IMG/VR virus record: IMGVR_UViG_3300037418_000950
Direction: 5' to 3' (one strand)
From: a virus
Taxonomy: Duplodnaviria; Heunggongvirae; Uroviricota; Caudoviricetes
DNA length: 64,000 nucleotides
Part shown: positions 1 through 64,000 of the stretch, piece after piece
How positions within the stretch are numbered: the stretch's first letter is position 1
Layout of the letters: each line of letters begins with the position of its first letter
Notes under the pieces: model-generated
Told to the model about the DNA's origin: nothing
What the model saw: the letters and a program-made list of their open reading frames with translations, nothing else
Databases searched by the model: none
Made by a program: the position numbers and the translations under genes

Positions 1-13
1 TGTAAGAAAGACA

Positions 14-274
14 CTACCTATCGATCTTGCGCATTACAAAATTGTCTGACTTGGGAAAGTATTTGATCAAGTAAGTTAGGGCTACACCACCAGCTTCATT
101 GAAGACTGAAATGGTTTCCCACTTGGCTACTTCTTCCTTGGACAGAGCCCCCGCCCGATAGATGGCCTTGGCTTCGCCAAGTAGGACGCCGATGGTTTCG
201 CGTAGAGGACTTTCATGACTCATTAAGTCATGAAGGTAGTCCTTATAGCCTTCAATATCGATTGTTTTAGTCAT
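14..274 (-). CDS. hypothetical small protein
   Basis: 86 aa ORF co-oriented with and abutting the downstream GIY-YIG gene; no recognisable motif. Confidence 0.35.
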   Translation of the reverse strand: MTKTIDIEGYKDYLHDLMSHESPLRETIGVLLGEAKAIYRAGALSKEEVAKWETISVFNEAGGVALTYLIKYFPKSDNFVMRKIDR

Positions 275-870
275 GCACCATTGATCTTTCGGAGAACACT
301 TTGTCGTATTTTTTCTTTTTCAGCTTCGGTGCGAGGTTTACCTTTGTTCCAAGGAGTTTTGCCGCTATTAGCGGTGCCTATACGTTTTTTTGATTCTTCT
401 GAATGAGTTTTATTTTTGAACGTTCCATTGGGGAATTTTTTTCGCAAACTTGCTGTTCGCTTGGCACTTTGCTTCTTGTAAAATTCTTTTCCATCACTGG
501 AATTTTTCCATTTTTGGAAACCAGCTTTACGGGCGTCAATACCACGTTCATACATATACTTGGCTTTTTCTGGCGACATACCTAAACCAAGACGATTGAT
601 ATATCCAAAGCCACCCTTGCCACCTGGACATAGGTTGTAGGTATCTTCTGATATGACGACTAATTCTTTTTCTTTAGCATTCATTTCGTCTTCATTATCG
701 AAGATGTGTAGAATCTCTTTGTGAAAATTTTCTATACCGTATTTTTCAATTGCTCGTGTGATAAGAATACCTGAACCCATGTAGCCATCATTCAGGTCTT
801 CTGTTTGATGTTTACCGATATAGTATTTGAAATTGATTTTATTGGTAATACGATAGATAGTGTAGTACAA
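271..870 (-). CDS. GIY-YIG homing endonuclease
   Basis: N-terminal YTIYRITNKINFKYYIGKH...GSG motif (GIY-YIG) plus basic C-terminal NUMOD-like repeats (KKRIG..SGK, KGKPRTEAEKEK). Confidence 0.8.
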   Translation of the reverse strand: MYYTIYRITNKINFKYYIGKHQTEDLNDGYMGSGILITRAIEKYGIENFHKEILHIFDNEDEMNAKEKELVVISEDTYNLCPGGKGGFGYINRLGLGMSPEKAKYMYERGIDARKAGFQKWKNSSDGKEFYKKQSAKRTASLRKKFPNGTFKNKTHSEESKKRIGTANSGKTPWNKGKPRTEAEKEKIRQSVLRKINGA

Positions 871-935
871 TGATACTCTACAGTTGTTCTAATAGGTCTT
901 ACGATATGCCTATTTAGACAACTGTAGAGCTTATG

Positions 936-1017
936 CGGAGCCCAAAGGAATCGAACCCTCAACCTTTCGGTTGGCAATCGCTTTCAAGGCGATCTGTCCC
1001 CATGGACGCTGGACTCC
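936..1017 (-). tRNA. tRNA-Ser (anticodon TGA), class II with long variable arm
   Basis: Cloverleaf read by hand on minus strand: acceptor GGAGTCC/GGGCTCC, anticodon loop CTTGAAA, variable hairpin CCAACCGAAAGGTTG, T-arm GGGTTCGATTCC. Confidence 0.7.
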
Positions 1018-1025
1018 AGCTTTGT

Positions 1026-1226
1026 TTATTTAGATATGCCTAATGCAGCGTCTATCATTTCTTGCCAGATGGATTCAAAAGTTGTGCCGCGTTCTGTAGC
1101 AGCTTCGATCATATCAGGCGTTGGATCACGCATCGCTTCAAGAACTTTGCGGGCAATCCATATAGGTTCACCCACAAATCTTGTGTCATGAATGACTTGT
1201 TGAAGACGCGCTTTCATTGGTGTCAT
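1026..1226 (-). CDS. hypothetical protein
   Basis: 66 aa ORF, 4-nt overlap with the upstream DUF433-like gene. Confidence 0.4.
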   Translation of the reverse strand: MTPMKARLQQVIHDTRFVGEPIWIARKVLEAMRDPTPDMIEAATERGTTFESIWQEMIDAALGISK

Positions 1227-1453
1227 TTGTATGTTCCGTATCGACCGATGTATCCAGGGTGTTCTTTACAGTACGTGATGGATTCTTTAATCTGTGCGTC
1301 AGATATGTGCGGAAAACATTCCCTGACTTCTTCGATACCGTGGCGTTCATAGAGCTTGGCCACGTCGTAGGGTTCGACGCGCGTCCCTTTGATGGTCGGT
1401 CTACCACCACACAACCCTGGAATTTCAACGATCATTGATTTCATCCTGGCCAC
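1223..1453 (-). CDS. DUF433-like small protein
   Basis: 76 aa; IPGLCGGRPTIKGTRV motif typical of the DUF433 family often paired with toxin-like genes. Confidence 0.5.
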   Translation of the reverse strand: MARMKSMIVEIPGLCGGRPTIKGTRVEPYDVAKLYERHGIEEVRECFPHISDAQIKESITYCKEHPGYIGRYGTYK

Positions 1454-1641
1454 GGCACAGAGAAGGTGATGTTCCCTACGTCTCCACTGCGATGCATGAT
1501 ACCCAAGTATTCCGTGTGTCCCGAATCTTGGCTTGGTTGGATCGAGAGTGTAAATTGGCCAGCGTTAGTGATCCAGACGCGATGCTTTTTGCAGAGTTCG
1601 TTTAGGTCATTCATGAAAGCCAATGCTTGTTCGTCGGTCAT
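1441..1641 (-). CDS. hypothetical protein
   Basis: 66 aa ORF overlapping the neighbours by ATGA-type junctions (operon-like). Confidence 0.4.
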   Translation of the reverse strand: MTDEQALAFMNDLNELCKKHRVWITNAGQFTLSIQPSQDSGHTEYLGIMHRSGDVGNITFSVPWPG

Positions 1642-1826
1642 TTCGCGACCGCTATTTTCATAGCTTCTGTTTCGAAGTGTTCATAGTATTGGATAGCCGC
1701 CTCTAAGCGAGTCGTATTGACTCCCCCAGCCACCCCAGGTCCCCCAAGACCAGTGTTGTGAACCTTCATAAGGTCAAGCACGGCCCGTGCAGTCTCGATT
1801 AGTAGTCGTGATTCAGGTCCGTTCAT
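1638..1826 (-). CDS. hypothetical protein
   Basis: 62 aa ORF in a tight co-oriented array. Confidence 0.35.
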   Translation of the reverse strand: MNGPESRLLIETARAVLDLMKVHNTGLGGPGVAGGVNTTRLEAAIQYYEHFETEAMKIAVAK

Positions 1827-2011
1827 TTATTCACCTCTACAAGAAACCCATTACTGACTTTAAGATATCCAGTTTCGATAAGGTCTTCGATAATGGAGTG
1901 TTCGCGCACGGTCCATTCGCCATAATAATTGAGACCATCGAACAAATTGGCATATTGGACTAGTGACTGAACGGCATCCCCAGATACACTCATGCGAATG
2001 CTACTCCCCAA
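1823..2011 (-). CDS. hypothetical protein
   Basis: 62 aa ORF with TTG start; 4-nt overlap with the downstream ORF. Confidence 0.3.
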   Translation of the reverse strand: MGSSIRMSVSGDAVQSLVQYANLFDGLNYYGEWTVREHSIIEDLIETGYLKVSNGFLVEVNK

Positions 2012-2166
2012 CCCATTTTTCCAGGTAGTTTCACGCCTGCGAGGAACGCAATGCGGGCAATGTCCTTATAGAGAACCTTCGCGGCCTCGGGAGCCTCTAC
2101 GGCTTCCCACCAAGCTTCGAAATGTTCTTCGGCGGTTCGATTGTCTCTGACCCATTCAGGCATGAC

Positions 2167-2361
2167 TCAAAATCTTTCTCCACAATGCGGGCACACTGTT
2201 GCCAGCGGCGGTTTCTCGATGCCGTAGTCTTCAGGATCAACGTTGTATTTGGATTTGATGTAATTGTAGGGATGGTCGGGATCGTCGCCGTCAAGGGCGT
2301 AACGATTGACCATCATTTGGCCACGCTTGACCCAAACGGACATTTCAAGGTCTTTGGTCAT
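2167..2361 (-). CDS. hypothetical small zinc-ribbon protein
   Basis: 64 aa ending in CPHCGERF. An unlisted 57 aa ORF (start 2163, MPEWVRDNRTAEEHFEAWWEA...) follows in the same frame. Confidence 0.4.
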   Translation of the reverse strand: MTKDLEMSVWVKRGQMMVNRYALDGDDPDHPYNYIKSKYNVDPEDYGIEKPPLATVCPHCGERF

Positions 2362-2376
2362 TCAATATTTTTCCCG

Positions 2377-2451
2377 TGGTAGCTCCAGTGGGTTTCGATC
2401 CCACTTCGCCCGCTTGAAAGGCGGAAATTCTAGCCACTAAACTATGGAGCC
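2377..2451 (-). tRNA. tRNA-Glu (anticodon TTC)
   Basis: Acceptor GGCTCCA/TGGAGCT, discriminator A, encoded CCA; anticodon stem TCCGC/GCGGG with loop CTTTCAA; T-arm GTGGGATCGAAACCCAC. Confidence 0.7.
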
Positions 2452-2475
2452 ACTATTCCGAAATACGCGGCAGAT

Positions 2476-2504
2476 ATTATAGTATAGTTAAGCGATTTTT
2501 TCAA
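2476..2504 (-). promoter_or_regulatory. sigma70-like promoter upstream of tRNA-Glu
   Basis: Minus strand TTGAAA-N17-TATAAT, about 18 nt upstream of the tRNA 5' end. Confidence 0.5.
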
Positions 2505-2727
2505 GCTCTAAATTTTCAGCTTGACACGACTCAAAGACTATGATGTTCTGAAAGGTTATATACCAACCAAGTTTGAAGACCCATGTGCGACGGGCGAACA
2601 TGGCGAGGGCCAAATCCCCCTGTGCCCTCTGAAACGCATCGTGAATGCGCGATTCGAGAGTTGACGAATAAACAAGACTGTAGCGATCCAATTAACAAGG
2701 CACCCTCGATAGTAGTTGACACTGGAG

Positions 2728-3021
2728 CTATTTAGTAGGTTTCGTAATTAGGTTCGCCAGTCGTCCCCCAATCTTGCGATTCTTGGCAATGTCTTTGATG
2801 TGATCATACTTGCCGTCATTCAGGTCGGTCTCGATTTGAGCCAAGTTGACGACACCCAATTCTTCCAAAAACTGAAAAGCATTTTGCATTCCGTACAGGA
2901 TGCCCTCGATCTTGCCTGCCGAGTAACCCGACTTGCGGCCCTGGTCGTATTGCATCTTCCCGTACTTGGCGAATAAATAGCCAATGGCGGCGAAAATTGC
3001 CGCGAACCAATAATAATTCAT
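2728..3021 (-). CDS. small membrane protein (holin-like candidate)
   Basis: 97 aa; N-terminal hydrophobic segment YYWFAAIFAAIGYLF; divergent from a cell-wall hydrolase-like gene. Confidence 0.4.
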   Translation of the reverse strand: MNYYWFAAIFAAIGYLFAKYGKMQYDQGRKSGYSAGKIEGILYGMQNAFQFLEELGVVNLAQIETDLNDGKYDHIKDIAKNRKIGGRLANLITKPTK

Positions 3022-3043
3022 TAAACCCCCAAAGGATACTCAG

Positions 3044-3499
3044 TTGACATTGCCCTGGATTACCGAAGCTCAAAAACACTTAGGTATAAAAAAAGATGGA
3101 TTGGATGATATGACTATCGTGACGGACGCGAGTTATGACCCCGCGACGCAACCTTGGTCAGGATTGTTCATGGCCTTTGTCTTCGCACAGATCGGCACAG
3201 AGCCGCCGCCGAACTTCTTGGACCCCAAGGCATGGGTAGACTTCGGAACCGCCCTAGATGAACCTGCTATGGGCTCTATCATTGTCCTCGGCCCTGGGAC
3301 ACGGGACACCCCCCATGTTGGCATCTATCTCGGGGAAGATGCCAACTACTACTTTCTACTTGGTGGAAATCAGAATGACACAGTTTGTGTCACGCAAGCG
3401 CCAAAGGGGAAGGATGATGTATTCCGCTGGCCGCCCGACTTCGTGAATGCGCTGGTGAAAGGCAGAGTGAATACTACCATAGAAAAAGCAAAACTTTAA
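3044..3499 (+). CDS. TIGR02594-like/CHAP-like putative cell-wall hydrolase
   Basis: 151 aa, TTG start preceded by AAAGGA. HVGIYLGEDANYYFLLGGNQ block resembles the phage-associated TIGR02594 (NlpC/P60-CHAP-like) family. Confidence 0.5.
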   Translation: MTLPWITEAQKHLGIKKDGLDDMTIVTDASYDPATQPWSGLFMAFVFAQIGTEPPPNFLDPKAWVDFGTALDEPAMGSIIVLGPGTRDTPHVGIYLGEDANYYFLLGGNQNDTVCVTQAPKGKDDVFRWPPDFVNALVKGRVNTTIEKAKL

Positions 3500-3707
3500 G
3501 CAAGCGGTATTAACGGTCCCGAATCGAACGGGAGTTTGACAATCGAGTTGCCTGTCTTTCCATTAGACGAATCGTTTCACTTATGATTCGGGTAGCTTTC
3601 CCGTAAGTGACACCGCTTGCCGTTCCCTAACGATCATGCATAACCGTTTCGGTACTTTAAAATACTACCATAGACAAGGCTAAAGTGCAAGCCTAAAAAG
3701 GAAGGGC

Positions 3708-3797
3708 AAGGGACGGCGGGATTCGAACCCGCGCGCAAGAACGTCACCTCAGTTTTTTCGAGCTTCCATACTCTACTTCAACCTTAGATCAGTCCCT
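3708..3797 (-). tRNA. tRNA-like element (degenerate tRNA; anticodon arm not resolvable)
   Basis: Acceptor AGGGACT/CGTCCCT (one mismatch), D-arm TCTA-AGGTTGAAG-TAGA and perfect T-arm GCGGGTTCGAATCCCGC, but no 5/7/5 anticodon arm in the intervening 39 nt; no encoded CCA. Confidence 0.35.
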
Positions 3798-3842
3798 GGT
3801 GGAAGATACCCAGCAATGCCCGCTGGCGTCCCCATAGCGACT

Positions 3843-3871
3843 AACTTAGTAATAGGTAGGCTAAGTGTCAA
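3843..3871 (-). promoter_or_regulatory. sigma70-like promoter upstream of tRNA-like element
   Basis: Minus strand TTGACA-N17-TAAGTT; leader contains hairpin CCAGCgggcattGCTGG. Confidence 0.45.
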
Positions 3872-4175
3872 GATCAAATGGTTTCCAATCTTTGAAGTAG
3901 GTCGTGCCGACGAAGTTGAATAGCTTCTGCACCCGCTTATCGTCCTCGGGGAACAGTTCCCAGAGCTTGGCCATTTTATACATGCTATAGTTAACCAACT
4001 GATAGTCAAACTCAGCCGCACTTGTCCGCCCCTCGGAAAAAATAACATCCTCGAAATCGAAGATGAATTTCTTCAAGGGACTCAAATCTTGAGTGACCCA
4101 TGCCCGACATACAGTCTCGCGTAGAGCATCAATATCACTTGGAACTAATCTAACACCAGCTTTGATCATCACCAC
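3861..4175 (-). CDS. hypothetical protein
   Basis: 104 aa ORF. Confidence 0.4.
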   Translation of the reverse strand: MVMIKAGVRLVPSDIDALRETVCRAWVTQDLSPLKKFIFDFEDVIFSEGRTSAAEFDYQLVNYSMYKMAKLWELFPEDDKRVQKLFNFVGTTYFKDWKPFDLDT

Positions 4176-4387
4176 CGCCCCCGTTGCCCTACATGTTTCC
4201 CGTGGTCGTCATAGACATGATAGAACAACATTTGTTCCCCCGCGGTTTTCTCGGTCGCAACCTGCATAGCTTCTTCAAGGGTATCGTAATCGCCTTGAAG
4301 CCAATCGTCGCCGTCGAAGGTATCAACACCCACAAGCCTGAACTTGCCCGCGGGTGCCTTGCGTGAAAAGTCTACGTCAATGGCCAT
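4169..4387 (-). CDS. hypothetical protein
   Basis: 72 aa ORF, 7-nt overlap with the downstream gene. Confidence 0.4.
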   Translation of the reverse strand: MAIDVDFSRKAPAGKFRLVGVDTFDGDDWLQGDYDTLEEAMQVATEKTAGEQMLFYHVYDDHGKHVGQRGRW

Positions 4388-4546
4388 GCTTCACCTTCCT
4401 GTTTGTTACACGCCTAAGACTATACGCCTTAGGCGTTCCTTTTCGATAGACGGGTAGCACTGCCCGCCAAGTCAGCTTGCCGCTTCCCCAATCGCGTTTC
4501 TCATAGGCCCGATAGATTTTCATTGGCCGTCTTCGTAGACATTTCA

Positions 4547-4996
4547 TTAATCCTCCACGTGGAAAGATACATGGCCAGGGTGGTTGCCGTGCTCAATGAC
4601 ATAGTCAAGTCTGTCCAGGACTTCTGCCTTGGATATCTTACGATCATTCCAGGTATTATGGTAATAATTTGGGTTAGTGAGCCAATGAGTTGTCACCATT
4701 GGTAATTCAAAGAATTTTGCGAAGGCATTAAAGCCATTATAGCGGGTCGCCTCATTTTTACCATAATAGATATCTCCAAGATACCTATTTCCTGCATCCT
4801 GACGAAAATAGAATCCTTGTTCCACGAATGGCTTATAGACTCCTGCCCAACCTGCAAGACATCCTGCTGTCAAACAACTATATTCTTCGTTCTTGCCTTC
4901 AGGATTCAAATTTCTACCCCAGGAATACATATTGATCTTTTCTTCTGGGGCGTTTGCGAAGAAGTTCCGTAATTCTATCAGGCGTGCTTTATTCAT
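4547..4996 (-). CDS. hypothetical protein
   Basis: 149 aa ORF with a preceding AGGAGG-like RBS (caggagggaactgATG). Confidence 0.45.
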   Translation of the reverse strand: MNKARLIELRNFFANAPEEKINMYSWGRNLNPEGKNEEYSCLTAGCLAGWAGVYKPFVEQGFYFRQDAGNRYLGDIYYGKNEATRYNGFNAFAKFFELPMVTTHWLTNPNYYHNTWNDRKISKAEVLDRLDYVIEHGNHPGHVSFHVED

Positions 4997-5018
4997 CAGT
5001 TCCCTCCTGCTACGATTC

Positions 5019-5423
5019 CTAAGAGATATAAAAGAGAAGAATTAAGGCAGGCATACGTGATCGTCTTCGCCATGTGTCACCTATAGAATTTGCAGTTCGG
5101 AAACTCCTCGCGCAAAATGCGCTTGGCGTCATCCCGCGACTTGGCGTCAAAAAAGCGACGGATAGTCTCCTGTTCATTGGTCGCCCAATAGAGAGACCAG
5201 CCACGGCTTCGCAAGCCCCAATAGGCCCGCCGCTATCATAGCCGCCCGAATCCAGTTTCACCTTTTGCAGGTAGAACTTATGGGGATGTTCAGGAATTGC
5301 CTGAAAATCTTCATAGGCATAAGGCAGGTCGGCACGCCCAAGCGGCGCACCATACTTACCACTGAGTTTTTCCAGTTTAGGCATGTCAACCATCCGTTGT
5401 TTGATCGCGCCAGCACCACACAA
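5019..5423 (-). CDS. hypothetical protein (frame ambiguity in 3' part)
   Basis: 134 aa. Around 5100-5230 an alternative frame reads more protein-like (ATNEQETIRRFFDAKSRDDAKRILREEFPNCKFY), suggesting a frameshift or two small genes. Confidence 0.3.
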   Translation of the reverse strand: MCGAGAIKQRMVDMPKLEKLSGKYGAPLGRADLPYAYEDFQAIPEHPHKFYLQKVKLDSGGYDSGGPIGACEAVAGLSIGRPMNRRLSVAFLTPSRGMTPSAFCARSFRTANSIGDTWRRRSRMPALILLFYIS

Positions 5424-5622
5424 ATAGGTGCGCGAATGCTAGTATCCAAGGGCAATGAAGAAGTATCTCCATGTCAACCATCCTTCAACCAGAAGATATT
5501 GACGCCTAACCACAGATACCGAATCGGAACATACAGTTCTATCCAATGCTCAATGGCGGGGAAGGAGGGGATGATGGTCAATAAGACCATCACCACCAAA
5601 AGCTCCAATTTTACGTTGTGGC

Positions 5623-5832
5623 TCATGCAACATCCCCATTCACAAAGGCATTGTAAAGGGTGATGACGAGAAACGCGCCAGCGGCAATTGCGTGACCACC
5701 GTGACCTTCAAACGCCGTGAAGAACAAATAAAGTGTCTCACCAACGATATGACCGTAGTTGCCAATCACGTGAGAAAGTTTGGTCTTAAGTGTCTGAGTT
5801 TCGATTTCGTCCGTTTTGAAGAAGTCGAACAT
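5623..5832 (-). CDS. hypothetical small protein
   Basis: 69 aa, AGGAG RBS, located directly downstream of the promoter-like element at 5894-5922. Confidence 0.4.
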   Translation of the reverse strand: MFDFFKTDEIETQTLKTKLSHVIGNYGHIVGETLYLFFTAFEGHGGHAIAAGAFLVITLYNAFVNGDVA

Positions 5833-5893
5833 GTTGGGCTCCTGTTCGTGTTCGGGTGTTTGATTTCTTACTCAGTACGTCGTCGGTGAGAAA

Positions 5894-5922
5894 TATCTAA
5901 ACTTTCATTATCAAAAAATCAA
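5894..5922 (-). promoter_or_regulatory. sigma70-like promoter (copy 1 of shared motif)
   Basis: Minus strand TTGATT-TTTTGATAATGAAAGTT-TAGATA; an 18-mer AACTTTCATTATCAAAAA is shared with the promoter at 36287-36314. Confidence 0.4.
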
Positions 5923-5984
5923 GCACCAATTCTTTAATTTTCAAAAAAAATTTTTTACCTGAAAAATTAGGAACTTAGGTAAAA

Positions 5985-6017
5985 AAAACCCCTGACCGCG
6001 AGGGTCAGGGGTTTGTT
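5985..6017. terminator. bidirectional rho-independent terminator
   Basis: AAAAAAAA-CCCCTGACC-gcga-GGGTCAGGGG-TTTGTT: 9-bp GC stem flanked by A-run and T-run, directly downstream of the minus-strand gene ending at 6038. Confidence 0.6.
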
Positions 6018-6037
6018 AGTTTGAGTTATAACGTAGC

Positions 6038-6985
6038 TTAGGCAGCCTGTTTGGCGTACTTCACCGCGAGGTCCAAAGCTTCGATCTTCTTATCCCGTCC
6101 CGCGCCATAGAACGCGGTTTCCATACGGGTATTGTCGTTGTAACCGAACACATGGTCTACGCCATAGGTTACGGCATTGAAGTTAGCCCACCACGTACCA
6201 GCCCCAAGATCGGCTCCAGGCTGTTCGTCAAGAATGCGGGTCAGCAACACCTCAGCATTGCGCGACCGTTCCTTCTGGCGAGCATTCTTACCGACAAACG
6301 GATACAGCTTTTCGAAGTATTCTGCCGTATCGTCATTGTCGGCTCTTACCTTACTGAGAAATTCGGCCTTCTCCTTGTACTCCTTCAACAGGCGACGGTT
6401 CTCAGCAATCAGCTTGTGGACTTCTTCAGGGTCAAACTCGGTGTCGTGCCGATAACGGAACATTGCCTTCTTCAATGCCTGGACCAGTGCGTTCATGCAC
6501 ACAGGACGAATCTGTGTCGGCGTAATCGCGATGCTCCAGCCGTATCGGTGCGGGTTCGAAAACAGGAAGTACGAATCGATATCGTCCAGTTTCTTACCGT
6601 GTTTGAGACGGAAGCCTTCGTTCAGTTTCGCCAGCACGAAGACATTGCGGCCTTCGTCCAACACACCGATGTTCTCAATCGACATTGAGCCTTCACGGAT
6701 GTAACGCTGGAAGAATTTCAGGGCGTCTTCGTTCTGGTGTTCATTCCAATCGTTCGGAACCGATGACAGAATGGCGTCAGTATCAGATCGGATAAGGGAA
6801 CTTCGTCCCGTATAGATATGCCGATCCTTATAGATCACCAGTTCTGGCACCTTATCCACCTTCCAATCAGCGCCTGCCTTCTTCAGCATTTGCTTCAAGG
6901 TGTCAGTGTCATCCACCGTTACCGAGAGATTTTCCCACGGCGCGGAGTTGTCACTGTAGTCGATTTCTTCACGTTCTTTGAACAT
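6038..6985 (-). CDS. DUF932 (phage/plasmid-like) protein
   Basis: 315 aa; C-terminal TWWANFNAVTYGVDHVFGYNDNT block typical of the DUF932/TIGR03299 family. Confidence 0.6.
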   Translation of the reverse strand: MFKEREEIDYSDNSAPWENLSVTVDDTDTLKQMLKKAGADWKVDKVPELVIYKDRHIYTGRSSLIRSDTDAILSSVPNDWNEHQNEDALKFFQRYIREGSMSIENIGVLDEGRNVFVLAKLNEGFRLKHGKKLDDIDSYFLFSNPHRYGWSIAITPTQIRPVCMNALVQALKKAMFRYRHDTEFDPEEVHKLIAENRRLLKEYKEKAEFLSKVRADNDDTAEYFEKLYPFVGKNARQKERSRNAEVLLTRILDEQPGADLGAGTWWANFNAVTYGVDHVFGYNDNTRMETAFYGAGRDKKIEALDLAVKYAKQAA

Positions 6986-7370
6986 GGATTTGTACCTTTG
7001 GTGTTACCTTGATGCTGTTGCGATCACCGTCACGTTTGTAGGCTTCAAGATCACCCAACTTGTCTTCCAAGAGTTTCAAGTCGAGTGCCTTGAATTGTGT
7101 GACTTCACGCAAGGCTTCAAAGCTGTTACCTTCTGCCTTGAACAACCCAAGTTTGATCATGTTATTTTTGATCTTCTCTTTGAGTTGTGCTTCCTTCTTG
7201 ATGGTCTCGGCAAAGGGACTCAGGATCGCCTGAACCACGCCATACTCGTCAATCTGTTTGACAAGCGCGTCAAGGACAACATTGCCAGTCGATTCTTGCA
7301 ACACCTCGGCAAGTTTGTTGACGACCCTGGTAGCCTCTTTTGCTGAGGTCTTTCGTTTGAGTTTGGTCAT
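6969..7370 (-). CDS. hypothetical protein
   Basis: 133 aa, charged/coiled-coil-like. Confidence 0.45.
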   Translation of the reverse strand: MTKLKRKTSAKEATRVVNKLAEVLQESTGNVVLDALVKQIDEYGVVQAILSPFAETIKKEAQLKEKIKNNMIKLGLFKAEGNSFEALREVTQFKALDLKLLEDKLGDLEAYKRDGDRNSIKVTPKVQIHVQRT

Positions 7371-7456
7371 GGAGTCTCCTTCTTCATAAGGGCTTCTTCG
7401 CCCGTTCGAAGGTGAACTTAATTTAGATTATGAAAGAATTCAAGGGGTAATTTTGA

Positions 7457-7912
7457 TTATGAGGAAATTTTGCCGTCTTTGACGTGAATGGCGTTGATGC
7501 CATTTCTCTTATACATTTCAATGACTTCCATGCGATCATCGTAGGCTTGATCGAAAAAGATGCCACCTTGTCGCTTTAGGAAGTGAATAATTTCTTCCTT
7601 GATGATGAAGTCAGGGCGCTTGTCACCCGCCGCCCGCATGTAGAGCCCGTGGTGTAGGTGCCCGAGGTCGTGCTTGCGCAACCAGTTCTCGGTATAGAGG
7701 CGGCAGTTGTCGGCCCGTGCGGTGATGATGTAGATATGGTCGCCCGCGATATAATGGATTCGGTACATGGCCTCCAGGCCCCGCCAAATCTCGTGTTCAA
7801 AGGTCTTACGGTTCCATTCATCCCATAGCTTCGGAGCTTGGTCCAATAGATAATCAAAAGGACGGGCATCCGTTAGGGTCCCGTCCAAGTCGAAGATGAT
7901 ATTTTTACTCAT
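7457..7912 (-). CDS. HAD-superfamily phosphatase (nucleotidase-like)
   Basis: 151 aa; N-terminal FDLDGTLTD motif I of HAD hydrolases. Confidence 0.6.
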   Translation of the reverse strand: MSKNIIFDLDGTLTDARPFDYLLDQAPKLWDEWNRKTFEHEIWRGLEAMYRIHYIAGDHIYIITARADNCRLYTENWLRKHDLGHLHHGLYMRAAGDKRPDFIIKEEIIHFLKRQGGIFFDQAYDDRMEVIEMYKRNGINAIHVKDGKISS

Positions 7913-8277
7913 AGTTTGATGATGTTATTCGGTATGCGGAGAATTATTGTTCGTCGGGTTGCGTAGGGTTTATGGGGGTTATCGACAATAGCGGCATCAA
8001 TCAGTTCGTCCCGCCAACTATCCTTGACTTTTTTGAACCCTACAATCGTGGTTTCGTGAACATAGATGCTAGAGCCTCGCCGCGTAACATATGCCACTTT
8101 ATCGCCAACTTGTAATTCTATATCTCGGAAGTCTTTCATGCTGCGAACTTTCTCAGAAGGATTACGTCCATCGAAGGATCGAGACATTGACGTTGCGAGT
8201 CCATGACGACGTAAAACTTGGCGCGTTTTTTGATGATAGGATTGTGGCAGGTGAGGTGATTGCGAACGAAGGCCCAA
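7909..8277 (-). CDS. hypothetical protein
   Basis: 122 aa ORF, 4-nt overlap with the HAD gene. Confidence 0.4.
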   Translation of the reverse strand: MGLRSQSPHLPQSYHQKTRQVLRRHGLATSMSRSFDGRNPSEKVRSMKDFRDIELQVGDKVAYVTRRGSSIYVHETTIVGFKKVKDSWRDELIDAAIVDNPHKPYATRRTIILRIPNNIIKL

Positions 8278-8514
8278 CAGTCTACTTGATAGGCACTGCG
8301 GAATAGGGTAAGTTCTGTCTCAGTGCAGGGGTCTTCAAATTCAAAATATTTGACTTCATACATGGTTCCCCCTGATTACATACTGATATCGACCAAGCTC
8401 CCCGAAGCTGTGATCGCCCGCACTTTCTTCTTATACAATGCCGCCGCGTTCTTCAGCGCCATTGTAATCATCTGTTGTTGGTTCGGCACGGTCTGGATTG
8501 TGAACCACGTGCCG

Positions 8515-8997
8515 CTAATGTTCTGAATTTGAATTTCGATATTCGTATAATTGTCGGTCATAATCGATAAATACTACTTCGGGATGTTCTCGGCAGTATT
8601 TAGCGATTTCAGCGAACGACATTTGCTTGAGGTCATTGAGTTCGGTTAGAGACCCATATTTCTTGTCGTCAAACTGAATATAGCCACCAAACATGCCGTT
8701 GGGTTGACGAAGATTCAATGCTTTCTGGACAACAAACGGAAGCACGCTGACCAATACGTCGTCATAAACATCGACACGCGAACCGAACCCGACTATTGTG
8801 CTATTATCAGTGCTCTGAGTGTCAACCCGAGTGAGATTGAGTGGCTTCTCAAGAACCACACAGGCCCGTCCGAGACAGCAAAAGCTTTCAACACCATTCT
8901 TGCGATAGAGAACGCCAATCGCTTGCTTGGCATCCGTCGTTTCCAAGTCGCGAAGCCAAGCTTCCTGATGTTCGTTGAATTTGTACTTGAACCCCAT
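8515..8997 (-). CDS. hypothetical protein, distant member of the 'FCCLG' paralog family
   Basis: 160 aa; FCCLGRACVV block resembles FCCLGVACD of the tandem family at 23995-25720. Confidence 0.45.
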   Translation of the reverse strand: MGFKYKFNEHQEAWLRDLETTDAKQAIGVLYRKNGVESFCCLGRACVVLEKPLNLTRVDTQSTDNSTIVGFGSRVDVYDDVLVSVLPFVVQKALNLRQPNGMFGGYIQFDDKKYGSLTELNDLKQMSFAEIAKYCREHPEVVFIDYDRQLYEYRNSNSEH

Positions 8998-8998
8998 G

Positions 8999-9244
8999 TT
9001 ACCTCCAGGCTTTCATTTTCTTCATAGTGTGGTATTCGATTCGGTCGCGAATACGTTGGCCAGCCGTCGCGTCACTGTCCCGATACAATCGATAGGCGCG
9101 ATGATAATGCCGCTTCGACCGCTGCCCCTTCATCTGATGAACCCCGCATAAAACGCGAGTGCTATAGATGCATGGTTCAAATAGGACGCGCCGTACACTG
9201 GTACTCAAAAGACCAGGGATGCGGCAGTGGACGGAAATCATCAT
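8999..9244 (-). CDS. hypothetical protein
   Basis: 81 aa basic ORF. Confidence 0.3.
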   Translation of the reverse strand: MMISVHCRIPGLLSTSVRRVLFEPCIYSTRVLCGVHQMKGQRSKRHYHRAYRLYRDSDATAGQRIRDRIEYHTMKKMKAWR

Positions 9245-9423
9245 TTACGGGCAACCATCACGACATAGGCTTCGGTGCAAGCCTTCACGGCGTCGTCCGA
9301 ATAGCCCCGCGACATGGCTTCCTTGGTCACGGCCCAGACGTTCTGAAGCTCGGGTAGAGGTACAGAATGTCCCTTCAGAGCCGCCTTGGCGATCTGATCA
9401 ATCTTGTCAGTGTTGGGAGTCAT
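9241..9423 (-). CDS. hypothetical protein
   Basis: 60 aa ORF. Confidence 0.3.
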   Translation of the reverse strand: MTPNTDKIDQIAKAALKGHSVPLPELQNVWAVTKEAMSRGYSDDAVKACTEAYVVMVARK

Positions 9424-9476
9424 GTGAGTAAGTTCCCTCGGTTGAAGTCACATGATAACAAACTTTGAGTTACTTT

Positions 9477-9854
9477 TCAAGTAAATTGTAACTCGTACTC
9501 TTTGGCTACCCTATCGAAGCCAACATGCCACTGAGACACCCCGCAGTTATCGTGAATGTCTTGTAGCCGTCGCAAAAGATCATAAATTCTAGGACGTTTC
9601 ATATAGAGGTCCTGCCCTAGAGTATTCAGAATAACGTCTTTCACTAACATCCTGTGTTCAAATGCTGGTTTATATTTTTCGTCGGGAATAACTTGCCCTA
9701 TCGCGCATTTGAGGACCGTGCCATCGTTTTTGAAACGTCGATACAAACAAAGCCCGAAAGAATCCGCCGATCTTTCGTTCTGTTTCAACAATTCTTTGGT
9801 GATGAAGTCAAAGATAACTTGGGCAGTAGCTTCGTTGAGGTTAGGTGCTTTCAT
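9477..9854 (-). CDS. hypothetical protein (paralog A of tandem pair)
   Basis: 125 aa; shares the pattern IFDFI..L..Q.ERS...C.YR...C..G...PD..Y...FEL with the adjacent gene. Confidence 0.45.
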   Translation of the reverse strand: MKAPNLNEATAQVIFDFITKELLKQNERSADSFGLCLYRRFKNDGTVLKCAIGQVIPDEKYKPAFEHRMLVKDVILNTLGQDLYMKRPRIYDLLRRLQDIHDNCGVSQWHVGFDRVAKEYELQFT

Positions 9855-9857
9855 TTC

Positions 9858-10298
9858 TCATGGTCCTTTGTATTCAAGTTCGAACTTACTCGCGACGCGT
9901 CGCCAGTGTTCTTCCCAACAGTCTATGGCGACGGCATCGTGAACTTCCTGCATTTTTTTTAGTAGTCGCAGTTTGGCGTAGTGTTTTCGGTATATTTCAA
10001 AATCGTTCCCCAAGAAGCGCGGCGCAACGTTCGCCGCCAATACGCTTATTTTTTCTATGGATGGATTATAGTTTGCATCGGGAAGGCAGCACCCCGCGGC
10101 GCATCGGAGAATTTCGCCAGTCGGTTTTTCATACCGATAGCGACACTCAAAGAAGGGTTCCATTTTTCCGTCTATGTTGACCTTCTCTATCATGACGCCC
10201 GATCTTTCTCCTTGCGTTCGAAGAAAGCCGCAGATGTAATCGAAGATCGTTTGTAGATCGGCTTCGACTAGGTTTGGGGGATTATATTCTTGTCGCAT
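9858..10298 (-). CDS. hypothetical protein (paralog B of tandem pair)
   Basis: 146 aa; paralog of 9477..9854 (IFDYICGF...ERS...RYRY...CAAGCCLPD...FELEY). Confidence 0.45.
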   Translation of the reverse strand: MRQEYNPPNLVEADLQTIFDYICGFLRTQGERSGVMIEKVNIDGKMEPFFECRYRYEKPTGEILRCAAGCCLPDANYNPSIEKISVLAANVAPRFLGNDFEIYRKHYAKLRLLKKMQEVHDAVAIDCWEEHWRRVASKFELEYKGP

Positions 10299-10597
10299 TT
10301 GAGTCCATCCATTGACATTTGAGTGAAACGGTCGGCGGATATGGGGTCGTGTTGGATGTAATAGACAGCATGATCGAGCCGCTTGATTTCCGCCAGCATC
10401 AGGCGAATGTCGTCCGACGTGAACATGCTGATGCAGTCCTCATTCCTTGCGAGGGCTTCCCAGAGTTGCAACCGCGCGGCTGAGATTTGGCCAGCGGTCG
10501 ATTGGGCCTTTGCGTTGCATCCATCGGCTTGTGCAGTCATCACACATAATCTTTCCTTCAACGCGGTTTTCATTGCCGCGAACACCCCTACGGGCAC
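10268..10597 (-). CDS. hypothetical protein (start uncertain)
   Basis: 109 aa ORF overlapping 10440..10775 in another frame; likely true start at internal Met near 10426. Confidence 0.3.
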   Translation of the reverse strand: MPVGVFAAMKTALKERLCVMTAQADGCNAKAQSTAGQISAARLQLWEALARNEDCISMFTSDDIRLMLAEIKRLDHAVYYIQHDPISADRFTQMSMDGLKCDKNIIPQT

Positions 10598-10775
10598 AGG
10601 CGGGCATTTGGCACTTGTCGGGCAGCTTGTGCCAGAGCCATTCGAACAGGGTCATGGAATCACCAAAAAGCCCCACCACACGACGACAGCGAGTAGCAGG
10701 ATATCTAAGAAGGCTAGGTATTGGAGAACGGCGTGAGTCATCGGCGTTCCCTTTCCAACAAGAAGAAGATCGCAA
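10440..10775 (-). CDS. hypothetical Cys-rich protein (start uncertain)
   Basis: C..C...C..C pattern (CQMPACARRG...CDDCTSRW) suggests a zinc ribbon; overlaps 10268..10597. Confidence 0.3.
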   Translation of the reverse strand: MRSSSCWKGNADDSRRSPIPSLLRYPATRCRRVVGLFGDSMTLFEWLWHKLPDKCQMPACARRGVRGNENRVEGKIMCDDCTSRWMQRKGPIDRWPNLSRAVATLGSPRKE

Positions 10776-10923
10776 CGATAGGCCAGAATAATAGAGAGAA
10801 GATCGCCGTGTCGGGTTTATGGGGAGGGTCTAAAACGACAGCCAACACAAAGACGCCAATCGCCAGATAGACGACATAGAAGGCCATCAGCATCAGGATC
10901 GCAGATATCATCGCGGGAACCTC

Positions 10924-11005
10924 ATGGAGCCCTGGACAGGAATCGAACCTGCATACTCCGATTACGTCGTTGACGACCGCTTAGAAGGCGGGGACGATAC
11001 CAGGG
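10924..11005 (-). tRNA. tRNA-Arg(TCT)-like, non-canonical (no D-arm)
   Basis: Perfect acceptor GCCCTGG/CCAGGGC, discriminator T, encoded CCA, T-arm GCAGGTTCGATTCCTGT, anticodon hairpin CCGC-CTTCTAA-GCGG. Only 7 nt lie between acceptor and anticodon stem, and a 23-nt extra region with a CGTC-AAC-GACG hairpin precedes the T-arm. Confidence 0.45.
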
Positions 11006-11016
11006 CGTAGTCGTAT

Positions 11017-11262
11017 TTATTTCGGCACTAAGCCTACTTCACCTGTAAGTTTGTCGAACGTCACACGGTAGGTTTGCACATTATGCTGAACCCAACCTTG
11101 TTTTACCAACTTGGCTTCACGCAACCTTCGAAATTCATCCAATGAGACTTTCAACGGCGGCAGCACGTCGTCGGTGCGTTCGGTTGGAAACAGTTTGGCG
11201 ACTGGTACAGTCGCAAGTCCAACCCCGAGCCCGAACAGAGCCCGTCGCGTTACTTGTTCCAT
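11017..11262 (-). CDS. small Tat-signal secreted protein
   Basis: Start at internal Met giving MEQVTRRALFGLGVGLATVPVA (twin-arginine motif TRRALF plus hydrophobic core); ATGA overlap with the upstream gene stop. Confidence 0.5.
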   Translation of the reverse strand: MEQVTRRALFGLGVGLATVPVAKLFPTERTDDVLPPLKVSLDEFRRLREAKLVKQGWVQHNVQTYRVTFDKLTGEVGLVPK

Positions 11263-11918
11263 CACTTTTGATCCCACTCTATGGCTTTTTCCCAATTGGG
11301 TTTGCCCACGTCCCCCGAGGGCAGCGATTCGGCCTTTACAGGTTCGACGATGACTTCACAAATCATGTCCTTAGTCAAACGCTGATTTGCTCCACACTTC
11401 GGTAATTGTTGGCATGTGTTATTTTTGTCAAGGTATGTTCCGTCCCCGCAACGCACGGTCGGCGCGCTATTGGCAGGCGTTGAATTGTGGCTGAACATGT
11501 ACGACCAGAACCAGATATCCCACCAAGACGTTGAAGGGGCTTGGTAAACTGGCGCGTGATAGTAATAGTCGTTATATTGATAACCAGGGGTTGTAGTATA
11601 CAGCGGACGCACGCGATAAAGTGGAGCCGTCTGAACGCGGGGGGCAGGCTGAACCGCTGGCGAGGGTTGGACCCTTGGGGTAGGCTGGATTCGCGGCCTT
11701 GGAGCAATTGTGGGGCTTGGGGATGCCTTGGGCATCGGACGGACCCGTAGCGAACTTCCGAACGACGACGATGGACGGGAAAAGGATGTTGACGGTCGAG
11801 AAAAAGAACGGGAACTGAATGAGCCGAAAGACCTTGCCGCCGCGTGGGCGTCGGAATACCAGAGCCCGAGGCAGCAAACCGACACAAAGACGGCCAGTGA
11901 AAAATTCAGAAGTTTCAT
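11262..11918 (-). CDS. secreted Ser/Pro-rich repeat protein
   Basis: 218 aa; Sec signal peptide MKLLNFSLAVFVSVCCLGLWYSDAHA, Ser-rich SFSRPS repeats, Pro repeats PRPRIQPTPRVQPSPAVQPAPRVQ, C-terminal 4-Cys domain. Confidence 0.55.
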   Translation of the reverse strand: MKLLNFSLAVFVSVCCLGLWYSDAHAAARSFGSFSSRSFSRPSTSFSRPSSSFGSSLRVRPMPKASPSPTIAPRPRIQPTPRVQPSPAVQPAPRVQTAPLYRVRPLYTTTPGYQYNDYYYHAPVYQAPSTSWWDIWFWSYMFSHNSTPANSAPTVRCGDGTYLDKNNTCQQLPKCGANQRLTKDMICEVIVEPVKAESLPSGDVGKPNWEKAIEWDQK

Positions 11919-12028
11919 GGTGTATGTCCCCCATTACATGCTGTAGAAGGTGGCCCTCTGTACGAGACTCGAACTCGTTTCGCGGCATGGACAGTGCCAT
12001 ATAATAACCCATATAAGAACAGAGGATT

Positions 12029-12250
12029 TTAGCGGTGTGTATCGCGATCCGTTGCAAGGTAGCGCTTCAGTGACTTGTCGTAGGTCATCGCGCTCGGAAA
12101 CTTCTCCTGATAGAGACGCAAATCAGCCGACGCTTGCGGTCTACTGATGCTGAACTTCTTCATCAAGTGTTCCCTATTTATGAACCCGAAAATGGATAGA
12201 GTTTCGGTAATCCAGTCCATGCGCGCCTTCTGGAACCAAGTGTCTTTCAT
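12029..12250 (-). CDS. hypothetical protein
   Basis: 73 aa ORF. Confidence 0.4.
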   Translation of the reverse strand: MKDTWFQKARMDWITETLSIFGFINREHLMKKFSISRPQASADLRLYQEKFPSAMTYDKSLKRYLATDRDTHR

Positions 12251-12516
12251 TGATCAATCTCAACCATGAAGTCTTCTTTGAAGACGGAAGCCCCGTATAC
12301 TTTGGCAATGAAGCGATAGGCTTCGAAGGCGAAGTCACGCATCACACTTGGCAGGTGAATAAATGACATTGCTCCAATGAAGTTTCTGGCCGTTTCACGT
12401 AATAGGCAATCACCAATCTTGCCGTCGCGTTCAAGTTGTTCCCAATCGAGAATCAGTTGCCGAATGTCACCCAGCGGCATCACTTGAACCATGTCACGAA
12501 TGTTACTCATGGGCAT
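12247..12516 (-). CDS. hypothetical protein
   Basis: 89 aa ORF, 4-nt overlaps with both neighbours. Confidence 0.4.
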   Translation of the reverse strand: MPMSNIRDMVQVMPLGDIRQLILDWEQLERDGKIGDCLLRETARNFIGAMSFIHLPSVMRDFAFEAYRFIAKVYGASVFKEDFMVEIDQ

Positions 12517-12730
12517 CCCTCATTGTCGCTAGTGCGCGCATAAAGTGATTGAAGGCTTCCACATCCACCTTTTCGTGCGGTAGCGGATAGTAGTTGGCGA
12601 AGATGGAAATGACTTTCTCGATTTCCTCTTTTTCCATCAACCCAAGCGTCGCTAGGACCGAGCCGAGAGATTCAGCAAGGTACACGCATCGCCGTTCGCT
12701 TGTAGTCAGACGGCTGTTCAAGTCGTTCAT
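12503..12730 (-). CDS. hypothetical protein
   Basis: 75 aa ORF immediately downstream of tRNA-Met. Confidence 0.4.
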   Translation of the reverse strand: MNDLNSRLTTSERRCVYLAESLGSVLATLGLMEKEEIEKVISIFANYYPLPHEKVDVEAFNHFMRALATMRDAHE

Positions 12731-12737
12731 GGTGTAA

Positions 12738-12813
12738 TGGTATCGATAGTTGGGATCGAACCAACCTTTGAGGGCTTATGAGACCCTTGCGACTACCCTG
12801 CCGCCCTACCGAC
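12738..12813 (-). tRNA. tRNA-Met (anticodon CAT; initiator/elongator/Ile-lysidine not distinguished)
   Basis: Acceptor GTCGGTA/TATCGAT, D-arm GCGG-CAGGGTAG-TCGC, anticodon arm AGGGT-CTCATAA-GCCCT, T-arm GTTGGTTCGATCCCAAC, discriminator A plus CCA. Confidence 0.7.
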
Positions 12814-12824
12814 ACATATCTCCT

Positions 12825-13172
12825 TTAATCGTCATCCCGAAGAAGATGACCGCGGCCTGCATCAATCATATCTTGCCGATAGTCGATTTTTTCGTCACGG
12901 TGTTTTTCGTACAACCAGTCCGAATAATGACCATCGGTTTCGTCATCAAGTGCCGCGGTCCTTGTTGGGAACGGCCCATGCGTGACGCCTTCCTTGTCTT
13001 CATAGAACCAACCCGAGGCGGGTTCGGCGCATGTCATCTCGGGCGGCTTGACATAATATGGCATGGGTCTATCCTTAGAACAAATGATCCACTCGATTGA
13101 ACCAGGAACGGCCCGCCCAGAACGTATAGTCTTCGTAGACGACGTTCGGGTCGAATAGCACCTGTTCGCCAA
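12825..13172 (-). CDS. hypothetical protein
   Basis: 115 aa ORF. Confidence 0.4.
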   Translation of the reverse strand: MANRCYSTRTSSTKTIRSGRAVPGSIEWIICSKDRPMPYYVKPPEMTCAEPASGWFYEDKEGVTHGPFPTRTAALDDETDGHYSDWLYEKHRDEKIDYRQDMIDAGRGHLLRDDD

Positions 13173-13692
13173 ACTGGAACGGCTTCGACGGCTTGCCTTT
13201 CAGAAGCGAATGAAATTCGCCAGCCCTATTTGGGTGCCACTCGCCAACATCAACGGACTTGTCTTTCCCAGGGAAGGGGGAGTCGTTGGTGCCGTGCAGT
13301 TGCGCCGTCTTCTGTTCGTGTGACTTGTGCAGGATGGAGTCCTGCCCATACTTCTTACCGAGATTCTTCAGGGTGCCCAGAAGATGGCCGTTGTCGTGGC
13401 CTTCCTTACCGATCACCAGCAAGGATTTTTCCTTAACGTGGCGTTCGTTTGGTTCACCCTTGTTTTCGGTATAGGCCCCGCTAACACGGACATAGCCCAG
13501 GTTGGACTTCCGAAGATCGTCCTTCAATTGGGCATGACGGTGATTGTTTTCGGCAGGGCTCAGGTCGCCCCGCGCCGCCGAAATGAGGCCGATGTTGCGA
13601 TTTTGGGTGTGGTTGAGCAATCGCGAGAACGACTGTTCAAGGAGGTATTTTGAGAACTCTGCCATTTTACTTCTTTTTAAGTGCGTTGTCAA
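13075..13692 (-). CDS. hypothetical protein (probable start MAEFSKY near 13665)
   Basis: 205 aa ORF, His/Lys-rich, no recognised motif. Confidence 0.45.
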   Translation of the reverse strand: MTTHLKRSKMAEFSKYLLEQSFSRLLNHTQNRNIGLISAARGDLSPAENNHRHAQLKDDLRKSNLGYVRVSGAYTENKGEPNERHVKEKSLLVIGKEGHDNGHLLGTLKNLGKKYGQDSILHKSHEQKTAQLHGTNDSPFPGKDKSVDVGEWHPNRAGEFHSLLKGKPSKPFQFGEQVLFDPNVVYEDYTFWAGRSWFNRVDHLF

Positions 13693-13981
13693 CAGTGTTG
13701 ATCAACATGGGTCCATAGACTGTGAGGATCGGGTTATTTTCAAACGAGAATTGAGACATGCCTTTGCCGACAGCATCGGCATAGACAAGTCTCAATTGTT
13801 TCAGCTTGGCGGAAGTCCAGTGAATTACGGCCATTTGTCTCCCTTAGACGGTTTGGTGATAAAGCGATAAGCGAAGCGAAGGAATTTCAACCATGCCCAG
13901 ATGATGAAGGCCAGAATGCCAAGCATCAGAGGGATTGAAATCCAAATCCACATCATCAATGTGTCTTCGCTAATCATCTAT

Positions 13982-14194
13982 TTATCTCCACTGTCCGTCA
14001 CGCCAAGTGTAGCCCCACTCGGCCATTGTTAGATCGGATGGATCATTGCACTTGCACGTGCCGTCGTCCCGATAGTGATCAGCATCATAGACATGGTGCG
14101 GGCAAGCCTGGATATCGGATTGCTTGATCGAACGGATAGGCACCACTTTCATGTTGCCGTGTTCGTCGAATTCAATTTTCGAAAACTGCACCAT
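13982..14194 (-). CDS. hypothetical protein
   Basis: 70 aa, Cys/His-containing (CPHHVYDADHYRDDGTCKC). Confidence 0.4.
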   Translation of the reverse strand: MVQFSKIEFDEHGNMKVVPIRSIKQSDIQACPHHVYDADHYRDDGTCKCNDPSDLTMAEWGYTWRDGQWR

Positions 14195-14195
14195 G

Positions 14196-14447
14196 TTACA
14201 CCTCTATGAAATCGAAGTAGTAGCGCGGGGAATGTTGAAACAAGAGAGAGCCCTTCTTGCCATCGGACTTGCGCACGACGGATACGAAGGGAGCCGCGAA
14301 CCCGATAACTTCAAAGTGTTCCCCAAGCTCAGTCGTATCGAACACATTGCCTTTACCGTGGTTCGTTTCAAGTTCCGCCCGCGTCTGCGGCACGGAATTG
14401 ACTCCCATTGCCAGTAACTTTCTTAACTCAGGATTGTCTGCCATCAC
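14196..14447 (-). CDS. hypothetical protein
   Basis: 83 aa ORF. Confidence 0.4.
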   Translation of the reverse strand: MMADNPELRKLLAMGVNSVPQTRAELETNHGKGNVFDTTELGEHFEVIGFAAPFVSVVRKSDGKKGSLLFQHSPRYYFDFIEV

Positions 14448-14662
14448 ATGATCCTTTCAGCCTCGGGCGGCGGGTCTTCTAACAGTAACTCAACGTGCTC
14501 GGACCATAGTCCTAACAGTTCCTTGATGACTTCTAATTTGTCAGGCGGAATACCTTCTTTGATGACGATAGCCATCATCGATGAACCGTCGTCATCAAAA
14601 AGTTCATGGGTTTTGTACCCATTTATATCCTGACCAAAAACTTGGGTATAGTCGCGTGACAT
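14444..14662 (-). CDS. hypothetical protein
   Basis: 72 aa acidic ORF, 4-nt overlap. Confidence 0.4.
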   Translation of the reverse strand: MSRDYTQVFGQDINGYKTHELFDDDGSSMMAIVIKEGIPPDKLEVIKELLGLWSEHVELLLEDPPPEAERIM

Positions 14663-14842
14663 TCCATCCTCCTTAAAAAACGTCGGTCAATATAGAGTGG
14701 TCTATCGTCTAACGTGCCGACCGTCACTCCCACCACCAGACTAGCCTTATCCCGAGCGAAGCGGACGATGTTTTACCCCAACACGGTCGGGCATCGCGCC
14801 TTATTTCTTTCACGCTATTTTTGGGGCAGCCTGCTATATTGA

Positions 14843-15025
14843 TTAGCCTTGTTCCTTCTCCACCACAGCAACACTGTCAGCAAGACCGTTGGCGATTGCA
14901 AACCGTCCTTTCTCAGTTTGCCAAATAGGGTCAGTCAACGTGAAACCAGTTTTCGTAGATTCACGCACCAACAGTTCGACCGCCAGCGCCATTTTCAACA
15001 GTAACTCACGTTCAGCGTTTGTCAT
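14843..15025 (-). CDS. hypothetical protein
   Basis: 60 aa ORF. Confidence 0.3.
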   Translation of the reverse strand: MTNAERELLLKMALAVELLVRESTKTGFTLTDPIWQTEKGRFAIANGLADSVAVVEKEQG

Positions 15026-15190
15026 TTACAATGCCTGTTCACCATTTATGCCATCTTCCGTCAGGAAGCTTAATCGCGAAGGATGCTTCTCCTTTGTGAG
15101 ATAAGATATATTTCAGTGCTTCTTCGAGCGTTTCCGTCTCATGAATTTTTATTCCTCCTTGCCCTTGGGTCGCCCAAATTTCGTACATGG

Positions 15191-15661
15191 TTACAATGCC
15201 TGTTCATGCGGTTTGCCATCGCCATAAGCATATGTCTTCGGGAACGAAAACATCAACCTAATGGCCGCTTCAAATTCTAAGTCTAACACCACGGCGGAAG
15301 CCTTGGTGTGGTTGCGAATATGGGCTTCGCCCCGATGATTGCCATCCAAAATATACCCGTCGCGACTGACCAGTATGGGCTTGGCCAGTTGTTCAGCGGA
15401 CATGTGGATGACCTTATTCCAAGAGACCCGCTGGTGAAAGTGGAGGTTCTTGGGGTCTAGGCTCGTCAGTTGGTATGACCATCCCTGTGCCGTCACGAAG
15501 TCGAAAAACTCAGGATAATCCGCTTCGTCAATCTGCGGCATGGCAGGACGGGGGACATAGAAGGGTAGGAACTCACCGCCCTTGTAATGTTTGCCGTCGA
15601 GCCCGATTTCCCCGCCCGTGTGCGCGCGGGGGTCAAGGGGATGGTCATACCAATCGTACAT
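15191..15661 (-). CDS. ParB-like nuclease (ParB-N/Srx) domain protein
   Basis: 156 aa; GYILDGNHRGEAH matches the ParB N-terminal/sulfiredoxin-fold catalytic motif. Confidence 0.5.
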   Translation of the reverse strand: MYDWYDHPLDPRAHTGGEIGLDGKHYKGGEFLPFYVPRPAMPQIDEADYPEFFDFVTAQGWSYQLTSLDPKNLHFHQRVSWNKVIHMSAEQLAKPILVSRDGYILDGNHRGEAHIRNHTKASAVVLDLEFEAAIRLMFSFPKTYAYGDGKPHEQAL

Positions 15662-15804
15662 GTTCAGTTGCCTTCCTTCTTCACGCTAGGAATGGGGGTT
15701 CCAAGCCCCCATGCCGAGGTAATTGCCTGCCCAGCGAGTGCATAGGGCGCGAACAGAGTCAGCCAAAAGCTGAACATGATAGTCTCCTTTCTTTACCCGT
15801 CTAG

Positions 15805-16191
15805 TTAGGCGGCCTTCGCCGCGTTGCGTTGATTCCAGAGTTTAGCTAAGAGGTCGTCACGAGATTCGCAAGGCTCGCACACAAGCTGGACGAGAATTTC
15901 CTTGAAGTTCGGTCCCCAAATCTTTCTGGCCACGTCATGGTCAAAGATCAGAGTGTCGGCAGACGGAATCTCCTCAACCACTTCGAAGCTATAGGCGCGA
16001 CCATCGGTATCGACGCGCTTTTCCTCAGCCACGTAGGTCAAGTGGTGAGCCACGATCACGTCGGTGACGCCGTAGGCTTCGCGGATGATCGCCTTGAACA
16101 CTTCACGGCTTTGGGCGTTGCGGTCGTTCTCATACGAACCTTCAAGTTTCAGGCCATTCGGAGAAAAGTCTTTGTCCTGGATATGTGTCAT
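15805..16191 (-). CDS. hypothetical protein
   Basis: 128 aa ORF. Confidence 0.45.
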   Translation of the reverse strand: MTHIQDKDFSPNGLKLEGSYENDRNAQSREVFKAIIREAYGVTDVIVAHHLTYVAEEKRVDTDGRAYSFEVVEEIPSADTLIFDHDVARKIWGPNFKEILVQLVCEPCESRDDLLAKLWNQRNAAKAA

Positions 16192-16292
16192 TGGGTGAGT
16201 TCCCTTAGATGTGTCTAATTTCGATACCCATTAACTTAGTATACCCAAAACTTTTGTCAAGGAAAAATTGGCAAAAATAAAAGCCTCTGAAA

Positions 16293-16745
16293 TCAGAGGC
16301 TTATGGACTTTCTCCAGCGCATGTAACGGACGTATAGACCAACTTCGCGACCAAAGGCGTCTATCTCCCATGGGTAATCAAAGTAGTCCATCTTATCCAG
16401 AACCACTTCTTCACGTTTCCAGCGGGGCAGGGAGCGCAAAGTTTCGTCGGTCAAGTCCCCCACAATGAACTGTTTCATATGGGTCATTTCATGGGCCAGC
16501 GACTTCAAGGTCTCGCGCGTCTTGAACTTGTTGGATAGGGTGATCAGAAACTCTTTCGGTTTAACTGGACGATCCAACCATTCAATATACCCTTTGTCGT
16601 AACCCGTGTCGGCTAACTTGATCTTGAGTGTAACATGCTTTGATTGGCGTTCAGTAAGTAATAGCTTAGTATAAAATTTGGCAGCGTCTCGTAGTTCTTG
16701 TGTTGGAACTTTAGGTTGCCCTGGATTCCTTATTATTATCTTCAT
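16293..16745 (-). CDS. HExxH motif protein (putative metallopeptidase-like domain)
   Basis: 150 aa; LAHEMTHMKQ ... DYFDYPWEIDAFGREVG; shares HExxH...PWEIDA with 28961..29998. Confidence 0.45.
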   Translation of the reverse strand: MKIIIRNPGQPKVPTQELRDAAKFYTKLLLTERQSKHVTLKIKLADTGYDKGYIEWLDRPVKPKEFLITLSNKFKTRETLKSLAHEMTHMKQFIVGDLTDETLRSLPRWKREEVVLDKMDYFDYPWEIDAFGREVGLYVRYMRWRKSISL

Positions 16746-17398
16746 CTATTCTCTATAAAAACCCTTCTTACTTGGTCGATATACTCTGAAATGTCCTTTT
16801 CATAGTAATAACAAGTCATATCCTCAGTCGAGAATACTATGACAATCTTGCTAATGTTCAGATGATAAGTGTCATTCGTCATCCAGCCGTAGGTCGCGGC
16901 TTGGATGAAATAGTGAAGTATCCAATCTTCACGTTTCCATTTTTTGGTCGTCTTGAGGTCCAGAATGGTCGGCACGCCGTTCCAGCATACGATCCCGTCT
17001 GCCCGCCCCGCCGTTCGGAGCTTTCCGCTGTAGAGCGGAAATTCAGCCCCATACACTTTTTGGATGCATGGTTCGATTTTCCGCTTGACAGATTCAAAAC
17101 GCATTTTTTCGATAGGGTGTGCCTGACTGTAGTCTTCGTTGAGAAGATACCTTTCAAGCACGTCATGGAGTTTGGAGCCGAAGCGGGAAGCCCGTTCGGT
17201 TTCTAAATCAGCCTTGATATGGCCGATACGGTCGCGCCATTCTTCCAAGTGAGACTTGTCCACAGCTTGACCAATGACAGTCGTGACGCTTGGAAAGTCT
17301 CCCTCAGGTGTCTTATAAACTCGGCCAATGTCATCATAGTAAGAGTCGAGTTCACAGCGCGATAATAGGTCCAGTGATAGCATTATACCAAAACTCAA
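16742..17398 (-). CDS. PD-(D/E)xK family exonuclease (YqaJ/Cas4-like)
   Basis: 218 aa; RADGIVCWNGVPTILDLKTTKK matches the D...(D/E)xK nuclease core. Confidence 0.6.
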   Translation of the reverse strand: MSFGIMLSLDLLSRCELDSYYDDIGRVYKTPEGDFPSVTTVIGQAVDKSHLEEWRDRIGHIKADLETERASRFGSKLHDVLERYLLNEDYSQAHPIEKMRFESVKRKIEPCIQKVYGAEFPLYSGKLRTAGRADGIVCWNGVPTILDLKTTKKWKREDWILHYFIQAATYGWMTNDTYHLNISKIVIVFSTEDMTCYYYEKDISEYIDQVRRVFIENR

Positions 17399-17434
17399 AG
17401 AAAATTTGAATCATAATAGGCGTTAGAAAGTAGA

Positions 17435-18184
17435 TCACGCGATAACCCCCTCTATGATTCCATCTTCTTCTAATTTGTTTTTGGTAATGATGTAGGATTT
17501 CACGAAGGCGCTTCGAACAATGTCTTCCTCTTGGAATTCGATAAATTCGAAGCAATTCATTCGACGGATAATCTTCATGAAGTCGGCAAGGCCCGAAACT
17601 TCCTTGCGACGATTGAGGTCCGTCTGTTTAACGTCACCAGCAAAGACGATTTTGCAGTTGGTGCCAATTCGGGTGATAATAGAGTGCAACTCATGAGCCG
17701 TCATGTTCTGACATTCATCCACCAAGACGATGGCGTTGTTGATGGTGATGCCGCGGATGAAGGTCGTGGTCATGAATTCGACGATACCCTTCTGTTTCAG
17801 AAGTGTGTACGCGTCGCCCCGCCCTAACAGTTCGGCCATGATCGGCATGTAGGGGATTTCGTAGTATTGGTTCTTGCCCTTGAGGTCTCCAGGCATGTGC
17901 CCGACTTCGCGGGTCTGCACATTGGAGCGGACAATGACTAATTTTTTGAAAGGGGAATTATACGAGAAAATCTCACGTAAGGCAAGATAGGAAGCGATAA
18001 AGCTTTTGCCTGTGCCAGCGAGACCATGAAGAAACAGGTGTTTCTTATTGAAGGTATTGAAAGCAATCTCTTGATTGCTTGTTAATGGCGAAATATGTTG
18101 AAGGTCAAAATTAAGTTTGTTGTCAAGAGCATATTGTTTCTTTTGTTCACGAAGTTGTTTTCTTTGTTTTGCTCTACTTACCAT
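17435..18184 (-). CDS. phoH: PhoH-like ATPase
   Basis: 249 aa; Walker A GLAGTGKS, LVDECQN, KIVFAGDVKQTDL blocks typical of PhoH. Confidence 0.85.
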   Translation of the reverse strand: MVSRAKQRKQLREQKKQYALDNKLNFDLQHISPLTSNQEIAFNTFNKKHLFLHGLAGTGKSFIASYLALREIFSYNSPFKKLVIVRSNVQTREVGHMPGDLKGKNQYYEIPYMPIMAELLGRGDAYTLLKQKGIVEFMTTTFIRGITINNAIVLVDECQNMTAHELHSIITRIGTNCKIVFAGDVKQTDLNRRKEVSGLADFMKIIRRMNCFEFIEFQEEDIVRSAFVKSYIITKNKLEEDGIIEGVIA

Positions 18185-18220
18185 AATTGGCTTCCTTGAT
18201 ATTAGGACTTCATAGCAAAC

Positions 18221-18454
18221 TTAGTTGATATCTATTTTCGCTCCTCTGTTTCGCTTTTTGACTTGTTTCAAAAGGTCTTTGAACCCGTCGTCCGTCTTGA
18301 ACGATGACCCATGCATTGAGACGATGTTGAGCGCATGAACGCCCTGTTCGTGCTCAGGATGCTCTTTGAGATATTCTTGTAGACTGGTGTAGGACGTGAA
18401 AAATTCTTCCCACTCCTCACCAGTCGCTTTGTCGATTAGAACGTAGGTCGGCAT
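18221..18454 (-). CDS. hypothetical protein
   Basis: 77 aa ORF. Confidence 0.4.
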   Translation of the reverse strand: MPTYVLIDKATGEEWEEFFTSYTSLQEYLKEHPEHEQGVHALNIVSMHGSSFKTDDGFKDLLKQVKKRNRGAKIDIN

Positions 18455-18745
18455 TTAGGCTTTTCTAATTGTCAGATAATATTCGGCACCAGGATCGAAC
18501 TTGTTGTAGCAGTCGGGATTGGTGATGCTCATTTGCAGTTGGCCGCTTGGCGTCCACTTCGACCACGACTTATTTTCTTCACACTCGGCGGTCACAGCTT
18601 CGAACGCGACACGGATGTAAGGCGCATCCTCGGGAGTTGGCCGTTTGTCATACTGTGTGCTGACAGTTTGATTATAATCCTTATCAAAAATATGGATATA
18701 ATCGCATCGGAATTTGGCGGTTACGGTATCAGTCATAATATTCAT
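18455..18745 (-). CDS. hypothetical protein
   Basis: 96 aa ORF, directly abutting the downstream gene. Confidence 0.4.
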   Translation of the reverse strand: MNIMTDTVTAKFRCDYIHIFDKDYNQTVSTQYDKRPTPEDAPYIRVAFEAVTAECEENKSWSKWTPSGQLQMSITNPDCYNKFDPGAEYYLTIRKA

Positions 18746-18898
18746 CCTCGTGATCTACGTCTTCGACTTGGACGTATCGGTTATCGCGTGACGCACTTTT
18801 CGCTTTCTTGCGGTTACGTCGTTCGCGTTCTCTTTGTTCGCGTTCCCAATCCATATCGTCGGGTTCATCCCAACGGTACTTTTGTTTTCCTGAACGGC

Positions 18899-19504
18899 TC
18901 ATAGCGTTTCTTCTTTAGGTGCCTTCTTTTTACGTGATCGCTTGGGTTTCTCTTGCTTGGGCGGCAAGGAGTTCAAGACACTTTCAATGGTCTTATCGGT
19001 GACCCTGAATTCGTCAGGGTTCACCGTTTCCCCTACTTTCCCAATAGTCGTTTCTTCCACTTTTTGAATTTGTGGGAGAAACGTAACGTCGGGAAGTAAA
19101 TCGGGGAACGCCTCCTTTATCACATCGTATTCGAGGTTTGGATAAGGGAGGGATTTCTTGATTGCGGCTTCGATGACGCGCACGTCCCCAGGACACAGCA
19201 TTTCCAGAAGCTGAATGAACAGGTGCTCGCGCTTGGGGGGCGTCAGATTGGGGTTGCCGCCTTCGATAAACAAATACAGGCGACGCGCTTCGGCCAACAG
19301 AATGGTTTCTTGTTGCCCAACCTTATCGGGATGAAATGGGGGTAGGTCTGGACCTACAAGCCATTTGATTCCAGGATGAAGTGCATATTGTAACACAATT
19401 CGCAGGGCGTGGGTATCCTCTTGACGAAGAAATTTGACCCTTTCGTCCCTATTTTTTATTCCAGAGGCTTTCTCCAGAATTTCACTTATTCCAAGTTGAT
19501 ACAT
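18899..19504 (-). CDS. hypothetical protein
   Basis: 201 aa ORF, Lys-rich C-terminus. Confidence 0.45.
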   Translation of the reverse strand: MYQLGISEILEKASGIKNRDERVKFLRQEDTHALRIVLQYALHPGIKWLVGPDLPPFHPDKVGQQETILLAEARRLYLFIEGGNPNLTPPKREHLFIQLLEMLCPGDVRVIEAAIKKSLPYPNLEYDVIKEAFPDLLPDVTFLPQIQKVEETTIGKVGETVNPDEFRVTDKTIESVLNSLPPKQEKPKRSRKKKAPKEETL

Positions 19505-19724
19505 TAATTCTCTCTATATCGTATCTTAATTCCCAAAATAGTCGCAAGATTTTTTGAATCTCCCACCATCCACCGTCTTTGCAATTGTGATATACACAAC
19601 GGCACCCACCATTGGTGTGCATTCCTTGAGCCTTACCTTTGAGATAACAGGAAGCCATCTGAGCATCCTTTTATCTCATTCATCGCAGTATCGAATTGTT
19701 CAAGTCGTTCTTGTATGATTGTAT

Positions 19725-20000
19725 TCATTTGTTCTTATTCCAATCAATAGCTAACTGTAAATTGTAACAATATCGTTTACCTTCGAATTCTACAACGAAT
19801 TTAGGCATAAACGTTTTCATATCAACAGTCTGTGCCACGATAACAGATTTAGTATGAGGTTTGAACATGCGCGGAAGAACAGGGTGATTGATATCAGTAA
19901 TCAGTTCAACGTCACCAAGGTCTTCTAAATCGGTTGGGTCAACGGCCGTTATTGATGTTCCGTCTTCATTAAATGCTATAACTGGTTTGGGTATTTTCAT
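19725..20000 (-). CDS. hypothetical protein
   Basis: 91 aa ORF. Confidence 0.4.
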   Translation of the reverse strand: MKIPKPVIAFNEDGTSITAVDPTDLEDLGDVELITDINHPVLPRMFKPHTKSVIVAQTVDMKTFMPKFVVEFEGKRYCYNLQLAIDWNKNK

Positions 20001-20003
20001 TCT

Positions 20004-20843
20004 TTAGAAATCCTGAACAGTATCGATAAATTCTCTCAAATTCTTATCGAAAAAATAATTGAATAACTTTGCCTTTGTCTTCTTGGGGCGGTCCTCAAAT
20101 GTTTGAATAATGGGTAATTCAATCTTTTGCGGAATGCACTGTAGATCGATCAGTGTTCGGTTTCGTTCAAAGTTGCGTTTAAGCACTGAGGGATACTGAC
20201 TTGGGCAAGTGTCGGTAAGGTATTTAATACGCGCCGTACCGAGTGTTCCTTGCCGCTTCCCCAACACAAGGCAATCATCTGGAGACGCAATATTAGGTAT
20301 TCCATCAGACTTGTCCCCTTCGATGATGTGTTGTTTGAGGTAGGTGGTAGGGTCTGGATTGGAGACAAATTTCTTACCAACAGGGGAGAATTGCTTGATC
20401 CTCTTTTGCTTGTCGTGCAGTTGCACGAAATCGGTGTCGCCCGACAGGATCAGAATTTTTTGATCAGAATTGAGTTTGATCAAGGTAGCAATCACGTCGT
20501 CGGCTTCGGCGTTCTCAACATCGATGACCGTGTAGGGAAAGAACTCTTTCAGTTCGCCCTTGACAGTTTCAAAGGATGCAAAGGCTTGATCCCAATCGAT
20601 CTTGGAGTTGGCCCGTTCCTTCTTGCGGTTCGCTTTGTAGTAGGGGAACACTTCCTTACGCCAGTTCTTTCGACTATCGCAGCATATAACCACTTCCCCC
20701 CAATCCCGAAATAACTTGCGGCTATAACCGCGTAGACTTCTCAGGATGCTATATCGAATGGTTTCATCGTTTATCGGCACCTTCGTCTTTTCCATTCGGA
20801 ACAAGTTAGAGAAAGTGATTTGGTTCAAGTCAACAAGTATCAC
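20004..20843 (-). CDS. 5'-3' exonuclease / RNase H (T4 rnh-like flap endonuclease)
   Basis: 279 aa; AEADDVIATL, LILSGDTDFVQL, DGIPNI motifs and overall colinearity with T4 RNase H. Confidence 0.8.
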   Translation of the reverse strand: MILVDLNQITFSNLFRMEKTKVPINDETIRYSILRSLRGYSRKLFRDWGEVVICCDSRKNWRKEVFPYYKANRKKERANSKIDWDQAFASFETVKGELKEFFPYTVIDVENAEADDVIATLIKLNSDQKILILSGDTDFVQLHDKQKRIKQFSPVGKKFVSNPDPTTYLKQHIIEGDKSDGIPNIASPDDCLVLGKRQGTLGTARIKYLTDTCPSQYPSVLKRNFERNRTLIDLQCIPQKIELPIIQTFEDRPKKTKAKLFNYFFDKNLREFIDTVQDF

Positions 20844-20844
20844 A

Positions 20845-21207
20845 TTATGCTTTCGTTTGAGTGCTCGTAAAATTGAAATGTACCTTGGTATTCACATATA
20901 CCCCGTCCGCTGATTCAGAAAAAATGTAGTTGGTAAGATCGTGCAAGAAATGTGCTTGTTCGTAATGACGACTGACCAGCGCCTTGGTGGCCTCAATCAG
21001 AAGTCCTATGTCTTTTTTATTGGGTGTCATATCAACACCGCTTCGCTGCAAATCCTCAATAATAAATTCAATGATATCGGTGCTAACATTATCTATAAGG
21101 TCCTGAGTAAGTGAATCAGCTATGGCTTGCTTTTGAACCTTGGTCCGTTTCGGCCCTTTCTTTCGCTTGAGCTTGGGAAAGAGGATAACGTTATCTTTAT
21201 CGGTCAT
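20845..21207 (-). CDS. hypothetical protein
   Basis: 120 aa ORF. Confidence 0.45.
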   Translation of the reverse strand: MTDKDNVILFPKLKRKKGPKRTKVQKQAIADSLTQDLIDNVSTDIIEFIIEDLQRSGVDMTPNKKDIGLLIEATKALVSRHYEQAHFLHDLTNYIFSESADGVYVNTKVHFNFTSTQTKA

Positions 21208-22247
21208 TTATTTGCCCTAAGTATCAGCACGTCGGCAGATATGCGCCCGTTCGCTGGAGTTGCCTTAGTCTTGAGGGCCTGAATGTCTTTCAACACCCTT
21301 ACCTTCGTTGTATTTAGCAAATCGGCAAGCGTTTCAGGCTTGCGGATGACCTTGGTGAAGGATTTAGCGGGATCGAAGCCTATGACCGTGGTACCTTTGA
21401 CAGACAGCTTTTCGGCCGTCTCCAGGTAGGTGATGCGCCGCGTCTTGACATTGAACAACCAGACGGACTGTGCCCCGATGATTTGCGACGGTGCGACCGA
21501 GGTCAACCGAAGCTCGGGATCGGACTCCTTGAAGCGCACCTTGGCCGTTAGTTGCTCGGCACTCTTGAGCTTCTTCTTGCGTGGCTTGCGGAGTTTGGTT
21601 TCCTTGCGGCTATTCTTGATGTAGGTTTCACAGTCGCGGATGATTGCCCCGACAAACTCGGTGTAAGCCTTGATTTGTTTTTTGGAGAGGTTGTCATAGG
21701 TGCCGATTTCACGTTGAAGATCGGCATAGTAATCGACGGCGGATCGAACTTGGGATCGATTGGCCTGAGTCTCGGTCAGATACTTGTAGAAATCATGAGG
21801 GGGTAGCTTGTAGTTGGACCGATAGAAATCGTCCAGGAAGCCTTCCAAATCCGCCAGCACCACATTCTCGGGCGGCGACTTGACCGTATCCTTGGTGGTT
21901 TCGGCCCAAACTTGACCCCCAATCAGTTCCTCAAGACGGGCATCTAAGTACCACACCACATCGGGCGGCAAGACAACACCGCCCATGTACATGCGGGCAA
22001 TGGCACACATGGTCATGCTGATCTGATTGTCTTTGAGGGATTTGATGGTGCTTACGGCTTGAGGATATTTCTTCTCAGCGTAGGCTTCGATGGCATCGCG
22101 AAGTTTCGGGACTTCGCCGTTCTCATGATACCAGTATAGGGCATGAGCTAAATTAGCCCTATCGGTGATAAAACTTGAGCCCTGCGATGCGGGCTCGTCA
22201 TTCTTGAACTTAAATTGATGGATTGCTTTTCGTGTCAGTCTTTGCAT
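21204..22247 (-). CDS. hypothetical protein (replication-module associated)
   Basis: 347 aa ORF with no recognised motif; position between RNase H and the tRNA/HNH region. Confidence 0.5.
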   Translation of the reverse strand: MQRLTRKAIHQFKFKNDEPASQGSSFITDRANLAHALYWYHENGEVPKLRDAIEAYAEKKYPQAVSTIKSLKDNQISMTMCAIARMYMGGVVLPPDVVWYLDARLEELIGGQVWAETTKDTVKSPPENVVLADLEGFLDDFYRSNYKLPPHDFYKYLTETQANRSQVRSAVDYYADLQREIGTYDNLSKKQIKAYTEFVGAIIRDCETYIKNSRKETKLRKPRKKKLKSAEQLTAKVRFKESDPELRLTSVAPSQIIGAQSVWLFNVKTRRITYLETAEKLSVKGTTVIGFDPAKSFTKVIRKPETLADLLNTTKVRVLKDIQALKTKATPANGRISADVLILRANK

Positions 22248-22460
22248 TCTTTATTCGGCCGATGGTGATGTTCTGTTCAATTCTGATATCCTTATTATGA
22301 AACCACCAGAATTCGCGTGTCTCACGCACAAAACATCCCCAGAGCGTATCGGAGTCAAATGAGTAGTCAGCCATGAAATACGCTTCGGCTTTACCTTTGG
22401 GAGTGTCTAATGTAATGGGAGGTTCTAAACGTAGTATCGTGGGAGTAGTTCTTAAAAGTT

Positions 22461-22536
22461 TGGTGGAATGCGACGGGAGTCGAACCCGCAATGTCGGTTT
22501 GCAAAACCGAAGTGTTCCCAATTACACCACGCCCCC
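22461..22536 (-). tRNA. tRNA-Ala (anticodon TGC)
   Basis: D-arm GTGT-AATTGGGA-ACAC, anticodon arm TCGGT-TTTGCAA-ACCGA, T-arm GCGGGTTCGACTCCCGT, G3:U70 wobble, CCA encoded; acceptor stem has one mismatch. Confidence 0.6.
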
Positions 22537-22568
22537 ATTTTACAAATGTTTGCGAATAGATTGTTAAG

Positions 22569-22653
22569 CTCGAAGGGTAGGGCTCGAACCTACGACGGGA
22601 TTTCTCCTACGGATTAACAATCCGTTGCCTGCTACCAACTCGGCTACCTCCGA
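22569..22653 (-). tRNA. tRNA-Asn(GTT)-like with long variable arm, embedded in an extended stem
   Basis: Acceptor TCGGAGG/CCTTCGA, anticodon arm ACGGA-TTGTTAA-TCCGT, 16-nt variable region with GGA-GAAA-TCC hairpin, T-arm GTAGGTTCGAGCCCTAC. Flanks GATTGTTAAGC/GCTTAACAATC extend the acceptor helix to 18 bp. Confidence 0.45.
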
Positions 22654-22682
22654 GCTTAACAATCTGATTTGCGAAAGTATTT

Positions 22683-22711
22683 AGTATACCATATTACAGT
22701 ACAATAATCAA
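22683..22711 (-). promoter_or_regulatory. sigma70-like promoter upstream of the tRNA-Asn-like/tRNA-Ala pair
   Basis: Minus strand TTGATT-N17-TATACT; the -35 overlaps the HNH gene stop codon. Confidence 0.45.
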
Positions 22712-23145
22712 GGTAGTTGTTTCCATGCGGAACCACAACGAATATCAAGAACAGTACCTTTCGTAACCTTATATTTTTCGGATAATTCTGCGGCAGACAA
22801 AGAACTATATTTTATGGCATATGCGTCGTCATAAGAGAGTATCCTTTTTTTAAATCGACCTTTGGATACACAATCCTTCACATTATCTAAATGTGTTCCG
22901 AGGAATAAATGCTTGGGGTTTACACATAGAGGATTATCACATTCATGGCATACCAACAACTTTCCAGGTTCAATCCCATAATGTAGAACGTATGAAAATC
23001 TATGCACTCGGTAGTGTTTATTCTGAACGGTCCAAATTTCCCCGTAATCCCGCCCGTTCGTTCCACCTAACCAATTCCAACACTCATTCTCACCACGTTT
23101 ATCAACTCGTGACCAAAATCGTGTGATATATTTTTCTTCAATCAT
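22708..23145 (-). CDS. HNH homing endonuclease
   Basis: 145 aa; ECWNWLGG...GYG...HR..Y.......VCHECDNPLCVNPKHLFLGT matches the HNH_3 family. Confidence 0.8.
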   Translation of the reverse strand: MIEEKYITRFWSRVDKRGENECWNWLGGTNGRDYGEIWTVQNKHYRVHRFSYVLHYGIEPGKLLVCHECDNPLCVNPKHLFLGTHLDNVKDCVSKGRFKKRILSYDDAYAIKYSSLSAAELSEKYKVTKGTVLDIRCGSAWKQLP

Positions 23146-23159
23146 GAAATAAAAAATCC

Positions 23160-23786
23160 TTAAATAATACTCAAATTATCGACCCATTCTTGTTTCAGGT
23201 CTTTTCCCCCAAATGCGTTCAAATCAATTGCATTACCTGTAATACCCTTGACGCCATGAGGCGCAGGGCCGACACCGTCGCCCGTGTATTGCCAGAGCCA
23301 ATAGGTATGCCAGCCCACGGGAAGGGTCGCCTTAGGCCCATATTGGGGCATCCACAGCCTATGTGAGGCCAGGAATGGATCGGCGGTTTTGCCAAGTTTT
23401 TCTTTCAACAGACTGCCGCCATAGAGCTTCGGCTTCTGGCCTGTCTTGTCGCGCACCAATTGCAGGAATTGCTTGGCTTGCGCGAGACTCATGGTGCCCT
23501 TGGTGTTTTCTTCGAAGTCCAGGGCTAAGAGTGTCGTGCCATCGGGATCGGCATAGTCGAGAAAATAATTGACTTGCGCTTCGACAGGTCCCGAATGACA
23601 AAAATGATAAGCACCCCACAATAGACCGTTATCCAAGGCCCATTGACGGCGTGCTTTGTAAGTCGCGTCTTTGTAGTAGGTGCCTTCAGTAGCCTTGTGA
23701 ATGATGCCTCGAATGCCAGCATCATAAACGGCCTTCATGTCGGTGACTTGATTGTGGTGAGATAGATCGGTAACGAGAGGTATCAT
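23160..23786 (-). CDS. GH25 muramidase (endolysin)
   Basis: 208 aa; DLSHHNQ...GIRGIIHKATEGTYYKD N-terminal signature of glycoside hydrolase family 25 lysozymes. Confidence 0.8.
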   Translation of the reverse strand: MIPLVTDLSHHNQVTDMKAVYDAGIRGIIHKATEGTYYKDATYKARRQWALDNGLLWGAYHFCHSGPVEAQVNYFLDYADPDGTTLLALDFEENTKGTMSLAQAKQFLQLVRDKTGQKPKLYGGSLLKEKLGKTADPFLASHRLWMPQYGPKATLPVGWHTYWLWQYTGDGVGPAPHGVKGITGNAIDLNAFGGKDLKQEWVDNLSII

Positions 23787-23816
23787 AGGCGGTTCCTTAG
23801 TAGGTTTACCGCCTAT

Positions 23817-24002
23817 TTAGTCAATATTTTCAAATTCCACTATGCCATTGCTTTTTACTTGCAACAAACATCGGCGAACCGCTGCCCTAATAACACCAGT
23901 TCTGGTACTATTGAGAGACTTTGCAACTTTGTCTATTTCCGCGATCATTTCATTAGATAACCAAAGAGGAATTTGAGACATTCCTTCGCGCTTTTTAGGC
24001 AT
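23817..24002 (-). CDS. ribbon-helix-helix (CopG/Arc-like) DNA-binding protein
   Basis: 61 aa; IPLWLSNEMIAEIDKVAK...RTGVIRAAVRRCL fits an RHH beta-strand plus two helices. Confidence 0.5.
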   Translation of the reverse strand: MPKKREGMSQIPLWLSNEMIAEIDKVAKSLNSTRTGVIRAAVRRCLLQVKSNGIVEFENID

Positions 24003-24411
24003 CGTTGATCAGCCCCTCAGGTTCGGTTTCGATGATATCAGCTATTTCGTTGAAGTCCGTGCCGCTATCGTTGACCGAGGTCAGAGCAACCGTTGGATAG
24101 GGACCATAGTATCCGCAGTTGGTTCGGAGCCCGAGCCAATCCCTGACTTCATCGGGAAGGATATTGCTAATCTGGTTACGCGTGCTATCGGGGTCTTCGC
24201 CGTCTTCAAGTTCGCGATACACAAAATATTCGCCTTCCCATTGGACGAACTTCGGCGCATCACCTGATTTCATCCAAAGGTCACAGGCGACTCCGAGACA
24301 ACAGAATCCATCTTCATAACGAAGTTGACTCGTTGCCTGTTTGTAGTCCCCCGACCGCAAGGCATCGATCCAGAGCTTGCGGTGTTCCTTCTGTTGTTCC
24401 TTAGTCCACAT
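23995..24411 (-). CDS. 'FCCLG' family small acidic protein, paralog 1
   Basis: 138 aa; W..EQQ..HR.LWI.ALRSG.Y.Q...LR...GFCCLGVACD...SGD...DWLGL...NDSG..F..IADIIE.EP..LI shared by four tandem genes. Confidence 0.55.
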   Translation of the reverse strand: MWTKEQQKEHRKLWIDALRSGDYKQATSQLRYEDGFCCLGVACDLWMKSGDAPKFVQWEGEYFVYRELEDGEDPDSTRNQISNILPDEVRDWLGLRTNCGYYGPYPTVALTSVNDSGTDFNEIADIIETEPEGLINDA

Positions 24412-24862
24412 TGCGAATCAACTTTTTCGGTTCATCTTCAATAATATCGGCGATCTGTTTGAAGGTTTTGCCGCTGTCATTCAGGCCAGAAAGGGAATCG
24501 GAAGTATAAAACTTACCGTCAATCTTCTCACAGTTCCAATGGCTTTCTTCCACGGGTCTAAAATGCGTGCCAGAATCATCTTGAAGTCCAAGCCAATCCT
24601 TGACAGGCGCAGGAAGCACGGTCGCTATAAGACCTTCATCACCGCGCTTGTAACGGAAGAATTTATTGGTTTCCCATTTCGTTGTCTTTGAAGCATCGCC
24701 CGACTTGAGATACACGTCACAGGCAACCCCGAGACAACAGAAGCCGACATTGTCTCGCAAACATCCCATAGTTTGTTCGTATTCACCCGAACGAAGGGCT
24801 TTAACCCACATGCGGCGATGTAGAGCTTGTTCCTCAGGCGTCCACTTCTTGGTCATCTGCAA
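24401..24862 (-). CDS. 'FCCLG' family small acidic protein, paralog 2
   Basis: 153 aa; same conserved blocks; overlaps paralog 1 by 11 nt. Confidence 0.55.
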   Translation of the reverse strand: MQMTKKWTPEEQALHRRMWVKALRSGEYEQTMGCLRDNVGFCCLGVACDVYLKSGDASKTTKWETNKFFRYKRGDEGLIATVLPAPVKDWLGLQDDSGTHFRPVEESHWNCEKIDGKFYTSDSLSGLNDSGKTFKQIADIIEDEPKKLIRNVD

Positions 24863-25310
24863 TCAATCCTTTAGGTTCTTTCTCAACAATGTCGGCAATC
24901 TGGTTGAAAGTTTTCTTGCTGTGATCATTTTCGGAAATCAAAGTCGATCTTTTGCGATTAGTAAAGAACTCACCACAATTCGTTTTCAAACCAAGCCAGT
25001 CTGAGACTGGTTGTGGAAGCGATCCCGAAACGTAATAATCGTGATAATATCCTTCTTCACTTTTTACTTTTGTCCTAAACTGAAAACCGTGATCATGATC
25101 GAGACCAAGCCACTTCGCGACCTTGGGAGCATCCCCCGATTTCAGATAGACGTCACAGGCAACCCCGAGACAACAGAATTCAGGTTGGTCATCAAGATCA
25201 CTTAACTTTCGGAGCGCGCCCCTCGCCTGACTATAGTCGCCCGACCGTAGAGCTTTAATCCAAAGTTCTCTATGTGCCTTCTGTTCCTCAGGAGTCCATT
25301 TCTTGCTCAT
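24834..25310 (-). CDS. 'FCCLG' family small acidic protein, paralog 3
   Basis: 158 aa; same conserved blocks; overlaps paralog 2 by 29 nt. Confidence 0.55.
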   Translation of the reverse strand: MSKKWTPEEQKAHRELWIKALRSGDYSQARGALRKLSDLDDQPEFCCLGVACDVYLKSGDAPKVAKWLGLDHDHGFQFRTKVKSEEGYYHDYYVSGSLPQPVSDWLGLKTNCGEFFTNRKRSTLISENDHSKKTFNQIADIVEKEPKGLIADDQEVDA

Positions 25311-25720
25311 ATCAACAACCCCTCAGGTTCGGATTCAATAATGTCAGCAATCTTCTTGAACGGCATACCGCAGTCATTGTTGCTTACGAGACTGGTATTT
25401 TCATAATGGCCATTGCATGTTTTCAATCCCAACCAATCCATAACTGGTTGAGGCAATTCAACGTCGTCCGAATAAGGATCGCTATATTTTGGTTCGGCAA
25501 ATGCAAAAGAGTTGTCTTGCAACCAGTTCATATACTCAGGCGCATCCCCCGACTTGAGATACAAATCACAGGCGACTCCGAGGCAACAATAGCTAAATCC
25601 CTTATCGTCGGCGTTCGTAGATCGTAAGGTGCATTTGGTTTGCTTGTACTTGCGCGACCGTAGAGCTTCGATCCAGGCGCGACGATGCTCGGCCTGTTGT
25701 TCAGGTGTCCACTTACTCAT
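25307..25720 (-). CDS. 'FCCLG' family small acidic protein, paralog 4
   Basis: Start taken at internal Met (MSKWTPEQQAEHRRAWIEALRS...) by family alignment; ATGA overlap with paralog 3. Confidence 0.5.
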   Translation of the reverse strand: MSKWTPEQQAEHRRAWIEALRSRKYKQTKCTLRSTNADDKGFSYCCLGVACDLYLKSGDAPEYMNWLQDNSFAFAEPKYSDPYSDDVELPQPVMDWLGLKTCNGHYENTSLVSNNDCGMPFKKIADIIESEPEGLLI

Positions 25721-25812
25721 GATATACCTTTTGAGAGAAAAATATGAGCATCCCCCGACCACGAATGCCCCCATGCCACACGCGAATAGATTTGTGGCCA
25801 TCCACCAGATCG

Positions 25813-25828
25813 GATCAATACGTTGATC
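25813..25828. promoter_or_regulatory. perfect 16-bp palindrome in leader of the paralog operon (candidate operator)
   Basis: GATCAATACGTTGATC between the consensus promoter and the first paralog. Confidence 0.35.
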
Positions 25829-25884
25829 CTATTTGATACCAAGGGGGATTACTGACACTCCCCGCGATTGGTTCAATGTTGCGA

Positions 25885-25914
25885 ATTATAGTTTAATTTT
25901 AGGTAGTTTGTCAA
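25885..25914 (-). promoter_or_regulatory. consensus sigma70 promoter driving the paralog operon
   Basis: Minus strand TTGACA-N18-TATAAT (both hexamers perfect). Confidence 0.55.
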
Positions 25915-25921
25915 CTACTTT

Positions 25922-27049
25922 TTAAGCTTCATACGAAAATGCCTTGAATTGTCGTTTGATTTCTAATTCTTCATGAGCAAACGATTTCAAAAACGCTTCC
26001 CAATGTCTTTTCTTGGTATTCCAGTTATTGAATAGGTCAACATAGGACTTCTGAGACATGAGTTGCGACGTGTAGAAACTCTCTTGTTCATTCTGAGCTT
26101 TGGCGACATTGATTGCCACGTCCAGGGCGTTGTAGAACTGTTGGGCGTGCTTCTGGATTTCTTCGTGCCAAGAATACATCAGCGTCCAGTTGGCCGCGGT
26201 CTCAGGTAGGGCGGCGAAGTCGGGATGCACACACAGACAACCCGCACTCATGGCTTCAATCAGAGCAATACAGCTTGTTTCAGGCCAGATGCTTGGATAG
26301 GCAAAGATGTGGGCATTCTGGAGTGCCTTGCGCACTTCCTCATTCGGTTTGAAGCCATGGTAGGTCACGCCTTCACAATCCTTGGCGGCTTCAATTGCCA
26401 TTTTACTTTCAACGTCGGTTTCGTCCCGTTCGCCCCAACCATAGATCGCAAAGGACGAATACACATCCAAGTGAATCTCAGGATGTTTCTCACGAAGCTT
26501 CTTGAAGACGGGAATGAGTATCTTGAGACCGCGGTGCGGCGTCGTATGATAGATCAAGTTGATTTGCGTCTTGGGTTTGTCCACCAGCGGGATCGGGTCA
26601 ATCGAATTTTGGATGACCGCCGTGCGTGACCAGGGAATGGTCGGATAAAGATTGAGAAATTGATTGCGTTGCCAGTGTGAGACAAAGACCAGCCGATGGA
26701 AGCGTGACCAGCCGCCATTGCGATCCACGGCATTGGCCGCCTCGGGATCATTGGCAAGGTCATGGAGATAGAGAACGCGATGCTTATCATCTTTCAAGTC
26801 GCGGACGCGCGACGGGATGATCTGATACTTGTCAAGTAGATCAGACGGAAGATCACGATAGAGTTGTTCCATCATGCGTTCGGTGCCGCCAAACGAGTTG
26901 ACGTTGGTCTCGTTACGTTCGAAACCTGTCTTTTGGTCAGGGCGATCCTTGGCTTCTTCCCCAACGACGTTGATTGATTTCAAATCAGCAATCATTTGTT
27001 CGGCAACTTCTTTGCCAGTAAGTTCGTCTTCGGTTAGTTCATTGCTCAT
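25922..27049 (-). CDS. GT-B fold glycosyltransferase (group 1/GT4-like)
   Basis: 375 aa; C-terminal ETSCIALIEAMSAGCLCV resembles the E-x7-E motif of GT4 retaining glycosyltransferases. Confidence 0.65.
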   Translation of the reverse strand: MSNELTEDELTGKEVAEQMIADLKSINVVGEEAKDRPDQKTGFERNETNVNSFGGTERMMEQLYRDLPSDLLDKYQIIPSRVRDLKDDKHRVLYLHDLANDPEAANAVDRNGGWSRFHRLVFVSHWQRNQFLNLYPTIPWSRTAVIQNSIDPIPLVDKPKTQINLIYHTTPHRGLKILIPVFKKLREKHPEIHLDVYSSFAIYGWGERDETDVESKMAIEAAKDCEGVTYHGFKPNEEVRKALQNAHIFAYPSIWPETSCIALIEAMSAGCLCVHPDFAALPETAANWTLMYSWHEEIQKHAQQFYNALDVAINVAKAQNEQESFYTSQLMSQKSYVDLFNNWNTKKRHWEAFLKSFAHEELEIKRQFKAFSYEA

Positions 27050-27302
27050 AGCGTTCCTTGTCGAGTAGTTCAGTTAGTTCATCAAGACTGCCAATAACCA
27101 GTCCGTCGATTTCAACGACAGGCAACAATCTCAATGATGGATATTTTTCGAGTAGTTCAGTCTTGTGATCATCGATTAGAGCTTCTTCATAATCAATGTT
27201 TCTGGATAGCAGAAATAATTTGGCCTTCTCACATCGGCCGCAATCAGGTCGCGTATAAAGCCTAATGTTCTTTTTGGGGAATAGGGGTACCACGTTGTCC
27301 AT
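27039..27302 (-). CDS. glutaredoxin/NrdH-like redoxin
   Basis: 87 aa; LYTRPDCGRCEKAK (CxxC active site at the N-terminus of a thioredoxin fold). Confidence 0.6.
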   Translation of the reverse strand: MDNVVPLFPKKNIRLYTRPDCGRCEKAKLFLLSRNIDYEEALIDDHKTELLEKYPSLRLLPVVEIDGLVIGSLDELTELLDKERYEQ

Positions 27303-27493
27303 TAGAGACCTTCCTGTAAAAATTGCTTGCGGTAAGGAAGATTGACGCGATAGTCTTCAAGCAACTGTTCGGCCTCGGTTTGGGTCAAGCGAAACTTGAC
27401 ACACAAATTTTCGCGCTTCGTCCAATCATCGGCAGACGGATCGAGGCGAAGGTTATCAAGGTAGTCAAATACTTTCTCTTTATCGTAGGTCAT
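27302..27493 (-). CDS. hypothetical protein
   Basis: 63 aa ORF, 1-nt junction with the redoxin gene. Confidence 0.4.
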   Translation of the reverse strand: MTYDKEKVFDYLDNLRLDPSADDWTKRENLCVKFRLTQTEAEQLLEDYRVNLPYRKQFLQEGL

Positions 27494-27497
27494 GGAA

Positions 27498-27770
27498 TTA
27501 TGCCTTTCTACGCTTCCTCTTGAAGCGTTCGTGTTGTTTCAATGCCGTCTCGGCTTGACTAATTACGTCGGCTTTAAAAGTTGCCTCAAAACAGAATGAG
27601 GGATTGCCATCGCCAACTCCCCGAATGGCGAACCAACGTTTCTCTTTTTCGTCGGAAAAAATTCGGACCCTATATCTCGCGGGGTCCCCGAACTTATCAG
27701 TTCCAAGATCGACCAAAACGGTCGTGACGTGCTTTAGTGGGTATTCACTATCATTTTCAATTAATTTCAA
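27498..27770 (-). CDS. hypothetical protein
   Basis: 90 aa ORF. Confidence 0.4.
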   Translation of the reverse strand: MKLIENDSEYPLKHVTTVLVDLGTDKFGDPARYRVRIFSDEKEKRWFAIRGVGDGNPSFCFEATFKADVISQAETALKQHERFKRKRRKA

Positions 27771-27771
27771 A

Positions 27772-28053
27772 TTATTCCCCGTCGTCTTGTCGTGCCTTTC
27801 GTTCCTGTATTGTCAGAGTGGATTCTTCCCCATGAAATACATGACGCGGGTTGCGGCACATCCAACAACCACATCGTTTCGGAGTCGTAGCGAAAATTTT
27901 TGTTCGATAATTGAGAATTTCGGGATCGATCTTGCGCTTGTCGCCCAGACTGACGACAAAGTAGTCTTTAACTTTCTTACAAATCGTTTGGAACTTTGCC
28001 CGACGTTCCCCCCGTTTCTTGTTCTTCGTCGGAAAGTCTCTCGGATAATCCAT
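27772..28053 (-). CDS. hypothetical protein
   Basis: 93 aa, basic, CGCWMC. Confidence 0.35.
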   Translation of the reverse strand: MDYPRDFPTKNKKRGERRAKFQTICKKVKDYFVVSLGDKRKIDPEILNYRTKIFATTPKRCGCWMCRNPRHVFHGEESTLTIQERKARQDDGE

Positions 28054-28429
28054 TCGAATCTCCTTTCGCCCATTTGAGTGCGGCTTGTTTTTCTTCGTTT
28101 GTGTAGTGAATGGCGTGCGCCAATACCTTCATTTGCCCTTTATTCAAGGCTTGAGGTGTAAGGCCCGAGGCCAGCATCTTATCTCGAAACCAGTCGGTCC
28201 AATGTTGCGAGGTATGTTCCAAGGCAACCTGGATACGGTCAAACTCACTATCCTCTAACGGGCTGTCTATACCCTCAGGCCCGTGGTAGTAGAGATAACA
28301 CGCGTAGATATATAGACGTTCGGATTCGGCGCGTCGGGCAGCAATGGCGGCATCGCGCTCGGGGTCGTGTCTGGTGTATCCTTTGCCGTCTTCGGATGGA
28401 TACCATTGCCCTACGATTTTCTCAGTCAC
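27977..28429 (-). CDS. hypothetical protein
   Basis: 150 aa ORF; overlaps 27772..28053 in another frame, so one of the two may be mis-called. Confidence 0.4.
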   Translation of the reverse strand: MTEKIVGQWYPSEDGKGYTRHDPERDAAIAARRAESERLYIYACYLYYHGPEGIDSPLEDSEFDRIQVALEHTSQHWTDWFRDKMLASGLTPQALNKGQMKVLAHAIHYTNEEKQAALKWAKGDSNGLSERLSDEEQETGGTSGKVPNDL

Positions 28430-28635
28430 CAGCTATCATAGTCCGAAATGTTTTCCTTGGTTCCGCAGTGGCAACACTTGACGATAACTGCGATTGCTAT
28501 GCCTGTAGTTCGCAGATGAATATTCAGGGCGAGGCCGCCGCGATACTTCTTCTTACCTTTATGCATACATTTAGAATGTTTTTGTTCGAACGCTTCAAAC
28601 GCGGCTTGTTCGGATTGAGTGAATTTGAGATTCAT
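28426..28635 (-). CDS. small zinc-finger protein
   Basis: 69 aa; CCHCGTKENISDYDSW. Confidence 0.4.
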   Translation of the reverse strand: MNLKFTQSEQAAFEAFEQKHSKCMHKGKKKYRGGLALNIHLRTTGIAIAVIVKCCHCGTKENISDYDSW

Positions 28636-28916
28636 CAGGTTTTCTCGAAATAGATGTGCCCGCCCTTGACAATCCAGGTAGGTCCGAATTTTTTGAGATA
28701 GCGGTGCGTCTTCGCGCGGCCCAATTCCTCGGTCAAGGCACTAATTTTGGTGGGTCTATAGCTGACTTTTTTGGACTTGGCCTTTTGCTTGGCAGCGGCC
28801 CTATCGGGCATCAGAGCCCTTAGACATTTGTGTGAGTTCTTATCAATAAAATCGAACATCACATAAGTATAATTATGAGGGTAGTCAAAATCCCCCTTAG
28901 GTCTTCCGTGTTTCAA
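28635..28916 (-). CDS. hypothetical protein
   Basis: 93 aa basic ORF. Confidence 0.4.
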   Translation of the reverse strand: MKHGRPKGDFDYPHNYTYVMFDFIDKNSHKCLRALMPDRAAAKQKAKSKKVSYRPTKISALTEELGRAKTHRYLKKFGPTWIVKGGHIYFEKT

Positions 28917-28928
28917 ATATACTCCGAG

Positions 28929-28950
28929 TAAGTAACCGAGGGGGAAATCC
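28929..28950. other. GC-rich stem-loop between two genes
   Basis: CCGAGGGGG-AAAT-CCCCCTCGG (9-bp stem) between the gene ending at 28961 and the gene starting at 28916. Confidence 0.4.
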
Positions 28951-28960
28951 CCCTCGGGTA

Positions 28961-29998
28961 TTAATGTACAGTGGCAGGTTTCTCCGCCCCGATAAGCTCT
29001 TTGAGGTGTTCAACCAAGGTCTGGCGAGCAGTGTCGCCGTTGAACTTGGTGACCTTGCCATCCTCGCGGCTTTCACCCAGAATGAACTTGGCATCCCCTG
29101 CATCGATCATGGCCAAAAGCTTCTCAGCATCAGCCGCAGTCAAAGGCTTGGGTTTCCCATCGCCACCGATACGAACGACTTGCCCATTTTTGTGTTGGGC
29201 AATGGCAATAGGTTGCAATCCTATCGACTGTAAAATATCGGCCATTATATCACGTTTCTTAACCTCTTGTCGAGGGGTTGGCCGATTCGGCAACCGCCCC
29301 GATGCGATTAATTCATCCGTAACACGTTTGGCGACTTCACGGGCGTCGATTTCCCAAGGCAGATTCTCGTAGACTTTCTGATCTTCGTCCGACTTCGGGA
29401 AATTGACCTTGGGGTCAATCGCCATGCGGTTGCCGTCCCAATAGCATACTTTCTTTCCGTCGTGGGTGTTCAGTTCGTCTTCCTTGACAACATATCGCCC
29501 ATCGATAGATTGTCGCAGGTGTTGCAGTTCGTGAACAACCGCTTCAACCGTTTCAATATCGGCTTCGTCGGCCGCCGCCCGAACGTCTTCCGTTGAATTG
29601 ACTTCGAAGTTGTTCAGGTAGAACTTTGCGATGTTGTCGGCATCAACATTTATTACAGTATGTTGCACGCCGTCATGCTTGAACGTGAGGTTGGACCCCA
29701 TCGCGCCGTCCTGAACGAACGTGAAATGCACGTTTTCAAAGTCCTTAGCCTCGTCCAGGCCAAGCTTGGAAAGAATGGCTTCGTACACACCTTCGTACTT
29801 GGCCAGTTTCTTCTTTAAGTCCTTGACACTTGACGCGAGGGCAGCTTTTCTCTTTTGACATTTCGGGCAGTTACAAGTATCCGCCCATTTGTTTAAGGCT
29901 TCGTCCCCAATGAGTTCACGAACTTTCTCGGGGTTAAGAAGGTCCCTCAATACTTCGTCGTCTAAGAGACTCAGTATCTTGGTTTTTACGTCAGACAT
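28961..29998 (-). CDS. HExxH motif protein with N-terminal zinc ribbon
   Basis: 345 aa; CNCPKCQKRK, VHELQHLRQ, NLPWEIDAREVAKR; shares HExxH...PWEIDA with 16293..16745. Confidence 0.45.
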   Translation of the reverse strand: MSDVKTKILSLLDDEVLRDLLNPEKVRELIGDEALNKWADTCNCPKCQKRKAALASSVKDLKKKLAKYEGVYEAILSKLGLDEAKDFENVHFTFVQDGAMGSNLTFKHDGVQHTVINVDADNIAKFYLNNFEVNSTEDVRAAADEADIETVEAVVHELQHLRQSIDGRYVVKEDELNTHDGKKVCYWDGNRMAIDPKVNFPKSDEDQKVYENLPWEIDAREVAKRVTDELIASGRLPNRPTPRQEVKKRDIMADILQSIGLQPIAIAQHKNGQVVRIGGDGKPKPLTAADAEKLLAMIDAGDAKFILGESREDGKVTKFNGDTARQTLVEHLKELIGAEKPATVH

Positions 29999-30164
29999 AC
30001 CTTACCTATCCTTTCCGTGGCCAAAGTGGCGAGGTAGACTTAGGCAGGTTTTGGTAAAAATCAAGACACAAATTATTTCTTTACTCGTGCCCGTCGAGCC
30101 TTGCGTTTGGCACTGCCGACCTTGCGGCGGCCCTTACGCGGGCGGTTTTTAGCGGGGTGTGGCA

Positions 30165-30464
30165 TCAGATATCATCCCAATCATCGTTGCCCATCTTTGA
30201 AGAAACTTTCTTTTTACGCGAAGATGTACTACCAACACAGAGGTTTTCGTCATGGTACTTGATCGGGTCGGCACTCATTTCTATCAAGCTTTCTTCCGCC
30301 ATCTGAATGGTAGTCTCAATAGTGGCTATCTGTTGCTTCCATGCGGCGATATTTTTTAGAACCTGGACAGCCGCAGACTTGACGCGTTCTTTCTTACTCT
30401 CCAACGCGTCACGTTGTTCCTTGGCTATCTGTGCCTTCGCTTGTTCCACTACATCGTCTATCAT
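30165..30464 (-). CDS. hypothetical coiled-coil protein
   Basis: 99 aa, heptad-like charged sequence. Confidence 0.4.
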   Translation of the reverse strand: MIDDVVEQAKAQIAKEQRDALESKKERVKSAAVQVLKNIAAWKQQIATIETTIQMAEESLIEMSADPIKYHDENLCVGSTSSRKKKVSSKMGNDDWDDI

Positions 30465-30891
30465 TGTTGCTCCAAATTACACTCATATCAGCTTCGCGGT
30501 AGTAGGGTCCTTTGAGAATCTTGCCGTCTTCACGTTTGACGACTTCGCCGTTGGGACCGATCTTGGACATGTTGCTGTCATTGACAGCCCTAAAGGCTAC
30601 GTCAGCGTTGATCCCCAGGGCACAGTCGGTGCCGTAGGTCACAACTTTTAGATCGGCCGATTCTTTGGCGATCTTCTCAAGATCAAATTCGACTTCGATT
30701 GGTTCAAGTTCGACTGTAATTATCGCCTTGCAACCTTGCTCGTGAAAATAGTTGCCGTGAATCTCAAACCCAAGTTCGTAAAGAAGCTCTTTGCATTCTT
30801 CGAAAATCAGTTTCGCCCTAAGTAAGCGAGTCTCAGGGTCTCTTAAATCTGGTGTCTCAGGATCAGGGGTGCCACCAAACCTCTTATGCAT
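30409..30891 (-). CDS. MazG-like nucleotide pyrophosphohydrolase (all-alpha NTP-PPase), tentative
   Basis: 160 aa; RLLRAKLIFEECKELLYEL helix pair resembles the MazG/HisE catalytic core. Confidence 0.4.
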   Translation of the reverse strand: MHKRFGGTPDPETPDLRDPETRLLRAKLIFEECKELLYELGFEIHGNYFHEQGCKAIITVELEPIEVEFDLEKIAKESADLKVVTYGTDCALGINADVAFRAVNDSNMSKIGPNGEVVKREDGKILKGPYYREADMSVIWSNNDRRCSGTSEGTDSQGTT

Positions 30892-30964
30892 TGCTTTAAT
30901 CAGATCGTAGTTGGTAAGGGAGTTGCCCCCCTTACCATTGCATTCACACTTACAAGTTATTTCG

Positions 30965-31525
30965 TTATTCCCTAAATGCTATAGCGTTCCTTACGTTCAT
31001 CGAAACGACAGCAACGCGATTGTTATAGTTGCCAGACTTGACGACACATCGGCCGTTGCCACAGGGGCCAACAATTAGCCCGACGTGGTGGGGCCAGACA
31101 ACCACGGCCCCTTGATGTGGAGTGGACGGACGGCCCCAACGCGCCCAATTACGGGCGAGGTTGTAGGCAGAGTTCCCAACTCCCTTGATTTGACGCATGT
31201 ACCAACCACACCAAGCCCTCGGGCGCCCGTCTGCATAACGCCGCCGATGACTATAGTTGGCCCGAGCATAGCCGCGATGATAAACCCGCCTTTGACTATA
31301 ACGCGTCCGAGCATAATGTCTGGTGCCATAATAACGCCGTACATTGTGCCGATTGTAGCTATAGTGTCGGTAGGTTTTCTTCGCGTGCCGTGCTCGTTCG
31401 TAACTCTGATACGTTACTGGAGTTTGATAATAACTATCGCCGTGATTGGAGCGGATTGGTCTGGCGTCTGCCATTGACGGCACCCCCATGACCATTCCGA
31501 CAAGCATTGCCAATAGTATTCGCAT
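30965..31525 (-). CDS. secreted CHAP-domain peptidoglycan hydrolase
   Basis: Start at MRILLAMLVGMVMGVPSMA (signal peptide); Arg/Tyr-rich linker; C-terminal AWCGWY...HHVGLIVG (Cys/His of a CHAP amidase/peptidase). Confidence 0.55.
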   Translation of the reverse strand: MRILLAMLVGMVMGVPSMADARPIRSNHGDSYYQTPVTYQSYERARHAKKTYRHYSYNRHNVRRYYGTRHYARTRYSQRRVYHRGYARANYSHRRRYADGRPRAWCGWYMRQIKGVGNSAYNLARNWARWGRPSTPHQGAVVVWPHHVGLIVGPCGNGRCVVKSGNYNNRVAVVSMNVRNAIAFRE

Positions 31526-31538
31526 ACCAGTTGTTCCC

Positions 31539-32438
31539 TCAGTTGTTGGACTTAGGTGTGGAAGTATCATTCAGTTGGATGAACGGAATCGCCCCCTGAC
31601 CAGTCATACGTGGAAGTTCCCCGTTCCAACGTTCGATGCTCTTATATTGCACCAATTCAGGTGTCAACGATTTGGACAGGATTTCGTTGGCCTTGGCTTG
31701 CGCCGTTGCAACAGCAAGAATGGATCGAGCTTTGCCCTCAGCTTCCGCCACTGTTTTATCAGCTTCCGCCTTGGCTTGCGCGACTTCGTTCTGGACCCGT
31801 TCGGCTTCCTGAGTTGCCCGAATCTTGTTATTTAAGGAGGTAATCACTTCCTTGGGCAAACGAATTGTACCGATCCAGTAAATTTTCTCAACATTGATGC
31901 CAATCGGCCCCACTTCGTCTCGGACAGTTTTTATCACCGAAGCCATAAGCTCGGCTTTGCCCGCCCCGTAAATGTCATCAATCTTCATTTGTGAGGCGCG
32001 TTCGGTGAGGGCATCCCTGACCATGTTGCGCAGATACACATCGGTAATTTCGGTAATACCGCGCCGATATTTCTGGAAAATCCCTGTGACCTTGCCAGCA
32101 TCGATATGGTAGGAAATACCAATGTCGGCATTGACACTCATGCCCTCGGTCGATTGAAACGTAAACGATTCGTCCTGACCAGAACCCTCGGATGGTTCGT
32201 GCGTCCAGGTATAGTTTTGAGTGAAGGTTGGGAATAGATAGACTTGTTCATTCCAACCGACCCAATAACGTCCAGTTGGAAGTTCAACTGAATCGACACC
32301 CTTGTAGGTGCCTAACAAGTATACTTTCACACCAACCATTCCAGGTGGAACCGTGGTGAGAAACGAGAAATAGCCAATAGCCGCCATAACAGCGACCAAG
32401 GCGACCAAGAATAGGCCACCAGTTGCTTTCATAATCAA
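31539..32438 (-). CDS. SPFH/band-7 (stomatin/prohibitin-like) membrane protein
   Basis: 299 aa; N-terminal TM helix, SPFH core, C-terminal Ala/Glu coiled coil (AQAKAEADKTVAEAEGKARS). Confidence 0.7.
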   Translation of the reverse strand: MIMKATGGLFLVALVAVMAAIGYFSFLTTVPPGMVGVKVYLLGTYKGVDSVELPTGRYWVGWNEQVYLFPTFTQNYTWTHEPSEGSGQDESFTFQSTEGMSVNADIGISYHIDAGKVTGIFQKYRRGITEITDVYLRNMVRDALTERASQMKIDDIYGAGKAELMASVIKTVRDEVGPIGINVEKIYWIGTIRLPKEVITSLNNKIRATQEAERVQNEVAQAKAEADKTVAEAEGKARSILAVATAQAKANEILSKSLTPELVQYKSIERWNGELPRMTGQGAIPFIQLNDTSTPKSNN

Positions 32439-32459
32439 AACTCCAATATGTAAGGAAGA

Positions 32460-32654
32460 TTAGTCTTCATCCCCGACGATGAATGGCAGGCATAATTTAT
32501 AGACGCACCACACCATTGTACACGCCAGGATGATTCCAAGCCCAAACCCGATGAACACCAACACGGTCGAGGTACTTGAAACAAGTGAAGGGACAAGGGT
32601 CCCGATAAACAAAAACGATATCAGTGCTATTAAGGTGTATAAAATCTCATTCAT
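32460..32654 (-). CDS. small membrane protein
   Basis: 64 aa, two hydrophobic helices. Confidence 0.4.
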   Translation of the reverse strand: MNEILYTLIALISFLFIGTLVPSLVSSTSTVLVFIGFGLGIILACTMVWCVYKLCLPFIVGDED

Positions 32655-33070
32655 GACTCATCCTCTAAATCGCTATCACAAGCTTGGTTGGCGGCACGAC
32701 GACAAGCATCATTTTTCAGGAGCATCAGCCCACACTTGACGCAATAGCACCAATGCAGGAACCGTCCCGTGAACTTATGATGACTTCGTTTGAGTTGTTT
32801 TAGTTTATGTTTCTTAGAAATTGGATCACATTATAAATGATGATGATAATGAGATAGAGAGTGAATGCGGCGATGCCCGCGATGACCAGTTCGGCTGTGA
32901 GAGATGCCAACATTTGAAGGAAGATCGAGAGATAGAGGATCATTCACTTTCTCCTATCATTGATAAGAGAATGGCAAATGACAGAAGCATTTTATCGCCA
33001 GGAGACGGCGCGAAAAACGCGCCAATGCACAGAATCAATACTAAAAAATACATAATCTCCCCCGAGATTT

Positions 33071-33146
33071 TGGTGCGGATTGCGCGGAGTCGAACCCGCA
33101 ACTTCGGGATGGAAGCCCGATATTTTACCTTTGAAACTAAACCCGC
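33071..33146 (-). tRNA. tRNA-Gly (anticodon TCC)
   Basis: Acceptor GCGGGTT/AATCCGC plus A plus CCA, D-arm GTTT-CAAAGGTA-AAAT, anticodon arm TCGGG-CTTCCAT-CCCGA, T-loop TTCGACT; T-stem 3' side has a 1-nt irregularity. Confidence 0.6.
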
Positions 33147-33153
33147 ATATTGA

Positions 33154-33246
33154 TGGTAGGCGTCCAGGGAATTGAACCCTGCCGTGAACGGTAATCTGCC
33201 GCCAAGGGGTTATAAATCCCTCCCGCACGTACCAGTGCTGACGCCC
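33154..33246 (-). tRNA. 93-nt tRNA-like gene with two anticodon-like hairpins
   Basis: Acceptor GGGCGTC/GACGCCT, discriminator A plus CCA, perfect T-arm CAGGGTTCAATTCCCTG, D-arm GCAC-TGGTAC-GTGC. One hairpin (AGGG-TTTATAA-CCCT) gives anticodon TAT and a second (GGCGG-CAGATTA-CCGTT) gives GAT. Confidence 0.4.
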
Positions 33247-33464
33247 TAATCGTGAGTATTCGCGTATCGTTGGAGCATTTCCAGAAACGATTGATTATTT
33301 AGCGAACCGTTCCAGATATTCTGGCAAGTAAATTCAGCGGCGTCCTGGAATATTTTGATGATTGGACGATTAGGATACTTGCGCATTAAAACGTAAAGAA
33401 CGTCTCGAAATTCGGCAACCTGAGACATTTCACCTTCAGATAATTGACGCATATTATACCTCAT
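33246..33464 (-). CDS. hypothetical protein
   Basis: 72 aa ORF ending where the 93-nt tRNA-like gene begins. Confidence 0.35.
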   Translation of the reverse strand: MRYNMRQLSEGEMSQVAEFRDVLYVLMRKYPNRPIIKIFQDAAEFTCQNIWNGSLNNQSFLEMLQRYANTHD

Positions 33465-33483
33465 ACTTACTCAGAAGTCAATT

Positions 33484-33852
33484 TCATTTGACACCCTGAA
33501 CAATAACTTTGTCATCTAATTGAATGTAGTAGTCGCCAGCATAGTCCTGACAAACGACCGCGGCCTTTACCTCGGGATGATCGGTTTTCTTGAAGACCTT
33601 CAACACAATGCCATATCCTGACAACCAGAGCCCCTTACCGTAACAGTCGGCAATGCGGTTGCCTGTAATAGCAATGTCTTCGCCATGATCCTTCATGAAG
33701 CGAATCAAGGCATCGGGCGACGTATCGATGCCCACTACGGGAAGGATTTCGGTCTTCCATTCCGATGCTTGCGATACATTAATCAAGGCTGAGAATGCCA
33801 AGGCGGCAAGGACGGCGACGGCAGCATAAAGACAGACACTAATTTTTGTCAT
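33484..33852 (-). CDS. secreted/lipoprotein-like small protein
   Basis: 122 aa; signal peptide MTKISVCLYAAVAVLAALAFSALINVSQA. Confidence 0.45.
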   Translation of the reverse strand: MTKISVCLYAAVAVLAALAFSALINVSQASEWKTEILPVVGIDTSPDALIRFMKDHGEDIAITGNRIADCYGKGLWLSGYGIVLKVFKKTDHPEVKAAVVCQDYAGDYYIQLDDKVIVQGVK

Positions 33853-34141
33853 GTTGATCGATCAACTCCAAGAGGGTTTGGCGATACACGTCATAGGCGT
33901 TGCAATTACCATGATTCGTGTATTCGCAGACACCCCAAATCTGTAACAAGAAATCAAGAGTTTTTTCGCGGATAAAGGATGTTTTGCCGATTGCTATTTC
34001 TTCGAATAGCTCGCTGCGTTCGAAAAAGAGGCAGCGAGCATCCGACTGCGCTGCCTTTTCTTCCTCTATCTCAAACCGCGTCTTCACGCTGGTTCGACGG
34101 TTTTGACTTTCTTTCGGGGGAGAATCTTGAATTCCCCACAA
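33839..34141 (-). CDS. hypothetical protein
   Basis: 100 aa ORF. Confidence 0.4.
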   Translation of the reverse strand: MWGIQDSPPKESQNRRTSVKTRFEIEEEKAAQSDARCLFFERSELFEEIAIGKTSFIREKTLDFLLQIWGVCEYTNHGNCNAYDVYRQTLLELIDQHDKN

Positions 34142-34554
34142 CCTTCTTCGACGCGCCCTTCAGCTAGAGCTTCAAGTTTCTTGATGGCTTCTCGTTTTTC
34201 CTTACTTGGGTCACCCATGAAACCAAATGAAACCCAATGAGCTTGATCTACAGTGATACCCATTAAGGCAGCAAATGCCGTTTCTTCGTCGGTATGACCT
34301 TTATAAGAAAACAGTTTGCGTTTGTAGGTTTCTCCAAATGGATCGACTTTAGTAATGACAGTTGCTTTGAACCCTGCCCGCTTGAACGACGGGATATCCA
34401 TGGCATGACCGATAGCGCATTTTCCCTTGCTTTCGTCGTCGTCTTCGTAATAGTCGTAATATATCCCGTAACTACCCTGATTATAGGCCCCCTTTGGAAG
34501 CGCTTTGAGATAGTCAACAAGCGTGTTGATACGTTTCACGTTCGGTTTGGTCAT
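34084..34554 (-). CDS. hypothetical protein (paralog of 34568..34960)
   Basis: Start at internal Met: MTKPNVKRINTLVDYLKALPKGAYNQGSYG aligned to MSKPNVKRLTILVDYLKTLPDGVYNQASWG. Confidence 0.45.
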   Translation of the reverse strand: MTKPNVKRINTLVDYLKALPKGAYNQGSYGIYYDYYEDDDESKGKCAIGHAMDIPSFKRAGFKATVITKVDPFGETYKRKLFSYKGHTDEETAFAALMGITVDQAHWVSFGFMGDPSKEKREAIKKLEALAEGRVEEGCGEFKILPRKKVKTVEPA

Positions 34555-34567
34555 GGTATTTTCCCCC

Positions 34568-34960
34568 TTAGGCAGCGACCTTTGACTTTGGAATGATTTT
34601 GTAGGTTTCTTTCTTTTCATCAAATAATACTCGGCCATCAATGATGGCTTCAACGCGCTTGATGAAATGAGTTGGTTTACTTGCTTCAAGTTGCTTCTCG
34701 GTATAGCCCTGAATGGACAACCATTCTGCTATACCACTAGAAAGTCCGAAGAACTTGGCTGCCGCTTCACTATAATATGTATTTTTATATTTGCCGTCTT
34801 CATATCCCAGCTTGTTAAATTCTGGAATATCGAAGGAATGGGCCAATCCACATTTACTTTCGGAAAATGAGCCCCAGGAAGCTTGGTTATAAACTCCATC
34901 GGGTAAGGTCTTGAGATAGTCAACAAGGATGGTGAGACGCTTCACATTTGGCTTGGACAT
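34568..34960 (-). CDS. hypothetical protein (paralog of 34084..34554)
   Basis: 130 aa; tandem duplicate. Confidence 0.45.
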   Translation of the reverse strand: MSKPNVKRLTILVDYLKTLPDGVYNQASWGSFSESKCGLAHSFDIPEFNKLGYEDGKYKNTYYSEAAAKFFGLSSGIAEWLSIQGYTEKQLEASKPTHFIKRVEAIIDGRVLFDEKKETYKIIPKSKVAA

Positions 34961-35325
34961 TATATTTCTCCTGAAAGAACTTCATCGATGTGTCTGATGG
35001 TTTCAAATTTGTCTTCCGCGTCCTTATTCGCGAACGTACCGAATATGTGATCGAATTGGGATCGGTCTATGCAAAAGAACTTTTGAGCCACTCTACAAGG
35101 GGACGAATCTCCTTGATACTCAGGCCAAATCATATTCCCTCGGCAGTCACCTATTAATCCTTCATTTTGAAGGGAAGGGCATTGGGTCGCCCAACCCAAT
35201 GCACAAGCCTTGACTACATGGCTCTTGATTTCATCGAAGAACCCGTACCCACGTTGCCAATATTTGTCCGCGGGCACTTCATCCCGTAGGAAGTTGCGCA
35301 GGATCGTCAGTCGCCGTTCGTCCAT
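34960..35325 (-). CDS. hypothetical protein
   Basis: 121 aa ORF. Confidence 0.4.
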   Translation of the reverse strand: MDERRLTILRNFLRDEVPADKYWQRGYGFFDEIKSHVVKACALGWATQCPSLQNEGLIGDCRGNMIWPEYQGDSSPCRVAQKFFCIDRSQFDHIFGTFANKDAEDKFETIRHIDEVLSGEI

Positions 35326-35983
35326 CGAACACCTTTCGTTCTACAATCAGATCGGGGATTCGCTTCAAGGCGTCCGCGTAGAAACTGGACGCACCACTAA
35401 GCTCTTTCGGTTCGCCGCCCGTCCAGGCAACCCGAGTAGCTTCGCGATAGAAGTCTTTCATGAAGGCATAGTTGAGGAGGGTAATCGTGGGGTCCCACAC
35501 TCGCCACAGACTACCTTTCTGAAACTTAATATACCCCAGAATAGCTTTGGGGTCAATAGTACCAGCTACAGCACAGGTACCTAGTGTGGCCAAAGAGTCC
35601 TCATAGGTAAAGCTACCCGAGTATTCCAAATCGGGGGCGAGCCTACGGAACTTGTTAGTCCGTCGCCAGATATCTTTGGTATCCAGAATTTTGATTTTGT
35701 TTTGAGCGCGATCCACCTGTTCGATGGCGTCTTCATCGGCCATGATCAGATTGTCGAAACGGTCGGTGTCCACCGCAATGACGACAGGATTATTGTCATC
35801 GTCCTTGCCATTCGTGCCCCATGCAAAGTACGGCGCGTAACTATCCGAGAGATAGACACGGTTGCGGTCGGACTGAACGGTATGGGCAAAGTTGCCCTTG
35901 TGCTTGCTGAACCTGCGAGGTAGGAGTCCATGCTTCAAGATGGACTCCAGGTACTTGCCAGAGGTGCCGTGAAAGAGTTGCAT
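35279..35983 (-). CDS. hypothetical protein (start at MQLFHGTSGKY)
   Basis: About 234 aa; FHGTS, YLSDSY, EYSGSF blocks; no confident family. Confidence 0.4.
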   Translation of the reverse strand: MQLFHGTSGKYLESILKHGLLPRRFSKHKGNFAHTVQSDRNRVYLSDSYAPYFAWGTNGKDDDNNPVVIAVDTDRFDNLIMADEDAIEQVDRAQNKIKILDTKDIWRRTNKFRRLAPDLEYSGSFTYEDSLATLGTCAVAGTIDPKAILGYIKFQKGSLWRVWDPTITLLNYAFMKDFYREATRVAWTGGEPKELSGASSFYADALKRIPDLIVERKVFDGRTATDDPAQLPTG

Positions 35984-35984
35984 G

Positions 35985-36260
35985 TTACTTCTTGTCCTTT
36001 CCGAACAGAAAATCCAGTGCGTGTGCGCCGCCTGCATGAAGCATGTAACCACAACCTTTTTCTTCAAGGTTGGTGACGTGATTGCATTCCTCACACTTGC
36101 CCTTCGTGTACAGAAGGTCTTCGTCAACAATCGTTTGGCGAGCCCCGCACTTTTCACAGGTAAATTTCTGAAAGAAGTGACAGTTGTTGTTGAGTAGGTC
36201 TAGGCACTCAGCAACAATTTGTTCAAACGGTTTGTCGCCAGGGGTGATATCAGCCATCAT
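35985..36260 (-). CDS. small zinc-ribbon protein
   Basis: 91 aa; CEKCG...CEECN; strong RBS AGGAGAATACATG; downstream of the promoter at 36287-36314. Confidence 0.45.
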   Translation of the reverse strand: MMADITPGDKPFEQIVAECLDLLNNNCHFFQKFTCEKCGARQTIVDEDLLYTKGKCEECNHVTNLEEKGCGYMLHAGGAHALDFLFGKDKK

Positions 36261-36286
36261 GTATTCTCCTTTGATTACTCAGACGT

Positions 36287-36314
36287 AATGTAACTTTCAT
36301 TATCAAAAAGTCAA
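36287..36314 (-). promoter_or_regulatory. sigma70-like promoter (copy 2 of shared motif)
   Basis: Minus strand TTGACT-TTTTGATAATGAAAGT-TACATT; shares the 18-mer AACTTTCATTATCAAAAA with 5894-5922. Confidence 0.45.
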
Positions 36315-36392
36315 GTCTGTTACAAAGGTGAAACAATTCAAAACCTTATTCATCTAAATAGTGTGGTTGCAACCTTTTTCCTTAGGACTCCG

Positions 36393-37409
36393 ATGCTTAC
36401 TCTGAACAATAAAATGATCAACAAAGACAAGCTCTATGTCATAGCTTGTGTCTCCAATCCTGAACGCTACAAACGCCGTTGGGAGCTTTTCCAACAATTC
36501 CAACGCCACATGCACGACGTTGAGGCCAACCTTATCACCGTCGAAATTGCCTATGGAGCCCGTTACCCTCAGGTCATCGAAGGTAAGTATAGCTTCTGTG
36601 ATACCAAGACCTTGCTTTTCCGTTCCGAGGAAGAACTTTGGCACAAGGAAAATATGATCAATCTCGGCATCCAATTCCTAACCCAAATCGATCCCGATTG
36701 GGATGGTGTCTGTTGGATTGACGCCGACGTTCATTTCCAACGCCACGACATTATCGAGGAAACGGCCCATCAACTCCAGCATTACGATGTCGTGCAGATG
36801 TTCAGCCACGCCATCGATTTGGACCCCAACTATCGGCCCATTCGCAATAATAACGGCTTTGTGTACTCGTGGTTTCAAAACAATTTTGAGCCGCCGCGGG
36901 GTGCGGGCCATGGCGGATACTATGGGGCGGCGAAGGGGGAATTCTGGCACCCTGGATATGCCTGGGCGGCGCGGCGCAGCGCCTTGGACCAAATCCAGCT
37001 TCTGGACAAGGCCATCCTAGGGGCGGGTGATCATCATATGGCACTCGGACTCATTGGGCAAGCCAAACGTTCGTTACCCTATGGAGTGTCGAAGGGTTAC
37101 CGTGATATGGTCATGCAATGGGAGGAACAGGCGTCGGTGTTGAAACAGAACATTGGCTACGTGCCAGGAACCTTGACGCACTATTGGCATGGGTCAAAGT
37201 CGAAACGGAAGTACATCGAACGTTGGAAGATCATTACCGACAATCAGTATGATCCTGTGAAGGATTTGTCGCGCGAGCCCTCAGGTATCTATCGCCTGAA
37301 CATGAACCATGGCGCGCGGTCGATTAAACTGCGCAATCAAATTCGGGCATACTTTCAACAACGCAACGAAGACTGCATCTATACCGAAAACGAAGTCTAC
37401 AAGATTTAA
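36393..37409 (+). CDS. GT-A-like glycosyltransferase (DxD), tentative
   Basis: One of three plus-strand genes called. Start at ATG with AGGA RBS (MLTLNNKMINKDKLYVIACVSNP...); WIDADVHF DxD-type motif; about 339 aa. Confidence 0.45.
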   Translation: MLTLNNKMINKDKLYVIACVSNPERYKRRWELFQQFQRHMHDVEANLITVEIAYGARYPQVIEGKYSFCDTKTLLFRSEEELWHKENMINLGIQFLTQIDPDWDGVCWIDADVHFQRHDIIEETAHQLQHYDVVQMFSHAIDLDPNYRPIRNNNGFVYSWFQNNFEPPRGAGHGGYYGAAKGEFWHPGYAWAARRSALDQIQLLDKAILGAGDHHMALGLIGQAKRSLPYGVSKGYRDMVMQWEEQASVLKQNIGYVPGTLTHYWHGSKSKRKYIERWKIITDNQYDPVKDLSREPSGIYRLNMNHGARSIKLRNQIRAYFQQRNEDCIYTENEVYKI

Positions 37410-37816
37410 GCCTTGTTGAGCTTCAGATGTTTCGAGTGAATCTTGCAGCCAATGAAGTTGTTATAGAACTTATCAGGATGATATAGCACTTCGCGATTGA
37501 TTTGCTCCTTCGCTTCAAGTAGCGCCATTTCCCCTTTAGTACGACATAGATGTAGGATTTCTCTCTTGAAATCGCCACGCGAAGAAGCTTGTAAGTCAGC
37601 CAAAAGAACACTGTTAGAACCAAAATATTGCTTCCAATCAGATTCAGACGTGACGGACTTTCGTCGTGTTTTTCCTTTGACTTTGACTTTTTTCGTTGAA
37701 TAGAAGTTTTTCTTGCCAACGTACTGCCTGCCAGTTTTGAGGTTGGTTATAATGTATACAAAACCAACTACATTGGGCGGCACGTCATCCAATTCACTTC
37801 CGATATAAATCCACAT
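37406..37816 (-). CDS. GIY-YIG domain endonuclease (small)
   Basis: 136 aa; VVGFVYIITNLKTGRQYVGKK matches GIY-...-YIG. Confidence 0.6.
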   Translation of the reverse strand: MWIYIGSELDDVPPNVVGFVYIITNLKTGRQYVGKKNFYSTKKVKVKGKTRRKSVTSESDWKQYFGSNSVLLADLQASSRGDFKREILHLCRTKGEMALLEAKEQINREVLYHPDKFYNNFIGCKIHSKHLKLNKA

Positions 37817-37859
37817 AAAAAATAGTCCTTAAATTTCTCTAAGGACTATTTATCTGTTT

Positions 37860-38150
37860 TCAATCGTCGTAATATTCGTCGGGCATCCCGCCGTTTTCGT
37901 CTAAGTCGAAGTCGGGATTGTCTTCTCCATCGTAGTCTTCCATCTGATTGGTCAGTGGATGCAGCGCATTATAAGCTGTCTCAAAAATTTCATCATCAGC
38001 AAAACAAGTCTTTAATGAATCGCAATTAAAGCCTTCGAAAATCTCAATCAGCTCCTCATAGATATCTTGTCTGGTGTCATCCTCGGGTACCTTATCCAAA
38101 AGGCAGCCGATGATTTCTGTCATAACGCGCGAACCATTGTTCCAACTCAT
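37860..38150 (-). CDS. hypothetical acidic protein
   Basis: 96 aa; highly acidic C-terminus. Confidence 0.4.
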   Translation of the reverse strand: MSWNNGSRVMTEIIGCLLDKVPEDDTRQDIYEELIEIFEGFNCDSLKTCFADDEIFETAYNALHPLTNQMEDYDGEDNPDFDLDENGGMPDEYYDD

Positions 38151-38286
38151 AACTCATTCCCCCGATGATACTCGATACAAAAAATAACCAAGTGCGATAA
38201 CAAAAGCTAAGACACACAGACTTGGCACTGGTGATACGCTTACAAGGTGCATGAGGTTTCTCCCCCGTGGTTTATTTTCCCCCTAT

Positions 38287-38622
38287 TTATCTGCGACCTG
38301 GATCGGGAACGTCGTCCTGCATTTCTTGATCGGTCATCCAACGGCCTTGATCATAGTGCCAGTGGCGACGGTCATAGAGATTGAGGATTAACGTCAACCC
38401 AAGCAATTGAAGCTCTAACTTTGGTCCCGCGTGATCCTGATAGAGCCAATAATTAAAATTGATACCGATAATCGGGAAACAACCTCCCCAGAGACCCTTA
38501 TCAAATTGGATAGAGAATGCCTTGTTTTTGGTGATCAGTTCATCCCAATAGAAAATTGAATCTGACCAACTGTTTTTTTCTTTCTTCAAAGGCCATTCAA
38601 GTCCGAAACTGAAATTGATCAT
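38287..38622 (-). CDS. hypothetical aromatic-rich protein
   Basis: Start at internal Met (MINFSFGLEWPLKK...) placed by the ATGA junction with the DUF488 gene. Confidence 0.35.
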   Translation of the reverse strand: MINFSFGLEWPLKKEKNSWSDSIFYWDELITKNKAFSIQFDKGLWGGCFPIIGINFNYWLYQDHAGPKLELQLLGLTLILNLYDRRHWHYDQGRWMTDQEMQDDVPDPGRR

Positions 38623-39173
38623 AGCAATTGTCCTTGTGTCGGTGGGTAAGTCAGTTCGGTGCCGTTGACGAGCGCGAACGAAGTCAGCTTGCGCGGCTTG
38701 GCGTTGCTTTTCGAGAATATCTCGATCACGGGCACGTCGCGGATCACCAGCGCATCCGAGACCAACGACCGATGGCATCGCCACGGCACGGCTTCGGCAC
38801 ACATGATCGCCACGTTATTCCTCTGACCCAACTTGATCAGTTCGGTAAGGCCAGATTGAAATTCGGGTGTCTGCATGTAGTCCGCGTAGGCGCGGAACCC
38901 GCCGTTACGCCAGCCTGTGTTGGGGGAGTTGTCGCAGCAACGCCGTTTCCGATGCCCGCCAAGGCGTGGCAAATGCGTATATCGTATTCCGAGCGAAGGC
39001 AAGGTAAACTGTAGGGCGTCTTTGTTGTATTGCGGGCAGTAACGGGAACTTGGCGCACTGCGAATGTCCGCCAGCAAGTTTATATCGTAGGCTTGCAGCA
39101 TTTCTACAAAGGTTCCGAACGGATGGTTCGAATGCCCGATTGTAAAAATGGTTCCCGTCTCGTACTCCATCAT
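38619..39173 (-). CDS. DUF488 family protein
   Basis: 184 aa; IFTIGHSNHPFGTFVEMLQAYDINLLADIRSAPSS matches the DUF488 N-terminal signature. Confidence 0.6.
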   Translation of the reverse strand: MMEYETGTIFTIGHSNHPFGTFVEMLQAYDINLLADIRSAPSSRYCPQYNKDALQFTLPSLGIRYTHLPRLGGHRKRRCCDNSPNTGWRNGGFRAYADYMQTPEFQSGLTELIKLGQRNNVAIMCAEAVPWRCHRSLVSDALVIRDVPVIEIFSKSNAKPRKLTSFALVNGTELTYPPTQGQLL

Positions 39174-39182
39174 GTCACCCTG

Positions 39183-41417
39183 TTAGATGAAGCAAGAAGC
39201 TTCACCACGTTCGTTGACGCCGACACATGCCGCGGCTCCAGTCGTATCGATATCGGTGAACTTCTTTTCTGTAAGTTCGTTGATCCAATCGATATCAACC
39301 ATGGTCTGTTGTATCTTGAACCATTTGTGAAGTAAAGATACATCCTTCAGGCAATACTCAGCTTGTTTTAGGTCAGAATCAAAATAGTTATTAGCAAAGT
39401 TTTTGAATCGTCTAACCCAATCTAACTTCAGGGCATTTTCGGCGTCTACGACTTCCAAGTTTTCTCCGATGCCCGCCGCTGTGTTACAGGCCAGCCACAG
39501 GTTGTCGAAAATCTTGTTGGCATCCACAATCAATCCAGAGGCGAAAATCGCCCCCGAGCCATAGAGCTTGACAATGTCTTCGGCAACGCGGACCTTGGTG
39601 TTCGGAGCCTGGAAATAATCCTTGTCGCCCGTGTCGGCAATGAAGGAAATGCCCGCAAAGTACCGACGATTCTTGAACACGTAGTCCTGGACGGCATCCC
39701 AATCATCAACCGAAATGGTATTCGAGACGTTGTGTCGAACGGTTTTATTGACACAAAGGTCAACGTCGGTGCCAGATTCAACCCAATTCTGTTGCGCCAG
39801 CTTGACCAACTCCAGGTGCTTGACACCCTTGATTTCATCCTTGAACAAGGCGCTTGGATTGGATACCACGGGGAAGGAAATCACATAGTCATTCTTGCTC
39901 GATGACCATGCCGACTCCTCAATCATCCATGGGTTATTCTTGAGCATAAGCTGTGCCACCTCATTATCCTTGGAGATTTGGATATTGCGGATGTACATCG
40001 GCGCGTGCTCGGGATGGATACCCGATGGTGTCTTGAGAAGCACCGAGGCGTTGCCCGATGGCTTGACACAAGTCGTTCGCGCCGCGGGGTTGATCCCGAT
40101 TAGGGCGGCGATACGTTTGTTGGTCGCCAGGACTTTCTTGGCTCCCTTGCGTAGCACCGTTTCATCGAACAAGACTTGCGGGTTGGCCATCCAACCCGTG
40201 ATTGAGACCCCAATCAAGGATTCGCGTTCGAAGATTGCCTTCGACGTTGGGGGCAGGAAGGTGAAATTGGTATAGCCCGCTTGCAAGGTGCAGAGGATCG
40301 CCGCCGCCTCACAGAGTTGAAAGAAGTTGGCCGCTGTATCGCATTGCGAGCCATTGATTTCCGACAGGTTGCATCCCTGCCAACCTGTGATGCCATCCAA
40401 TTGTGGGAACATGCCGATTTCGACACAGGGATTGAAACAGGTTTCCAGATCGTCGGAAAAGATGAACCCAGGTTCGCCAAACTGGCGGGTACGGGCAAAC
40501 AGTTCGGCAAATTGTTCCTTAGTGATTTGATCACGCACAAGAATGGCGCTATTGTTGGAACGTGCCCGTTGCGGATTTGTAATTAGCCAATTGCCTGTCT
40601 TTGCATTCATCATGTCTTCGTCGTCCACCGAAAACAGACAGATGGTTGCCGACCGACGCACGCCGCCTGAAATGACGGCATCCATGGCGTGCATAACAAT
40701 ATCGTAGACTTGGATCGGCGTCAGCTTGGCGGGCGACTCACCCTTCTTCTTGGGAAGCGTGATGCCTTGCAGAATGTATTCGATGCGGTCCAGCGCCATA
40801 CGCAACGGATCGGGACCAGGGGCTTTGAAGCCACCGCTGATTTTGGCACCCTTGGGGCGAATTTGGCTTAGATCGAAGTAGACGCGATGGCCGCGATATT
40901 CGGGGAACTTCGGGCTTTCTTCGAAATAGGATGCCAGCAAGGCATCAAGAGCATTGGCCCAACCCTCAATCGAGTCTTCAACGACGTGGACCTTGGGAGC
41001 CTTGGTGCGTTGGATAATAGCGGGGAGCTTGGCGACGTGGTGCTTCTGAACTGAGAACCCTGCTCCGCAACCACACAGGGCAATGTAGAATATTTCACCA
41101 AAGAATTCGGGACGGTCGGCGTAGGAAGACGTACAGTTATACATCTTCATCGGGTGCTTGAGGATTTGTTCACCGCCGAATTGGAGCGCCCGTTGCGCGC
41201 CCAAGACACCCTTGGATTTGTAGATGGTGGTAGCGAAATAAATAGCTTCCTCCAGTTCAGGAGAAAGCTTGTCCTTATAGTAATCCCGATGCATCGCCAT
41301 GACGCGATCTACGGCTTCTTCCCATGTTTCATATCGTTCTAATTCGTCGTTATATCTCGAATATCCTTCATAAAACTTACTTTGCGAGAGCATTTCTCGC
41401 GAATCCTTAAACAGCAA
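39183..41417 (-). CDS. nrdJ: class II (adenosylcobalamin-dependent) ribonucleotide reductase, monomeric type
   Basis: 744 aa single polypeptide; NPCVEI active-site Cys motif. Confidence 0.75.
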   Translation of the reverse strand: MLFKDSREMLSQSKFYEGYSRYNDELERYETWEEAVDRVMAMHRDYYKDKLSPELEEAIYFATTIYKSKGVLGAQRALQFGGEQILKHPMKMYNCTSSYADRPEFFGEIFYIALCGCGAGFSVQKHHVAKLPAIIQRTKAPKVHVVEDSIEGWANALDALLASYFEESPKFPEYRGHRVYFDLSQIRPKGAKISGGFKAPGPDPLRMALDRIEYILQGITLPKKKGESPAKLTPIQVYDIVMHAMDAVISGGVRRSATICLFSVDDEDMMNAKTGNWLITNPQRARSNNSAILVRDQITKEQFAELFARTRQFGEPGFIFSDDLETCFNPCVEIGMFPQLDGITGWQGCNLSEINGSQCDTAANFFQLCEAAAILCTLQAGYTNFTFLPPTSKAIFERESLIGVSITGWMANPQVLFDETVLRKGAKKVLATNKRIAALIGINPAARTTCVKPSGNASVLLKTPSGIHPEHAPMYIRNIQISKDNEVAQLMLKNNPWMIEESAWSSSKNDYVISFPVVSNPSALFKDEIKGVKHLELVKLAQQNWVESGTDVDLCVNKTVRHNVSNTISVDDWDAVQDYVFKNRRYFAGISFIADTGDKDYFQAPNTKVRVAEDIVKLYGSGAIFASGLIVDANKIFDNLWLACNTAAGIGENLEVVDAENALKLDWVRRFKNFANNYFDSDLKQAEYCLKDVSLLHKWFKIQQTMVDIDWINELTEKKFTDIDTTGAAACVGVNERGEASCFI

Positions 41418-41973
41418 CCTTATTTCCTTTTTTTAGTGTAGTCTTTTTGTTCATCCAATTATATAATCTTCCAGAAACAAATCCGTCTGGTCTTTCTATA
41501 GCTCTTACATTGATGGTTCCGTTATTCCACCATTTAGTTTTACTTACTCCAATTGATACAGCTTTCTTCCATTCGTCATTTAATGACCCTCGCTTATTTC
41601 CCATTTGACCTTGAGAAATGCGCGCCCTATGAATTTCACTTTTTGGTTTTCTATATTTGGACGTATCTTTAATTTTCCACCGTTTGCCTAAAGCGGGTTT
41701 CTCAGGTGGTAACGCACCTCCAGGTGCTATATTCCAACCAATTTTATCTCTTGGTCGAAATAACAATTCTGCCGCTAAACAATCGTTTTCTGACCCTTCA
41801 TACACGATATTAAGTTTTATATCGTCGTATTTTGCAATTGCAGATTTGATAATAGGGTTCACACGACTCTGCGCATGTTCAGTTAAACGTCTATCAGTGT
41901 TAGCGCTTATACCGACGTATCCTTCGCTCCAAATACTTGTATGAAAACTTCGTCTAATCCAATAGACAAACAA
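41407..41973 (-). CDS. GIY-YIG homing endonuclease
   Basis: 188 aa; VYWIRRSF...GYVGIS N-terminal GIY-YIG, basic C-terminal DNA-binding region; overlaps the nrdJ start by 11 nt. Confidence 0.65.
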   Translation of the reverse strand: MFVYWIRRSFHTSIWSEGYVGISANTDRRLTEHAQSRVNPIIKSAIAKYDDIKLNIVYEGSENDCLAAELLFRPRDKIGWNIAPGGALPPEKPALGKRWKIKDTSKYRKPKSEIHRARISQGQMGNKRGSLNDEWKKAVSIGVSKTKWWNNGTINVRAIERPDGFVSGRLYNWMNKKTTLKKGNKVAV

Positions 41974-41992
41974 TTAAGTCTCCGTAGTGTTT

Positions 41993-42565
41993 TTATTCTT
42001 GGGTCACTTCATTCTCCATCACCCATTCAAATATTTCGTCGATATTTTCTTTATCAGTGCCGTCCAATACCTGAAACATGATGAAGTGTTTTTGAAGTTT
42101 AGCGAAGGCGCGAGCATCGATTATTTTAGCTTCGTCTAAGCTTTGATTGCGCCCGTTGGGATCGTATTCCTTTACGCGCGTGAGATAGAAGATTTCGTTG
42201 TCGAACTGCATGAACGTCTGATCAAAAAAACGACGCACCAGATCGGTATATTCAGGGGTGAATATACTGAGGTCTTTCAGCTTGTCGATATAGTGATCAA
42301 AGTAGATGGAGCTTAGGAGTAACGGCGAATCCGTCACCACATAAGATACCTTATTTAGGAGCCGAAATTGACGACGGAATTGTTCGCTGAAAACGTGTAT
42401 CTGATTTTCCAGGAGCTTCTGAGTGCCTTCCCAAGTCGCTTCCTTGGCATACTCGGTGACAAGTTCGCAGGAGATTTTCTGTTGCTTGAGACGACTAAAA
42501 AGGCCCGTGGCGACTGTTGATTTCCCAACACCAGGGCCTCCCATAAGATTAATTATTTTCGTCAA
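41993..42565 (-). CDS. P-loop (deoxy)nucleotide kinase, tentative
   Basis: 190 aa; Walker A LMGGPGVGKST at the N-terminus; sits within the nucleotide-metabolism gene cluster. Confidence 0.5.
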   Translation of the reverse strand: MTKIINLMGGPGVGKSTVATGLFSRLKQQKISCELVTEYAKEATWEGTQKLLENQIHVFSEQFRRQFRLLNKVSYVVTDSPLLLSSIYFDHYIDKLKDLSIFTPEYTDLVRRFFDQTFMQFDNEIFYLTRVKEYDPNGRNQSLDEAKIIDARAFAKLQKHFIMFQVLDGTDKENIDEIFEWVMENEVTQE

Positions 42566-42839
42566 ATGGTTCGTACCTTTCTTCGAAAAGATGTTTCTTG
42601 TTGAACCAGAATTCGTCAGGACCGCCCTTGATCAGATAGTCGCCCGTCGAAGCTTCCATCACGCCTTCAAGAGTTTGAATTTTAAGTGTTATATTACACA
42701 TAATATCTGCTACTGCGAGTGTGACCTTTTTATTAGGATCAAGTTCATCAAGCCATGTAAAAAAATCTTTGGCAGCTTGCCCTTTGAATTGTGGGATTTG
42801 TTTGGCTTCGACGGGAATAGGCTTTTTGACGTACTTCAT
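42549..42839 (-). CDS. hypothetical protein
   Basis: 96 aa ORF. Confidence 0.4.
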   Translation of the reverse strand: MKYVKKPIPVEAKQIPQFKGQAAKDFFTWLDELDPNKKVTLAVADIMCNITLKIQTLEGVMEASTGDYLIKGGPDEFWFNKKHLFEERYEPFDENN

Positions 42840-43159
42840 TCGATAACCTCATGACCAATGTCTGGACCCCAATCAATTTCGTTTTTGGCTTCGTCGATTG
42901 TTTGCAGGTGCTTGCGAATGTAGCGCATGAACAGCATGGCGCGATCCTTGGCCAGGAAAACCCCGTCGCCCGTGTCGTCAATCGGCACAGGAAACTCAAA
43001 GCCGTCTTCGGTTGCATACCAGAGTTCTTTGGCGCGGTAGAATTTGAAGAAGACTTGCTTGTCATTCTTCACCATATCGATAAGTTTCATCATACTTTCC
43101 AAAAAGGTACTTGAGCTTCTTTGAACATACTCAAAGCGGTTTCTATGTTGTCTTTCCAC
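42836..43159 (-). CDS. hypothetical protein
   Basis: 107 aa ORF. Confidence 0.4.
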   Translation of the reverse strand: MERQHRNRFEYVQRSSSTFLESMMKLIDMVKNDKQVFFKFYRAKELWYATEDGFEFPVPIDDTGDGVFLAKDRAMLFMRYIRKHLQTIDEAKNEIDWGPDIGHEVIE

Positions 43160-43515
43160 TTGGCGTAGAATTCTTCAGGCACGGAGTTGGGAATGATGAC
43201 TTCCTTGATACCCGCCTGAATGATTTGAACCGCACATCGTTCGCAAGGATACATCGTGCAATAGAGACGATACCCGCGCACAGGTTCGTGTGCCGCGAGG
43301 ATGGCATTTATTTCAGCATGGATGGTGTACTTGAGTTTGGTTTCGCGATCATGGACGGTTGAATCGTTCATGCCGCGCGGGTACCCATTGTATCCCGTCG
43401 AAGCGATGGTATTGTCTGGACGAACGATTACGCAACCGACTTTCGAACTTGGGTCCTTGGACCAAGTTGCAATCAAGGCCGCCACATCAAGAAAGCGTCT
43501 ATCCCAATTGGTCAT
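43090..43515 (-). CDS. dCMP deaminase
   Basis: 141 aa; HAEINAI and PCERCA zinc-binding motifs of the cytidine/deoxycytidylate deaminase family. Confidence 0.85.
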   Translation of the reverse strand: MTNWDRRFLDVAALIATWSKDPSSKVGCVIVRPDNTIASTGYNGYPRGMNDSTVHDRETKLKYTIHAEINAILAAHEPVRGYRLYCTMYPCERCAVQIIQAGIKEVIIPNSVPEEFYAKWKDNIETALSMFKEAQVPFWKV

Positions 43516-43674
43516 ATCAATATTGATTGAACACCCCGTTTAATCGTTCATCTTGGTACTGCGCCCGAATTTCTTTTTCATTGGCTTTGTACTGTTCGTA
43601 TGTAATTTCACCGTTGTCCAACATTTCGTCCAGACGGGCCATTTCCTTGTCAAACCAGTCATCGAGATTCATTG

Positions 43675-43926
43675 TTACCACCGCATCCAACTTTTCAACC
43701 AGTCGAGTTTAATTCGAATACGCCCATACCAAGTGGTGTCATCGGGCTTTTCGGATGGAATAAATCCCGAGTCCATGCCAGCATGTTCGAAGTTCTTGAG
43801 CCAATCCTGTTCCCGCGACAGGCGGGCGTCGAATTCCTCGGGTGTCTCACCCCAACCAAGCTCCTTCCACCGCTTCATCTGTTCAGGTGTGAGTTTGACG
43901 GGTTTGTCTTTATCGTCGGGTGTCAT
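43675..43926 (-). CDS. hypothetical protein
   Basis: 83 aa ORF. Confidence 0.35.
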   Translation of the reverse strand: MTPDDKDKPVKLTPEQMKRWKELGWGETPEEFDARLSREQDWLKNFEHAGMDSGFIPSEKPDDTTWYGRIRIKLDWLKSWMRW

Positions 43927-44572
43927 TTATATCTTCCCAAATTGTTGCGGCTTGTTTCAGAGGATCGTTTGCTTTCCAAATCGCTGAACCGATGACGATT
44001 TGATCAGCGCCTTTCTGAAACGCTTCATAAGGGTTCATGGTGTACGCATGACTGTCATCCGACTGAGAAGTGAAACGGATGCCAGGAACAATCTTTTTCA
44101 ATCTTCGCGGAAGCGTCATATGTAAACAGCTTGGGGCGACGACCGCTGCATTGAAGCCGCGGCAGTCAGCAAATTCATCGCCGCCAAATTCAGCCCAATG
44201 ACGTTCGGCATCTTTAACGTCACCGTTGCTACTCAGATGCACGACGGCGACCAATTCTGTGAAATGGGAAAGTTTGTCTACGTCCTGTTTGGACAGTGCG
44301 TCATAACGAACCGTGATGTACTTAAAGGCTCGGTCTTCGGTCAAATGTAAAATGGTGTTCCGAACCGTGCTTGGAACATCCCACAGTTTCAAGTCAAGGA
44401 AGATATCCTTGTGCATTGCCCGAATGTATTTCACCACGGCCCAAAAGTATTGTGATGAATAGAGCATATGCCCAAGTTTATATACGTCGGTAAACGGGTC
44501 CATGGCTTCCACCATCTTGATCGCTTCCCGTTCGCTTGTGGTGTCAATCGCAATGATCATTTTGTCATTCAT
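43910..44572 (-). CDS. orotidine-5'-phosphate decarboxylase (PyrF) homolog
   Basis: 220 aa; IIAIDT, DVYKLGH, DIFLDLKLWDVPSTV, KIVPGIRF, DQIVIGSAI align block-for-block with E. coli PyrF (VVVALD, CRLKVGK, DIFLDLKFHDIPNT, LVTPGIR, DYMVIGRPV). Confidence 0.65.
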   Translation of the reverse strand: MNDKMIIAIDTTSEREAIKMVEAMDPFTDVYKLGHMLYSSQYFWAVVKYIRAMHKDIFLDLKLWDVPSTVRNTILHLTEDRAFKYITVRYDALSKQDVDKLSHFTELVAVVHLSSNGDVKDAERHWAEFGGDEFADCRGFNAAVVAPSCLHMTLPRRLKKIVPGIRFTSQSDDSHAYTMNPYEAFQKGADQIVIGSAIWKANDPLKQAATIWEDINDTRR

Positions 44573-44862
44573 TTTGGCAGACTCGGAGTTGCGGTGAAGG
44601 TCGTCTCAACATGAGCATGAAGAAAGTCGTCCATCACCAACGGTACGGTCACGTACACGTCGAGGACAAACTTGTGGGCATCCACTTCCTTGACGGTATT
44701 GTTAGTACCGTCGCAGATGGTCTTCCACTTCACATCAAAATAGGGAGCGTATTTGTCGGCAAGCTCTTTGACAACTTTGTCAACTTGAGACTTGACCTGT
44801 TGCTGTAGTATAGCAGATTCCAGCTTAAAAACAATCGAAATCAGGCCATCGGTTGTGCTCAT
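44569..44862 (-). CDS. hypothetical protein
   Basis: 97 aa ORF. Confidence 0.4.
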   Translation of the reverse strand: MSTTDGLISIVFKLESAILQQQVKSQVDKVVKELADKYAPYFDVKWKTICDGTNNTVKEVDAHKFVLDVYVTVPLVMDDFLHAHVETTFTATPSLPK

Positions 44863-45566
44863 TCTATTTTATCCATATAAAACATAGTTCCATCATCTAA
44901 CATCCGTTTGATTACTCGTCTATGCACCCCTAACAGACGGCTTGCTTCTCGGAAAGACCGATATACCACAGTTCCATCAGTAATCTTTTTACTAAAAGGA
45001 TTCGCTTCGATCATTGTGTCTATATTGACTACAGCTTTTCGATTTTGACTAATAAGTTGTAGGCTTTCCTTAGTATGTTTCTTACCATACATACCATTAT
45101 TTTCTGGGTCACACTGTCCCCGTTGGCGTCGCGTGGCCACCATTTTGTCCGTTTGCTCTTTGGATTTTCGCTTCTTCCAATGAACAGACTTTTCGCCAGA
45201 CACATTTTCGATCATAGCTTTCCTATGAATCTGATATAGGCGCGAACTATATCGATTAGGATGTAATTCGCTTTTGGCCATTGAGAAAAAAGCATAAGTC
45301 ATCTTATAAATGTGCCGTTGGTCTATGCACATCTTGGGTAATAACAGATGACAAATATAATGTTCTCGTGGAGTTAGGAGAACCAAATTTCTCTTGTCGT
45401 TGCTCCCCCCAAGAGATTTTGGTATAACGTGGTGTCTTTCATAAACTCCACCGTCGCCTTTCTGACGATCCTGTCTTTGAGCGTAATCGATGATAGCGAA
45501 ATACCAAGTATAATACTTACCTTGCTTAAACACAGACAATTTTCCTTTTTGTCTGTATTTAGGCAT
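44859..45566 (-). CDS. HNH homing endonuclease
   Basis: 235 aa; ERHHVIPKSLGGSNDKRNLVLLTPREHYICH core plus basic C-terminal region. Confidence 0.7.
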   Translation of the reverse strand: MPKYRQKGKLSVFKQGKYYTWYFAIIDYAQRQDRQKGDGGVYERHHVIPKSLGGSNDKRNLVLLTPREHYICHLLLPKMCIDQRHIYKMTYAFFSMAKSELHPNRYSSRLYQIHRKAMIENVSGEKSVHWKKRKSKEQTDKMVATRRQRGQCDPENNGMYGKKHTKESLQLISQNRKAVVNIDTMIEANPFSKKITDGTVVYRSFREASRLLGVHRRVIKRMLDDGTMFYMDKIE

Positions 45567-45589
45567 TAGTAGAACTTGACGGCCCTATC

Positions 45590-46204
45590 TCACGAGTTCA
45601 GTTTGTCCAACAACACTTGGGCTTTCTTCGGCAGCGTGAAATCGGCAACCTTCACGTCATGGTCGAAGACTGCGATGCTATCGCTTGCTCGCGCCTGTAG
45701 ATAGCGATTGGCAGGAACGGTATTCTGTTCGTTCAAGCGCCAGACATAGGCAGAAATAGCGGCATACCATTTGCCGTCTTCTTCGATAGTGACAGCCCAA
45801 ATTTCATGGGCGGCGAGGCCAGCAAAAGCTTCGGCATCGGCACAGACGCGCGTGTCTTGCTTCTCAAGTTTATAGGTATATTTCAATTCAGTTTCTCCAT
45901 TTTGGATTGTAGCAATAAATTCAGGACTTGGGGGAGCCATAGGTGAACCCCCATCCATTGATGTGGTGTCTTCCCATTTATAAGTAGCAGGTTCAGCAAG
46001 AGATACAGGTTCAAACTCGCCTGTGCCACCAGATGTTACTGTTGGGAAAACAGTTTTTTCCCCAGCGACATTAGTCATGGTGATACCATCAGGTGTCACT
46101 TCAACCGACCCTGATTCAGGATGTGTTAAAGTGATTTTAGGAGGTGTATGATCAATTTCTATAGATGGTTTGGTCGTATCGATTACTCGTTTGTCGTCAG
46201 TCAT
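45590..46204 (-). CDS. hypothetical protein
   Basis: Start at MTDDKRVID (internal Met) to avoid a 119-nt overlap with thyX. Confidence 0.45.
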   Translation of the reverse strand: MTDDKRVIDTTKPSIEIDHTPPKITLTHPESGSVEVTPDGITMTNVAGEKTVFPTVTSGGTGEFEPVSLAEPATYKWEDTTSMDGGSPMAPPSPEFIATIQNGETELKYTYKLEKQDTRVCADAEAFAGLAAHEIWAVTIEEDGKWYAAISAYVWRLNEQNTVPANRYLQARASDSIAVFDHDVKVADFTLPKKAQVLLDKLNS

Positions 46205-46922
46205 AGCATTCCTCCAAAATAACTTCGAACATTTCTTGATAACGAATTGATAACTTCTCGATATCCAACCCCCTGAAAAACGAGAATTGGTCTTGGATGA
46301 TTCTCCAACATTCATGAGCTATTTCGCGATGCTCCTTTTGGGTTCCAGGATGACAACGCACCAGACAATAATGAAACCATGATCGCAGGGAGCCTTTCAT
46401 ATACATAGTGCTCGGGGTCAACCCCTCGGGTAAGACGGCACGGGCTTGTTCTTTGGCAATATCGAGTGAGATAGCCTCTTTGTAGATCGCGGCCGCTTTA
46501 TCGTAAACTTGCCATTGCATCCTATTCCAACGATCTTCTAAAAATTGATCCTTGGTAGGTATAGAGTTTTGTCGATTGTGTTTATCTTGCAGGCGACATT
46601 CGCGAACCTGCATGTTATCATCGCAGACTTCGACTTCGGCATAGCGTTGGCTGAACTCTTGGAATGAGAAGGATCGGTGCCGCAGAATCTGGCGACCGAT
46701 ATCGCGCGTTGTTTTTATCTCCATAGTCAAGTCCACCATTTCAAAGGGTGAGACGTGTGACTTCTTTAGGAGATACTGAATAAGCTTTTCAGATGTTTCG
46801 AAATTTGTCTGATTGACAGGGTTAGAAACGCGCGCCGTGTAAGAGATAAGTTCTTCGGTTGTCTGCGGATCATCATCAGTATAGGTAAACGGTTCAGTCT
46901 TACTTCTTAGGATAACTTTCAA
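46197..46922 (-). CDS. thyX: flavin-dependent thymidylate synthase
   Basis: 241 aa; RHRSFSFQEFSQRY ThyX signature (RHR...S.R.Y). Confidence 0.85.
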   Translation of the reverse strand: MKVILRSKTEPFTYTDDDPQTTEELISYTARVSNPVNQTNFETSEKLIQYLLKKSHVSPFEMVDLTMEIKTTRDIGRQILRHRSFSFQEFSQRYAEVEVCDDNMQVRECRLQDKHNRQNSIPTKDQFLEDRWNRMQWQVYDKAAAIYKEAISLDIAKEQARAVLPEGLTPSTMYMKGSLRSWFHYCLVRCHPGTQKEHREIAHECWRIIQDQFSFFRGLDIEKLSIRYQEMFEVILEECYD

Positions 46923-47130
46923 GTTGTTTTCTCATTTCTTCAATCAATAAAACTTGCATCATAATCAAATCAGACCATAGGTTTTCTTTGTAATTTTTGG
47001 CGAACCATTTGGCGCACGAGATAAGATCACCGTTGAACTCGGTATGAAGACGAATTTCAATCGGAATATGTTTCGGTTTGGGTTCGGTGGGAGGTGCAGG
47101 GGTTTTCCATATCCAATCAAGCATTGTCAC
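46900..47130 (-). CDS. hypothetical protein
   Basis: 76 aa ORF. Confidence 0.35.
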   Translation of the reverse strand: MTMLDWIWKTPAPPTEPKPKHIPIEIRLHTEFNGDLISCAKWFAKNYKENLWSDLIMMQVLLIEEMRKQLESYPKK

Positions 47131-48136
47131 GTCTCCAGCTATTTAGTTTGAGATTGGCGTAGTGTCCGTCAAATGTATTTTCATCAATGAGGGCATTGAT
47201 CCAGGACGCGTTTTCGCCGCCAAGAATGCCGTCATTGATATCCTTGAATTCCCAATCAGGGGGCCAGATAACGACCTTCCAACCGTACTGAATAGCCTTG
47301 GCTACGTTCAGAACGATTTCATGATTGCGGGGTTCGTTGTCGAAAATGATAACGCCGTTCTCACGCGAACAGCCGAGACTGTTCAGGACCGACAGAACGT
47401 CGGACCCACATGCTGCCATAGCGTTATCGATGAACATGGAATCGAAGGGACCTTCGAACACGTAGTAACGACGGTTGAAGTCCACTTTGTCAACATTATA
47501 CGCTTTTGGTTGGCTTTCGTCAAGTATAATACTAAGATACCTGATTTCGTCTTTTTCTAACAGCGCCCTACCTTGAAACCCGAATAGGTCACCGTTGCGG
47601 TTGAAAAACGGGATAACGATCTTGGGTACCGCATGGGCATTAGACTTGAGCTTGTCGGGTAGGAAACTATTCACATAGGCTCGATAATCGTCACAGAAGA
47701 ATAGCTGTGCGATGCGAGCTTCGGGGAGTTTACGACCCAATAGGTAGCGGTGCGCCATGTGTGTCTTGGGTAGGTCCGAGACGCGCTTGAGGGCTTTCAG
47801 GCCATCGGCAACGTCTACCTTCTTGACTTGGGGGATGTAGGTATTGGCGGGGATGTGACCGCGTTCGGCAATGCTTTCCTTGACCATATCATAGTAGATG
47901 GTCGGTTCCAATTCCTGGAGAAGCTTTTCGAAACGTCGGGATGCGCCGCAATTGTGGCAGTGGAATATGTAATTGCCATTGTATTGGTAGATATAACCTC
48001 GCGCTTTCGATTTGGACTTTTCAGAGTCGCCGCATAGGGGGCATCTGCAATTAAATAGATTAGACGACTTCTGCGTAAAATTTTCTAAGCGATTAGATAA
48101 CAATATTATATATTTATGTTGTAACCAAAGGTCCAT
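47117..48136 (-). CDS. DNA primase (zinc-finger plus TOPRIM; T4 gp61/DnaG-like)
   Basis: 339 aa; CRCPLCGDSEKS...FHCHNCG zinc ribbon; VFEGPFDSMF TOPRIM acidic motif. Confidence 0.8.
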   Translation of the reverse strand: MDLWLQHKYIILLSNRLENFTQKSSNLFNCRCPLCGDSEKSKSKARGYIYQYNGNYIFHCHNCGASRRFEKLLQELEPTIYYDMVKESIAERGHIPANTYIPQVKKVDVADGLKALKRVSDLPKTHMAHRYLLGRKLPEARIAQLFFCDDYRAYVNSFLPDKLKSNAHAVPKIVIPFFNRNGDLFGFQGRALLEKDEIRYLSIILDESQPKAYNVDKVDFNRRYYVFEGPFDSMFIDNAMAACGSDVLSVLNSLGCSRENGVIIFDNEPRNHEIVLNVAKAIQYGWKVVIWPPDWEFKDINDGILGGENASWINALIDENTFDGHYANLKLNSWRRDNA

Positions 48137-48185
48137 AAAAAACTCAGTATAAATAGTGGTGTCACAACAAAACGGGCACCGCTTA

Positions 48186-48767
48186 ATGTATTACATTTAT
48201 AAAATTACAAATACAATAACCAATAAAGCATATATTGGCTTTACACATGATCCCAAAGAAAGATGGTCAAATCACCGAACAGATTATAAACGAATAAATC
48301 GACCATTATACAATTCTATGAAAAAACATGGGCGCGATGTTTTTACATTTGAAATTATCTATGAACATGAAGATAGGCGTCATACACTTGTTGAAATGGA
48401 GCCTTATTACATTGAGCTATATGATTCATACAACAATGGATATAACTGTAACAGAGGAGGATTAGATACTAATACAGACGAAATGCGCCGTAATACGTCA
48501 AATCGAATGAAAACAAACAATCCAATGAAAATTCTTCGGACAAATAAAGGATCATTTAAGAAAGGAGAAAGTCGCGGACCAGATTCAGAAATCACTCGCG
48601 AAAAAAAGCGAGTAACAAAATTAGGAACCAACAATCCTAATTTTGGGAACCCAAATGCAGGCGCACATCTTAAAATCAAGCGTGCATGTTCCAAGTGCGG
48701 AACTATTACCACACCTGGAAATCTAAAAAGATGGCATGAAGAAAATTGCCAACATCGTAAATTATGA
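48186..48767 (+). CDS. GIY-YIG homing endonuclease
   Basis: MYYIYKITNTITNKAYIGFT GIY-YIG, Asn/Lys-rich NUMOD-like C-terminus; the ORF track extends it to a GTG at 48156. Confidence 0.8.
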   Translation: MYYIYKITNTITNKAYIGFTHDPKERWSNHRTDYKRINRPLYNSMKKHGRDVFTFEIIYEHEDRRHTLVEMEPYYIELYDSYNNGYNCNRGGLDTNTDEMRRNTSNRMKTNNPMKILRTNKGSFKKGESRGPDSEITREKKRVTKLGTNNPNFGNPNAGAHLKIKRACSKCGTITTPGNLKRWHEENCQHRKL

Positions 48768-48802
48768 AGGTATTATAGCTCAAAATGGTAAAAAAGTAAA
48801 TC

Positions 48803-48985
48803 TTAAAAATCAGGTTTTAGGTCCACGGCGTTGACTTCGGAATCTTCCGAGTTCGCGCAAACGCGTCCTAACGAGATTATCTTGAGCTTCAAACGTTCTT
48901 TGGCTTTCTTAAAACGATTGTACTGATCTTGAAGTTTGGGATTTTCAGATGGTAGTTCATCAATCAGTTTGTCGAGCTTTTGCAT
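48803..48985 (-). CDS. hypothetical protein
   Basis: 60 aa ORF. Confidence 0.35.
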   Translation of the reverse strand: MQKLDKLIDELPSENPKLQDQYNRFKKAKERLKLKIISLGRVCANSEDSEVNAVDLKPDF

Positions 48986-49305
48986 TACTTCTTTCCGTTT
49001 TGTAGAAGAATCAACTGTAACGTGTTGATCTTTTCCGTTAACGCCGTCATCGTTTTGGTAGAAGTCTCTAACATATCGTAAGTCATATCGTCGTTACGTG
49101 AGACTATCTTTCGCCATTCCTCTTGTTGCGTCTTGATAACTTCCGCAACCTTATCTGCATACACGTCCATTCGCTTGTCCATAACCTTGATGCGCCATAA
49201 TGTAAAAGCAATTGCCATACAAGCTACGATCCATCCGCCAGCTTCGGCGGGATTGTCCAGCCCGAAATACTTTAGGAGCGCAATGGCATCAGCGATGTAA
49301 TCCAT
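48985..49305 (-). CDS. hypothetical membrane protein
   Basis: 106 aa; hydrophobic segment GGWIVACMAIAFTLW. Confidence 0.4.
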   Translation of the reverse strand: MDYIADAIALLKYFGLDNPAEAGGWIVACMAIAFTLWRIKVMDKRMDVYADKVAEVIKTQQEEWRKIVSRNDDMTYDMLETSTKTMTALTEKINTLQLILLQNGKK

Positions 49306-49541
49306 TTCCTTTTCTTCTTCTTTCCGCTTCTGCGGAGTCCTATATCGAGGCCCGCAATATTACCTTGACCCACATTATTTACAGGGACGGCACCACCGCC
49401 TCCCATACCAACATCTTCCGCGAGTTTCATAGCTTCCTTAAGTGTCGAAGTTCTCGCAACGACTCGGGCATACTTGATTGGACCTTGTTCATAGGTCTTA
49501 AAGACTGCGAAGCCTTCATCAAGTTCTACAACGTGCTTCAT
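49272..49541 (-). CDS. hypothetical protein
   Basis: 89 aa ORF; poly-Lys tail may be read-through. Confidence 0.3.
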   Translation of the reverse strand: MKHVVELDEGFAVFKTYEQGPIKYARVVARTSTLKEAMKLAEDVGMGGGGAVPVNNVGQGNIAGLDIGLRRSGKKKKRKWITSLMPLRS

Positions 49542-49939
49542 AGCGCCCGTAATCTTTCTGTTATAGTAATATCCAGCGAATAATCGTCTGTATAATACAA
49601 GGTATTTGCCGTCCCGATGTTAACAAAGGTCTCGGGTAGGATATTAAGCAGAATGAGAAATGGTTTGACCAATGTGAATTGGTCCTTCAGTTTCAAGAAT
49701 ATTATTCGGGGTGTATGCACTGGCCCGAATACATTGTTGAGAACGATAATATGATTGAGTATCAGCCGTTCTCGTAACTCGCCTGTTTGTTCATAACGAG
49801 TGAATAGCTTCTTGATATACTTGATCCTGTTCAGATCGGTATAGAATTCTTCATCATCAACATAGTGTCGTCGGTCATAATGGGATGCACAATAGAGAAG
49901 GAAATTGTCATCAGTCAAAAGTTCACTACAAGCTTGCAT
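49538..49939 (-). CDS. hypothetical protein
   Basis: 133 aa ORF. Confidence 0.4.
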   Translation of the reverse strand: MQACSELLTDDNFLLYCASHYDRRHYVDDEEFYTDLNRIKYIKKLFTRYEQTGELRERLILNHIIVLNNVFGPVHTPRIIFLKLKDQFTLVKPFLILLNILPETFVNIGTANTLYYTDDYSLDITITERLRAL

Positions 49940-50292
49940 TAAAAGTCCGAAAGGATAGCCCTCTTAATGCCCGTCGTGCAGACCACATAAATGTAGCCAT
50001 CATCAACCCACATTTGTCCGACGCTAAGGCCATTGGCCGAATTGCTTGCTGGTGTCGAATGGGATGACAGCAAGACAGTATTCGATGACACAATGGTAGC
50101 CTGAATGGTGTTGGATGTGATGGTATTCGACGTGATGTTCGCCGTGAGTTGGGCGACCGTCGCGTGTTTGGTGATAAAAGGTTCGGTTGCGCCGTTAGCG
50201 GTATTGGCGCTGAGAATCATCAGCGCGTCTACGGCCTTGGGAGCCGTACACGCCTGATAAGCTGAAACCTTCTGTGCAGTATTTGCAGCCAT
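49939..50292 (-). CDS. hypothetical Thr/Ser/Asn-rich protein (structural-like)
   Basis: 117 aa; low-complexity T/S/N-rich with ITSNTITSNTI. Confidence 0.4.
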   Translation of the reverse strand: MAANTAQKVSAYQACTAPKAVDALMILSANTANGATEPFITKHATVAQLTANITSNTITSNTIQATIVSSNTVLLSSHSTPASNSANGLSVGQMWVDDGYIYVVCTTGIKRAILSDF

Positions 50293-50307
50293 GATTTAAT
50301 CCTAGCC

Positions 50308-51162
50308 TTAGCTATTTGGCAGAATTGAATCGTCGCTACCGTCTGATGTGGGTTCGCCCGCAACGAGAACTTCGTAGTGAACGCGACCCGCGCGCCCGCC
50401 TGTGCCCACTGTGCGCTTTACCCAACCTGTATGAGGTATGCCCTTGCGTTGGTGATTACCAAACGTCACGGCCATTGTCAGACCCGTACCCGAGCCGTTC
50501 GCACCGTCTGCACCAATCATCGATGTGATGTTGGTTGGAACTACCGAGTAGCTACCAGGATCAACAATTGATAGGGTATCAACACCCATTGTAAGCGTCG
50601 CTTGCGCGCCGTTGGCCGAAGCGTTGGCGACTGTGACGTTCTTAAGATCACAGTTGGCCAGAGTAGGATTGGTTGTGAAGACACCATTGGTCGTCAAGGC
50701 CAGCGAGGCAATCGAGGTGTTCGACGCGCCCGTGGTGACCGTAAAGACGGCGTTAGTCGTCATCGTGCCATTATTGACGGTAACCGTATCGTTGTTGGCG
50801 TAACCTGTGCCCAGATGACCCGCCAAAATCGTCACCGTGCGAACACGCGTTGTGGTAACTTGAAACTTTGCGGGTGACGAGAATGTAGCGCCCGCGGCGT
50901 TGGCTGTGATTTGATCGCCTGGAACGTAAGAACCACCTGAACCGTGGTTATTAGCGGCAACCGCCGACGCAAGAATAGACCCAACCGCAATTTCGGTATC
51001 ATCTACTGCATAGACACCAACCGTTTGACCTGTGAAGAAGGCATCTGCCGTTGTGTTACCGTATGCTGCGTTACGATTTGCCGTATTTGGGGTTTTGTTC
51101 AACTGTGCGCTAATGGAAATAGGCGCTCCATTAGCGTCGTCAGTCATTGTCCATAATGGCAT
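50308..51162 (-). CDS. hypothetical Thr/Ala/Asn/Gly-rich beta-rich protein (virion/fibre-like)
   Basis: 284 aa; composition typical of Ig-like or fibre domains. Confidence 0.45.
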   Translation of the reverse strand: MPLWTMTDDANGAPISISAQLNKTPNTANRNAAYGNTTADAFFTGQTVGVYAVDDTEIAVGSILASAVAANNHGSGGSYVPGDQITANAAGATFSSPAKFQVTTTRVRTVTILAGHLGTGYANNDTVTVNNGTMTTNAVFTVTTGASNTSIASLALTTNGVFTTNPTLANCDLKNVTVANASANGAQATLTMGVDTLSIVDPGSYSVVPTNITSMIGADGANGSGTGLTMAVTFGNHQRKGIPHTGWVKRTVGTGGRAGRVHYEVLVAGEPTSDGSDDSILPNS

Positions 51163-51228
51163 TCGTTAGTATCCTTTTTTATTATTATTGGGGACGTTGC
51201 CCGTAGTCTTTTTAGTATTTAGTAGCAA

Positions 51229-51726
51229 TCAACCGTCAGTGTCATTCATGTATTTTTTGACTTTTCTGACAGCCTTCTTACCCACAACTTTGGCTTTCTT
51301 CATAGTCTTAGCGCCAGCCCATTCTTGAAGAAGCTCGATAACGTCGTCTTCTTCATAAGTTTCCATCATGTAATCGACGAATTCGAGAAATCGTTCTTCG
51401 GTCATGTAGATTTCGGTCGGATCGAAGTCTTCCTTGGTGAAACTCTTTTCAACGCGGTCTTTGAGACCTTTATGGAGCTTCTTGACGCGGTCTATAAGAT
51501 TGTGGTGGACAGACTTAGGTTTCGAACCCGTCATGCCCGCGATCATCTTCTTACCAGCTTTGTGTGCAGCACGCTTTTCTCTGTGCTTCATGGCGCGGTC
51601 ATAGCCCGCGAGTGAGGCATAGCCACCAATGGTGGCAGCGACCGTCGCATGAACGTCGGGGTCGGCTGCCAAGCTGGCAAGGTGATGTAAATGCCCAATG
51701 TCTTCCTTCAATATTCTCTTTTTCAA
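51229..51726 (-). CDS. hypothetical protein
   Basis: 165 aa Lys-rich ORF. Confidence 0.4.
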   Translation of the reverse strand: MKKRILKEDIGHLHHLASLAADPDVHATVAATIGGYASLAGYDRAMKHREKRAAHKAGKKMIAGMTGSKPKSVHHNLIDRVKKLHKGLKDRVEKSFTKEDFDPTEIYMTEERFLEFVDYMMETYEEDDVIELLQEWAGAKTMKKAKVVGKKAVRKVKKYMNDTDG

Positions 51727-51741
51727 TTTACTATCCTTTCC

Positions 51742-52815
51742 TTAGTCAGCACGATATTTTTTTAGTCTGTTAAATCCGTTGTGATAACGGGGTTTGGTTT
51801 TGTCATTCATGACACCATTCTTACGATTTTGAGCCTTAACCCGACCTTCTTCACGGCGTTTGGCGACTTTCAAATCCACATCACGGTCATAAACTTGACC
51901 CTGATACTTAGTGGTTTTATCGAGATAGCTATTGAGGGTCTTCTTCGACAGTTCGTTGAGTGGTTGAACGTCTTCCCTATGGTACTTTTTGTAATTACTG
52001 TATTTGCCGCCAAGACGCATTTCTGCGTTATTTATTCCATTGACGCGATTGTTCCAAACGCGGCTATTGGGTTTTGCGCCGCCTTCGCTTCTGTTGGCCT
52101 TGACCGCATAGGAGTTGAGGGTTTTCTTTGACAGTTCCGCCAAGAATTGATCGGCTTCCTCTACCGAATGTTCATAGATCAAGTCGAGGTAGAAATCCTG
52201 AAACTGTTCTTCGGTCAAATTATTTATCGCAGTGGCAAGGTCTTCTTTGTTGAGAAACTTGTCAGTTGCGCGGCGGATGCCTTTATTGCGCCGATCATAC
52301 TTGCGCGCATGGAATTTCGAGAGTGACAATTGCTTCTTGCGATACTCTTTACTGTTGCCTTTGTCTTGGGAACGATTGAATGAATCATCCGACGCATGAT
52401 ACTCAGCATCGCGACTGTCCATCGCCTTAATGAGGTAGGACTTCAAAGTTCCCTTCGACAATTCCGTCAGTGTTTCTTCCTTGACGACCTTGCCTTTTAT
52501 ATTACCATCCTTGGCAACCAGATTGCCGTCGCCATCGAGTGCCTTGGAACGATTGCGAAGGAAGCCTTTGCGACGTAGACGGCGATTTCTTTCAGTAAGA
52601 GTGTCTTCATTCACTTTCGACGCAAGGCGAGTCAAATGTTGATGAAACATACGTCCAGTTGAACCTGGAGCCGACTTGTCTTTGCGATACTTATGCTTCT
52701 TAGCATAGGTCAAAAGCGCTTCAACATCGCTGGAATGTAGAGTATGAAAATCCTTACCTTTGGTTTTTGTAGCCTTCAGGATTTCATTGGCTGTGTGTGC
52801 ATCTAATTTTGCCAT
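51742..52815 (-). CDS. hypothetical Lys-rich protein with internal repeats
   Basis: 357 aa; three copies of ELSK(K/G)TL(N/K)SY. Confidence 0.45.
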   Translation of the reverse strand: MAKLDAHTANEILKATKTKGKDFHTLHSSDVEALLTYAKKHKYRKDKSAPGSTGRMFHQHLTRLASKVNEDTLTERNRRLRRKGFLRNRSKALDGDGNLVAKDGNIKGKVVKEETLTELSKGTLKSYLIKAMDSRDAEYHASDDSFNRSQDKGNSKEYRKKQLSLSKFHARKYDRRNKGIRRATDKFLNKEDLATAINNLTEEQFQDFYLDLIYEHSVEEADQFLAELSKKTLNSYAVKANRSEGGAKPNSRVWNNRVNGINNAEMRLGGKYSNYKKYHREDVQPLNELSKKTLNSYLDKTTKYQGQVYDRDVDLKVAKRREEGRVKAQNRKNGVMNDKTKPRYHNGFNRLKKYRAD

Positions 52816-53744
52816 TATTTCTTTCTCTTGAGTAGGGAAGTGATACGGGTCAGTAAACCTGCCTTAGGACTTGGTTTCGGTCCAACATCAGGATTGATAT
52901 CGTTGCGTCTCGGAAGATGCAGATTGGGTCCACCTGGACTTGATCGAACGTCATGGGTTTTCGGTGCATGAATCGGTGTGGCCTGGACAGGCGGCGCGGT
53001 ATATACGGCCTTAAGCTTGGTCAGGGCATCAATCAGTTCAGCTTGACTCTTGGTGGCGTTGACCTTGTACTTGGCCTTCACTTCCTTGGTGATCTTGCGG
53101 CGTAGGGCCATCTGTTGCTGGCGTTGCTCATGGGCGCGCCCCGTGGCGGTCAAGGTCTTGGCAGCGGCGGATTTCGGATTGAGCCCCAGGGTGCGGATGA
53201 TCTTCTTGGCCGTTGGATGATCGAGCTTGGTCTTGCCGTGCAGCACTTCTCCGAGCTTCTTCGACGCCTCGCTTTTGTTGGAATACACATCAGGGCGTCG
53301 CGAGGCCAATTCGGCACGCGCTTGTGCCCCGAGCGCATCGGTGCGACGGGCTAAACGACCTAATGATTTATTGGAGGTTTGTTTGGTGATGCGGTATTGC
53401 TTGGCTTCCGTCACCAAGTCTTCGTCAAGCTCTAGGGCTCGGCCGCCAGAGATGAAGGAGTTGACGCGCGCAAACGCCCATTGTTGCGCAGTCACCTCGG
53501 GTCGATTGGTGTTGACGCCTGAATCAAAATAGTCATCGATCCCACGTTCAAAGACTTCAAACAGAAGATCGAACGGAAGATCGGACGATGTAGATTTGTT
53601 GTGAAGGGATTGAGCTACAGATTCTGCGAATCTTTTCGGATCAGGGTCTCGCGGATTAAAATCAACAAACGGATTCTTTCCGCGTTTTCCAACGCCTTTA
53701 ACAGATATAGGCTCAAGTTTCTTTTTCTTCTTTTTTTGTTCCAT
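52815..53744 (-). CDS. hypothetical basic protein
   Basis: 309 aa ORF, abutting the upstream gene. Confidence 0.45.
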   Translation of the reverse strand: MEQKKKKKKLEPISVKGVGKRGKNPFVDFNPRDPDPKRFAESVAQSLHNKSTSSDLPFDLLFEVFERGIDDYFDSGVNTNRPEVTAQQWAFARVNSFISGGRALELDEDLVTEAKQYRITKQTSNKSLGRLARRTDALGAQARAELASRRPDVYSNKSEASKKLGEVLHGKTKLDHPTAKKIIRTLGLNPKSAAAKTLTATGRAHEQRQQQMALRRKITKEVKAKYKVNATKSQAELIDALTKLKAVYTAPPVQATPIHAPKTHDVRSSPGGPNLHLPRRNDINPDVGPKPSPKAGLLTRITSLLKRKK

Positions 53745-53796
53745 TACAGGTTTCCCGTGGGCTAACTGATAACATGGAACTATTTAGTATTTTCGG

Positions 53797-54435
53797 TTAC
53801 TTAGGTATCCAGATGGTATCGGCGGCCGATTGTTCCACGTCTTTGTAACCAATTTCTTCCATAAACTTACGAATGGGATCGGTTTTACCACATTCGACGA
53901 CGATGACTGGACGACAACGGTCAATCGTCTCCTTGGCTCCAATCAGCACATCGAATTCGACGCGTTCAACGTCCAGTTGGAGAAGATCAACGATTGGAAA
54001 ATTGAATGAGTCGAGCTTGATCATCGGCACCGTTCCTTCGATGCCTGATAGGACATTGAACATGCCGCGATTGGTATGACTGCCTACGTCCATGGCCACC
54101 AACTTGGCTTCCGAGCCAAGGGCGCAATTCATCTTGAAGACGTTCATGCATTGAGTGTTCATGACCAGACAATGAAAGTTCAAAATGTCGGGTTCAAAGA
54201 CATAGACGTGATCAAACAGCTTGGAATACAGGCGAGCATAGAGCCCCATATTGCCGCCCGCCGTGATGACAACGCGGCGTTGCTTCACATGTTCGAAATA
54301 CTTGTGTTTGTGAGAGAATAACCAATCGTCTCTTGGACCATCCCATGAACCTGTATCTTCCTTGACCCATGTCCAGTCAATTTCATTATCTACGTTCTCA
54401 TGGCGTACATAGAGACGATCACTAAAATCAGTCAT
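53797..54435 (-). CDS. FkbM-family SAM-dependent methyltransferase
   Basis: 212 aa; VVITAGGNMGLYA (SAM-binding Gly-rich loop) and LQLDVERVEFDVLIGAKETIDRCRPVIVVE (FkbM hallmark). Confidence 0.6.
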   Translation of the reverse strand: MTDFSDRLYVRHENVDNEIDWTWVKEDTGSWDGPRDDWLFSHKHKYFEHVKQRRVVITAGGNMGLYARLYSKLFDHVYVFEPDILNFHCLVMNTQCMNVFKMNCALGSEAKLVAMDVGSHTNRGMFNVLSGIEGTVPMIKLDSFNFPIVDLLQLDVERVEFDVLIGAKETIDRCRPVIVVECGKTDPIRKFMEEIGYKDVEQSAADTIWIPK

Positions 54436-55468
54436 TCTTCCTCAATTTCTTTATGGTTGTCATTGTTTTTTGTTCAGGCACGCGATGCATGGTGTCCGTC
54501 ATATACTTACCGAAATGAGTAGAGAAATGATTGGATACCAACTTACGTTGATAGGTGTCCTTAGTCGGGTCTTTGTGGAATTTCTTACCCGCAAGTGCAT
54601 CCTGAAATTTCTTGGCGACTTTGCGCTTTTCATCCGCACTCAGATTGTCGGCGGCAAACTTGGCGATGCCATGAAAATGACTGGAGTCCTTGACTTCGCC
54701 AACCTTGGGGCGAACCCCAACCAGATTGGTTAGAATCTTGGGTATGTCGGTGATTGGTTCGTTGGTGGCGGCGCGGGTATAGACGGGATGCCCCAGGTGC
54801 GTATCCTTGGTTGGAACGTGCTTCTTGCGAAGGCCGTCGCGCATGTTGAAGGAGTGTTTCTCAACGTTGTCCTGAAACTCATACTTGCGCCCCGTCTTCA
54901 CGTATCCAGGTCCGTAACCCTTGGCCGCGGTCAGGGAGTGAATAAGAAGATGACGACCAGCGTTCGGCAAACCGTAACCAAGGTCTCTTGGATGACTGGT
55001 ATCAGACCAGCGAGCAAATTCGGTCGGTTCGCCGTTCTCGAATTTCTTGAAAGCAAAATGAACGTCGTGGTGTTGGTTGGTTTTGAGGTTTTTGATGGTC
55101 GCCGTGTACTTCGACGGTTTCTTATCGACATTGACGACCTTCCAATCCCCAAGTTCACCCTTCAGGTGCTTGTCCAGATGCGATTTGGTATTGTCAGGTA
55201 CCATGACGTTCAGATTATCGAGCCTTGGACTGATCTTCTTGAGGGCCTTGTCTTGCATTCCATCGTTGAAGAAATGCCCCGTGGCACCTGGAAACGCTGA
55301 ACGCGTCGCCAGTGCCTTGGAGCCTTTGCCATAGATTCTATTCTTGGCCTTCGCGTCGAGGTCCACCAGGAATTGTAGGAACTCCTTCGACTTGGCCTTG
55401 CGTTTGTCCGTGCCTATCGGACTCGCCTTGATCTTCTTTTCGGTTAGGAATTTCTTGAAATCTGACAT
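54428..55468 (-). CDS. hypothetical basic protein
   Basis: 346 aa ORF; its 5' end overlaps the 3' end of 55338..56483 by 131 nt. Confidence 0.4.
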   Translation of the reverse strand: MSDFKKFLTEKKIKASPIGTDKRKAKSKEFLQFLVDLDAKAKNRIYGKGSKALATRSAFPGATGHFFNDGMQDKALKKISPRLDNLNVMVPDNTKSHLDKHLKGELGDWKVVNVDKKPSKYTATIKNLKTNQHHDVHFAFKKFENGEPTEFARWSDTSHPRDLGYGLPNAGRHLLIHSLTAAKGYGPGYVKTGRKYEFQDNVEKHSFNMRDGLRKKHVPTKDTHLGHPVYTRAATNEPITDIPKILTNLVGVRPKVGEVKDSSHFHGIAKFAADNLSADEKRKVAKKFQDALAGKKFHKDPTKDTYQRKLVSNHFSTHFGKYMTDTMHRVPEQKTMTTIKKLRKND

Positions 55469-56483
55469 TCGTTAGTATTTTCTTGTCCAGGGTGATATTT
55501 ACCGCGCCTTCGCTGCGACTGCCAGCCCGTCCATTAACTTCGATATTGGCTGGACCAAATTTGAAACAACATCTGTTTGGTTTCTTATTTAGGGGAATTG
55601 GTTCGGTGAGCATCGAGAGATAATTGTCGATATCGGTCACATAGTCGTAAATTTTGACGGTCGGATCAGCGGCTGCATTAATTGTCGCGTCCACAATGAC
55701 GGTCGGGAGATATGTGTCGGTATTTGGCTTCGGGATATTCGTCACGGTTCTGAACAAATCCTTACCATGATCATCGGCCATGATTTGATACATAGTTCCC
55801 CAATATTCGTCAGCCATATCGACGTTGCTGCCCGATGCTGCCTTGCGGAGCGTCACATAGAAGTCCTGGACCGCTTGCGGATCGGGATGGATGATTTCAC
55901 CGCGACCGATCTTGCGAATGGTTGACCGTTGCGGCTTGTTGAGACTGAGAACTTCCTTGCCGAAAATCGGTTGCAACAAGTCTTGGTTCTGTTCGATGAT
56001 GACTTCGGCGTCGTCCATCTTGTCATCGATCAACATTTCAATTTTGTGGGGTAAGTTACTGTTTTGGTCATAAACCTCGCGATAGACGGTATCGAGGTTT
56101 TCGGCAAACTTGAGGAAGGGCGGGGCATAGACCTTGACGCGTCTGCTACTTGCCCCGTACTTGAGAGATATTCCGAACCAACTGTCATCGAATTTCAGAA
56201 GCACGTCGGCAGGCGACTCCAAGCCCGTTATTTCTTTGACGCCTTTGGCTTGCTTGTTACCGATGTGTAGGGCTTCGCGAATAACTCCAAGAGGCTTGAC
56301 GTAATCAACGATGACATTCGCAATGACTTTAGAGTCGAACCATATCTTGAATTTTTGTTCGTCGGATAAATCGTAATTAGTGATTTCCTGTTTCTTATAT
56401 TCCCACGCACACATGAGGTTGATATTCTCGGTGACGAATTCTTCACATAGATATCCTCGGTTCGCGATTGTATTTCCGCGCAT
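55338..56483 (-). CDS. hypothetical protein
   Basis: 381 aa ORF; C-terminal 40 aa is low-complexity (QGESDRHGQTQGQVEG), consistent with out-of-frame extension. Confidence 0.4.
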   Translation of the reverse strand: MRGNTIANRGYLCEEFVTENINLMCAWEYKKQEITNYDLSDEQKFKIWFDSKVIANVIVDYVKPLGVIREALHIGNKQAKGVKEITGLESPADVLLKFDDSWFGISLKYGASSRRVKVYAPPFLKFAENLDTVYREVYDQNSNLPHKIEMLIDDKMDDAEVIIEQNQDLLQPIFGKEVLSLNKPQRSTIRKIGRGEIIHPDPQAVQDFYVTLRKAASGSNVDMADEYWGTMYQIMADDHGKDLFRTVTNIPKPNTDTYLPTVIVDATINAAADPTVKIYDYVTDIDNYLSMLTEPIPLNKKPNRCCFKFGPANIEVNGRAGSRSEGAVNITLDKKILTNVRFQEIPNRKEDQGESDRHGQTQGQVEGVPTIPGGPRREGQE

Positions 56484-56520
56484 TAATTCTCCAATAAAAA
56501 AGGGGGCAAAACCCCCTTGA

Positions 56521-56934
56521 TTATGCAGCTAATGCTACTTCTTTAATCCATATAGGCGTTTTGCGTTTTGTCCAATGGTGCGTGCTGCCATAGGCTCTTG
56601 AATACCAGTTTCGAAATGTTGTCGGGGTATCTAATTGCACACACGATTCGGGAATTATATCACAATCGATTGGTGTCATATAGTTCAATTCATGCATTTT
56701 AGGGTGGTAACAGTCTAATTTTCCTCGCAAATTTTCAACTACATGAGGTTTGTGGAAACGATACAGGTGTTCGTCAAATATCGTCTCAATATAATCGACT
56801 ACCCAATCGTAATTGATACGCGATTCATAGGCCCATTTCTCCCAATATTCGTCCAATAATGGACAATCCTTGATATGCATATCGCATAACCATCGTGCCG
56901 ACTGTTGAGGTGAATATGAGAGAAAGTAGATCAT
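56521..56934 (-). CDS. hypothetical protein
   Basis: 137 aa, Trp/Tyr/His-rich. Confidence 0.4.
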   Translation of the reverse strand: MIYFLSYSPQQSARWLCDMHIKDCPLLDEYWEKWAYESRINYDWVVDYIETIFDEHLYRFHKPHVVENLRGKLDCYHPKMHELNYMTPIDCDIIPESCVQLDTPTTFRNWYSRAYGSTHHWTKRKTPIWIKEVALAA

Positions 56935-57170
56935 TTGGGTTCCTTTTTGATTACTTCATCAAACGATACATCGGGAGTGAAATTTAACGTGATGTATGGA
57001 ATAGGTTCCGCTGGTATTATCGTCATATCGACATGGATCGTTTCCGTTTTGTCATCAATATCCAACACATATCCAACAAGTTTGGTATGATATGAATCAG
57101 GGTTGTTTTTCCATTGTTCCAATTCTGCGATTTTGGAATCAATGATATCCTGAAATACTTTACGTCTCAT
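56931..57170 (-). CDS. hypothetical protein (start trimmed)
   Basis: Start moved to MRRKVFQD to limit overlap with the methyltransferase gene. Confidence 0.3.
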   Translation of the reverse strand: MRRKVFQDIIDSKIAELEQWKNNPDSYHTKLVGYVLDIDDKTETIHVDMTIIPAEPIPYITLNFTPDVSFDEVIKKEPK

Positions 57171-57708
57171 AGTAATACCAGATTTGCGGGAAGTCGTAGG
57201 ATTGTTGCCAGATGTACCACGCATGATTGGCGCTCGGAGACGCGCGGGCGGGTTCGAACCATGTGATGCGTTTGGTTAGGATTAGCTTACCTGAGAAGCT
57301 AAGAAGGCCATGGTTCTCGGTGAAGATATCGCGCCGCGTCTTGGCAGAATCAAAATCGACGGGTAGCAACATAGCAATAAACCCCTCGGGATTGCCGCTG
57401 AGAAGTTTCAGACTGTGACGTATGAATTTCTCGGCGTCCTTCCCAAAGGGTGGATTTGTTATGATGGAGTTGCAGCCTTTCGGCATTTTGTTAGTGAGTA
57501 GGAAGTCAACGCCAGTCTCACCGTAGTCGGTCACCAAGTCTGAGCTATAGTTGGCAACGAGTGTCTTGGAGATATTACCCGAAGCACAGGCAGGTTCCCA
57601 GAAGACGACGTGATCGGGGATGTGAGGTTGCAAGGCAAGGGAGACCCATGGCGGTGTTTCGTATAGATTCCGTTCCTTGCGAACGTAACCGCTATTCCGT
57701 TGACTCAT
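57160..57708 (-). CDS. N6-adenine DNA methyltransferase (orphan)
   Basis: 182 aa; IITNPPFG catalytic motif IV. Confidence 0.65.
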   Translation of the reverse strand: MSQRNSGYVRKERNLYETPPWVSLALQPHIPDHVVFWEPACASGNISKTLVANYSSDLVTDYGETGVDFLLTNKMPKGCNSIITNPPFGKDAEKFIRHSLKLLSGNPEGFIAMLLPVDFDSAKTRRDIFTENHGLLSFSGKLILTKRITWFEPARASPSANHAWYIWQQSYDFPQIWYYYET

Positions 57709-58067
57709 GCAGGACGGATTTCCTGAAAGTCAACTGCCATTGGTCTCATTACGGCGCGAATGTGCAGCCATTCCTTATCATCTTCCCTGATATACACATC
57801 ATAGTAAAGTTCATTATTATCTACGATTTCTGGGGTATTATTCCATTCATCACAAACTTGCAGTATCTTATATCCATCTGCAACAAGATTGTTAAGATAA
57901 GGGAACATCGAAACCATTACACCTGTACGAGTTTCTTCGTCATTAAATTCACACCAATAGTGACTTACAACTTGCTCAATATGGGTTTTTAGATTGTCAA
58001 TTACTTGTCGATCCATTCTGATCCTTCGCATATACAAAGAAACGCGGCGTTTCTCCCCCAAAACCAC
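57705..58067 (-). CDS. hypothetical protein
   Basis: 120 aa ORF. Confidence 0.4.
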   Translation of the reverse strand: MVLGEKRRVSLYMRRIRMDRQVIDNLKTHIEQVVSHYWCEFNDEETRTGVMVSMFPYLNNLVADGYKILQVCDEWNNTPEIVDNNELYYDVYIREDDKEWLHIRAVMRPMAVDFQEIRPA

Positions 58068-58221
58068 AGCCGCCGTTCAAGCTCGCCGCGAGTTTTTTCG
58101 CGTCTTCTTTTGATTTAGTTACTTGTATGATTAAGTTGGTTGCGTTTTCGACAACCTTGGTTCCGTCGTATTTATACTTCTTCACATCCACCACCATTCG
58201 AAAAATACTATCACGGGCCAA
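57997..58221 (-). CDS. hypothetical protein
   Basis: 74 aa ORF. Confidence 0.3.
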   Translation of the reverse strand: MARDSIFRMVVDVKKYKYDGTKVVENATNLIIQVTKSKEDAKKLAASLNGGCGFGGETPRFFVYAKDQNGSTSN

Positions 58222-58451
58222 TTCTTACCTGGACGCACATAACCATTGATAGCCCACGTATAGGCATCATACCAACGATAGCGTTTGTCCTTTTGCCAAT
58301 ACCACGGTTTGCACGCCCTCAACCAATCCTTGCGGTATCGGTGTCGCCATTCCAACCAACGACCATAGGCTTCCCAATAGGCTTCCATTTCGCCTGGAAA
58401 ATAGAAGTCATAATCGTCGATATCGGGTTGTGGTATTTCTAATTCTGACAT
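58182..58451 (-). CDS. hypothetical Trp-rich protein
   Basis: 89 aa with many Trp/Tyr/Arg (WEAYGRWLEWRHRYRKDWL). Confidence 0.35.
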   Translation of the reverse strand: MSELEIPQPDIDDYDFYFPGEMEAYWEAYGRWLEWRHRYRKDWLRACKPWYWQKDKRYRWYDAYTWAINGYVRPGKNWPVIVFFEWWWM

Positions 58452-58461
58452 AGGTCATCCA

Positions 58462-59712
58462 TTAGTAGAAGTCTTTGAACACGTCATTTTCACTATCTCG
58501 TTTTCCAAATTCGGTGTTGTCCATTAGCGGTTTGTCTTGGGTCGTCACACCCTCAACAGGGTCTTCAAGATCGTAGAGGCGCATCTTTGGTCTATCGAGC
58601 CCCACCACGAATTTGTTCATGTACGACACGTCGCCATCACGGTTCTTCAATTGCTTGAAGTAGATGTGATCCAGATTTTCATCCTTCCCAGGCATCATGG
58701 CTACGAGCAAGTCGCAGGTGTGCGGCAAACCCATCGACTCCGATGTGTTTTCCATTTCGATATCGGAGTTCTTGAAACCTTCACGGTTGACCTGAGTGGC
58801 CGTCACAATCGGACACACATGTTCAACCCCCAGGCCGCGCAATTCTTCAGCAATGGCCTTGACGTAGGTGTACGAATTGACCGTGCCGCCCATCTTGAGG
58901 CGGGATGACAGACAAATGTTGATGTAGTCGATATAGATTATGTCAGGAATGAACTTCTTCTTGAGCTTCAATTCCTGGAGTAGATAGCGAAAGTGATTGA
59001 CGCCAGCCGATGCGGTTGGGTATTCGCGGATGATCAGCTTACCCGCCGTCTTGGCGCGGATGCGGCTAACCTTTTCCTTATACATCCCTTTCGGATAACC
59101 ACGAAGTTCCTTGATTGGAATATCAAGCAAGTTGGCATCGATACGCATACCGATTTTCTCGGCTGCCATTTCCATGGTGATGTAGAGGACGTTGTACCCC
59201 TGTTCCAACTGGAACGCCGCCTCATTGGCCATGAGACGTGACTTGCCGCCGCCCGTGGGGGCAATGAAACAAATCAGCGACTTGGTAGGAGCCCCGCCAT
59301 CGGTGATGGTGTTGAGGGTCTTAAGGCTCCAGGGGACCCGCTTTTCTTTTTGATTGTAGAAGTCGTAACGCGCTTCGGCGTCTTCTAAGTAATCGTGACC
59401 AACGCGGCTATCAAACGTGACCGACAGGGCGTCCTCAAAAATTTGAGTAATCGCGCCGCGGTCAAGATCAGACTTACCCCCTCGGATTTCAATAGCCTTG
59501 GACAACGCATTGTCGAGGGCCTGTGACTTACACCAGTCTTCGGTCTTATCGACCAACCATTGTTCGTTCGTTTCTTCCTCGGACTTGATATCAAGTATCA
59601 GTTCCTTGGTGTCGCGAAAGACGTTTTCGTTGATGCCCGTTGTGTTCTGTAACTCAACCAGTAGAGCTTCTTTGGTAGGGAAGGTGTTATACTTCCCCAC
59701 AAAGGCAGACAT
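58462..59712 (-). CDS. replicative DNA helicase (DnaB/T4 gp41-like)
   Basis: 416 aa; Walker A FIAPTGGGKS in a RecA-like C-terminal domain, DnaB-like architecture. Confidence 0.8.
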   Translation of the reverse strand: MSAFVGKYNTFPTKEALLVELQNTTGINENVFRDTKELILDIKSEEETNEQWLVDKTEDWCKSQALDNALSKAIEIRGGKSDLDRGAITQIFEDALSVTFDSRVGHDYLEDAEARYDFYNQKEKRVPWSLKTLNTITDGGAPTKSLICFIAPTGGGKSRLMANEAAFQLEQGYNVLYITMEMAAEKIGMRIDANLLDIPIKELRGYPKGMYKEKVSRIRAKTAGKLIIREYPTASAGVNHFRYLLQELKLKKKFIPDIIYIDYINICLSSRLKMGGTVNSYTYVKAIAEELRGLGVEHVCPIVTATQVNREGFKNSDIEMENTSESMGLPHTCDLLVAMMPGKDENLDHIYFKQLKNRDGDVSYMNKFVVGLDRPKMRLYDLEDPVEGVTTQDKPLMDNTEFGKRDSENDVFKDFY

Positions 59713-59831
59713 TAGATCGAAGGTGAGACGGTAGTGTTTGGTTTGAAAGTATTCCGATTTGACGAAGGGTAGGACTTTTCTCGCATATGGTTCATTGTAT
59801 AGAAGATGACTTAGAACGATGAGAGAAGTGT

Positions 59832-60014
59832 CTATTCTTTAACTCCAAAGTATTGTAGGAACTCGGTATCGGTCATGGTTTCCAATTGTTCAAGTTCGGT
59901 TTCGAGGTGGGTCTTGTATATCTCGCGAACCTCCGCTACCGAATATCCAGCGGACTCGGTAGCGGGGACGACGCGAAACGAACTATTGCTATGGTATTTG
60001 AAGGAATATTTCAT
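59832..60014 (-). CDS. hypothetical protein
   Basis: 60 aa ORF. Confidence 0.3.
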   Translation of the reverse strand: MKYSFKYHSNSSFRVVPATESAGYSVAEVREIYKTHLETELEQLETMTDTEFLQYFGVKE

Positions 60015-60247
60015 GTATTCCCAGCATAATAATGATCGAATGATTTTCCTGAAAAACGAATAAACACTATGTTGTTAGTGTTGGACTGAGACACTTCACA
60101 TATCCAATCATTGCCTTGCCAACGTTCTATCACTTTCACCAACCTATCGATATCAGTCTTCGTCAACTTCACTCTCTGTATCGAGTTCTCCATCATTTCT
60201 TCCATCGTTTTTACCATAGCAGAATTCCTTCTTGGCGGCTTCATCAA
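60011..60247 (-). CDS. hypothetical protein
   Basis: 78 aa ORF. Confidence 0.35.
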   Translation of the reverse strand: MMKPPRRNSAMVKTMEEMMENSIQRVKLTKTDIDRLVKVIERWQGNDWICEVSQSNTNNIVFIRFSGKSFDHYYAGNT

Positions 60248-61226
60248 CCAGGGTCAGGAGTTCAGGCGTGAAGTATTGTTCGGGGTGATTGCGGATTTCC
60301 GCCCCCTTGACTTTTACTCCACCAGGAAGCTCATAGCTGATGTTGTTGAGTTTGGTAATTATACCATGTTTTACGGCTAAATCCAAGAGACCGTAGTATC
60401 TATCGAGACCCGACGCATAGGATAGTTTCAAAACGACAACTGCATTCTCTTTGGTCAGGCGCGACTTATTCATCTTGACTTTGAGAAGGTTGCCGACGAC
60501 TTCGGTGCCGATCTTATCTTTCGACTTCGACAGGAAGATAATCGAGCTTGCCGCATACTTGAGACCCGAGCCGCCGCCCATTTCCTGCATCGGCACGTAG
60601 GAACCGATAACGTCGTAGACGTGGTTAGTCACCAACAGGGGCAGATTGGCCTTGGCAAGTCTCAAGGTCAGAACGCGAAACGCCGCCTTCAACACCTGAG
60701 ATTTGGTCATGTCGCGGGTTTCTTTGCCTTCCGCCGTATCGTCAACTTCTTTGGTTGTGGACAGCATTCCCAACGAGTCCAGGACGCACAAGGTTGGGGG
60801 GCGTTTTTTGACGGGAAGCTTTTCGTAATTGGATACGATCTTGAGGGCTAGGGTTCGGAACTCTTGGATGGTGCCAGGGGCCACAATCATGAAGCGCTTG
60901 GTGTCGATACCGCGTTCCTCAAGCATGTCCTTGGTGATGGCCGCTTCGGTATCGAAGTAGATTACGCGGGCGTCGGGATTAGACTCCAAATGATACTTAC
61001 AAATACCAAGGGCAATAAATGTCTTACCCGTTGCTTCTTCGCCAGCTATGGCTGTGATCTTATTACTGGCCAATCCCTTGAATATCGATCCTGAAATAAT
61101 TGCATTGAGTAGGTAACAACCTGTATCAATATAACCTGCAATTTCAGCGGCACTTTCTCCCTTGGACGCGATGCTTGCATATTGTGAACCTAGTTCTGTT
61201 GCTAGGTCTTCTAAGAAATTACTCAT
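60153..61226 (-). CDS. RecA-family recombinase (UvsX-like)
   Basis: Start at MSNFLEDL with AAGGAG RBS; Walker A AIAGEEATGKT; RecA-fold blocks LCVLDSLG, LLVTNHVYD. Confidence 0.75.
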   Translation of the reverse strand: MSNFLEDLATELGSQYASIASKGESAAEIAGYIDTGCYLLNAIISGSIFKGLASNKITAIAGEEATGKTFIALGICKYHLESNPDARVIYFDTEAAITKDMLEERGIDTKRFMIVAPGTIQEFRTLALKIVSNYEKLPVKKRPPTLCVLDSLGMLSTTKEVDDTAEGKETRDMTKSQVLKAAFRVLTLRLAKANLPLLVTNHVYDVIGSYVPMQEMGGGSGLKYAASSIIFLSKSKDKIGTEVVGNLLKVKMNKSRLTKENAVVVLKLSYASGLDRYYGLLDLAVKHGIITKLNNISYELPGGVKVKGAEIRNHPEQYFTPELLTLVDEAAKKEFCYGKNDGRNDGELDTESEVDED

Positions 61227-61521
61227 TCTTCTCCTTATCTTGGTGGTGCATGTGATTAAATTTAGTTTGGATTTGTTGAGGTAGCCCGTAGATGCCAATA
61301 TCGGCTTTCACAAACATGTACGTTGCAATCTTGTAAAGGTCTTCCAACTCACGACACAGTTGCTCGCGATTGGAACCATCCTCAGGCTTGTCGGGATTGT
61401 AAGATTCATAGCCATGACGCATGATTTTCATTCCGATTTGCACAACTTCTGCCGCTTCTTCACAAAGCTTCGCCAACCGTTCGTCTTCGGCGGGTGTTAG
61501 TTGATTAAAATGATCGGTCAT
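61219..61521 (-). CDS. MazG-like nucleotide pyrophosphohydrolase
   Basis: 100 aa; ERLAKLCEEAAEVVQ (EExxE-type helix) typical of small MazG/NTP-PPase proteins. Confidence 0.5.
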   Translation of the reverse strand: MTDHFNQLTPAEDERLAKLCEEAAEVVQIGMKIMRHGYESYNPDKPEDGSNREQLCRELEDLYKIATYMFVKADIGIYGLPQQIQTKFNHMHHQDKEKNE

Positions 61522-61919
61522 TTGAGCATTTCATCGATCTTGGCTTGGATTTCCGCAATCTTCTTATCGCGGTCAGGCCAGTGAATATCCTTGTCGGGGT
61601 TCTGGGCCAAATTGGATAGCAATGAAGAAAACAAGCTATGCATTCTCGCCAAGTCTGTTTTCAGTGCGTCGGCTGCCTTCACTTGCTTGTCGGCATAATC
61701 TTTCACTTCCTCAATTTTTTCAGGGTCCGTAAACGAGAACCCAAAATCATTCTTATCGTCCATTCTTTCGATTACCTTTCGTGCGTTGAGTTCTTTCTTC
61801 CATTCTTCGGTACTTGTAAAACTCATTGGGTCTATACGTTTATTGGAGGGAGTTATCCAACTTGTATGTTCGTATGCGCCAAATTTATAATTATTGATTC
61901 TTAGTAAGCTAGTGTCCAA
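61518..61919 (-). CDS. hypothetical protein
   Basis: 133 aa ORF, ATGA overlap with neighbours. Confidence 0.4.
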   Translation of the reverse strand: MDTSLLRINNYKFGAYEHTSWITPSNKRIDPMSFTSTEEWKKELNARKVIERMDDKNDFGFSFTDPEKIEEVKDYADKQVKAADALKTDLARMHSLFSSLLSNLAQNPDKDIHWPDRDKKIAEIQAKIDEMLK

Positions 61920-64000
61920 TCAGAAAAAATCCTCTATTGAGTGTTGTTTCTGAGTTCCCCAACCTGCCACATCAAGCAAGGATTTCATTGGATTCAGAAA
62001 CGTGGTTTCAAACATGTCATGGCGATCCACATAAGGGTCGATTGCCAATTCTTCGGGGAAGGCTCCATCGGGAGCCCCAATAACTTCTTGTTTCAATGGA
62101 TTGAATTTCATCAAATGAAGATACTTTATTTTATCACCATTATGGAATTTTCGATACTTCGAAGTTAGGTTTTTGTCCGCTAAAAATTTATTGTAGAGGA
62201 TCGCAGCCTTCACCGCCTTGGGAGCCTTGGGCTTCCAATTGAAATTCGGCAGTTCGTATTTGGTGTAATCCTTGACCGAAGTCGGCCGCCCTATCTCAAA
62301 CAACGATAAGGTCATATATTCTTCGCGGAAGTCGGCAATTAATTTCTGGACCGCCGCTTCCCCTTCCGAGAACATCAATTCCAAGCCTTGCTTGATCTTC
62401 TTGCGACATACCTCGGGGGTGTTGGATCGAACAGGTTCCAAGCCCGTGATCTTGAGTTTAGGCGTCTTGAAGCGCACGCCCTCTTGATCCCATACCCAAG
62501 CCGCATAGTTCTTCTTCTTGCGCCAGAGAGCCTTTTCAATGATGCTTTCCCGCTTCATGTGGAGGGCATTCTTGTAAGCGTTTAGATCGCCTGTAAACTC
62601 CACAAACGACGCCTTGATCACGTTGGCCAATTCACCAGCGCAGAATTTGTCAAGGGCGTTGATGATTTCAGTTCTATCTGTCAAACCAGATGAAAGAACG
62701 AAATTTCCCAATTTAATATAAACGCTATCAGTATCAGAAGCGATGATATAATCAGTATCAGTATGAAATTTGGCATTGAGGAATTTGTTGATCCGTTCGG
62801 CAATAAATTTGATTACAGCCTGACCCGTGTAAGTGACAGCACGAGCATTGTCGATATTGTAAAACTTGAAGAAAGGGTTCGCAACGGCACCATAACAGGA
62901 GTTGAGTTGGATTTTCTTGCCGTATTGATAGTTATCATATTTGGTAATTTGTTCTTTGAGGGATTCGTCTTTGGTTCGTTCATACTCACGTTCCAACTGC
63001 AACATCTTGTCTTTGTAGGACTTGCGAAGGGCAAACTGTTCCTCAATCACGTCGGCCAGAAAACCACGAATGGAATTATCATAGAGGGCACCGTTGCCCG
63101 CCAACCCGTAGTTCTTTTCCTTTAGCGTCTTGGCATTGTAGCGCCCCGCCAAAATGTCTTCGTCGTCCAACTCCAGGACGCCACGCAAGGTCTCGGGTGA
63201 GATATTCCAGCCGATCATGATGTGGGGATACAGCGACGTTAAGTCGAAGGAGACAACCCAATCGAACATGCCGATTTGCGGGTCTTTGACGAACGCACCC
63301 TTTAACTCTTGGCGCTCGGCCTTCTTCGGCAAAGGCATCACGATATTCTTGGGCATCAGTTTGTTGAGACAGATGCATTCCCAAAGGAGCACGGACGATA
63401 GGGCGTCTTCGTAGTTCACCTTGGCGTCGTAGGCGACGACAATCGAGCGCTCGATATACTTGAGTTTCTTTTCGAGATTATGAACCAGTCGCGTGTCGTG
63501 GATGTTGTATTCGATATACAGTTGGGGGTTCTGTTCCCAGAGTTCATCGAGGTTGCGATATTGCGACGTATCTACCTTGGTTTCTTCAAGCTCATAGTAA
63601 CAGATGTTATTCAGCGAATAGCTATCGCGTTGACCGATGGCGAACTTCTTGTAGACGCGCATGTAGTCGAGATTGGCGATGCCTTCAATGATCCAATCGA
63701 CATAGGTTTTATACTCGCCGCCGACGAACTCTTTGTGCTCGCGACGACGGATGCGCTTCCATGGCGACAGACACAGGGCCGTATCCCATCCAAACAATTC
63801 ATCGATGCGAAGGATAATCATTGGGATGTCGAAGGTGTCGATATTCCAACCCGTGATAATATCAAGATCGAGCTTTTCCCAAAGTCGCATGAACTTTTGG
63901 AGCATATCCTTTTCGTCATCACAGAGGAAAAAGACGACGTTGGGATCAGTGTTATTGAAGTCTTTCCAAGATAGGACATACGTCTTATCTCCCTTTTGAA
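61920..64000 (-). CDS. family B DNA polymerase (partial; N-terminus beyond window edge)
   Basis: ExoII-like GWNIDTFDIPMI, motif B KIQLNSCYGAVAN, motif C IIASDTDSVYIKL; reading frame stays open to the window end. Confidence 0.85.
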   Translation of the reverse strand, partial: QKGDKTYVLSWKDFNNTDPNVVFFLCDDEKDMLQKFMRLWEKLDLDIITGWNIDTFDIPMIILRIDELFGWDTALCLSPWKRIRRREHKEFVGGEYKTYVDWIIEGIANLDYMRVYKKFAIGQRDSYSLNNICYYELEETKVDTSQYRNLDELWEQNPQLYIEYNIHDTRLVHNLEKKLKYIERSIVVAYDAKVNYEDALSSVLLWECICLNKLMPKNIVMPLPKKAERQELKGAFVKDPQIGMFDWVVSFDLTSLYPHIMIGWNISPETLRGVLELDDEDILAGRYNAKTLKEKNYGLAGNGALYDNSIRGFLADVIEEQFALRKSYKDKMLQLEREYERTKDESLKEQITKYDNYQYGKKIQLNSCYGAVANPFFKFYNIDNARAVTYTGQAVIKFIAERINKFLNAKFHTDTDYIIASDTDSVYIKLGNFVLSSGLTDRTEIINALDKFCAGELANVIKASFVEFTGDLNAYKNALHMKRESIIEKALWRKKKNYAAWVWDQEGVRFKTPKLKITGLEPVRSNTPEVCRKKIKQGLELMFSEGEAAVQKLIADFREEYMTLSLFEIGRPTSVKDYTKYELPNFNWKPKAPKAVKAAILYNKFLADKNLTSKYRKFHNGDKIKYLHLMKFNPLKQEVIGAPDGAFPEELAIDPYVDRHDMFETTFLNPMKSLLDVAGWGTQKQHSIEDFF

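Follow-up and report, generated by a model that had tools for sequence, protein, structure and literature searches.

A DUF8296 paralog array behind a sigma-70-type promoter and a conserved leader in a large lytic phage

Aca14 is an anti-CRISPR-associated repressor of the ribbon-helix-helix (RHH) type and provides a precedent for an RHH regulator that ends an early operon; its repeat overlaps the -10, and Aca2 binds a promoter repeat as well as hairpins in the 5' UTR (PMC13551039). An operon in a 64,000-nucleotide stretch of DNA from a tailed phage (IMG/VR record IMGVR_UViG_3300037418_000950; here called the window) resembles such acr-aca loci in its strong early promoter, its small cargo of unseen fold, the gene for a small protein of DNA-binding type at its 3' end and its inverted repeats both in the promoter region (here over the -35) and in the 5' UTR. 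It differs in its cargo, which consists of DUF8296 proteins unrelated to any known Acr, in the position of the repeats, which lie over the -35 and far downstream and not over the -10 as with Aca14, and in its RHH regulator, which does not recur with the cargo family from genome to genome. No homologue of the RHH protein could be detected, and it is set beside Aca14 by description only. The acr-aca architecture proposed in an earlier note on this DNA is retained for the small RHH-like gene at the 3' end, but the cargo shows no likeness to solved anti-defence proteins, and regulator and cargo show no recurrent association. The analogy is partly supported, and an anti-defence reading of the array is plausible but speculative. 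The sponges Tad1, Tad2 and Acb2 offer a further analogy, as they are, like DUF8296, small, soluble and restricted to phages of very different hosts, with strongly conserved ligand-contacting residues.

On the minus strand the unit runs from a sigma-70-type promoter through a leader, four DUF8296 paralogs (W1 to W4) and the RHH gene to a GH25 endolysin gene (Table 1). This transcription unit is genuine and belongs to a large lytic phage that carries tRNAs; that it is early is inferred from the promoter type alone. Neighbouring reading frames of the array overlap by 4, 29 and 11 nt, and the RHH gene overlaps W4 by 8 nt; the 29 nt shared by W2 and W3 shrink to 23 if W3 begins at the ATG at 24856 (151 aa, as in the public gene call) instead of the TTG at 24862 (153 aa). 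Every start in the operon is preceded by a Shine-Dalgarno-like motif, and the four paralogs are translationally coupled. A 164-aa form of W1 starting at 25801 was rejected because GGTGG lies directly against its ATG, because indels shift the frame in relatives, and because public calls give 137 aa. The operon described before, with four overlapping paralogs and then the RHH gene and the endolysin gene behind a real promoter, could be confirmed, as could the endolysin that follows directly (Glyco_hydro_25 8e-30, 104.9 bits against a cut-off of 27). The array is placed in a replication/nucleotide-metabolism arm, with glutaredoxin and glycosyltransferase genes on one side, RNase H on the other and ribonucleotide reductase nearby. 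A DNA similarity search against isolated phages gave no match.

Table 1. Features of the DUF8296 locus and of the separate fifth copy (positions in the window).
Feature	Position	Strand	Basis
Inverted repeat GTAGTT-N4-AACTAC, centred on -35	25903..25918	.	6-nt arms, 100% complementary
Sigma-70-type promoter	25885..25914	-	TTGACA 25909-25914, 18-nt spacer, TATAAT 25885-25890
Untranslated leader	25721..25884	-	About 160 nt; about 125-140 nt without the 22-nt insert; nucleotide-level conservation
22-nt indel GGATCAACGTATTGATCCGATC	25808..25829	-	Holds the 7+4+7 repeat and three GATC sites
Leader helix GCCAC(A)...(U)GUGGC	25775..25798	-	Repeat search and RNAalifold
Leader hairpin GGGCAUUC-N9-GGAUGCUC, then U-rich tract	25746..25770	-	Just before the first ribosome-binding site
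DUF8296 paralog W1, 137 aa, position-1 type	25307..25720	-	phrog_18067 2e-18; PF26948 recorded; clusters with S1, T1, U1
DUF8296 paralog W2, 158 aa	24834..25310	-	phrog_18067 3e-15; clusters with R1 of L007
DUF8296 paralog W3	24401..24862	-	phrog_18067 6e-20; groups near the S2/T2/U2 cluster
DUF8296 paralog W4, 138 aa, pI 4.3	23995..24411	-	phrog_18067 6e-21; clusters with R2
RHH protein, 61 aa	23817..24002	-	Weak RHH profile matches and AF2 beta-alpha-alpha
Hairpin ATAGGCGGU-N14-ACCGCCUAU	23785..23816	-	Endolysin Shine-Dalgarno in the loop; start-codon A and U in the stem
GH25 endolysin, last conserved gene of the block	23160..23786	-	Pfam Glyco_hydro_25 and phrog_6219 endolysin
Fifth, divergent DUF8296 copy, 160 aa, 15 kb from the array	8515..8997	-	hmmsearch 3e-15; hhalign probability 98.7%

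The family of the paralogs, which had been called unassignable, is PF26948 (DUF8296), recorded for all four, and also phrog_18067, which matches them at 3e-15 to 6e-21 over profile positions 3-127 of 129. With a Pfam set lacking the PF26948 model, with NCBIfam and with PADLOC, which covers defence systems and not counter-defence proteins, no match was obtained. The four proteins are 50-61% identical in pairs and share the motif blocks quoted earlier and the motifs of the family (W..ALRSG.Y.Q, FCCLGV.CD, LP..V..WLGL and ND.G..F..IA..IE). The acidic C-termini ascribed to them are clear for two of the four and not for the other two (pI 4.9, 6.0, 6.3 and 4.3). DUF8296 comprises at least 47,000 clusters at 50% identity (47,054 with E<=1e-3), and more than 556 loci were found in IMG/VR contigs. 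Some members stand beside terminase, tail fibre or integrase genes in a prophage setting, and practically the whole family is found in phages and prophages, whose hosts are very diverse. Among 50,697 genomes of isolated phages no more than about 12 have a member, and this near absence from cultured phages accounts for its being unstudied. Full-text literature searches for DUF8296, PF26948 and phrog_18067 returned no paper. The family has no characterised member, and membership explains nothing about function.

DUF8296 is a stand-alone domain of about 120 aa with two strongly variable insert regions and a near-invariant core (R19-S20-G-x-Y23-x-Q25, C37-C38-L-G-V-x-C43-D/E, N114-D115 and E128). 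Among 234 members S20, C37, C38, L39, G40, V41, C43, N114, D115 and F120 are conserved to 99-100%, and all ten are present in W1 to W4; neither a conserved histidine nor a fourth metal ligand was found in the same set. W4 was used for structure prediction (AF2, pLDDT 94.4). The predicted fold is confident and matches nothing solved: comparison by sequence and fold with PDB chains, including solved Acr, Tad and Acb proteins, revealed no relative, and a BFVD search returned uncharacterised viral proteins only. Neither these structures nor the defence systems of PADLOC linked the paralogs to known anti-defence proteins. Proteins with two or three DUF8296 domains exist. Fusions to other domains were rejected: what looked like N-terminal extensions is non-coding sequence upstream of the genes, and the fusions that remain join DUF8296 to DUF8296. 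Unrelated phages also have tandem arrays, of up to six copies, and the genes mostly sit among small ORFs without assigned function. Across 80 loci no neighbour gene is conserved (best neighbour cluster 9/80); a metallophosphatase was dismissed as a recurrent neighbour, since it occurs at only 7 of 128 loci.

A fifth copy in the window, absent from the earlier note, keeps the CC...C and ND motifs and the F, and has lost RSG (S20 included), Y and W. The ORFs 9477-9854 and 9858-10298 were considered as distant members and rejected (hhalign probability 0.2%).

In five related lineages the array is found at the same place with 2-5 copies per genome; more distant relatives of the phage have no array at all. 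Copies from the same position in different phages cluster together, and the array draws on at least six old paralog types, which keep a fixed order and of which copies are gained and lost through recombination between conserved gene ends. The strain L134 shares 96-97% identity with the window and has one paralog more; this additional protein agrees with W4 in its first 21 and its last 5 residues. The paralogs are the fastest-evolving genes locally (dN 0.08-0.16 versus 0.007-0.053 for flanking genes). They had been called diversifying and a comparison of dN/dS had been suggested; the ratio rises from 0.09-0.36 in the core to 0.28-0.92 in the variable inserts and is below 1 everywhere, so positive selection is not demonstrated.

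The consensus promoter proposed before proved to be the sole 12/12 match in the 64-kb window (0.05 expected), and its hexamers are identical in the lineages L007, L122/L123 and L126. In L133 the DNA upstream has been replaced, and TTGACT-N17-TATAAT is still there. Across the five lineages the spacer is 17 or 18 nt long and variable in sequence; the hexamers are kept while the upstream DNA changes. Centred on the -35 lies an inverted repeat that went unmentioned in the earlier note. It is unique in the window (0.06 expected) and perfect only there, with 4 of 6 positions kept in related lineages, and we regard it as a candidate RHH operator.

The sequence in the leader reported as a perfect 16-bp palindrome is GATCAA-CGTA-TTGATC with a non-symmetric centre and is symmetric at 12 of 16 positions; the actual repeat is GGATCAA-N4-TTGATCC (25812-25829, 7-bp arms). 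It is part of a 22-nt indel that is present in the window and in L007 and cleanly missing from L122, L123, L126 and L133. The sequence of the indel is unique in the window, as is its grouping of three GATC sites in about 20 nt. The repeat lies within the transcribed leader, 57-74 nt past the -10 and some 90 nt before the first start codon, and overlaps neither promoter nor ribosome-binding site. Three related lineages without the indel still have an intact promoter and array, and the reading of this repeat as a palindromic operator was not supported.

The RHH assignment of the small gene holds for the 61-aa ORF and its RHH-like topology, but the profile scores are weak. RHH_1 reached 18.6 bits, below the Pfam cut-off of 20.5; the CopG-like phrog_7325 matched at 2e-4 and NCBIfam aCcr1 at 9e-5, far under its cut-off, with further weak matches to BrnA and to YiiF (PDB 2k5j). 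Single-sequence AF2 (pLDDT 73) predicted a strand at residues 8-12 and helices at 17-29 and 35-52. This beta-alpha-alpha prediction and the weak matches are the likeness to CopG/Arc/MetJ repressors; unlike them, the protein falls below the gathering threshold and is an orphan by sequence, and its DNA binding is putative. Homologues elsewhere were not found, the only matches coming from copies of the gene itself in near-identical strains. The gene is missing from all 128 other DUF8296 loci (0/128), so the family does not travel with this regulator. The window has both the RHH gene and the leader repeat, L007 has the repeat and a 26-nt remnant of the gene, and L122/L123, L126 and L133 have neither. 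An uncoupling of the repeat from the RHH gene was rejected after the remnant had been found. According to the flanking-gene tree (L007,(window,(L122,L126))) both features were probably present in the ancestor and disappeared together on a single branch; their co-occurrence in the available lineages is a single evolutionary event.

The leader (125-150 nt) is the best-conserved DNA of the neighbourhood, with 86-92% identity to relatives, where flanking genes reach 74-83% and the DUF8296 genes 63-71%. A coding role is excluded because indels break every reading frame. RNAalifold supported one helix with two compensatory pairs in L007 (GTCGC with GCGAC), a covariation that is minimal because only five lineages are available. 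The hairpin further downstream has a stem of 7-8 bp with a U-rich tract beginning about 3-4 nt after it; it may be an attenuator or the 3' end of an sRNA. A terminator scan of the window did not call this hairpin. An Rfam search of the leader gave no match, and its folding energy is unexceptional (z-scores -1.1 to +0.8). In L126 the same promoter and leader stand before a different ORF, and in L133 homology to the other lineages starts at about the -10 box. Three leader blocks searched against IMG/VR and a metagenome collection matched only the L007 contig, apart from two chance matches inside coding regions.

Two of the explanations to be weighed concern the control of the array. That the unit is an acr-aca-type operon in which the RHH protein represses the promoter through the GATCAA...TTGATC repeat as operator appears quite unlikely. 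The 7+4+7 arrangement places the half-site centres 11 bp apart, a spacing suited to dimeric DNA binders. The shared distribution of RHH gene and repeat, with their probable joint ancestry and joint loss, also speaks for such a pairing, and the RHH-type Aca14 and the binding of Aca2 to a promoter repeat and 5' UTR hairpins are precedents (PMC13551039). Yet the repeat is imperfect and lies off both promoter and ribosome-binding site, the common distribution is one event, the repeat is intact in L007 without a functional RHH gene, the 128 other loci lack the regulator, and the cargo could not be linked to known Acr or anti-defence proteins. It is likewise quite improbable, though compatible with the other explanations, that the promoter mainly produces the leader as a small non-coding RNA or attenuator and that the DUF8296 genes are expressed by regulated read-through. 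The exceptional conservation of a leader that cannot be coding, the compensated helix, the hairpin with its U-rich tract ahead of the first ribosome-binding site, the different ORF in L126 and the start of homology in L133 are consistent with such an RNA. Against it stand the missing Rfam match, the ordinary z-scores, the absence of the hairpin from the terminator calls and the minimal covariation over five lineages, and the conservation could instead come from protein binding to the DNA.

For the paralogs themselves, the explanation that we consider best, and hold tentatively, is an early array of host-directed accessory effectors with an add-on RHH autorepressor and leader control. The proteins would be made immediately after infection and act against the host in takeover or counter-defence. 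A putative invariant Cys/Asn-Asp pocket may give them a chemistry in common, whether the binding of a ligand or metal or a thiol-dependent reaction, and the variable loops could provide each paralog with a separate partner; the natural two- and three-domain fusions suggest that the domains work side by side. The RHH protein would most likely repress the array promoter, and the leader may form a second, RHH-independent layer of control. The invariant polar residues over tens of thousands of clusters would, however, be expected of an enzyme or cofactor protein no less than of a set of inhibitors. That DUF8296 proteins are small enzymes or cofactor- or metal-binding proteins for phage nucleotide or DNA metabolism, DNA modification or redox, and not inhibitors of host factors, is unlikely. 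C37, C38, C43, D/E44, N114, D115, R19, S20, Y23, Q25 and E128 resemble an active or ligand site, the array lies near ribonucleotide reductase in the replication/nucleotide-metabolism arm, and neighbours in other phages include thymidylate synthase, DNA polymerase III alpha, methyltransferases and metallophosphatases; but no neighbour is conserved, as the counts of 9/80 and 7/128 indicate, a conserved histidine or fourth metal ligand is missing, and the fifth copy is maintained despite the loss of RSG and Y. Divergent multi-copy arrays, copy-number polymorphism between strains and the highest local dN would also be unusual for metabolic enzymes. Since the endolysin gene of this phage lineage always directly follows the array, the paralogs might also be accessory lysis factors, for example endolysin regulators or chaperones. 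The order of array and GH25 gene is kept in all five lineages, and the endolysin start appears to be controlled by a conserved hairpin, which is 100% paired in four lineages and shows one compensatory G-C to A-U change in L007. The paralog sequences have no visible membrane segments, outside this lineage DUF8296 is not beside lysis genes, and more distant relatives lack the array altogether, which makes a role in lysis highly improbable. Extending the effector explanation to the whole family, DUF8296 arrays could represent a new, extremely widespread class of counter-defence or takeover effectors with an unprecedented fold, in which a common Cys/Asn-Asp pocket is combined with hypervariable inserts that set the targets, cassettes are shuffled, an early promoter and a new leader RNA govern expression and, in this lineage, an orphan RHH repressor adjusts it; we view this proposal with considerable doubt.

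DUF8296 is among the larger protein families without known function, and the locus adds to it a conserved promoter and leader, ordered paralog types, copy-number polymorphism between strains and a lineage-specific RHH gene. It is a clean experimental entry point, with a defined promoter, a conserved leader, four divergent copies (five in the sister strain) and natural variants of 2-5 copies, and it also offers a candidate regulator and two candidate binding sites. Should the paralogs neutralise host factors, the family would be a large and new class of phage effectors whose fold is also new; should they be enzymes, they would point to a widespread metabolic step of phages that has so far gone unrecognised. 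Independently of function, strains of about 96% identity that gain and lose paralogs like cassettes illustrate how accessory loci of phages evolve.

All genes of the array region lie on the minus strand, and the window covers the arm of a large phage that serves replication and nucleotide metabolism; it encodes also a DNA polymerase, a DnaB-like helicase, a UvsX-like recombinase, a ribonucleotide reductase, RNase H, PhoH and seven tRNAs. A search against isolated phages revealed no DNA similarity to the window. A group-1 glycosyltransferase and a glutaredoxin gene are located upstream of the array. Within the 64 kb of the window, only the perfect promoter proposed in an earlier, model-made note on this DNA agrees with the sigma-70 consensus at 12/12 positions (shuffled sequences give 0.05). 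The four tandem paralogs (W1 to W4, with W1 next to the promoter) were likewise recovered; they share 50-61% pairwise identity and overlap by 4 nt, 23 or 29 nt, and 11 nt, the 29-nt overlap of the note becoming 23 nt with the start at 24856. The proposed acidic character is clear for two of the four (pI 4.9, 6.0, 6.3 and 4.3; family median 4.9) but not for the others. A small ORF resembling ribbon-helix-helix (RHH) proteins follows, and the endolysin gene downstream of it was verified by its GH25 domain.

Coordinates of the features of the array region and of the leader in related lineages
Feature	Position	Strand	Remarks
Sigma-70 promoter TTGACA-N18-TATAAT	25914-25885	-	12/12 consensus match
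Inverted repeat GTAGTT-N4-AACTAC	25903-25918		centred on the -35 hexamer; unique in window
Leader	25721-25884	-	~160 nt, promoter to first start codon
22-nt leader insert	25808-25829		three GATC sites
Leader inverted repeat GGATCAA-N4-TTGATCC	25812-25829		within the 22-nt insert
DUF8296 paralog W1	25720-25307	-	137 aa
DUF8296 paralog W2	25310-24834	-	158 aa
DUF8296 paralog W3	24856 or 24862-24401	-	151 or 153 aa
DUF8296 paralog W4	24411-23995	-	138 aa
RHH gene	24002-23817	-	61-aa ORF; 8-nt overlap with W4
Endolysin-start hairpin	23785-23816	-	9 bp, ATAGGCGGU-N14-ACCGCCUAU
GH25 endolysin	23786-23160	-	domain match 8e-30; 30-nt gap after RHH gene
Fifth, divergent DUF8296 gene	8515-8997	-	160 aa; hmmsearch 3e-15, hhalign probability 98.7%
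Leader in relatives	L007 115-268; L122 5863-6003; L126 4406-4530; L133 ~1750-1896		

The paralogs had been described as unassignable, but they belong to a catalogued family, Pfam DUF8296 (PF26948) and phrog_18067, both entries without functional annotation; a literature search for these three names found no paper mentioning any of them. When 1.84 billion representative proteins were searched with a profile, 47,054 clusters matched at E<=1e-3, and 34,682 still did so at E<=1e-10. IMG/VR contains more than 556 DUF8296 loci, and a strict-motif scan of 185,579 species genomes revealed 27, from Actinomycetota to Saccharibacteria; the examined ones belong to prophages and have genes for a terminase, tail fibre or integrase close by. 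Among 50,697 genomes of isolated phages only about 12 carry the family, namely the Alteromonas AD45 phages, Synechococcus B3 and B23, Ralstonia RSP15, Tunturi_3, Slicko01 and ppBjS10J-1. Unrelated phages have tandem arrays too, with six copies at one locus and five at another; Synechococcus B23 has five copies, and about one third of 85 loci contain two or more. The domain stands alone, its sole fusions being chains of two or three DUF8296 domains (P0121 with 377 aa, P0122, P0124 and P0132), hinting at domains that work next to one another.

In an alignment of 234 members C37, C38, L39, G40, V41, N114, D115 and F120 are 100% conserved, S20, L18, L30, C43 and A124 reach 99%, and R19, Y23, Q25, W14, W92 and E128 93-98%, whereas residues ~50-85 and ~96-110 vary in sequence and length. 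This combination of an invariant polar and Cys-rich constellation with hypervariable inserts suggests that the members share a binding or catalytic site but differ in its specificity. A fifth copy of the family, absent from the earlier note, is located 15 kb from the array; it retains CC...C, ND and F but no longer has RSG, Y and W, and gave no match to PHROG at 1e-5. The window contains in addition a separate tandem paralog pair (9477-9854 and 9858-10298, minus strand; 35% identity, E 1e-24) of another uncharacterised family, for which a relationship to DUF8296 was ruled out (hhalign probability 0.2%). Genes for Ser/Thr phosphatase-like metallophosphatases were observed at or near DUF8296 in several unrelated phages (L116 5389-6222, L127 2519-3232, L001 9100-9885, L017 7008-7709); this association is weak, because it applies to only 7 of 128 loci.

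The array is present at the same position in five related lineages, directly upstream of the genes for the GH25 endolysin, a 347-aa protein, a 120-aa protein and RNase H, but was not found in more distant relatives, whose glycosyltransferase is 40-46% identical.

Composition of the array locus in the window and its relatives
Phage	DUF8296 copies	RHH gene	22-nt leader insert
Window	4	present	present
L134 (96-97% identical strain)	at least 2 on contig	present	contig without leader region
L007	2	26-nt remnant	present
L122/L123	3	absent	absent
L126	3, two other ORFs before	absent	absent
L133	3, methyltransferase replaces upstream glycosyltransferase	absent	absent

In a neighbour-joining tree the copies (W, window; R, L007; S, T, U and X, other relatives) group by position and not by genome, namely W1/S1/T1/U1, W3 near S2/T2/U2, W2/R1, W4/X4/R2, S3/T3/U3 and X5 alone. 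By this grouping at least six paralog types are older than the split of these phages, with their order kept. The strain L134 carries an extra paralog (549-959; JGI 3300037466) between W4 and the RHH gene, which shares 44-54% identity with every other copy and has the same first 21 and last 5 residues as W4. These identical termini suggest insertion of a cassette by recombination between conserved gene ends.

A dN/dS comparison addressed the claim that the paralogs are diversifying. Between L122 and L126 the three orthologue pairs show dN of 0.077-0.156 and dN/dS of 0.16-0.42, compared with 0.007-0.053 and 0.03-0.18 for eight flanking genes, and the values within the proteins are 0.28-0.92 for the variable inserts and 0.09-0.36 for the core. 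Between the window and L122 the orthologues are 51-62% identical, the flanking proteins 80-92%. The array genes are therefore the fastest-evolving ones locally, yet under net purifying selection, and diversifying selection is suggested only.

Promoter and leader are the most conserved DNA of the locus, with 86-92% nucleotide identity versus 74-83% for the flanking genes. The leader is non-coding, as every reading frame is broken by indels; one of its helices shows two compensatory pairs in L007, and ahead of the first ribosome-binding site there is a hairpin with a U-rich tract after it. Its folding energies are unremarkable, and no Rfam family matched it. In L126 the shared promoter and leader stand before a different ORF. 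In L133 (1690-1760) homology to the other lineages starts at about the -10 box; the DNA upstream of it is unrelated and the gene there encodes an N6/N4 methyltransferase, yet a TTGACT-N17-TATAAT promoter is kept. The breakpoint of the recombination is apparently within the spacer of this promoter. The leader is probably functional in some way, with an sRNA, an attenuator or protein-binding DNA as candidates, and possibly represents a regulatory RNA of phages that has not been described before.

A second conserved element is the hairpin at the endolysin start. Its loop contains the Shine-Dalgarno sequence, and its stem takes in the A and U of the start codon; pairing is 100% in four lineages, L007 showing one compensatory change. 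The arrangement would be consistent with an early transcript from which the endolysin is translated with a delay. The slot just 3' of the endolysin gene is occupied differently in each lineage, by an HNH endonuclease in the window (22708-23145, minus strand), a GIY-YIG/NUMOD3 endonuclease in L126 (7324-7986), two unrelated ORFs in L122 (8181-8890) and no gene in L007, which looks like turnover of homing endonucleases. In the window two tRNA genes come after the HNH endonuclease gene.

The earlier note further proposed an anti-defence operon of the acr-aca type, in which the RHH protein would repress the promoter through a palindrome that follows it. The protein shows weak but consistent matches to RHH profiles and a predicted beta-alpha-alpha topology; beyond near-identical strains no homologue was found in 5.8 billion proteins (word-seeded search), in isolated phages or in the other DUF8296 loci searched. 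The palindrome is not a perfect one of 16 bp, since the centre of GATCAA-CGTA-TTGATC is non-symmetric; the real element is the longer interrupted repeat listed in the table. The insert containing it is the only place in the window with three GATC sites within ~20 nt, and GATC is overall not depleted (265 observed, 246 expected). At first sight L007, with the repeat and without the RHH gene, would disconnect the two, but this conclusion is too strong, as L007 keeps 26 nt of the 3' end of the gene (1143-1170, 24 of 26 identical), a remnant that shows an apparent loss by deletion. Together with the topology of the flanking genes, (L007,(window,(L122,L126))), the remnant indicates that RHH gene and insert were probably ancestral and lost together on the L122/L126/L133 branch. 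Gene and insert have the same distribution, yet a single event is no proof of a link.

As an operator the leader repeat is doubtful: it lies 57-74 nt downstream of the -10 box and ~90 nt upstream of the first ribosome-binding site, and promoter and array function evidently persist in lineages without it. The repeat overlapping the -35 hexamer, not described in the earlier note, is an alternative candidate, situated at the canonical location of an autorepressor site and perfect only in the RHH-bearing phage; its arms are 6 bp long, so that it may have arisen by chance. For comparison, the repeat of Aca14, an RHH-type Aca, overlaps the -10 box, unlike either repeat of the window, and Aca2 binds hairpins of the 5' UTR in addition to a repeat at the promoter (PMC13551039). 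An Aca-like role of the RHH protein is plausible. The protein is an add-on of this lineage and does not characterise the DUF8296 family, and of the acr-aca picture there remains only a possible role of the RHH gene in this lineage.

Taken together, the array locus is real and well organised, and its cargo is a catalogued, uncharacterised and very large phage family with a predicted fold that is unmatched. The early-type promoter, the confinement to phages, the ordered paralog repertoire, the cassette-like gain and loss and the substitution rate, the highest of the neighbourhood, are in keeping with an accessory role directed at the host, e.g. in counter-defence or takeover. An enzyme or cofactor protein would fit about equally well, in accordance with the invariant Cys/Asn-Asp site, and this analysis found no tie of the family to a known defence system. 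What the array offers is a promising object for experiments within a large uncharacterised family rather than a demonstrated new system.

Follow-up and report, generated by a model that had tools for sequence, protein, structure and literature searches.

Genes and features at the locus

The stretch of DNA analysed here (the window; 64,000 nt from the Caudoviricetes record IMGVR_UViG_3300037418_000950) carries on its minus strand, at positions 33246–33154, a 93-nt gene for a five-helix tRNA-Ile(UAU)-like RNA with an encoded A73-CCA end, as judged from sequence, fold and a family model. Read 5' to 3' on the minus strand, the gene begins with the acceptor strand GGGCGTC (33240–33246), which pairs with GACGCCT (33158–33164) to form 7 bp including G1.U72. 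One nucleotide (A, 33239) separates the acceptor stem from a reduced D arm, GCAC-TGGTAC-GTGC (33225–33238; 4 bp, GG in the loop), and two further nucleotides (GG) precede hairpin 1, GAGGG / A-TTTATAA-C / CCCTT (33204–33222). This is the anticodon arm, with the anticodon TAT at 33212–33214 and, in the window copy, an A.C mismatch at 31.39. It is followed directly by hairpin 2, an extra anticodon-arm-like arm with the sequence GGCGG-CAGATTA-CCGTT (33187–33203; GAT at 33194–33196). A 5-nt linker, CACGG (33182–33186; CUNGA in most relatives), which is as long as the variable loop of a class I tRNA, leads to the canonical T arm CAGGG-TTCAATT-CCCTG (33165–33181), and the 3' acceptor strand is followed by the discriminator A73 (33157) and CCA (33154–33156).

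The original prediction of a 93-nt tRNA-like gene with two 7-nt loops, TTTATAA and CAGATTA, agrees with these data: acceptor stem, discriminator A plus CCA, T arm and short D arm are all present in the minus-strand sequence, and both hairpins have 5 bp and occur in the minimum-free-energy fold of the window copy. The prediction also contained a small CCG-TTCA-CGG hairpin before the T arm, which has to be abandoned. It needs the 3' strand of hairpin 2, so that the two structures are mutually exclusive, and it is unable to form in most relatives (CTG TTCT CGA), whereas hairpin 2 shows compensatory changes in four of its five pairs.

A tRNA-Gly(UCC) gene (33146–33071, minus strand; reported by ARAGORN, 51 bits with the Rfam tRNA model) lies 7 nt downstream; it does adjoin the 93-nt gene as predicted, but in tandem on the same strand and not back-to-back. 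A consensus scan predicted a sigma-70-like promoter, TTGACT-17 nt-TATAAT (33453–33481, minus strand; 11 of 12 consensus matches), upstream of both tRNA genes and of a small ORF of up to 72 aa (33246–33464, minus strand), which ends in the stop codon TAG, its final G being also the first nucleotide of the 93-nt RNA gene. Small ORFs interspersed among tRNA genes are found in relatives too. Downstream of tRNA-Gly, the consensus scan gave a weak terminator-like hairpin with a T run (33018–33031, minus strand). The tRNA-Gly and the 93-nt gene are probably on one transcript. The 93-nt RNA is presumably expressed and processed: it would be transcribed together with tRNA-Gly from the sigma-70-like promoter and trimmed at its tRNA-like ends, the CCA being encoded.

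A large family with a conserved five-helix fold

The five-helix design recurs at no fewer than 161 loci, each with a core sequence of its own, on uncultured phage and metagenome contigs and almost always inside phage tRNA clusters. In the alignments, 96.6–99.3% of the pair cells are paired (98–100% for the helices), compared to about 80% in shuffles and 37–61% when the partners are slid by 1–3 columns. Compensatory changes occur in all five helices, with 16–19 compensatory pairs in each of two alignments whose sequences were found differently, and RNAalifold independently gives the same five-helix structure. The acceptor helix is 99–100% paired with compensatory changes in 6/7 pairs (7/7 in the independent set), the T helix is likewise 99–100% paired with such changes in 4/5 pairs, and in the D stem they are seen in 4/4. 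A73 is invariant in the alignment, CCA is encoded in nearly all copies, and G2-C71 is present in 35 of the 36 aligned sequences. Judged by this covariation, the gene is real and its five-helix fold is under selection.

The core of the molecule departs from that of a normal tRNA. U8, A14 and R15 are absent, and the acceptor stem is joined to the D stem by a single purine. In relatives, a UGGN tetraloop or UAG predominates in the D loop. Many D loops contain GG (TGGTAC, UGGN), but not all do, and some members combine D loops lacking GG with non-canonical T loops (AGCGUAA, GGCAGCA) or have one of the two. The elbow may therefore differ from that of normal tRNA.

A model built from the family (R1) scores members at 55–112 bits and all other tRNAs at 39 bits or less; the window copy, which is part of the seed alignment, obtains 89.9 bits. 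A strict architecture descriptor run on both strands of 2.98 Mb of collected sequence returned 118 sites, all of them family members, and hence no two-arm tRNA with any other anticodon in that material, as would be expected of a problem confined to the AUA box. Most members are missed by both ARAGORN and the Rfam tRNA model. At the Rfam gathering score the window copy was not reported as a tRNA, and RF00005 gave no match to it even at E<=10; the same model also misses the copies at loci L034, L010, L053 and L058, while a variant that keeps both arms (L117) reaches 43.6 bits, above the Rfam tRNA threshold. The best permissive Rfam match was tRNA-Sec (RF01852), which we rejected: its 24.3 bits fall short of the gathering score of 47, the anticodon is UAU and not UCA, and the branch is 7/5 and not 8/5. 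ARAGORN, which had been proposed as a check, did not report the window copy but called nine relatives as tRNA-Ile(tat) of 91–94 nt. DNA searches for near and distant cultured-phage relatives with the window region, two members, the conserved core and a class I relative gave only generic T-arm and tRNA-Gly matches, and the family was not detectable in INPHARED at blastn sensitivity. A full-text literature search found no published account of a two-anticodon-arm tRNA or of a phage class-II-like tRNA-Ile.

In its topology the family resembles the class II tRNAs (Leu, Ser, Tyr), which also have five helices, the additional one being placed between anticodon arm and T arm, and hairpin 2 (17 nt plus the 5-nt linker) has the length of a long variable arm. 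However, the extra arm differs in its 5-bp stem, its sequence-conserved 7-nt loop and its 5-nt 3' linker, the anticodon is UAU, and the D arm has 4 bp and a loop of 3–6 nt instead of a 3-bp stem with a long loop. An ordinary Leu/Ser/Tyr cloverleaf, the outcome that would have spoken against the original prediction, was thus not obtained, the anticodon being that of Ile and the D arm not of the class II type. According to the original prediction, the RNA could be either a tRNA of class II type whose extra arm is unusual or a structured RNA other than a tRNA that uses tRNA ends. The ARAGORN tRNA-Ile(tat) calls, the Y32/U33/A37 loop of hairpin 1 and the location in phage tRNA clusters favour the former and make the latter the less likely one.

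Hairpin 1 has the features of a decoding arm

The loop of hairpin 1 reads Y32-U33-UAU-A37-N38 in every copy and has the properties of an anticodon loop (7 nt, Y32, U33, purine at 37). This was not a product of the search, as among 17 new loci found by a pattern that left this loop free, all 17 have Y-U-UAU-A-N. Stem pair 29-39 covaries (GC/CG/AU), and at the closing 31-39 position (the 30-38 'pair') 29 of the 36 sequences have a mismatch. An ordinary class I tRNA-Ile(UAU) of a phage, at locus L106, has the same arm (GAGGG-C CUUAUAA G-CCCUU) and scores 68.7 bits with Rfam.

These observations bear on whether the RNA takes part in translation. It might be a tRNA-like RNA without a role in translation, i.e. 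a decoy or sponge for a host defence enzyme that targets tRNAs, a regulator, or a stable RNA like rnaC and rnaD of phage T4, which would be processed by the tRNA machinery and act through its two conserved loops. Such a function would be in line with the failure of standard tRNA finders, with the absence of U8, A14 and R15 and, in some members, of the bases that pair the D and T loops, and with a conservation of both loops that exceeds the need of a variable arm; tRNA-like stable RNAs are moreover encoded in the T4 tRNA cluster. We nevertheless consider it unlikely, since hairpin 1 has lost none of the features of a decoding loop and occurs in an ordinary tRNA-Ile(UAU), A73-CCA is kept, and the gene is the sole one with a UAU anticodon in otherwise nearly complete phage tRNA sets. 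Nor are we aware of a defence system directed at the anticodon loops of tRNA-Ile, which counts against the decoy reading.

Hairpin 2 is conserved but probably unsuited for decoding

Hairpin 2 was evaluated in 122 distinct variants taken from sets that had been found without constraining its loop. Loop positions 3 and 4 are G and A in all 122, and position 5 is U in 115 and C in seven; the loop is accordingly Y-N-GAU-N-N in 115/122 variants and contains GAC, a Val anticodon, in 7/122, these seven always having G at loop position 2. Variants that keep the conserved loop have at least 14 different stem sequences, and the only pair without compensatory changes, the middle C-G (equivalent to 29-41), is invariant. 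Hairpin 2 has the geometry of an anticodon arm (5 bp, 7-nt loop), but the equivalent of U33 is replaced by A, C or G in 119/122 variants, and A37 is replaced by G, U or C in 119/122. With U33 absent and usually no base at position 37 able to carry t6A, the GAU loop is unlikely to decode. Contrary to the original notion of two alternative anticodons, the two hairpins are not equivalent: the position of U33 in the GAU loop is occupied by A in 101 of the 122 distinct variants.

A related idea is that a switch of the fold places either UAU or GAU in the decoding position, so that one gene would serve all three Ile codons. Both loops do contain an Ile anticodon, and the junction is roughly symmetric, hairpin 1 being preceded by 2 nt and hairpin 2 followed by 5 nt, as many as in a class I variable loop; with hairpin 1 skipped, the model aligns hairpin 2 to the anticodon arms of class I tRNA-Ile(GAU) and CAU tRNAs. 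Given the loss of U33 and A37 from hairpin 2, the GAC variants, which would decode Val, and the normal tRNA-Ile(GAU) already encoded by most of these phages, a dual-anticodon tRNA is hardly credible.

Hairpin 2 could also be an intervening sequence that is excised after transcription. By sequence arithmetic, removal of the 17-nt hairpin leaves exactly a class I tRNA-Ile(UAU) with a variable loop of 5–6 nt. However, neither a bulge-helix-bulge motif nor features of group I or II introns are present, a spacer would not be expected to conserve its loop sequence, and no enzyme of bacteria or phages is known to us that would cut out a hairpin of this kind. We regard excision as extremely improbable.

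As for the origin of hairpin 2, descent from the anticodon arm of a phage tRNA-Ile(GAU) was considered and rejected, the resemblance being confined to the copy at locus L065. A by-eye comparison of its loop (AGAU/GGAC) with the other loop, the D loop, the T loop and the linker gave no consistent complement, and nothing among them tracks the change from GAU to GAC.

AUA behaves as an isoleucine codon in the phages that carry the family

The tRNA clusters that hold family members comprise up to 28 tRNAs. Typical neighbours are tRNAs for rare codons, such as Arg(UCU) and Leu(UAA), and the clusters also carry tRNA-Ile(GAU) and CAU tRNAs, the family member being the only tRNA with a UAU anticodon. 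At several loci, the family member has an unusual A54 T loop, and so does the tRNA-Ile(GAU) encoded there. G1.U72 was discarded as an Ile-specific mark because it is also common in Leu, CAU and Ile tRNAs of the same clusters. A conserved neighbouring protein as a partner was likewise dismissed, the largest protein cluster, one artefact aside, covering 35 of 161 loci and consisting of an HExxH protein without a link to tRNA.

The codon substitution profile of these phages shows ATA aligned with Ile in 50%, Val in 16% and Leu in 16% of cases. This resembles the reference profile of ATT/ATC (Ile 61–62%, Val 14–16%, Leu 11%), whereas Leu codons align with Leu in 62–72% and Val codons with Val in 57%. 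At the loci of the GAC clade (n=45), the values are 56% Ile and 11% Val. On this ground we rejected a change in the meaning of AUA to Leu, Ser or Val; according to the substitution profiles, AUA behaves as isoleucine in these phages.

The same profiles weigh on the idea of a missense class II tRNA, in which the extra arm would make the RNA a substrate of LeuRS or SerRS (ValRS in the GAC clade) and AUA would be read partly as Leu, Ser or Val. The long variable arm together with A73, the Leu discriminator, the nearly invariant G2-C71, the several tRNA-Leu(UAA) among the best matches of the family model below the members, and the GAC variants would all be compatible with it. There are precedents as well: nematode nev-tRNAs include UAU species, and nev-tRNA-Ile(UAU) is a case of missense AUA reading. 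The allo-tRNAs (PMC5389517) provide another. Yet the ATA profile is that of Ile, including the GAC-clade loci, and favours Ile over Leu; the D arm is not of the Leu/Ser/Tyr type, the extra arm, with its conserved 7-nt loop, does not resemble variable arms recognised by SerRS through their backbone, and the discriminator is A and not the G73/U73 of Ser-type allo-tRNAs. Missense charging is consequently very unlikely.

A putative AUA decoder with a possible synthetase handle

The reading we prefer, and regard as reasonably likely, is that the gene encodes a functional phage AUA-reading tRNA-Ile(UAU) of a large family for which we found no description, with an extra arm similar to the one that bears the anticodon in the major tRNA-Ile(GAU). 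The 93-nt RNA would be charged with isoleucine, which is quite likely, and would supply AUA decoding. To our knowledge, no sense codon other than AUA requires an enzyme of its own in bacteria, in this case TilS. Since AUA is otherwise read in bacteria only by the TilS-modified tRNA, the phage would become independent of both the minor tRNA-Ile2 of the host and TilS. UAU is the best AUA-reading anticodon, but it also misreads AUG, and the synthetase does not accept it: isoleucyl-tRNA synthetase (IleRS) requires G34 or lysidine-34 and rejects U34. For E. coli IleRS, kcat/Km is 360-fold lower with UAU than with LAU (PMC3575796).

The extra arm may be a recognition handle, its likeliest partner being the anticodon-binding region of IleRS. 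The bacterial Ile identity set consists of A73, C4-G69, U12-A23, C29-G41, G34/L34, A35, U36, t6A37 and A38 (PMC9976931). A73 is invariant in the family. Pair 4-69 is C-G in 21/36, A-U in 13/36 and G-C in 2/36 sequences, and the third D-stem pair is mostly G-C. Hairpin 1 has A35, U36, A37 and mostly A38, but U34 and G29-C41, while hairpin 2 has G34, A35, U36 (115/122), mostly A38 and the invariant equivalent of C29-G41, with G, U or C at position 37, so that the t6A37 determinant is missing from the extra arm. The full identity set is thus present in neither arm. The extra arm would expose G34-A35-U36-A38 and C29-G41 to IleRS, and the UAU arm would go to the ribosome. That the extra arm serves as an IleRS handle is a tentative proposal from these sequence comparisons, and the same doubt attaches to the 'split-reading' tRNA as a whole, in which the ribosome would read the UAU arm and IleRS a GAU arm made unfit for decoding by the loss of U33 and A37. 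The seven GAC variants, the lack of t6A37 in the extra arm, the absence of C29-G41 from some of the phages' own tRNA-Ile(GAU), and the existence of an armless class I phage tRNA-Ile(UAU) (L106) speak against a handle for IleRS. The 31-39 mismatch, the missing core nucleotides and the failure of tRNA finders to detect most members count against a functional AUA tRNA.

On our preferred reading, the family would be a widespread third solution to AUA decoding, found in phages, beside lysidine and changed synthetases, and its tRNA body has been remodelled well beyond the cloverleaf (five helices, reduced D arm) while strong selection is retained. Should the handle be real, tRNA identity would be separated from decoding, which is the aim of designers of orthogonal tRNAs, and the molecule would offer a natural scaffold for AUA reassignment. 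Split reading, if true, would let the phage evade the discrimination against U34, about 360-fold, that ordinary bacterial IleRS exercises, and it would constitute the first natural tRNA with synthetase identity and codon reading on separate anticodon-like arms. As most copies are missed by standard tRNA finders, AUA decoders are undercounted in phage tRNA inventories, and model R1 can be used for annotating them.

Relation to known RNAs

Hairpins that mimic anticodon arms are known as synthetase binding sites in the E. coli thrS operator and in plant-virus tRNA-like structures, with examples from BMV and poliovirus. These known mimics lie in mRNAs or viral genomes, whereas that of the family would sit inside a tRNA that has a different anticodon of its own.

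Among the closest described RNAs are the allo-tRNA(UAU) and other 'irregular tRNAs' of soil and sediment bacteria (Mukai et al. 2017, PMC5389517). They have in common with the family a tRNA-Sec-like Rfam score, a long extra arm, 'five-stem-junction structures' and occurrence in metagenomes and beside further irregular tRNAs. One member of the family (L072) lies on a contig of an acidobacterial (Pyrinomonadaceae) metagenome-assembled genome. Irregular UAU allo-tRNAs with a five-stem junction showed no activity in E. coli translation, and a role outside translation was suggested for them (PMC5389517), a point in favour of a non-translational role here too and against the IleRS handle. There are also differences. 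Allo-tRNAs have an 8/4 or 9/3 acceptor/T branch and mostly G73/U73 (Ser identity), in contrast to the covariation-supported 7/5 branch and A73 of the family; an 8/4 or 9/3 register was rejected for the family, as the eighth acceptor pair in the alignment would be AxG or GxG. Allo-tRNAs are linked to toxin-antitoxin loci and transposons, and the family to phage tRNA clusters. The allo-tRNA D arm, tRNA-Sec-like with a long stem and a tetraloop, has a partial counterpart in the family, where tetraloops are common and the stem has only 4 bp (6 bp in L117). A conserved GAU loop in the extra arm is not reported for allo-tRNAs in the accessible part of PMC5389517, the comparison being with their description and not with their sequences.

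The tRNA-Ile(UAU) of Mycoplasma mobile, which lacks TilS, resembles the family in having A73 and in reading AUA through UAU without lysidine (PMC3575796). It is, however, a class I tRNA of 74–77 nt like that of L106, without the GAU-bearing extra arm of the family, and M. mobile met the charging problem with a changed IleRS (Arg865; PMC3575796), where the family carries the arm. T4-like phages also have an AUA decoder among their few rare-codon tRNAs, but the tRNA-Ile of T4 is class I and has the anticodon CAT, so that it needs the host TilS. The T4 cluster contains the tRNA-like stable RNAs rnaC and rnaD as well, and rnaC scores 22 bits with the family model, the same level as ordinary tRNAs.

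A five-helix tRNA-like gene in a T4-like phage

The tRNA-like gene of 93 nt at 33246-33154 (-) reads GGGCGTC A GCAC TGGTAC GTGC GG GAGGG A TTTATAA C CCCTT GGCGG CAGATTA CCGTT CACGG CAGGG TTCAATT CCCTG GACGCCT A CCA, and its minimum-free-energy fold consists of precisely the acceptor, D, hairpin 1, hairpin 2 and T helices. The acceptor stem has 7 bp with G1.U72, discriminator A and an encoded CCA, the D stem has 4 bp and is separated from the acceptor stem by 1 nt, and the T arm is canonical. Between the D and T arms stand two 5-bp/7-nt hairpins, hairpin 1 with a UAU loop and hairpin 2, the extra arm, with a GAU loop. This fold, together with the relatives described below, confirms the original prediction of a two-hairpin tRNA-like gene as real, abundant across loci and under selection; the additional small CCG-TTCA-CGG hairpin that had been proposed would form at the expense of hairpin 2 and lacks conservation. 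ARAGORN, suggested earlier as a check, called seven tRNAs in the whole window, and this gene was not among them. Rfam gave no match at the gene at gathering scores; at permissive thresholds the top match was tRNA-Sec (24.3 bits, threshold 47), with no match from the general tRNA model.

A tRNA-Gly(UCC) gene lies 7 nt 3' on the same strand (-), with a weak terminator-like site downstream of it, while a small ORF and a near-consensus sigma-70-type promoter (TTGACT-17-TATAAT, 33481-33453 (-)) lie upstream of the tRNA-like gene. The window is a distant T4-like phage encoding a DNA polymerase of family B (about 40% identity to cyanomyovirus gp43), as well as a primase, a helicase and a ribonucleotide reductase; comparison of its DNA with cultured phages found no near relative.

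A widespread family under structural selection

The first relative was found in locus L001, beside a homologue of the window's neighbouring SPFH-domain protein. Three pattern scans, with different parts constrained in each, extended the family: hairpin 1 together with a portion of the hairpin 2 loop gave 44 viral loci, hairpin 2 only (hairpin 1 loop free) an additional 17, also viral, and hairpin 1 only (hairpin 2 free) at least 120 viral loci, where 63 of 95 new loci among the matches listed were members. A fourth scan, of metagenomes (hairpin 1 plus the first three bases of hairpin 2), gave at least 120 loci, and 117 of 120 among the matches listed were members. A genome scan added copies in three MAG contigs, one of them from Pyrinomonadaceae. 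Counted by distinct core sequences, the total is at least 161 loci; no copy was found in cultured phages (INPHARED) at blastn sensitivity. In the Pyrinomonadaceae contig (L072 1-3500 and 4245-5890) the member belongs to an array of 25 or more tRNA genes, beside ORFs resembling QueE (radical SAM) and QueC (SGGLDS motif); the contig may stem from a phage or mobile element that was binned along with that genome. In another contig (L042) a divergent member occurs as two identical copies (2585-2676 and 2851-2942 (-)), 266 nt apart with a tRNA-Lys(UUU) between them.

The five-helix structure is under selection. Among 36 distinct sequences, pair cells were paired in 96.6% of cases, as against 80.5% when shuffled and 39-53% with slid partners; 17 pairs showed compensatory changes, and RNAalifold independently predicted the same five helices. 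In an independent set (34 distinct sequences from the scan on hairpin 1 only) every helix was 98.5-100% paired, with compensatory pairs at 7/7 positions of the acceptor stem, 4/4 of the D stem, 4/5 of hairpin 2 and 4/5 of the T stem. The family covariance model separated members (55-112 bits) from all other tRNAs (at most 39 bits), and a strict architecture descriptor matched solely members over 2.98 Mb. The model also finds, at 39 bits, a tRNA-Ile(GAU)-like gene missed by ARAGORN (L065 5781-5856 (-)), whose anticodon loop (CCGAUAA) has C33, whose T loop is AGCGUAA and whose D loop lacks GG.

Hairpin 1 and the meaning of AUA

The hairpin 1 loop is Y-U-U-A-U-A-N in every member, also where the scan left it free, and the stem covaries (GAGGG/CCCTT, GAGGC/GCCTT, GAGGA/TCCTT, GAAGG/CCTTT); in 29 of 36 sequences the would-be closing pair of the 7-nt loop is a mismatch. 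With Y32, U33, A37 and mostly U36-A37-A38, which is needed for t6A, the loop has, judged by its bases, the signature of one that would decode AUA. ARAGORN called nine members tRNA-Ile(tat), and an ordinary 72-nt tRNA-Ile(UAU) in phage locus L106 (Rfam, 68.7 bits) has the same arm. The tRNA cluster of that locus also contains a full-length ROOL RNA (8451-9079 (-); RF03087, 350.7 bits).

To assign codon meaning, homologous ORFs were aligned between loci and the residue opposite each codon was counted. ATA (21,787 aligned pairs, which are non-independent) stood opposite Ile in 50%, Val in 16% and Leu in 16%, and ATT/ATC opposite Ile in 61-62%, Val in 14-16% and Leu in 11%; Leu codons faced Leu in 62-72% and Val codons Val in about 57%. 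The ATA profile thus indicates that AUA is isoleucine in these phages, which counts against a tRNA that, in the manner of nev-tRNAs or allo-tRNAs, inserts Leu, Ser or Val. Members sit within phage tRNA clusters of, for example, 28 (L008), 26 (L036), 24 (L065) and 21 (L020) tRNAs, where a normal tRNA-Ile(GAU) and CAU tRNAs are present and the family member is the sole UAU-anticodon tRNA. The usual neighbours, Arg(UCU), Leu(UAA) and a CAU tRNA, form the classic rare-codon set.

The extra arm and a proposed function

Loop counts for hairpin 2 were taken solely from the matches listed in sets where that loop was unconstrained (51 distinct viral and 71 distinct metagenome variants). Position 1 is Y in both sets; position 2 is A in 46, C in 4 and U in 1 of the viral variants, and A in 55, G in 8, C in 6 and U in 2 of those from metagenomes. 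Positions 3 and 4 are invariably G and A, position 5 is U in all 51 viral variants and U in 64 and C in 7 from metagenomes, and positions 6-7 vary. The arm, whose stem has at least 14 different sequences, thus has anticodon-arm geometry with GAU in 115 of these 122 variants. Since U33 and A37 are missing, hairpin 2 is not built to decode. All 7 GAC variants have G at position 2, and C at position 5 occurs only together with that G, which suggests that the two positions may interact or be read together. This sub-group comprises metagenome loci L181, L196, L214, L265, L275, L279 and L169 (and L200), with loops CGGACGG or TGGACGA; the ATA profile of GAC-clade loci is likewise Ile-like (small sample, n=45).

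The family gene is thus conserved and structured, with the ends of a tRNA and a loop perfect for reading AUA, and lies in tRNA operons of phages with AUA as Ile. We infer that its RNA is transcribed, processed and charged with Ile, and it would then supply TilS-independent AUA decoding. For E. coli IleRS a UAU anticodon is 360-fold less efficient than LAU, and in M. mobile IleRS had to change for UAU use (PMC3575796). The identity set for Ile in bacteria consists of A73, C4-G69, U12-A23, C29-G41, G34/L34, A35, U36, t6A37 and A38 (PMC9976931). Hairpin 1 carries A35, U36, A37 and A38, but U34. Hairpin 2 has G34, A35 and U36, in most cases A38, and an invariant C-G pair where 29-41 would lie. We therefore propose, with low confidence, that it serves as a handle by which IleRS, through its anticodon-binding part, recognises the RNA. 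The GAC variants, the lack of A37 in hairpin 2 and the existence of a phage tRNA-Ile(UAU) without the extra arm count against this role, as may the geometry between that arm and IleRS.

Given its linkers (1, 2, 0-1, 5 and 0 nt), the junction can be read as that of a class II tRNA whose 3' linker is long, or as that of a class I tRNA (5-nt variable loop) into which an additional hairpin has been placed at position 26. The most fitting label for the family is that of a tRNA variant: a tRNA-Ile(UAU), class-II-like, with a 7/5 branch, five helices and a mimic of an anticodon arm.

Comparison with known systems

Going by the description in Mukai et al. (2017, PMC5389517), the closest known RNA is the 'five-stem-junction' allo-tRNA(UAU) species; however, the 8/4 or 9/3 branch that defines allo-tRNAs there is absent from the family, and both discriminator and genomic context, as described, differ. 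Horizontally acquired mycobacterial tRNA clusters, in which the rare tRNA-Ile(TAT) occurs along with a tRNA-Leu whose variable loop is short, resemble the family's phage clusters, but the extra arm is not described in that paper (PMC6582537). In T4 the AUA task falls to a class I CAU tRNA that needs TilS, whereas the family carries UAU. The 3' part of T4 rnaC (species 1 RNA; L288 1907-2001 (-)), a tRNA-like domain with acceptor stem, T arm and two internal hairpins, aligned weakly to the family model (22 bits), no better than ordinary T4 tRNAs.

Other features of the tRNA clusters

At several loci an unusual A54 T loop (AUCGUAA and similar) occurs in both the family member and the tRNA-Ile(GAU). 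Such tRNA-Ile(GAU) genes (ATCGTTA/ATCGTAA) lie at L008 5045-5119, L009 9830-9904, L011 2660-2734, L015 2134-2208 and L036 9227-9301; the members in L008, L009 and L015 have A54 T loops, those in L011 and L036 canonical TTCAAAT, and Leu and CAU tRNAs of these clusters keep TTCGA. G1.U72 with A73 is common to many cluster tRNAs.

In the window, an 86-nt class-II-like tRNA-Asn(GUU) (22568-22653 (-)) has a D arm of Ser/Leu type (GCCGAGTTGGTAGCAGGC) and a variable stem of 3 bp capped by a GAAA loop; G73 is present, CCA is not encoded, and the gene's flanks (about 22557-22664; GATTGTTAAGC ... GCTTAACAATC) lengthen the acceptor stem by 11 bp. Many cluster tRNAs of 82-90 nt combine a D arm of class II type and a variable arm that is short and GNRA-like with Thr, Lys, Cys, Trp, Met or Glu anticodons (L008 9398-9484; L021 923-1008; L065 1667-1753, 2651-2736 and 2744-2833; L012 396-477; L016 9818-9901; L026 5347-5431; L058 11178-11261; L072 2630-2712), and keep cognate marks such as U73 in Cys and G1-C72/C2-G71 in Thr. 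tRNA-Leu(UAA/CAA/UAG) genes of just 74-77 nt lack the defining feature of bacterial tRNA-Leu, a long variable arm (L001 1175-1250; L009 6532-6607; L019 3177-3253; L020 6378-6454; L052 2063-2139; L053 1187-1263; L072 2760-2833 and 3049-3122).

An unusual conserved CAU-anticodon type, with D region TGGGAGGT.TTGGC.ATCTC or GGGCGGCAGGGTAGTCGC, occurs at L008 8019-8094, L036 4754-4830, L053 8-84 and window 12738-12813 (-), the last with G1.U72 and A73 and a candidate Met, initiator or Ile2 tRNA. ARAGORN also reported a CTA-anticodon tRNA ('Pyl', L038 3063-3141 (-), in a 417-kb phage contig) and a 70-nt TCA tRNA ('SeC', L009 6825-6894 (+)), both possible stop-codon suppressors. Finally, tmRNA-like genes (Rfam: permuted, alphaproteobacterial type; tags ending ...ALAA) adjoin tRNA clusters in phage contigs at L006 3900-4275, L009 11238-11611, L034 4193-4589, L060 3836-4182 and L066 3621-3983.

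Follow-up and report, generated by a model that had tools for sequence, protein, structure and literature searches.

The window analysed here, i.e. the whole 64,000 nucleotide stretch of phage DNA, carries on its minus strand at 43910-44572 an ATG-to-stop open reading frame of 220 amino acids that belongs to the orotidine-5'-phosphate decarboxylase (OMPDC, PyrF) family by the profiles PF00215 and TIGR01740, by its AF2 model and by Foldseek comparison of that model. A sequence-only reading of this DNA had named the frame a phage homolog of PyrF, and the searches together with the phage context bear this out. The gene is closely packed with its neighbors: its start overlaps the stop of an upstream 97-residue ORF (44569-44862, minus strand) in an ATGA, so that the two are translationally coupled, and its 3' end overlaps the start of a downstream 83-residue ORF (43675-43926, minus strand). 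Neither small ORF has an assigned function. Related phages carry the upstream one in synteny, 64-85% identical, and it gives weak, probably spurious PHROG matches only; the downstream one likewise keeps its place in relatives, with about 60-64% identity, and profile searches including PHROGs gave no family for it. PHROGs also returned no family for the 220-residue protein itself and nothing meaningful for a 57-residue neighbor or a 204-residue gene.

The surrounding minus strand genes are largely those of deoxynucleotide synthesis: a class II (B12-dependent) ribonucleotide reductase at 39183-41417 (nearest the RTPR model; TIGR02505 E=2.6e-55, below cut-off), a P-loop kinase at 41993-42565 (AAA_28 and a PHROG annotated thymidylate kinase), a dCMP deaminase at 43090-43515 (PF00383, E=5e-24) and the FAD-dependent thymidylate synthase ThyX at 46197-46922 (PF02511, E=1.9e-38; TIGR02170, 146.9 bits vs 87.9). 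These four stand as members of the dNTP cluster proposed from the sequence alone; of the two MazG-like genes that were also proposed, one was verified by a PRA-PH match (30409-30891) and a second was not confirmed among the ORFs scanned in the window. An HNH/NUMOD3 homing endonuclease (44859-45566, minus strand) occupies a place that is taken in relatives by a HAD_SAK_2 phosphatase or by a different gene; the phosphatase gene, found immediately or one gene upstream in the relatives L007, L009/L012 and L023/L024, is absent from the window. The phage genome also encodes a T4-like DNA polymerase, a RecA/UvsX-like protein, a DnaB-like helicase and a primase. A pyrE partner was sought in the window and none was found. 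Searches from the end genes of the window for contigs that would extend it yielded either nothing or contigs shorter than 2 kb. On the basis of the phage genome, the synteny among related phages and the nucleotide-metabolism neighbors, the PyrF-like gene is a phage auxiliary metabolic gene of the nucleotide synthesis class. It is moreover a resident phage gene, since its GC content (46.9%) matches that of the window (47.0%) and since the identical protein, recorded on at least six contigs, was recovered here on six from six different samples, all with the same phage gene order.

Membership in the OMPDC family is clear, and equivalog status is borderline. The Pfam OMPdecase profile PF00215 is matched over positions 2-220 of 221 (E=6.6e-23, 82.2 bits vs a cut-off of 27) and the TIGR01740 pyrF model is passed narrowly (95.6 bits vs 92.3), with the stricter equivalog NF001273 (97.8 vs 193) and NF010386 (68.6 vs 208) remaining below their cut-offs. 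Sequence and profile searches of the PDB gave only OMPDC chains among the best 60 matches listed. The AF2 model (pLDDT 91.4, pTM 0.90) is a predicted (beta/alpha)8 barrel nearest to solved OMPDC structures; its top Foldseek match in the PDB is the Bacillus subtilis OMPDC, 1dbt_A (E=6.6e-15, TM 0.81), and 49 of the best 50 matches listed can be recognized as OMPDCs from their names or chain sequences. The remaining one of these 50 is 2yyu, deposited as 'uncharacterized'.

Three strings had been quoted in support of PyrF identity, and all are present in the protein: DIFLDLKLWDVPSTV at residues 56-70 (44363-44407), KIVPGIRF at 160-167 (44072-44095) and IVIGSAI at 192-198 (43979-43999). The broader claim of a complete set of PyrF signature blocks holds for the catalytic set and the PGIR loop and fails for the phosphate block, which reads G195-S196 for G-R. 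The catalytic motif D60-L-K62-L-W-D65, of the DxKxxD type, is placed by alignments and conservation counts at the end of strand 3 (44378-44395, minus strand). All ten members of the phage clade described below have D60, K62 and D65, and among 254 relatives outside it D60 and K62 are each found in 254 and D65 in 251; Trp64 is clade-specific, the matching position being His, Tyr or Phe in most relatives. Alignment and conservation likewise place Asp10 (44543-44545, minus strand) at the end of strand 1 and Lys32 (44477-44479, minus strand) at the end of strand 2, where KGPDC has Glu. Asp10, presumably a ribose-binding and catalytic-network residue, is invariant in the clade and conserved in 253/254 of the other relatives, and Lys32 is invariant in both groups (254/254 outside the clade). 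In alignment to the yeast enzyme D10, K32, D60, K62, D65, T69 and S114 correspond to D37, K59, D91, K93, D96, T100 and S154. Thr69 (ribose 2'-OH contact, yeast T100') and Ser114 (pyrimidine contact, yeast S154) are also invariant in the clade, the latter position being mostly Thr among relatives. The sequence matches a PROSITE-style OMPDC pattern. Because these catalytic and contact residues are invariant in proteins that are only ~40% identical, the pattern implies that they are under purifying selection, probably for catalysis.

The phosphate-gripper site is where the protein departs from its family. By alignment and conservation, Ser196 (43985-43987, minus strand) has replaced the arginine of the G-R motif after strand 8, which is R235 in yeast and R215 in B. 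subtilis. The position is Ser in 10/10 clade members and Arg in 253/254 non-clade relatives, and the arginine is kept by the PyrFs of E. coli and Staphylococcus, by the viral L014 protein and even by E. coli KGPDC (UlaD). The loss of this near-invariant residue from an otherwise correctly placed IVIGSAI block was missed in the sequence-only reading. The gripper loop H175-A-Y177 (44042-44050, minus strand) has His for the usual Gln and Tyr for the bacterial Arg ('DQxR'): position 175 is His throughout the clade (10/10) and Gln in 210 and His in 43 of the 254 others, and position 177 is variously Y, V, F, G, L or S across the clade and Arg in 218/254 others. The window protein has Tyr at 177 where yeast has Tyr217, but the alignment of this loop to the yeast enzyme could be shifted by one residue. 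By alignment offset and conservation, the P163-G-I-R166 loop follows strand 7 (44075-44086, minus strand), and its Arg166, aligned with B. subtilis Arg185, is the sole phosphate-site arginine kept. Position 199 is Phe or Trp in the clade vs the usual Thr, and His35, Tyr38, Trp64 and Trp126 are new clade invariants; the clade alignment contains no new invariant Arg or Lys. The correspondences to Arg185, Gln194 and Arg215 of B. subtilis 1DBT come from alignment; these are phosphate-site residues of the B. subtilis enzyme. The 'G-S-A-I-F' loop is similar to the usual phosphate-binding loops in other barrels that bind ribulose phosphates, and weak PdxS profile matches occur over residues 185-215. 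In yeast OMPDC the R235A substitution by itself lowers kcat/Km by the equivalent of 5.6 kcal/mol, Km rising 700-fold and kcat falling 15-fold (PMC12874384).

Ser196 and the loss of the second loop Arg mark a well-separated, distinct subfamily of 10 sequence clusters among 5.8 billion: between the clade and all other OMPDCs the score falls from 274 to 123 bits and the E-value from 1e-41 to 1e-20. Homologs that can be detected number roughly 2,600. Every clade member with readable flanking DNA sits on a phage contig, usually near ThyX/ThyA, thymidylate kinase and class II RNR genes, and the ORF is intact at all loci recovered. Synteny extends over L001-L007, L009-L013 and L023/L024, and in the related phages L007, L009/L013 and L023/L024 the gene adjoins ThyX or ThyA; on L008, an otherwise unrelated phage contig, the start of the PyrF-like gene overlaps the ThyA stop. 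Between the window and L009/L013 the PyrF-like proteins are 41-42% identical, while the RNR reaches 87%, DUF488 92% and the kinase 72%; the gene evolves faster than its neighbors. Deposited phage sequences yielded little: megablast of 12 kb around the gene vs GenBank phages found no match, and tblastn vs 50,697 deposited phage records matched five. Three of these five were inspected as candidate phage PyrFs and rejected, all being host chromosome with pyrF in a pyrK-pyrD-pyrF-pyrE operon or in rpsA/cmk context and two being labelled UNVERIFIED, so that no genuine counterpart was found among the inspected three. BFVD gave no counterpart among bacteriophage proteins, giant-virus UMP synthases being the only significant named matches.

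The protein is most likely still an enzyme that converts OMP to UMP and feeds dTTP synthesis, with a remodelled phosphate grip, a reading which we put at roughly 0.55. Of the uses suggested for the gene before this analysis, a boosted UMP supply is the most economical. The protein would be a functional, dimeric (beta/alpha)8-barrel OMPDC serving as a metabolic gene of a distant T4-like myovirus. It would catalyze OMP -> UMP + CO2 through the Asp10, Lys32 and Asp60-Lys62-Asp65' network, with the ribose held by Asp10, Lys32 and Thr69' and the uracil ring read by Ser114 and His175. The phosphate would be held by Arg166 and by backbone amides of the 'G-S-A-I-F/W' loop, possibly with help from His35 or His175, and we infer that this altered grip has some kinetic effect. 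UMP would then be raised to UTP by host kinases and reduced by the class II RNR; dUMP, formed with the dCMP deaminase as well, would pass through ThyX and the thymidylate-kinase-like P-loop kinase into phage dTTP, and it is in this direction that the flux presumably runs. Counting against this reading are the serine at the G-R position and the price of R235A in yeast, the loss of the loop Arg at 177 with no invariant Arg or Lys gained elsewhere, the score below the NF001273 cut-off, the fast divergence of the protein and the lack of a pyrE in the window.

A less probable, though still serious, alternative is that the clade retains the C6-carbanion machinery of decarboxylation, and its contacts to ribose and uracil, but has changed substrate, either to one that carries something other than a simple phosphodianion at its 5' end or to another 6-substituted pyrimidine ribonucleotide. 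Orotidine, a 5'-di- or triphosphate or a phosphodiester-linked orotidine would be candidates, and the product would enter a pyrimidine pathway peculiar to the phage. The idea that the gene was recruited for another substrate had been raised in the sequence-only reading, and it is kept alive by the absence of the near-invariant Arg from the IVIGSAI block. Consistent with it are the coordinated remodelling at gripper positions (S196, H175, F/W199 and the loss of conservation at 177), the new invariants His35, Tyr38, Trp64 and Trp126, the large score gap to other OMPDCs in a clade whose members with readable flanks are all in phages, the recurrent HAD_SAK_2 phosphatase upstream in L007, L009/L012 and L023/L024, and the canonical Gln and Arg of the viral PyrF-like genes of L014 and L015. 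The genomic surroundings argue the other way, in that the lineages have in common no candidate for an alternative substrate or for a partner enzyme. The phosphatase gene is not shared by the window, and a phosphoribosyltransferase (PRTase) that adjoins the gene in L008, considered as a PyrE and rejected, is xanthine/guanine-PRT-like (NF006613, 69 bits, below cut-off) and has no homolog in the window. A phosphate monoester could also still bind, given the likeness of the 'G-S-A-I-F' loop to phosphate-binding loops of other barrels, and Arg166 is retained. Slightly less probable again is the specific proposal of a phage-only OMPDC offshoot that dispenses with phosphodianion-driven activation and turns the C6-carbanion machinery on a non-canonical or different 5'-substituted pyrimidine ribonucleotide. 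A modified-thymidine pathway, also considered, is unsupported: the ThyA genes of relatives pass equivalog cut-offs as ThyX does, and because the two interchange at the same locus they point to ordinary dTMP synthesis and not to a modified base. Since these neighboring thymidylate synthases are canonical, nothing here points to modified DNA.

It is improbable that the gene encodes a catalytically weak or non-enzymatic derivative, for instance a nucleotide-binding protein, a regulator or a metabolic gene in decay, on a retained PyrF scaffold. Such a derivative would fit the loss of side chains that contribute at least 5.6 kcal/mol in yeast OMPDC (PMC12874384), as well as the rarity of the clade and the standing of this gene as the fastest-diverging enzyme of its module. 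The non-gripper catalytic and ligand contacts are nevertheless invariant at ~40% identity, and the uniformly intact ORF and confidently folded model do not suggest decay.

KGPDC/HPS-type chemistry (3-keto-L-gulonate-6-P decarboxylase or hexulose-6-P synthase), which the sequence-only reading had mentioned, is very unlikely. PF00215 does cover the HUMPS group, and weak N-terminal matches exist to the HxlA model TIGR03128 (26.2 bits) and the KGPDC model NF009832 (15.9 bits); these scores are, however, far under the respective cut-offs of 200 and 250, and neither the best 60 sequence matches nor the best 50 structural matches listed from the PDB include a KGPDC or an HPS. The active-site comparison between PyrF and KGPDC that had been suggested as a check was run here and found the catalytic Asp and Lys residues kept, with the PyrF-like Lys32 at the position of the Mg-ligand Glu of UlaD ('IIEVG'). 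Also against a sugar-phosphate enzyme in a PyrF-like fold is that the G-R arginine is kept in KGPDC itself. The weakest alternative, a host gene introduced by misassembly or contamination as in the three inspected deposited records, can practically be dismissed in view of the six independently assembled contigs with one phage gene order, the relatives at syntenic phage loci, the equal GC content and the flanking T4-like replication genes and homing endonucleases.

OMPDC is the textbook case of enzymatic proficiency, and the yeast phosphodianion gripper Q215/Y217/R235 is a well-studied use of binding energy to activate catalysis. A natural clade with an intact catalytic core and Ser for the gripper Arg therefore bears on how much of this mechanism is dispensable or substitutable, and on whether the OMPDC scaffold has been retargeted. 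If the preferred reading of a retained OMP-to-UMP enzyme is correct, the final step of de novo UMP formation is added to the nucleotide genes borne by phages. If instead the clade has been retargeted, nature would have provided an experiment on what the gripper Arg does, and a pyrimidine pathway not yet described would be revealed in T4-like phages of soil and freshwater.

The B. subtilis (1DBT) and E. coli (1EIX) PyrF enzymes have the same fold as the phage protein (TM about 0.8), are of the same length class and share with it the Asp, Lys and DxKxxD set, the PGIR loop and the Ser/Thr base contact, although bacterial PyrFs are only 20-30% identical to it. The alignment with 1dbt has no gaps from residue 142 to 211, a stretch that includes the gripper loop, and B. 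subtilis Arg215, Arg196 and Gln194 are replaced there by phage Ser196, Tyr177 and His175. Trp64, His35 and Trp126 are also specific to the phage clade as against bacterial PyrF, and the middle region of the phage protein (helices 5-6) is shorter by about 15-20 residues. KGPDC (UlaD/SgbH) and hexulose-6-phosphate synthase share the suprafamily, the barrel and the DxKxxD motif, but have Glu where the phage protein has Lys32 and retain the G-R Arg.

A parallel to the altered site has been engineered. Yeast OMPDC R235A is missing the same side chain as the phage clade (R235 -> Ser196), and the gripper loop of the clade is also altered, like that of the yeast gripper variants of Richard, Amyes and Gerlt (reviewed in PMC12874384). 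However, R235A is a laboratory mutant, whereas selection has fixed Ser196 in 10/10 sequences from nature, and the phage clade keeps Arg166, which yeast OMPDC is without. Among viruses, the T4-like IMG/VR contigs L014 and L015 encode PyrF-like proteins that are 27% identical to the phage protein and keep the canonical DDQ...K/R and G-R; because these retain Gln and Arg, the Ser form is not simply the usual appearance of a phage PyrF. The L014 gene, in a T4-like phage between Mre11-like and Rad50-like genes, shares the DLKLWDIP motif with the phage protein. The giant-virus proteins in BFVD are eukaryote-type fused UMP synthases of the OMPDC family. Of the papers found, one virome survey has pyrF, as a list entry without analysis (PMC13288924). 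The gene pyrE, in comparison, is an established metabolic gene of T4-like cyanomyophages, found alongside thyX and other nucleotide genes (PMC9983427); it provides the de novo pyrimidine step directly before PyrF with a different enzyme and fold.

The PyrF-like gene of this phage (43910-44572, minus strand; 220 codons from ATG to stop) encodes a protein that matches the full length of the Pfam OMPdecase profile PF00215 (82 bits, cut-off 27; E=6.6e-23) and passes the NCBIfam pyrF model TIGR01740 (95.6 bits, cut-off 92.3), and that scores below the stricter equivalogs NF001273 (97.8 against 193) and NF010386 (68.6 against 208). Whether the PDB was searched by sequence or by profile, the best 60 matches listed were all OMP decarboxylase (OMPDC) chains. 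An AlphaFold2 model built from a 48-sequence alignment (pLDDT 91.4, pTM 0.90, least confident in loop 171-180) ranks B. subtilis OMPDC 1dbt first in a Foldseek comparison with the PDB (E=6.6e-15, TM 0.81), and the top 50 listed are all OMPDC entries except 2yyu, deposited as "uncharacterized"; 8dop, 8doq and 8ek7 are OMPDC chains filed under a different entry title. Taken together, the profile, PDB and structural results make the protein an OMPDC-family barrel.

The active site was compared in an alignment of 263 relatives with the E. coli and Staphylococcus PyrF proteins and E. coli KGPDC (UlaD). Yeast URA3 was aligned as well, in a numbering that reproduces the literature residues D37, K59, D91, K93, D96, T100, S154, Q215, Y217 and R235. 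The catalytic network D10, K32, D60, K62 and D65 is kept in full, as are the pyrimidine contact S114, T69, which reaches the ribose from the partner subunit, and P163-G-I-R166. The protein is a genuine phage-resident OMPDC-family member with an intact catalytic core.

The protein belongs to a small clade that is distinct and, among members with readable flanking DNA, phage-only: every such member lies on a phage contig. Of 1.84 billion representatives scanned exhaustively with HMMER, 2,625 were identified as homologs; just 5 of these have E<1e-30, the next standing at 6e-20. Searching 5.8 billion clusters with a profile enlarges the clade to 10 clusters, separated from the rest by a fall in bit score from 274 to 123, and Ser196 and His175 are present in all 10. 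A copy in the related phage L007 is 68% identical to the window protein and those of contigs L009-L013 and L023/L024 are ~42% identical; the RNR (87%), DUF488 (92%) and kinase (66-72%) identities place the latter contigs in the broad phage group of the window. Divergence is faster in the PyrF-like gene, at 41-42% identity, than in the enzyme genes beside it, at 72-92%. L008 and L017, which also carry clade genes, are otherwise unrelated phages.

The sequence-only reading had described a complete PyrF signature. Its three motif strings are found at residues 56-70, 160-167 and 192-198 and the phosphate block is in place, but within that block "IVIGSAI" occupies the site of the OMPDC "(V/I)VGR(P)I", and the G-R arginine is replaced by Ser196. 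Arginine stands at this position in 253/254 non-clade relatives and is retained in E. coli and Staphylococcus PyrF, in the PyrF-like protein of the viral contig L014 and in KGPDC. Ser196 corresponds to B. subtilis R215 by alignment offset and to yeast R235, a member of the gripper that clamps the 5'-phosphodianion. The bacterial loop arginine ("DQxR", 218/254 relatives) is Tyr177 here, at a position that is not conserved within the clade, and the loop glutamine is His175, a histidine also seen in 43/254 relatives. The clade alignment reveals no new invariant Arg or Lys; the new invariant residues are His35, Tyr38, Phe43, Trp64, Trp126, His175 and Ser196, and position 199, usually Thr, is Phe or Trp. 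Arg166, equivalent to the phosphate-site Arg185 of B. subtilis, is the sole cationic phosphate ligand remaining. In yeast OMPDC the R235A change by itself costs 5.6 kcal/mol of transition-state stabilisation, raising Km 700-fold and lowering kcat 15-fold, and the triple variant Q215A/Y217F/R235A lowers kcat/Km from 1.1e7 to 0.037 M-1 s-1 (PMC12874384). The clade-wide loss of the gripper arginine is the feature that merits experiment.

The protein probably still decarboxylates OMP to UMP in the service of dTTP synthesis (probability about 0.55). A second, less likely reading is that it has been retargeted to a substrate whose 5' group differs, the phosphodianion clamp being altered and the pyrimidine contact kept. 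A weak or non-catalytic protein is improbable. The KGPDC/HPS-type chemistry raised by the sequence-only reading is unsupported and very improbable, since Lys32 stands where E. coli UlaD has Glu; the protein reaches only 26 bits with the HPS model (cut-off 200) and 16 bits with the KGPDC model (cut-off 250). An assembly artefact can be set aside, the identical protein and the same gene order occurring in six recovered assemblies.

The gene lies on the strand that carries nearly every window gene, and its GC content (46.9%) is that of the window (47.0%). An ATGA joins its start codon to the stop codon of a 97-aa ORF upstream, and an 83-aa ORF begins within its 3' end, a pattern expected for an operon. 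The proposed dNTP-metabolism setting was largely borne out: around the gene are a dCMP deaminase just downstream (only the 83-aa and a 57-aa ORF intervene), ThyX, a P-loop kinase matching a PHROG annotated thymidylate kinase, and a class II RNR (39183-41417; best model TIGR02505, monomeric RTPR, E=2.6e-55, below cut-off). The neighbourhood is an ordinary dTTP-supply module. For a PyrF-type enzyme in this setting the simplest role would be to raise UMP supply for the dTTP line; pyrE was not found in the window.

In the phage group of the window the clade gene and ThyX (in L009, ThyA) are two to three genes apart, and in L008 the start of the clade gene and the stop of a canonical ThyA gene (9219-10004) overlap. 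ThyX passes its equivalog cut-off, as do the ThyA proteins of L008 and L009. Upstream of a 204-aa gene the same syntenic position is held by ThyX (window 46197-46922, L007, L024) or canonical ThyA (L009, 151-978), a non-orthologous displacement among closely related phages that argues against modified thymidine. L007, L009/L012 and L023/L024 have a HAD_SAK_2 phosphatase gene upstream of the clade gene, either adjacent or one gene removed; in the window an HNH homing endonuclease takes its position. In L013 (3442-3693) and L009 the dCMP deaminase is apparently cut to a 37-aa fragment, 97% identical to the window gene; it is thus dispensable or decaying there, with the OMPDC-like gene retained. 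The clade gene of L008 is followed by Gpt-like phosphoribosyltransferase (10641-11099) and PTPS/QueD-like (11543-12004) genes, which hint at purine or 7-deazaguanine metabolism; the former, xanthine/guanine-PRT-like, was rejected as a PyrE partner. A GIY-YIG endonuclease gene directly abuts the 5' end of the RNR gene. Immediately downstream of the RNR is a DUF488 protein (38619-39173; 92% identical in L013), also adjoining it in L001 and L009, and the two proteins may be functionally linked.

The phage is a distant T4-like myovirus, whose family B DNA polymerase shares ~40% identity with cyanomyovirus gp43; the window also encodes a RecA/UvsX-like protein, a DnaB-like helicase, a primase, several homing endonucleases and seven minus-strand tRNAs (Ser, Glu, Asp, Met, Ala, Asn, Gly) scattered over 935-33146 in the first half; no close relative was found among 50,697 deposited phage records. 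The polymerase ORF (61920-63905) starts within the exonuclease domain, at position 146 of the 242 in the Pfam profile, so that its N-terminal part must be encoded separately or past the window end, and gp43 may be split. Homing-endonuclease-type genes (HNH/NUMOD3, GIY-YIG, SegE-like GIY-YIG, NUMOD3) are dense inside the nucleotide module; those of the window are at 44859-45566, 41407-41973, 37406-37816, 48156-48767 (plus strand) and 271-870, and their presence and position vary between the near-identical contigs L001, L002 and L004. On the plus strand, a 348-aa ORF (36363-37409) for which no Pfam family was found shares 94% identity with the corresponding ORF of L013, against mostly only 50-75% for the genes around it, and could be recently exchanged or mobile. 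A 292-aa protein (35279-36157) with a weak PARP catalytic-domain match (E=0.0018, below cut-off) might be an ADP-ribosyltransferase like T4 Alt/Mod.

A tblastn search of deposited phage genomes gave five matches, 24-27% identical; the three inspected were all host chromosome, in rpsA/cmk context or in a pyrK-pyrD-pyrF-pyrE operon in records labelled UNVERIFIED. OR846607.1 and OM373555.1 (both so labelled) and CAKLQH020000011.1 are filed as phage and hold host chromosomal segments, either that operon or an rpsA-cmk-himD-pyrF segment, likely by contamination or misassignment. In BFVD the significant named matches are confined to UMP synthases of giant viruses and related proteins of such viruses, and no bacteriophage protein stands among the significant matches. 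IMG/VR contains a second type of phage PyrF-like gene (L014 9983-10594; L015 about 9980-10597) in which the canonical Gln and the G-R Arg are both retained, together with the DLKLWDIP motif that it shares with the clade; in L014 it is flanked by Mre11-like (8786-9802) and Rad50-like (10587-12362) ORFs. Among the papers found, the sole mention of pyrF is in a list given by a 2026 virome survey (PMC13288924). The pyrE of cyanomyophages provides a parallel case of a phage pyrimidine gene (PMC9983427).
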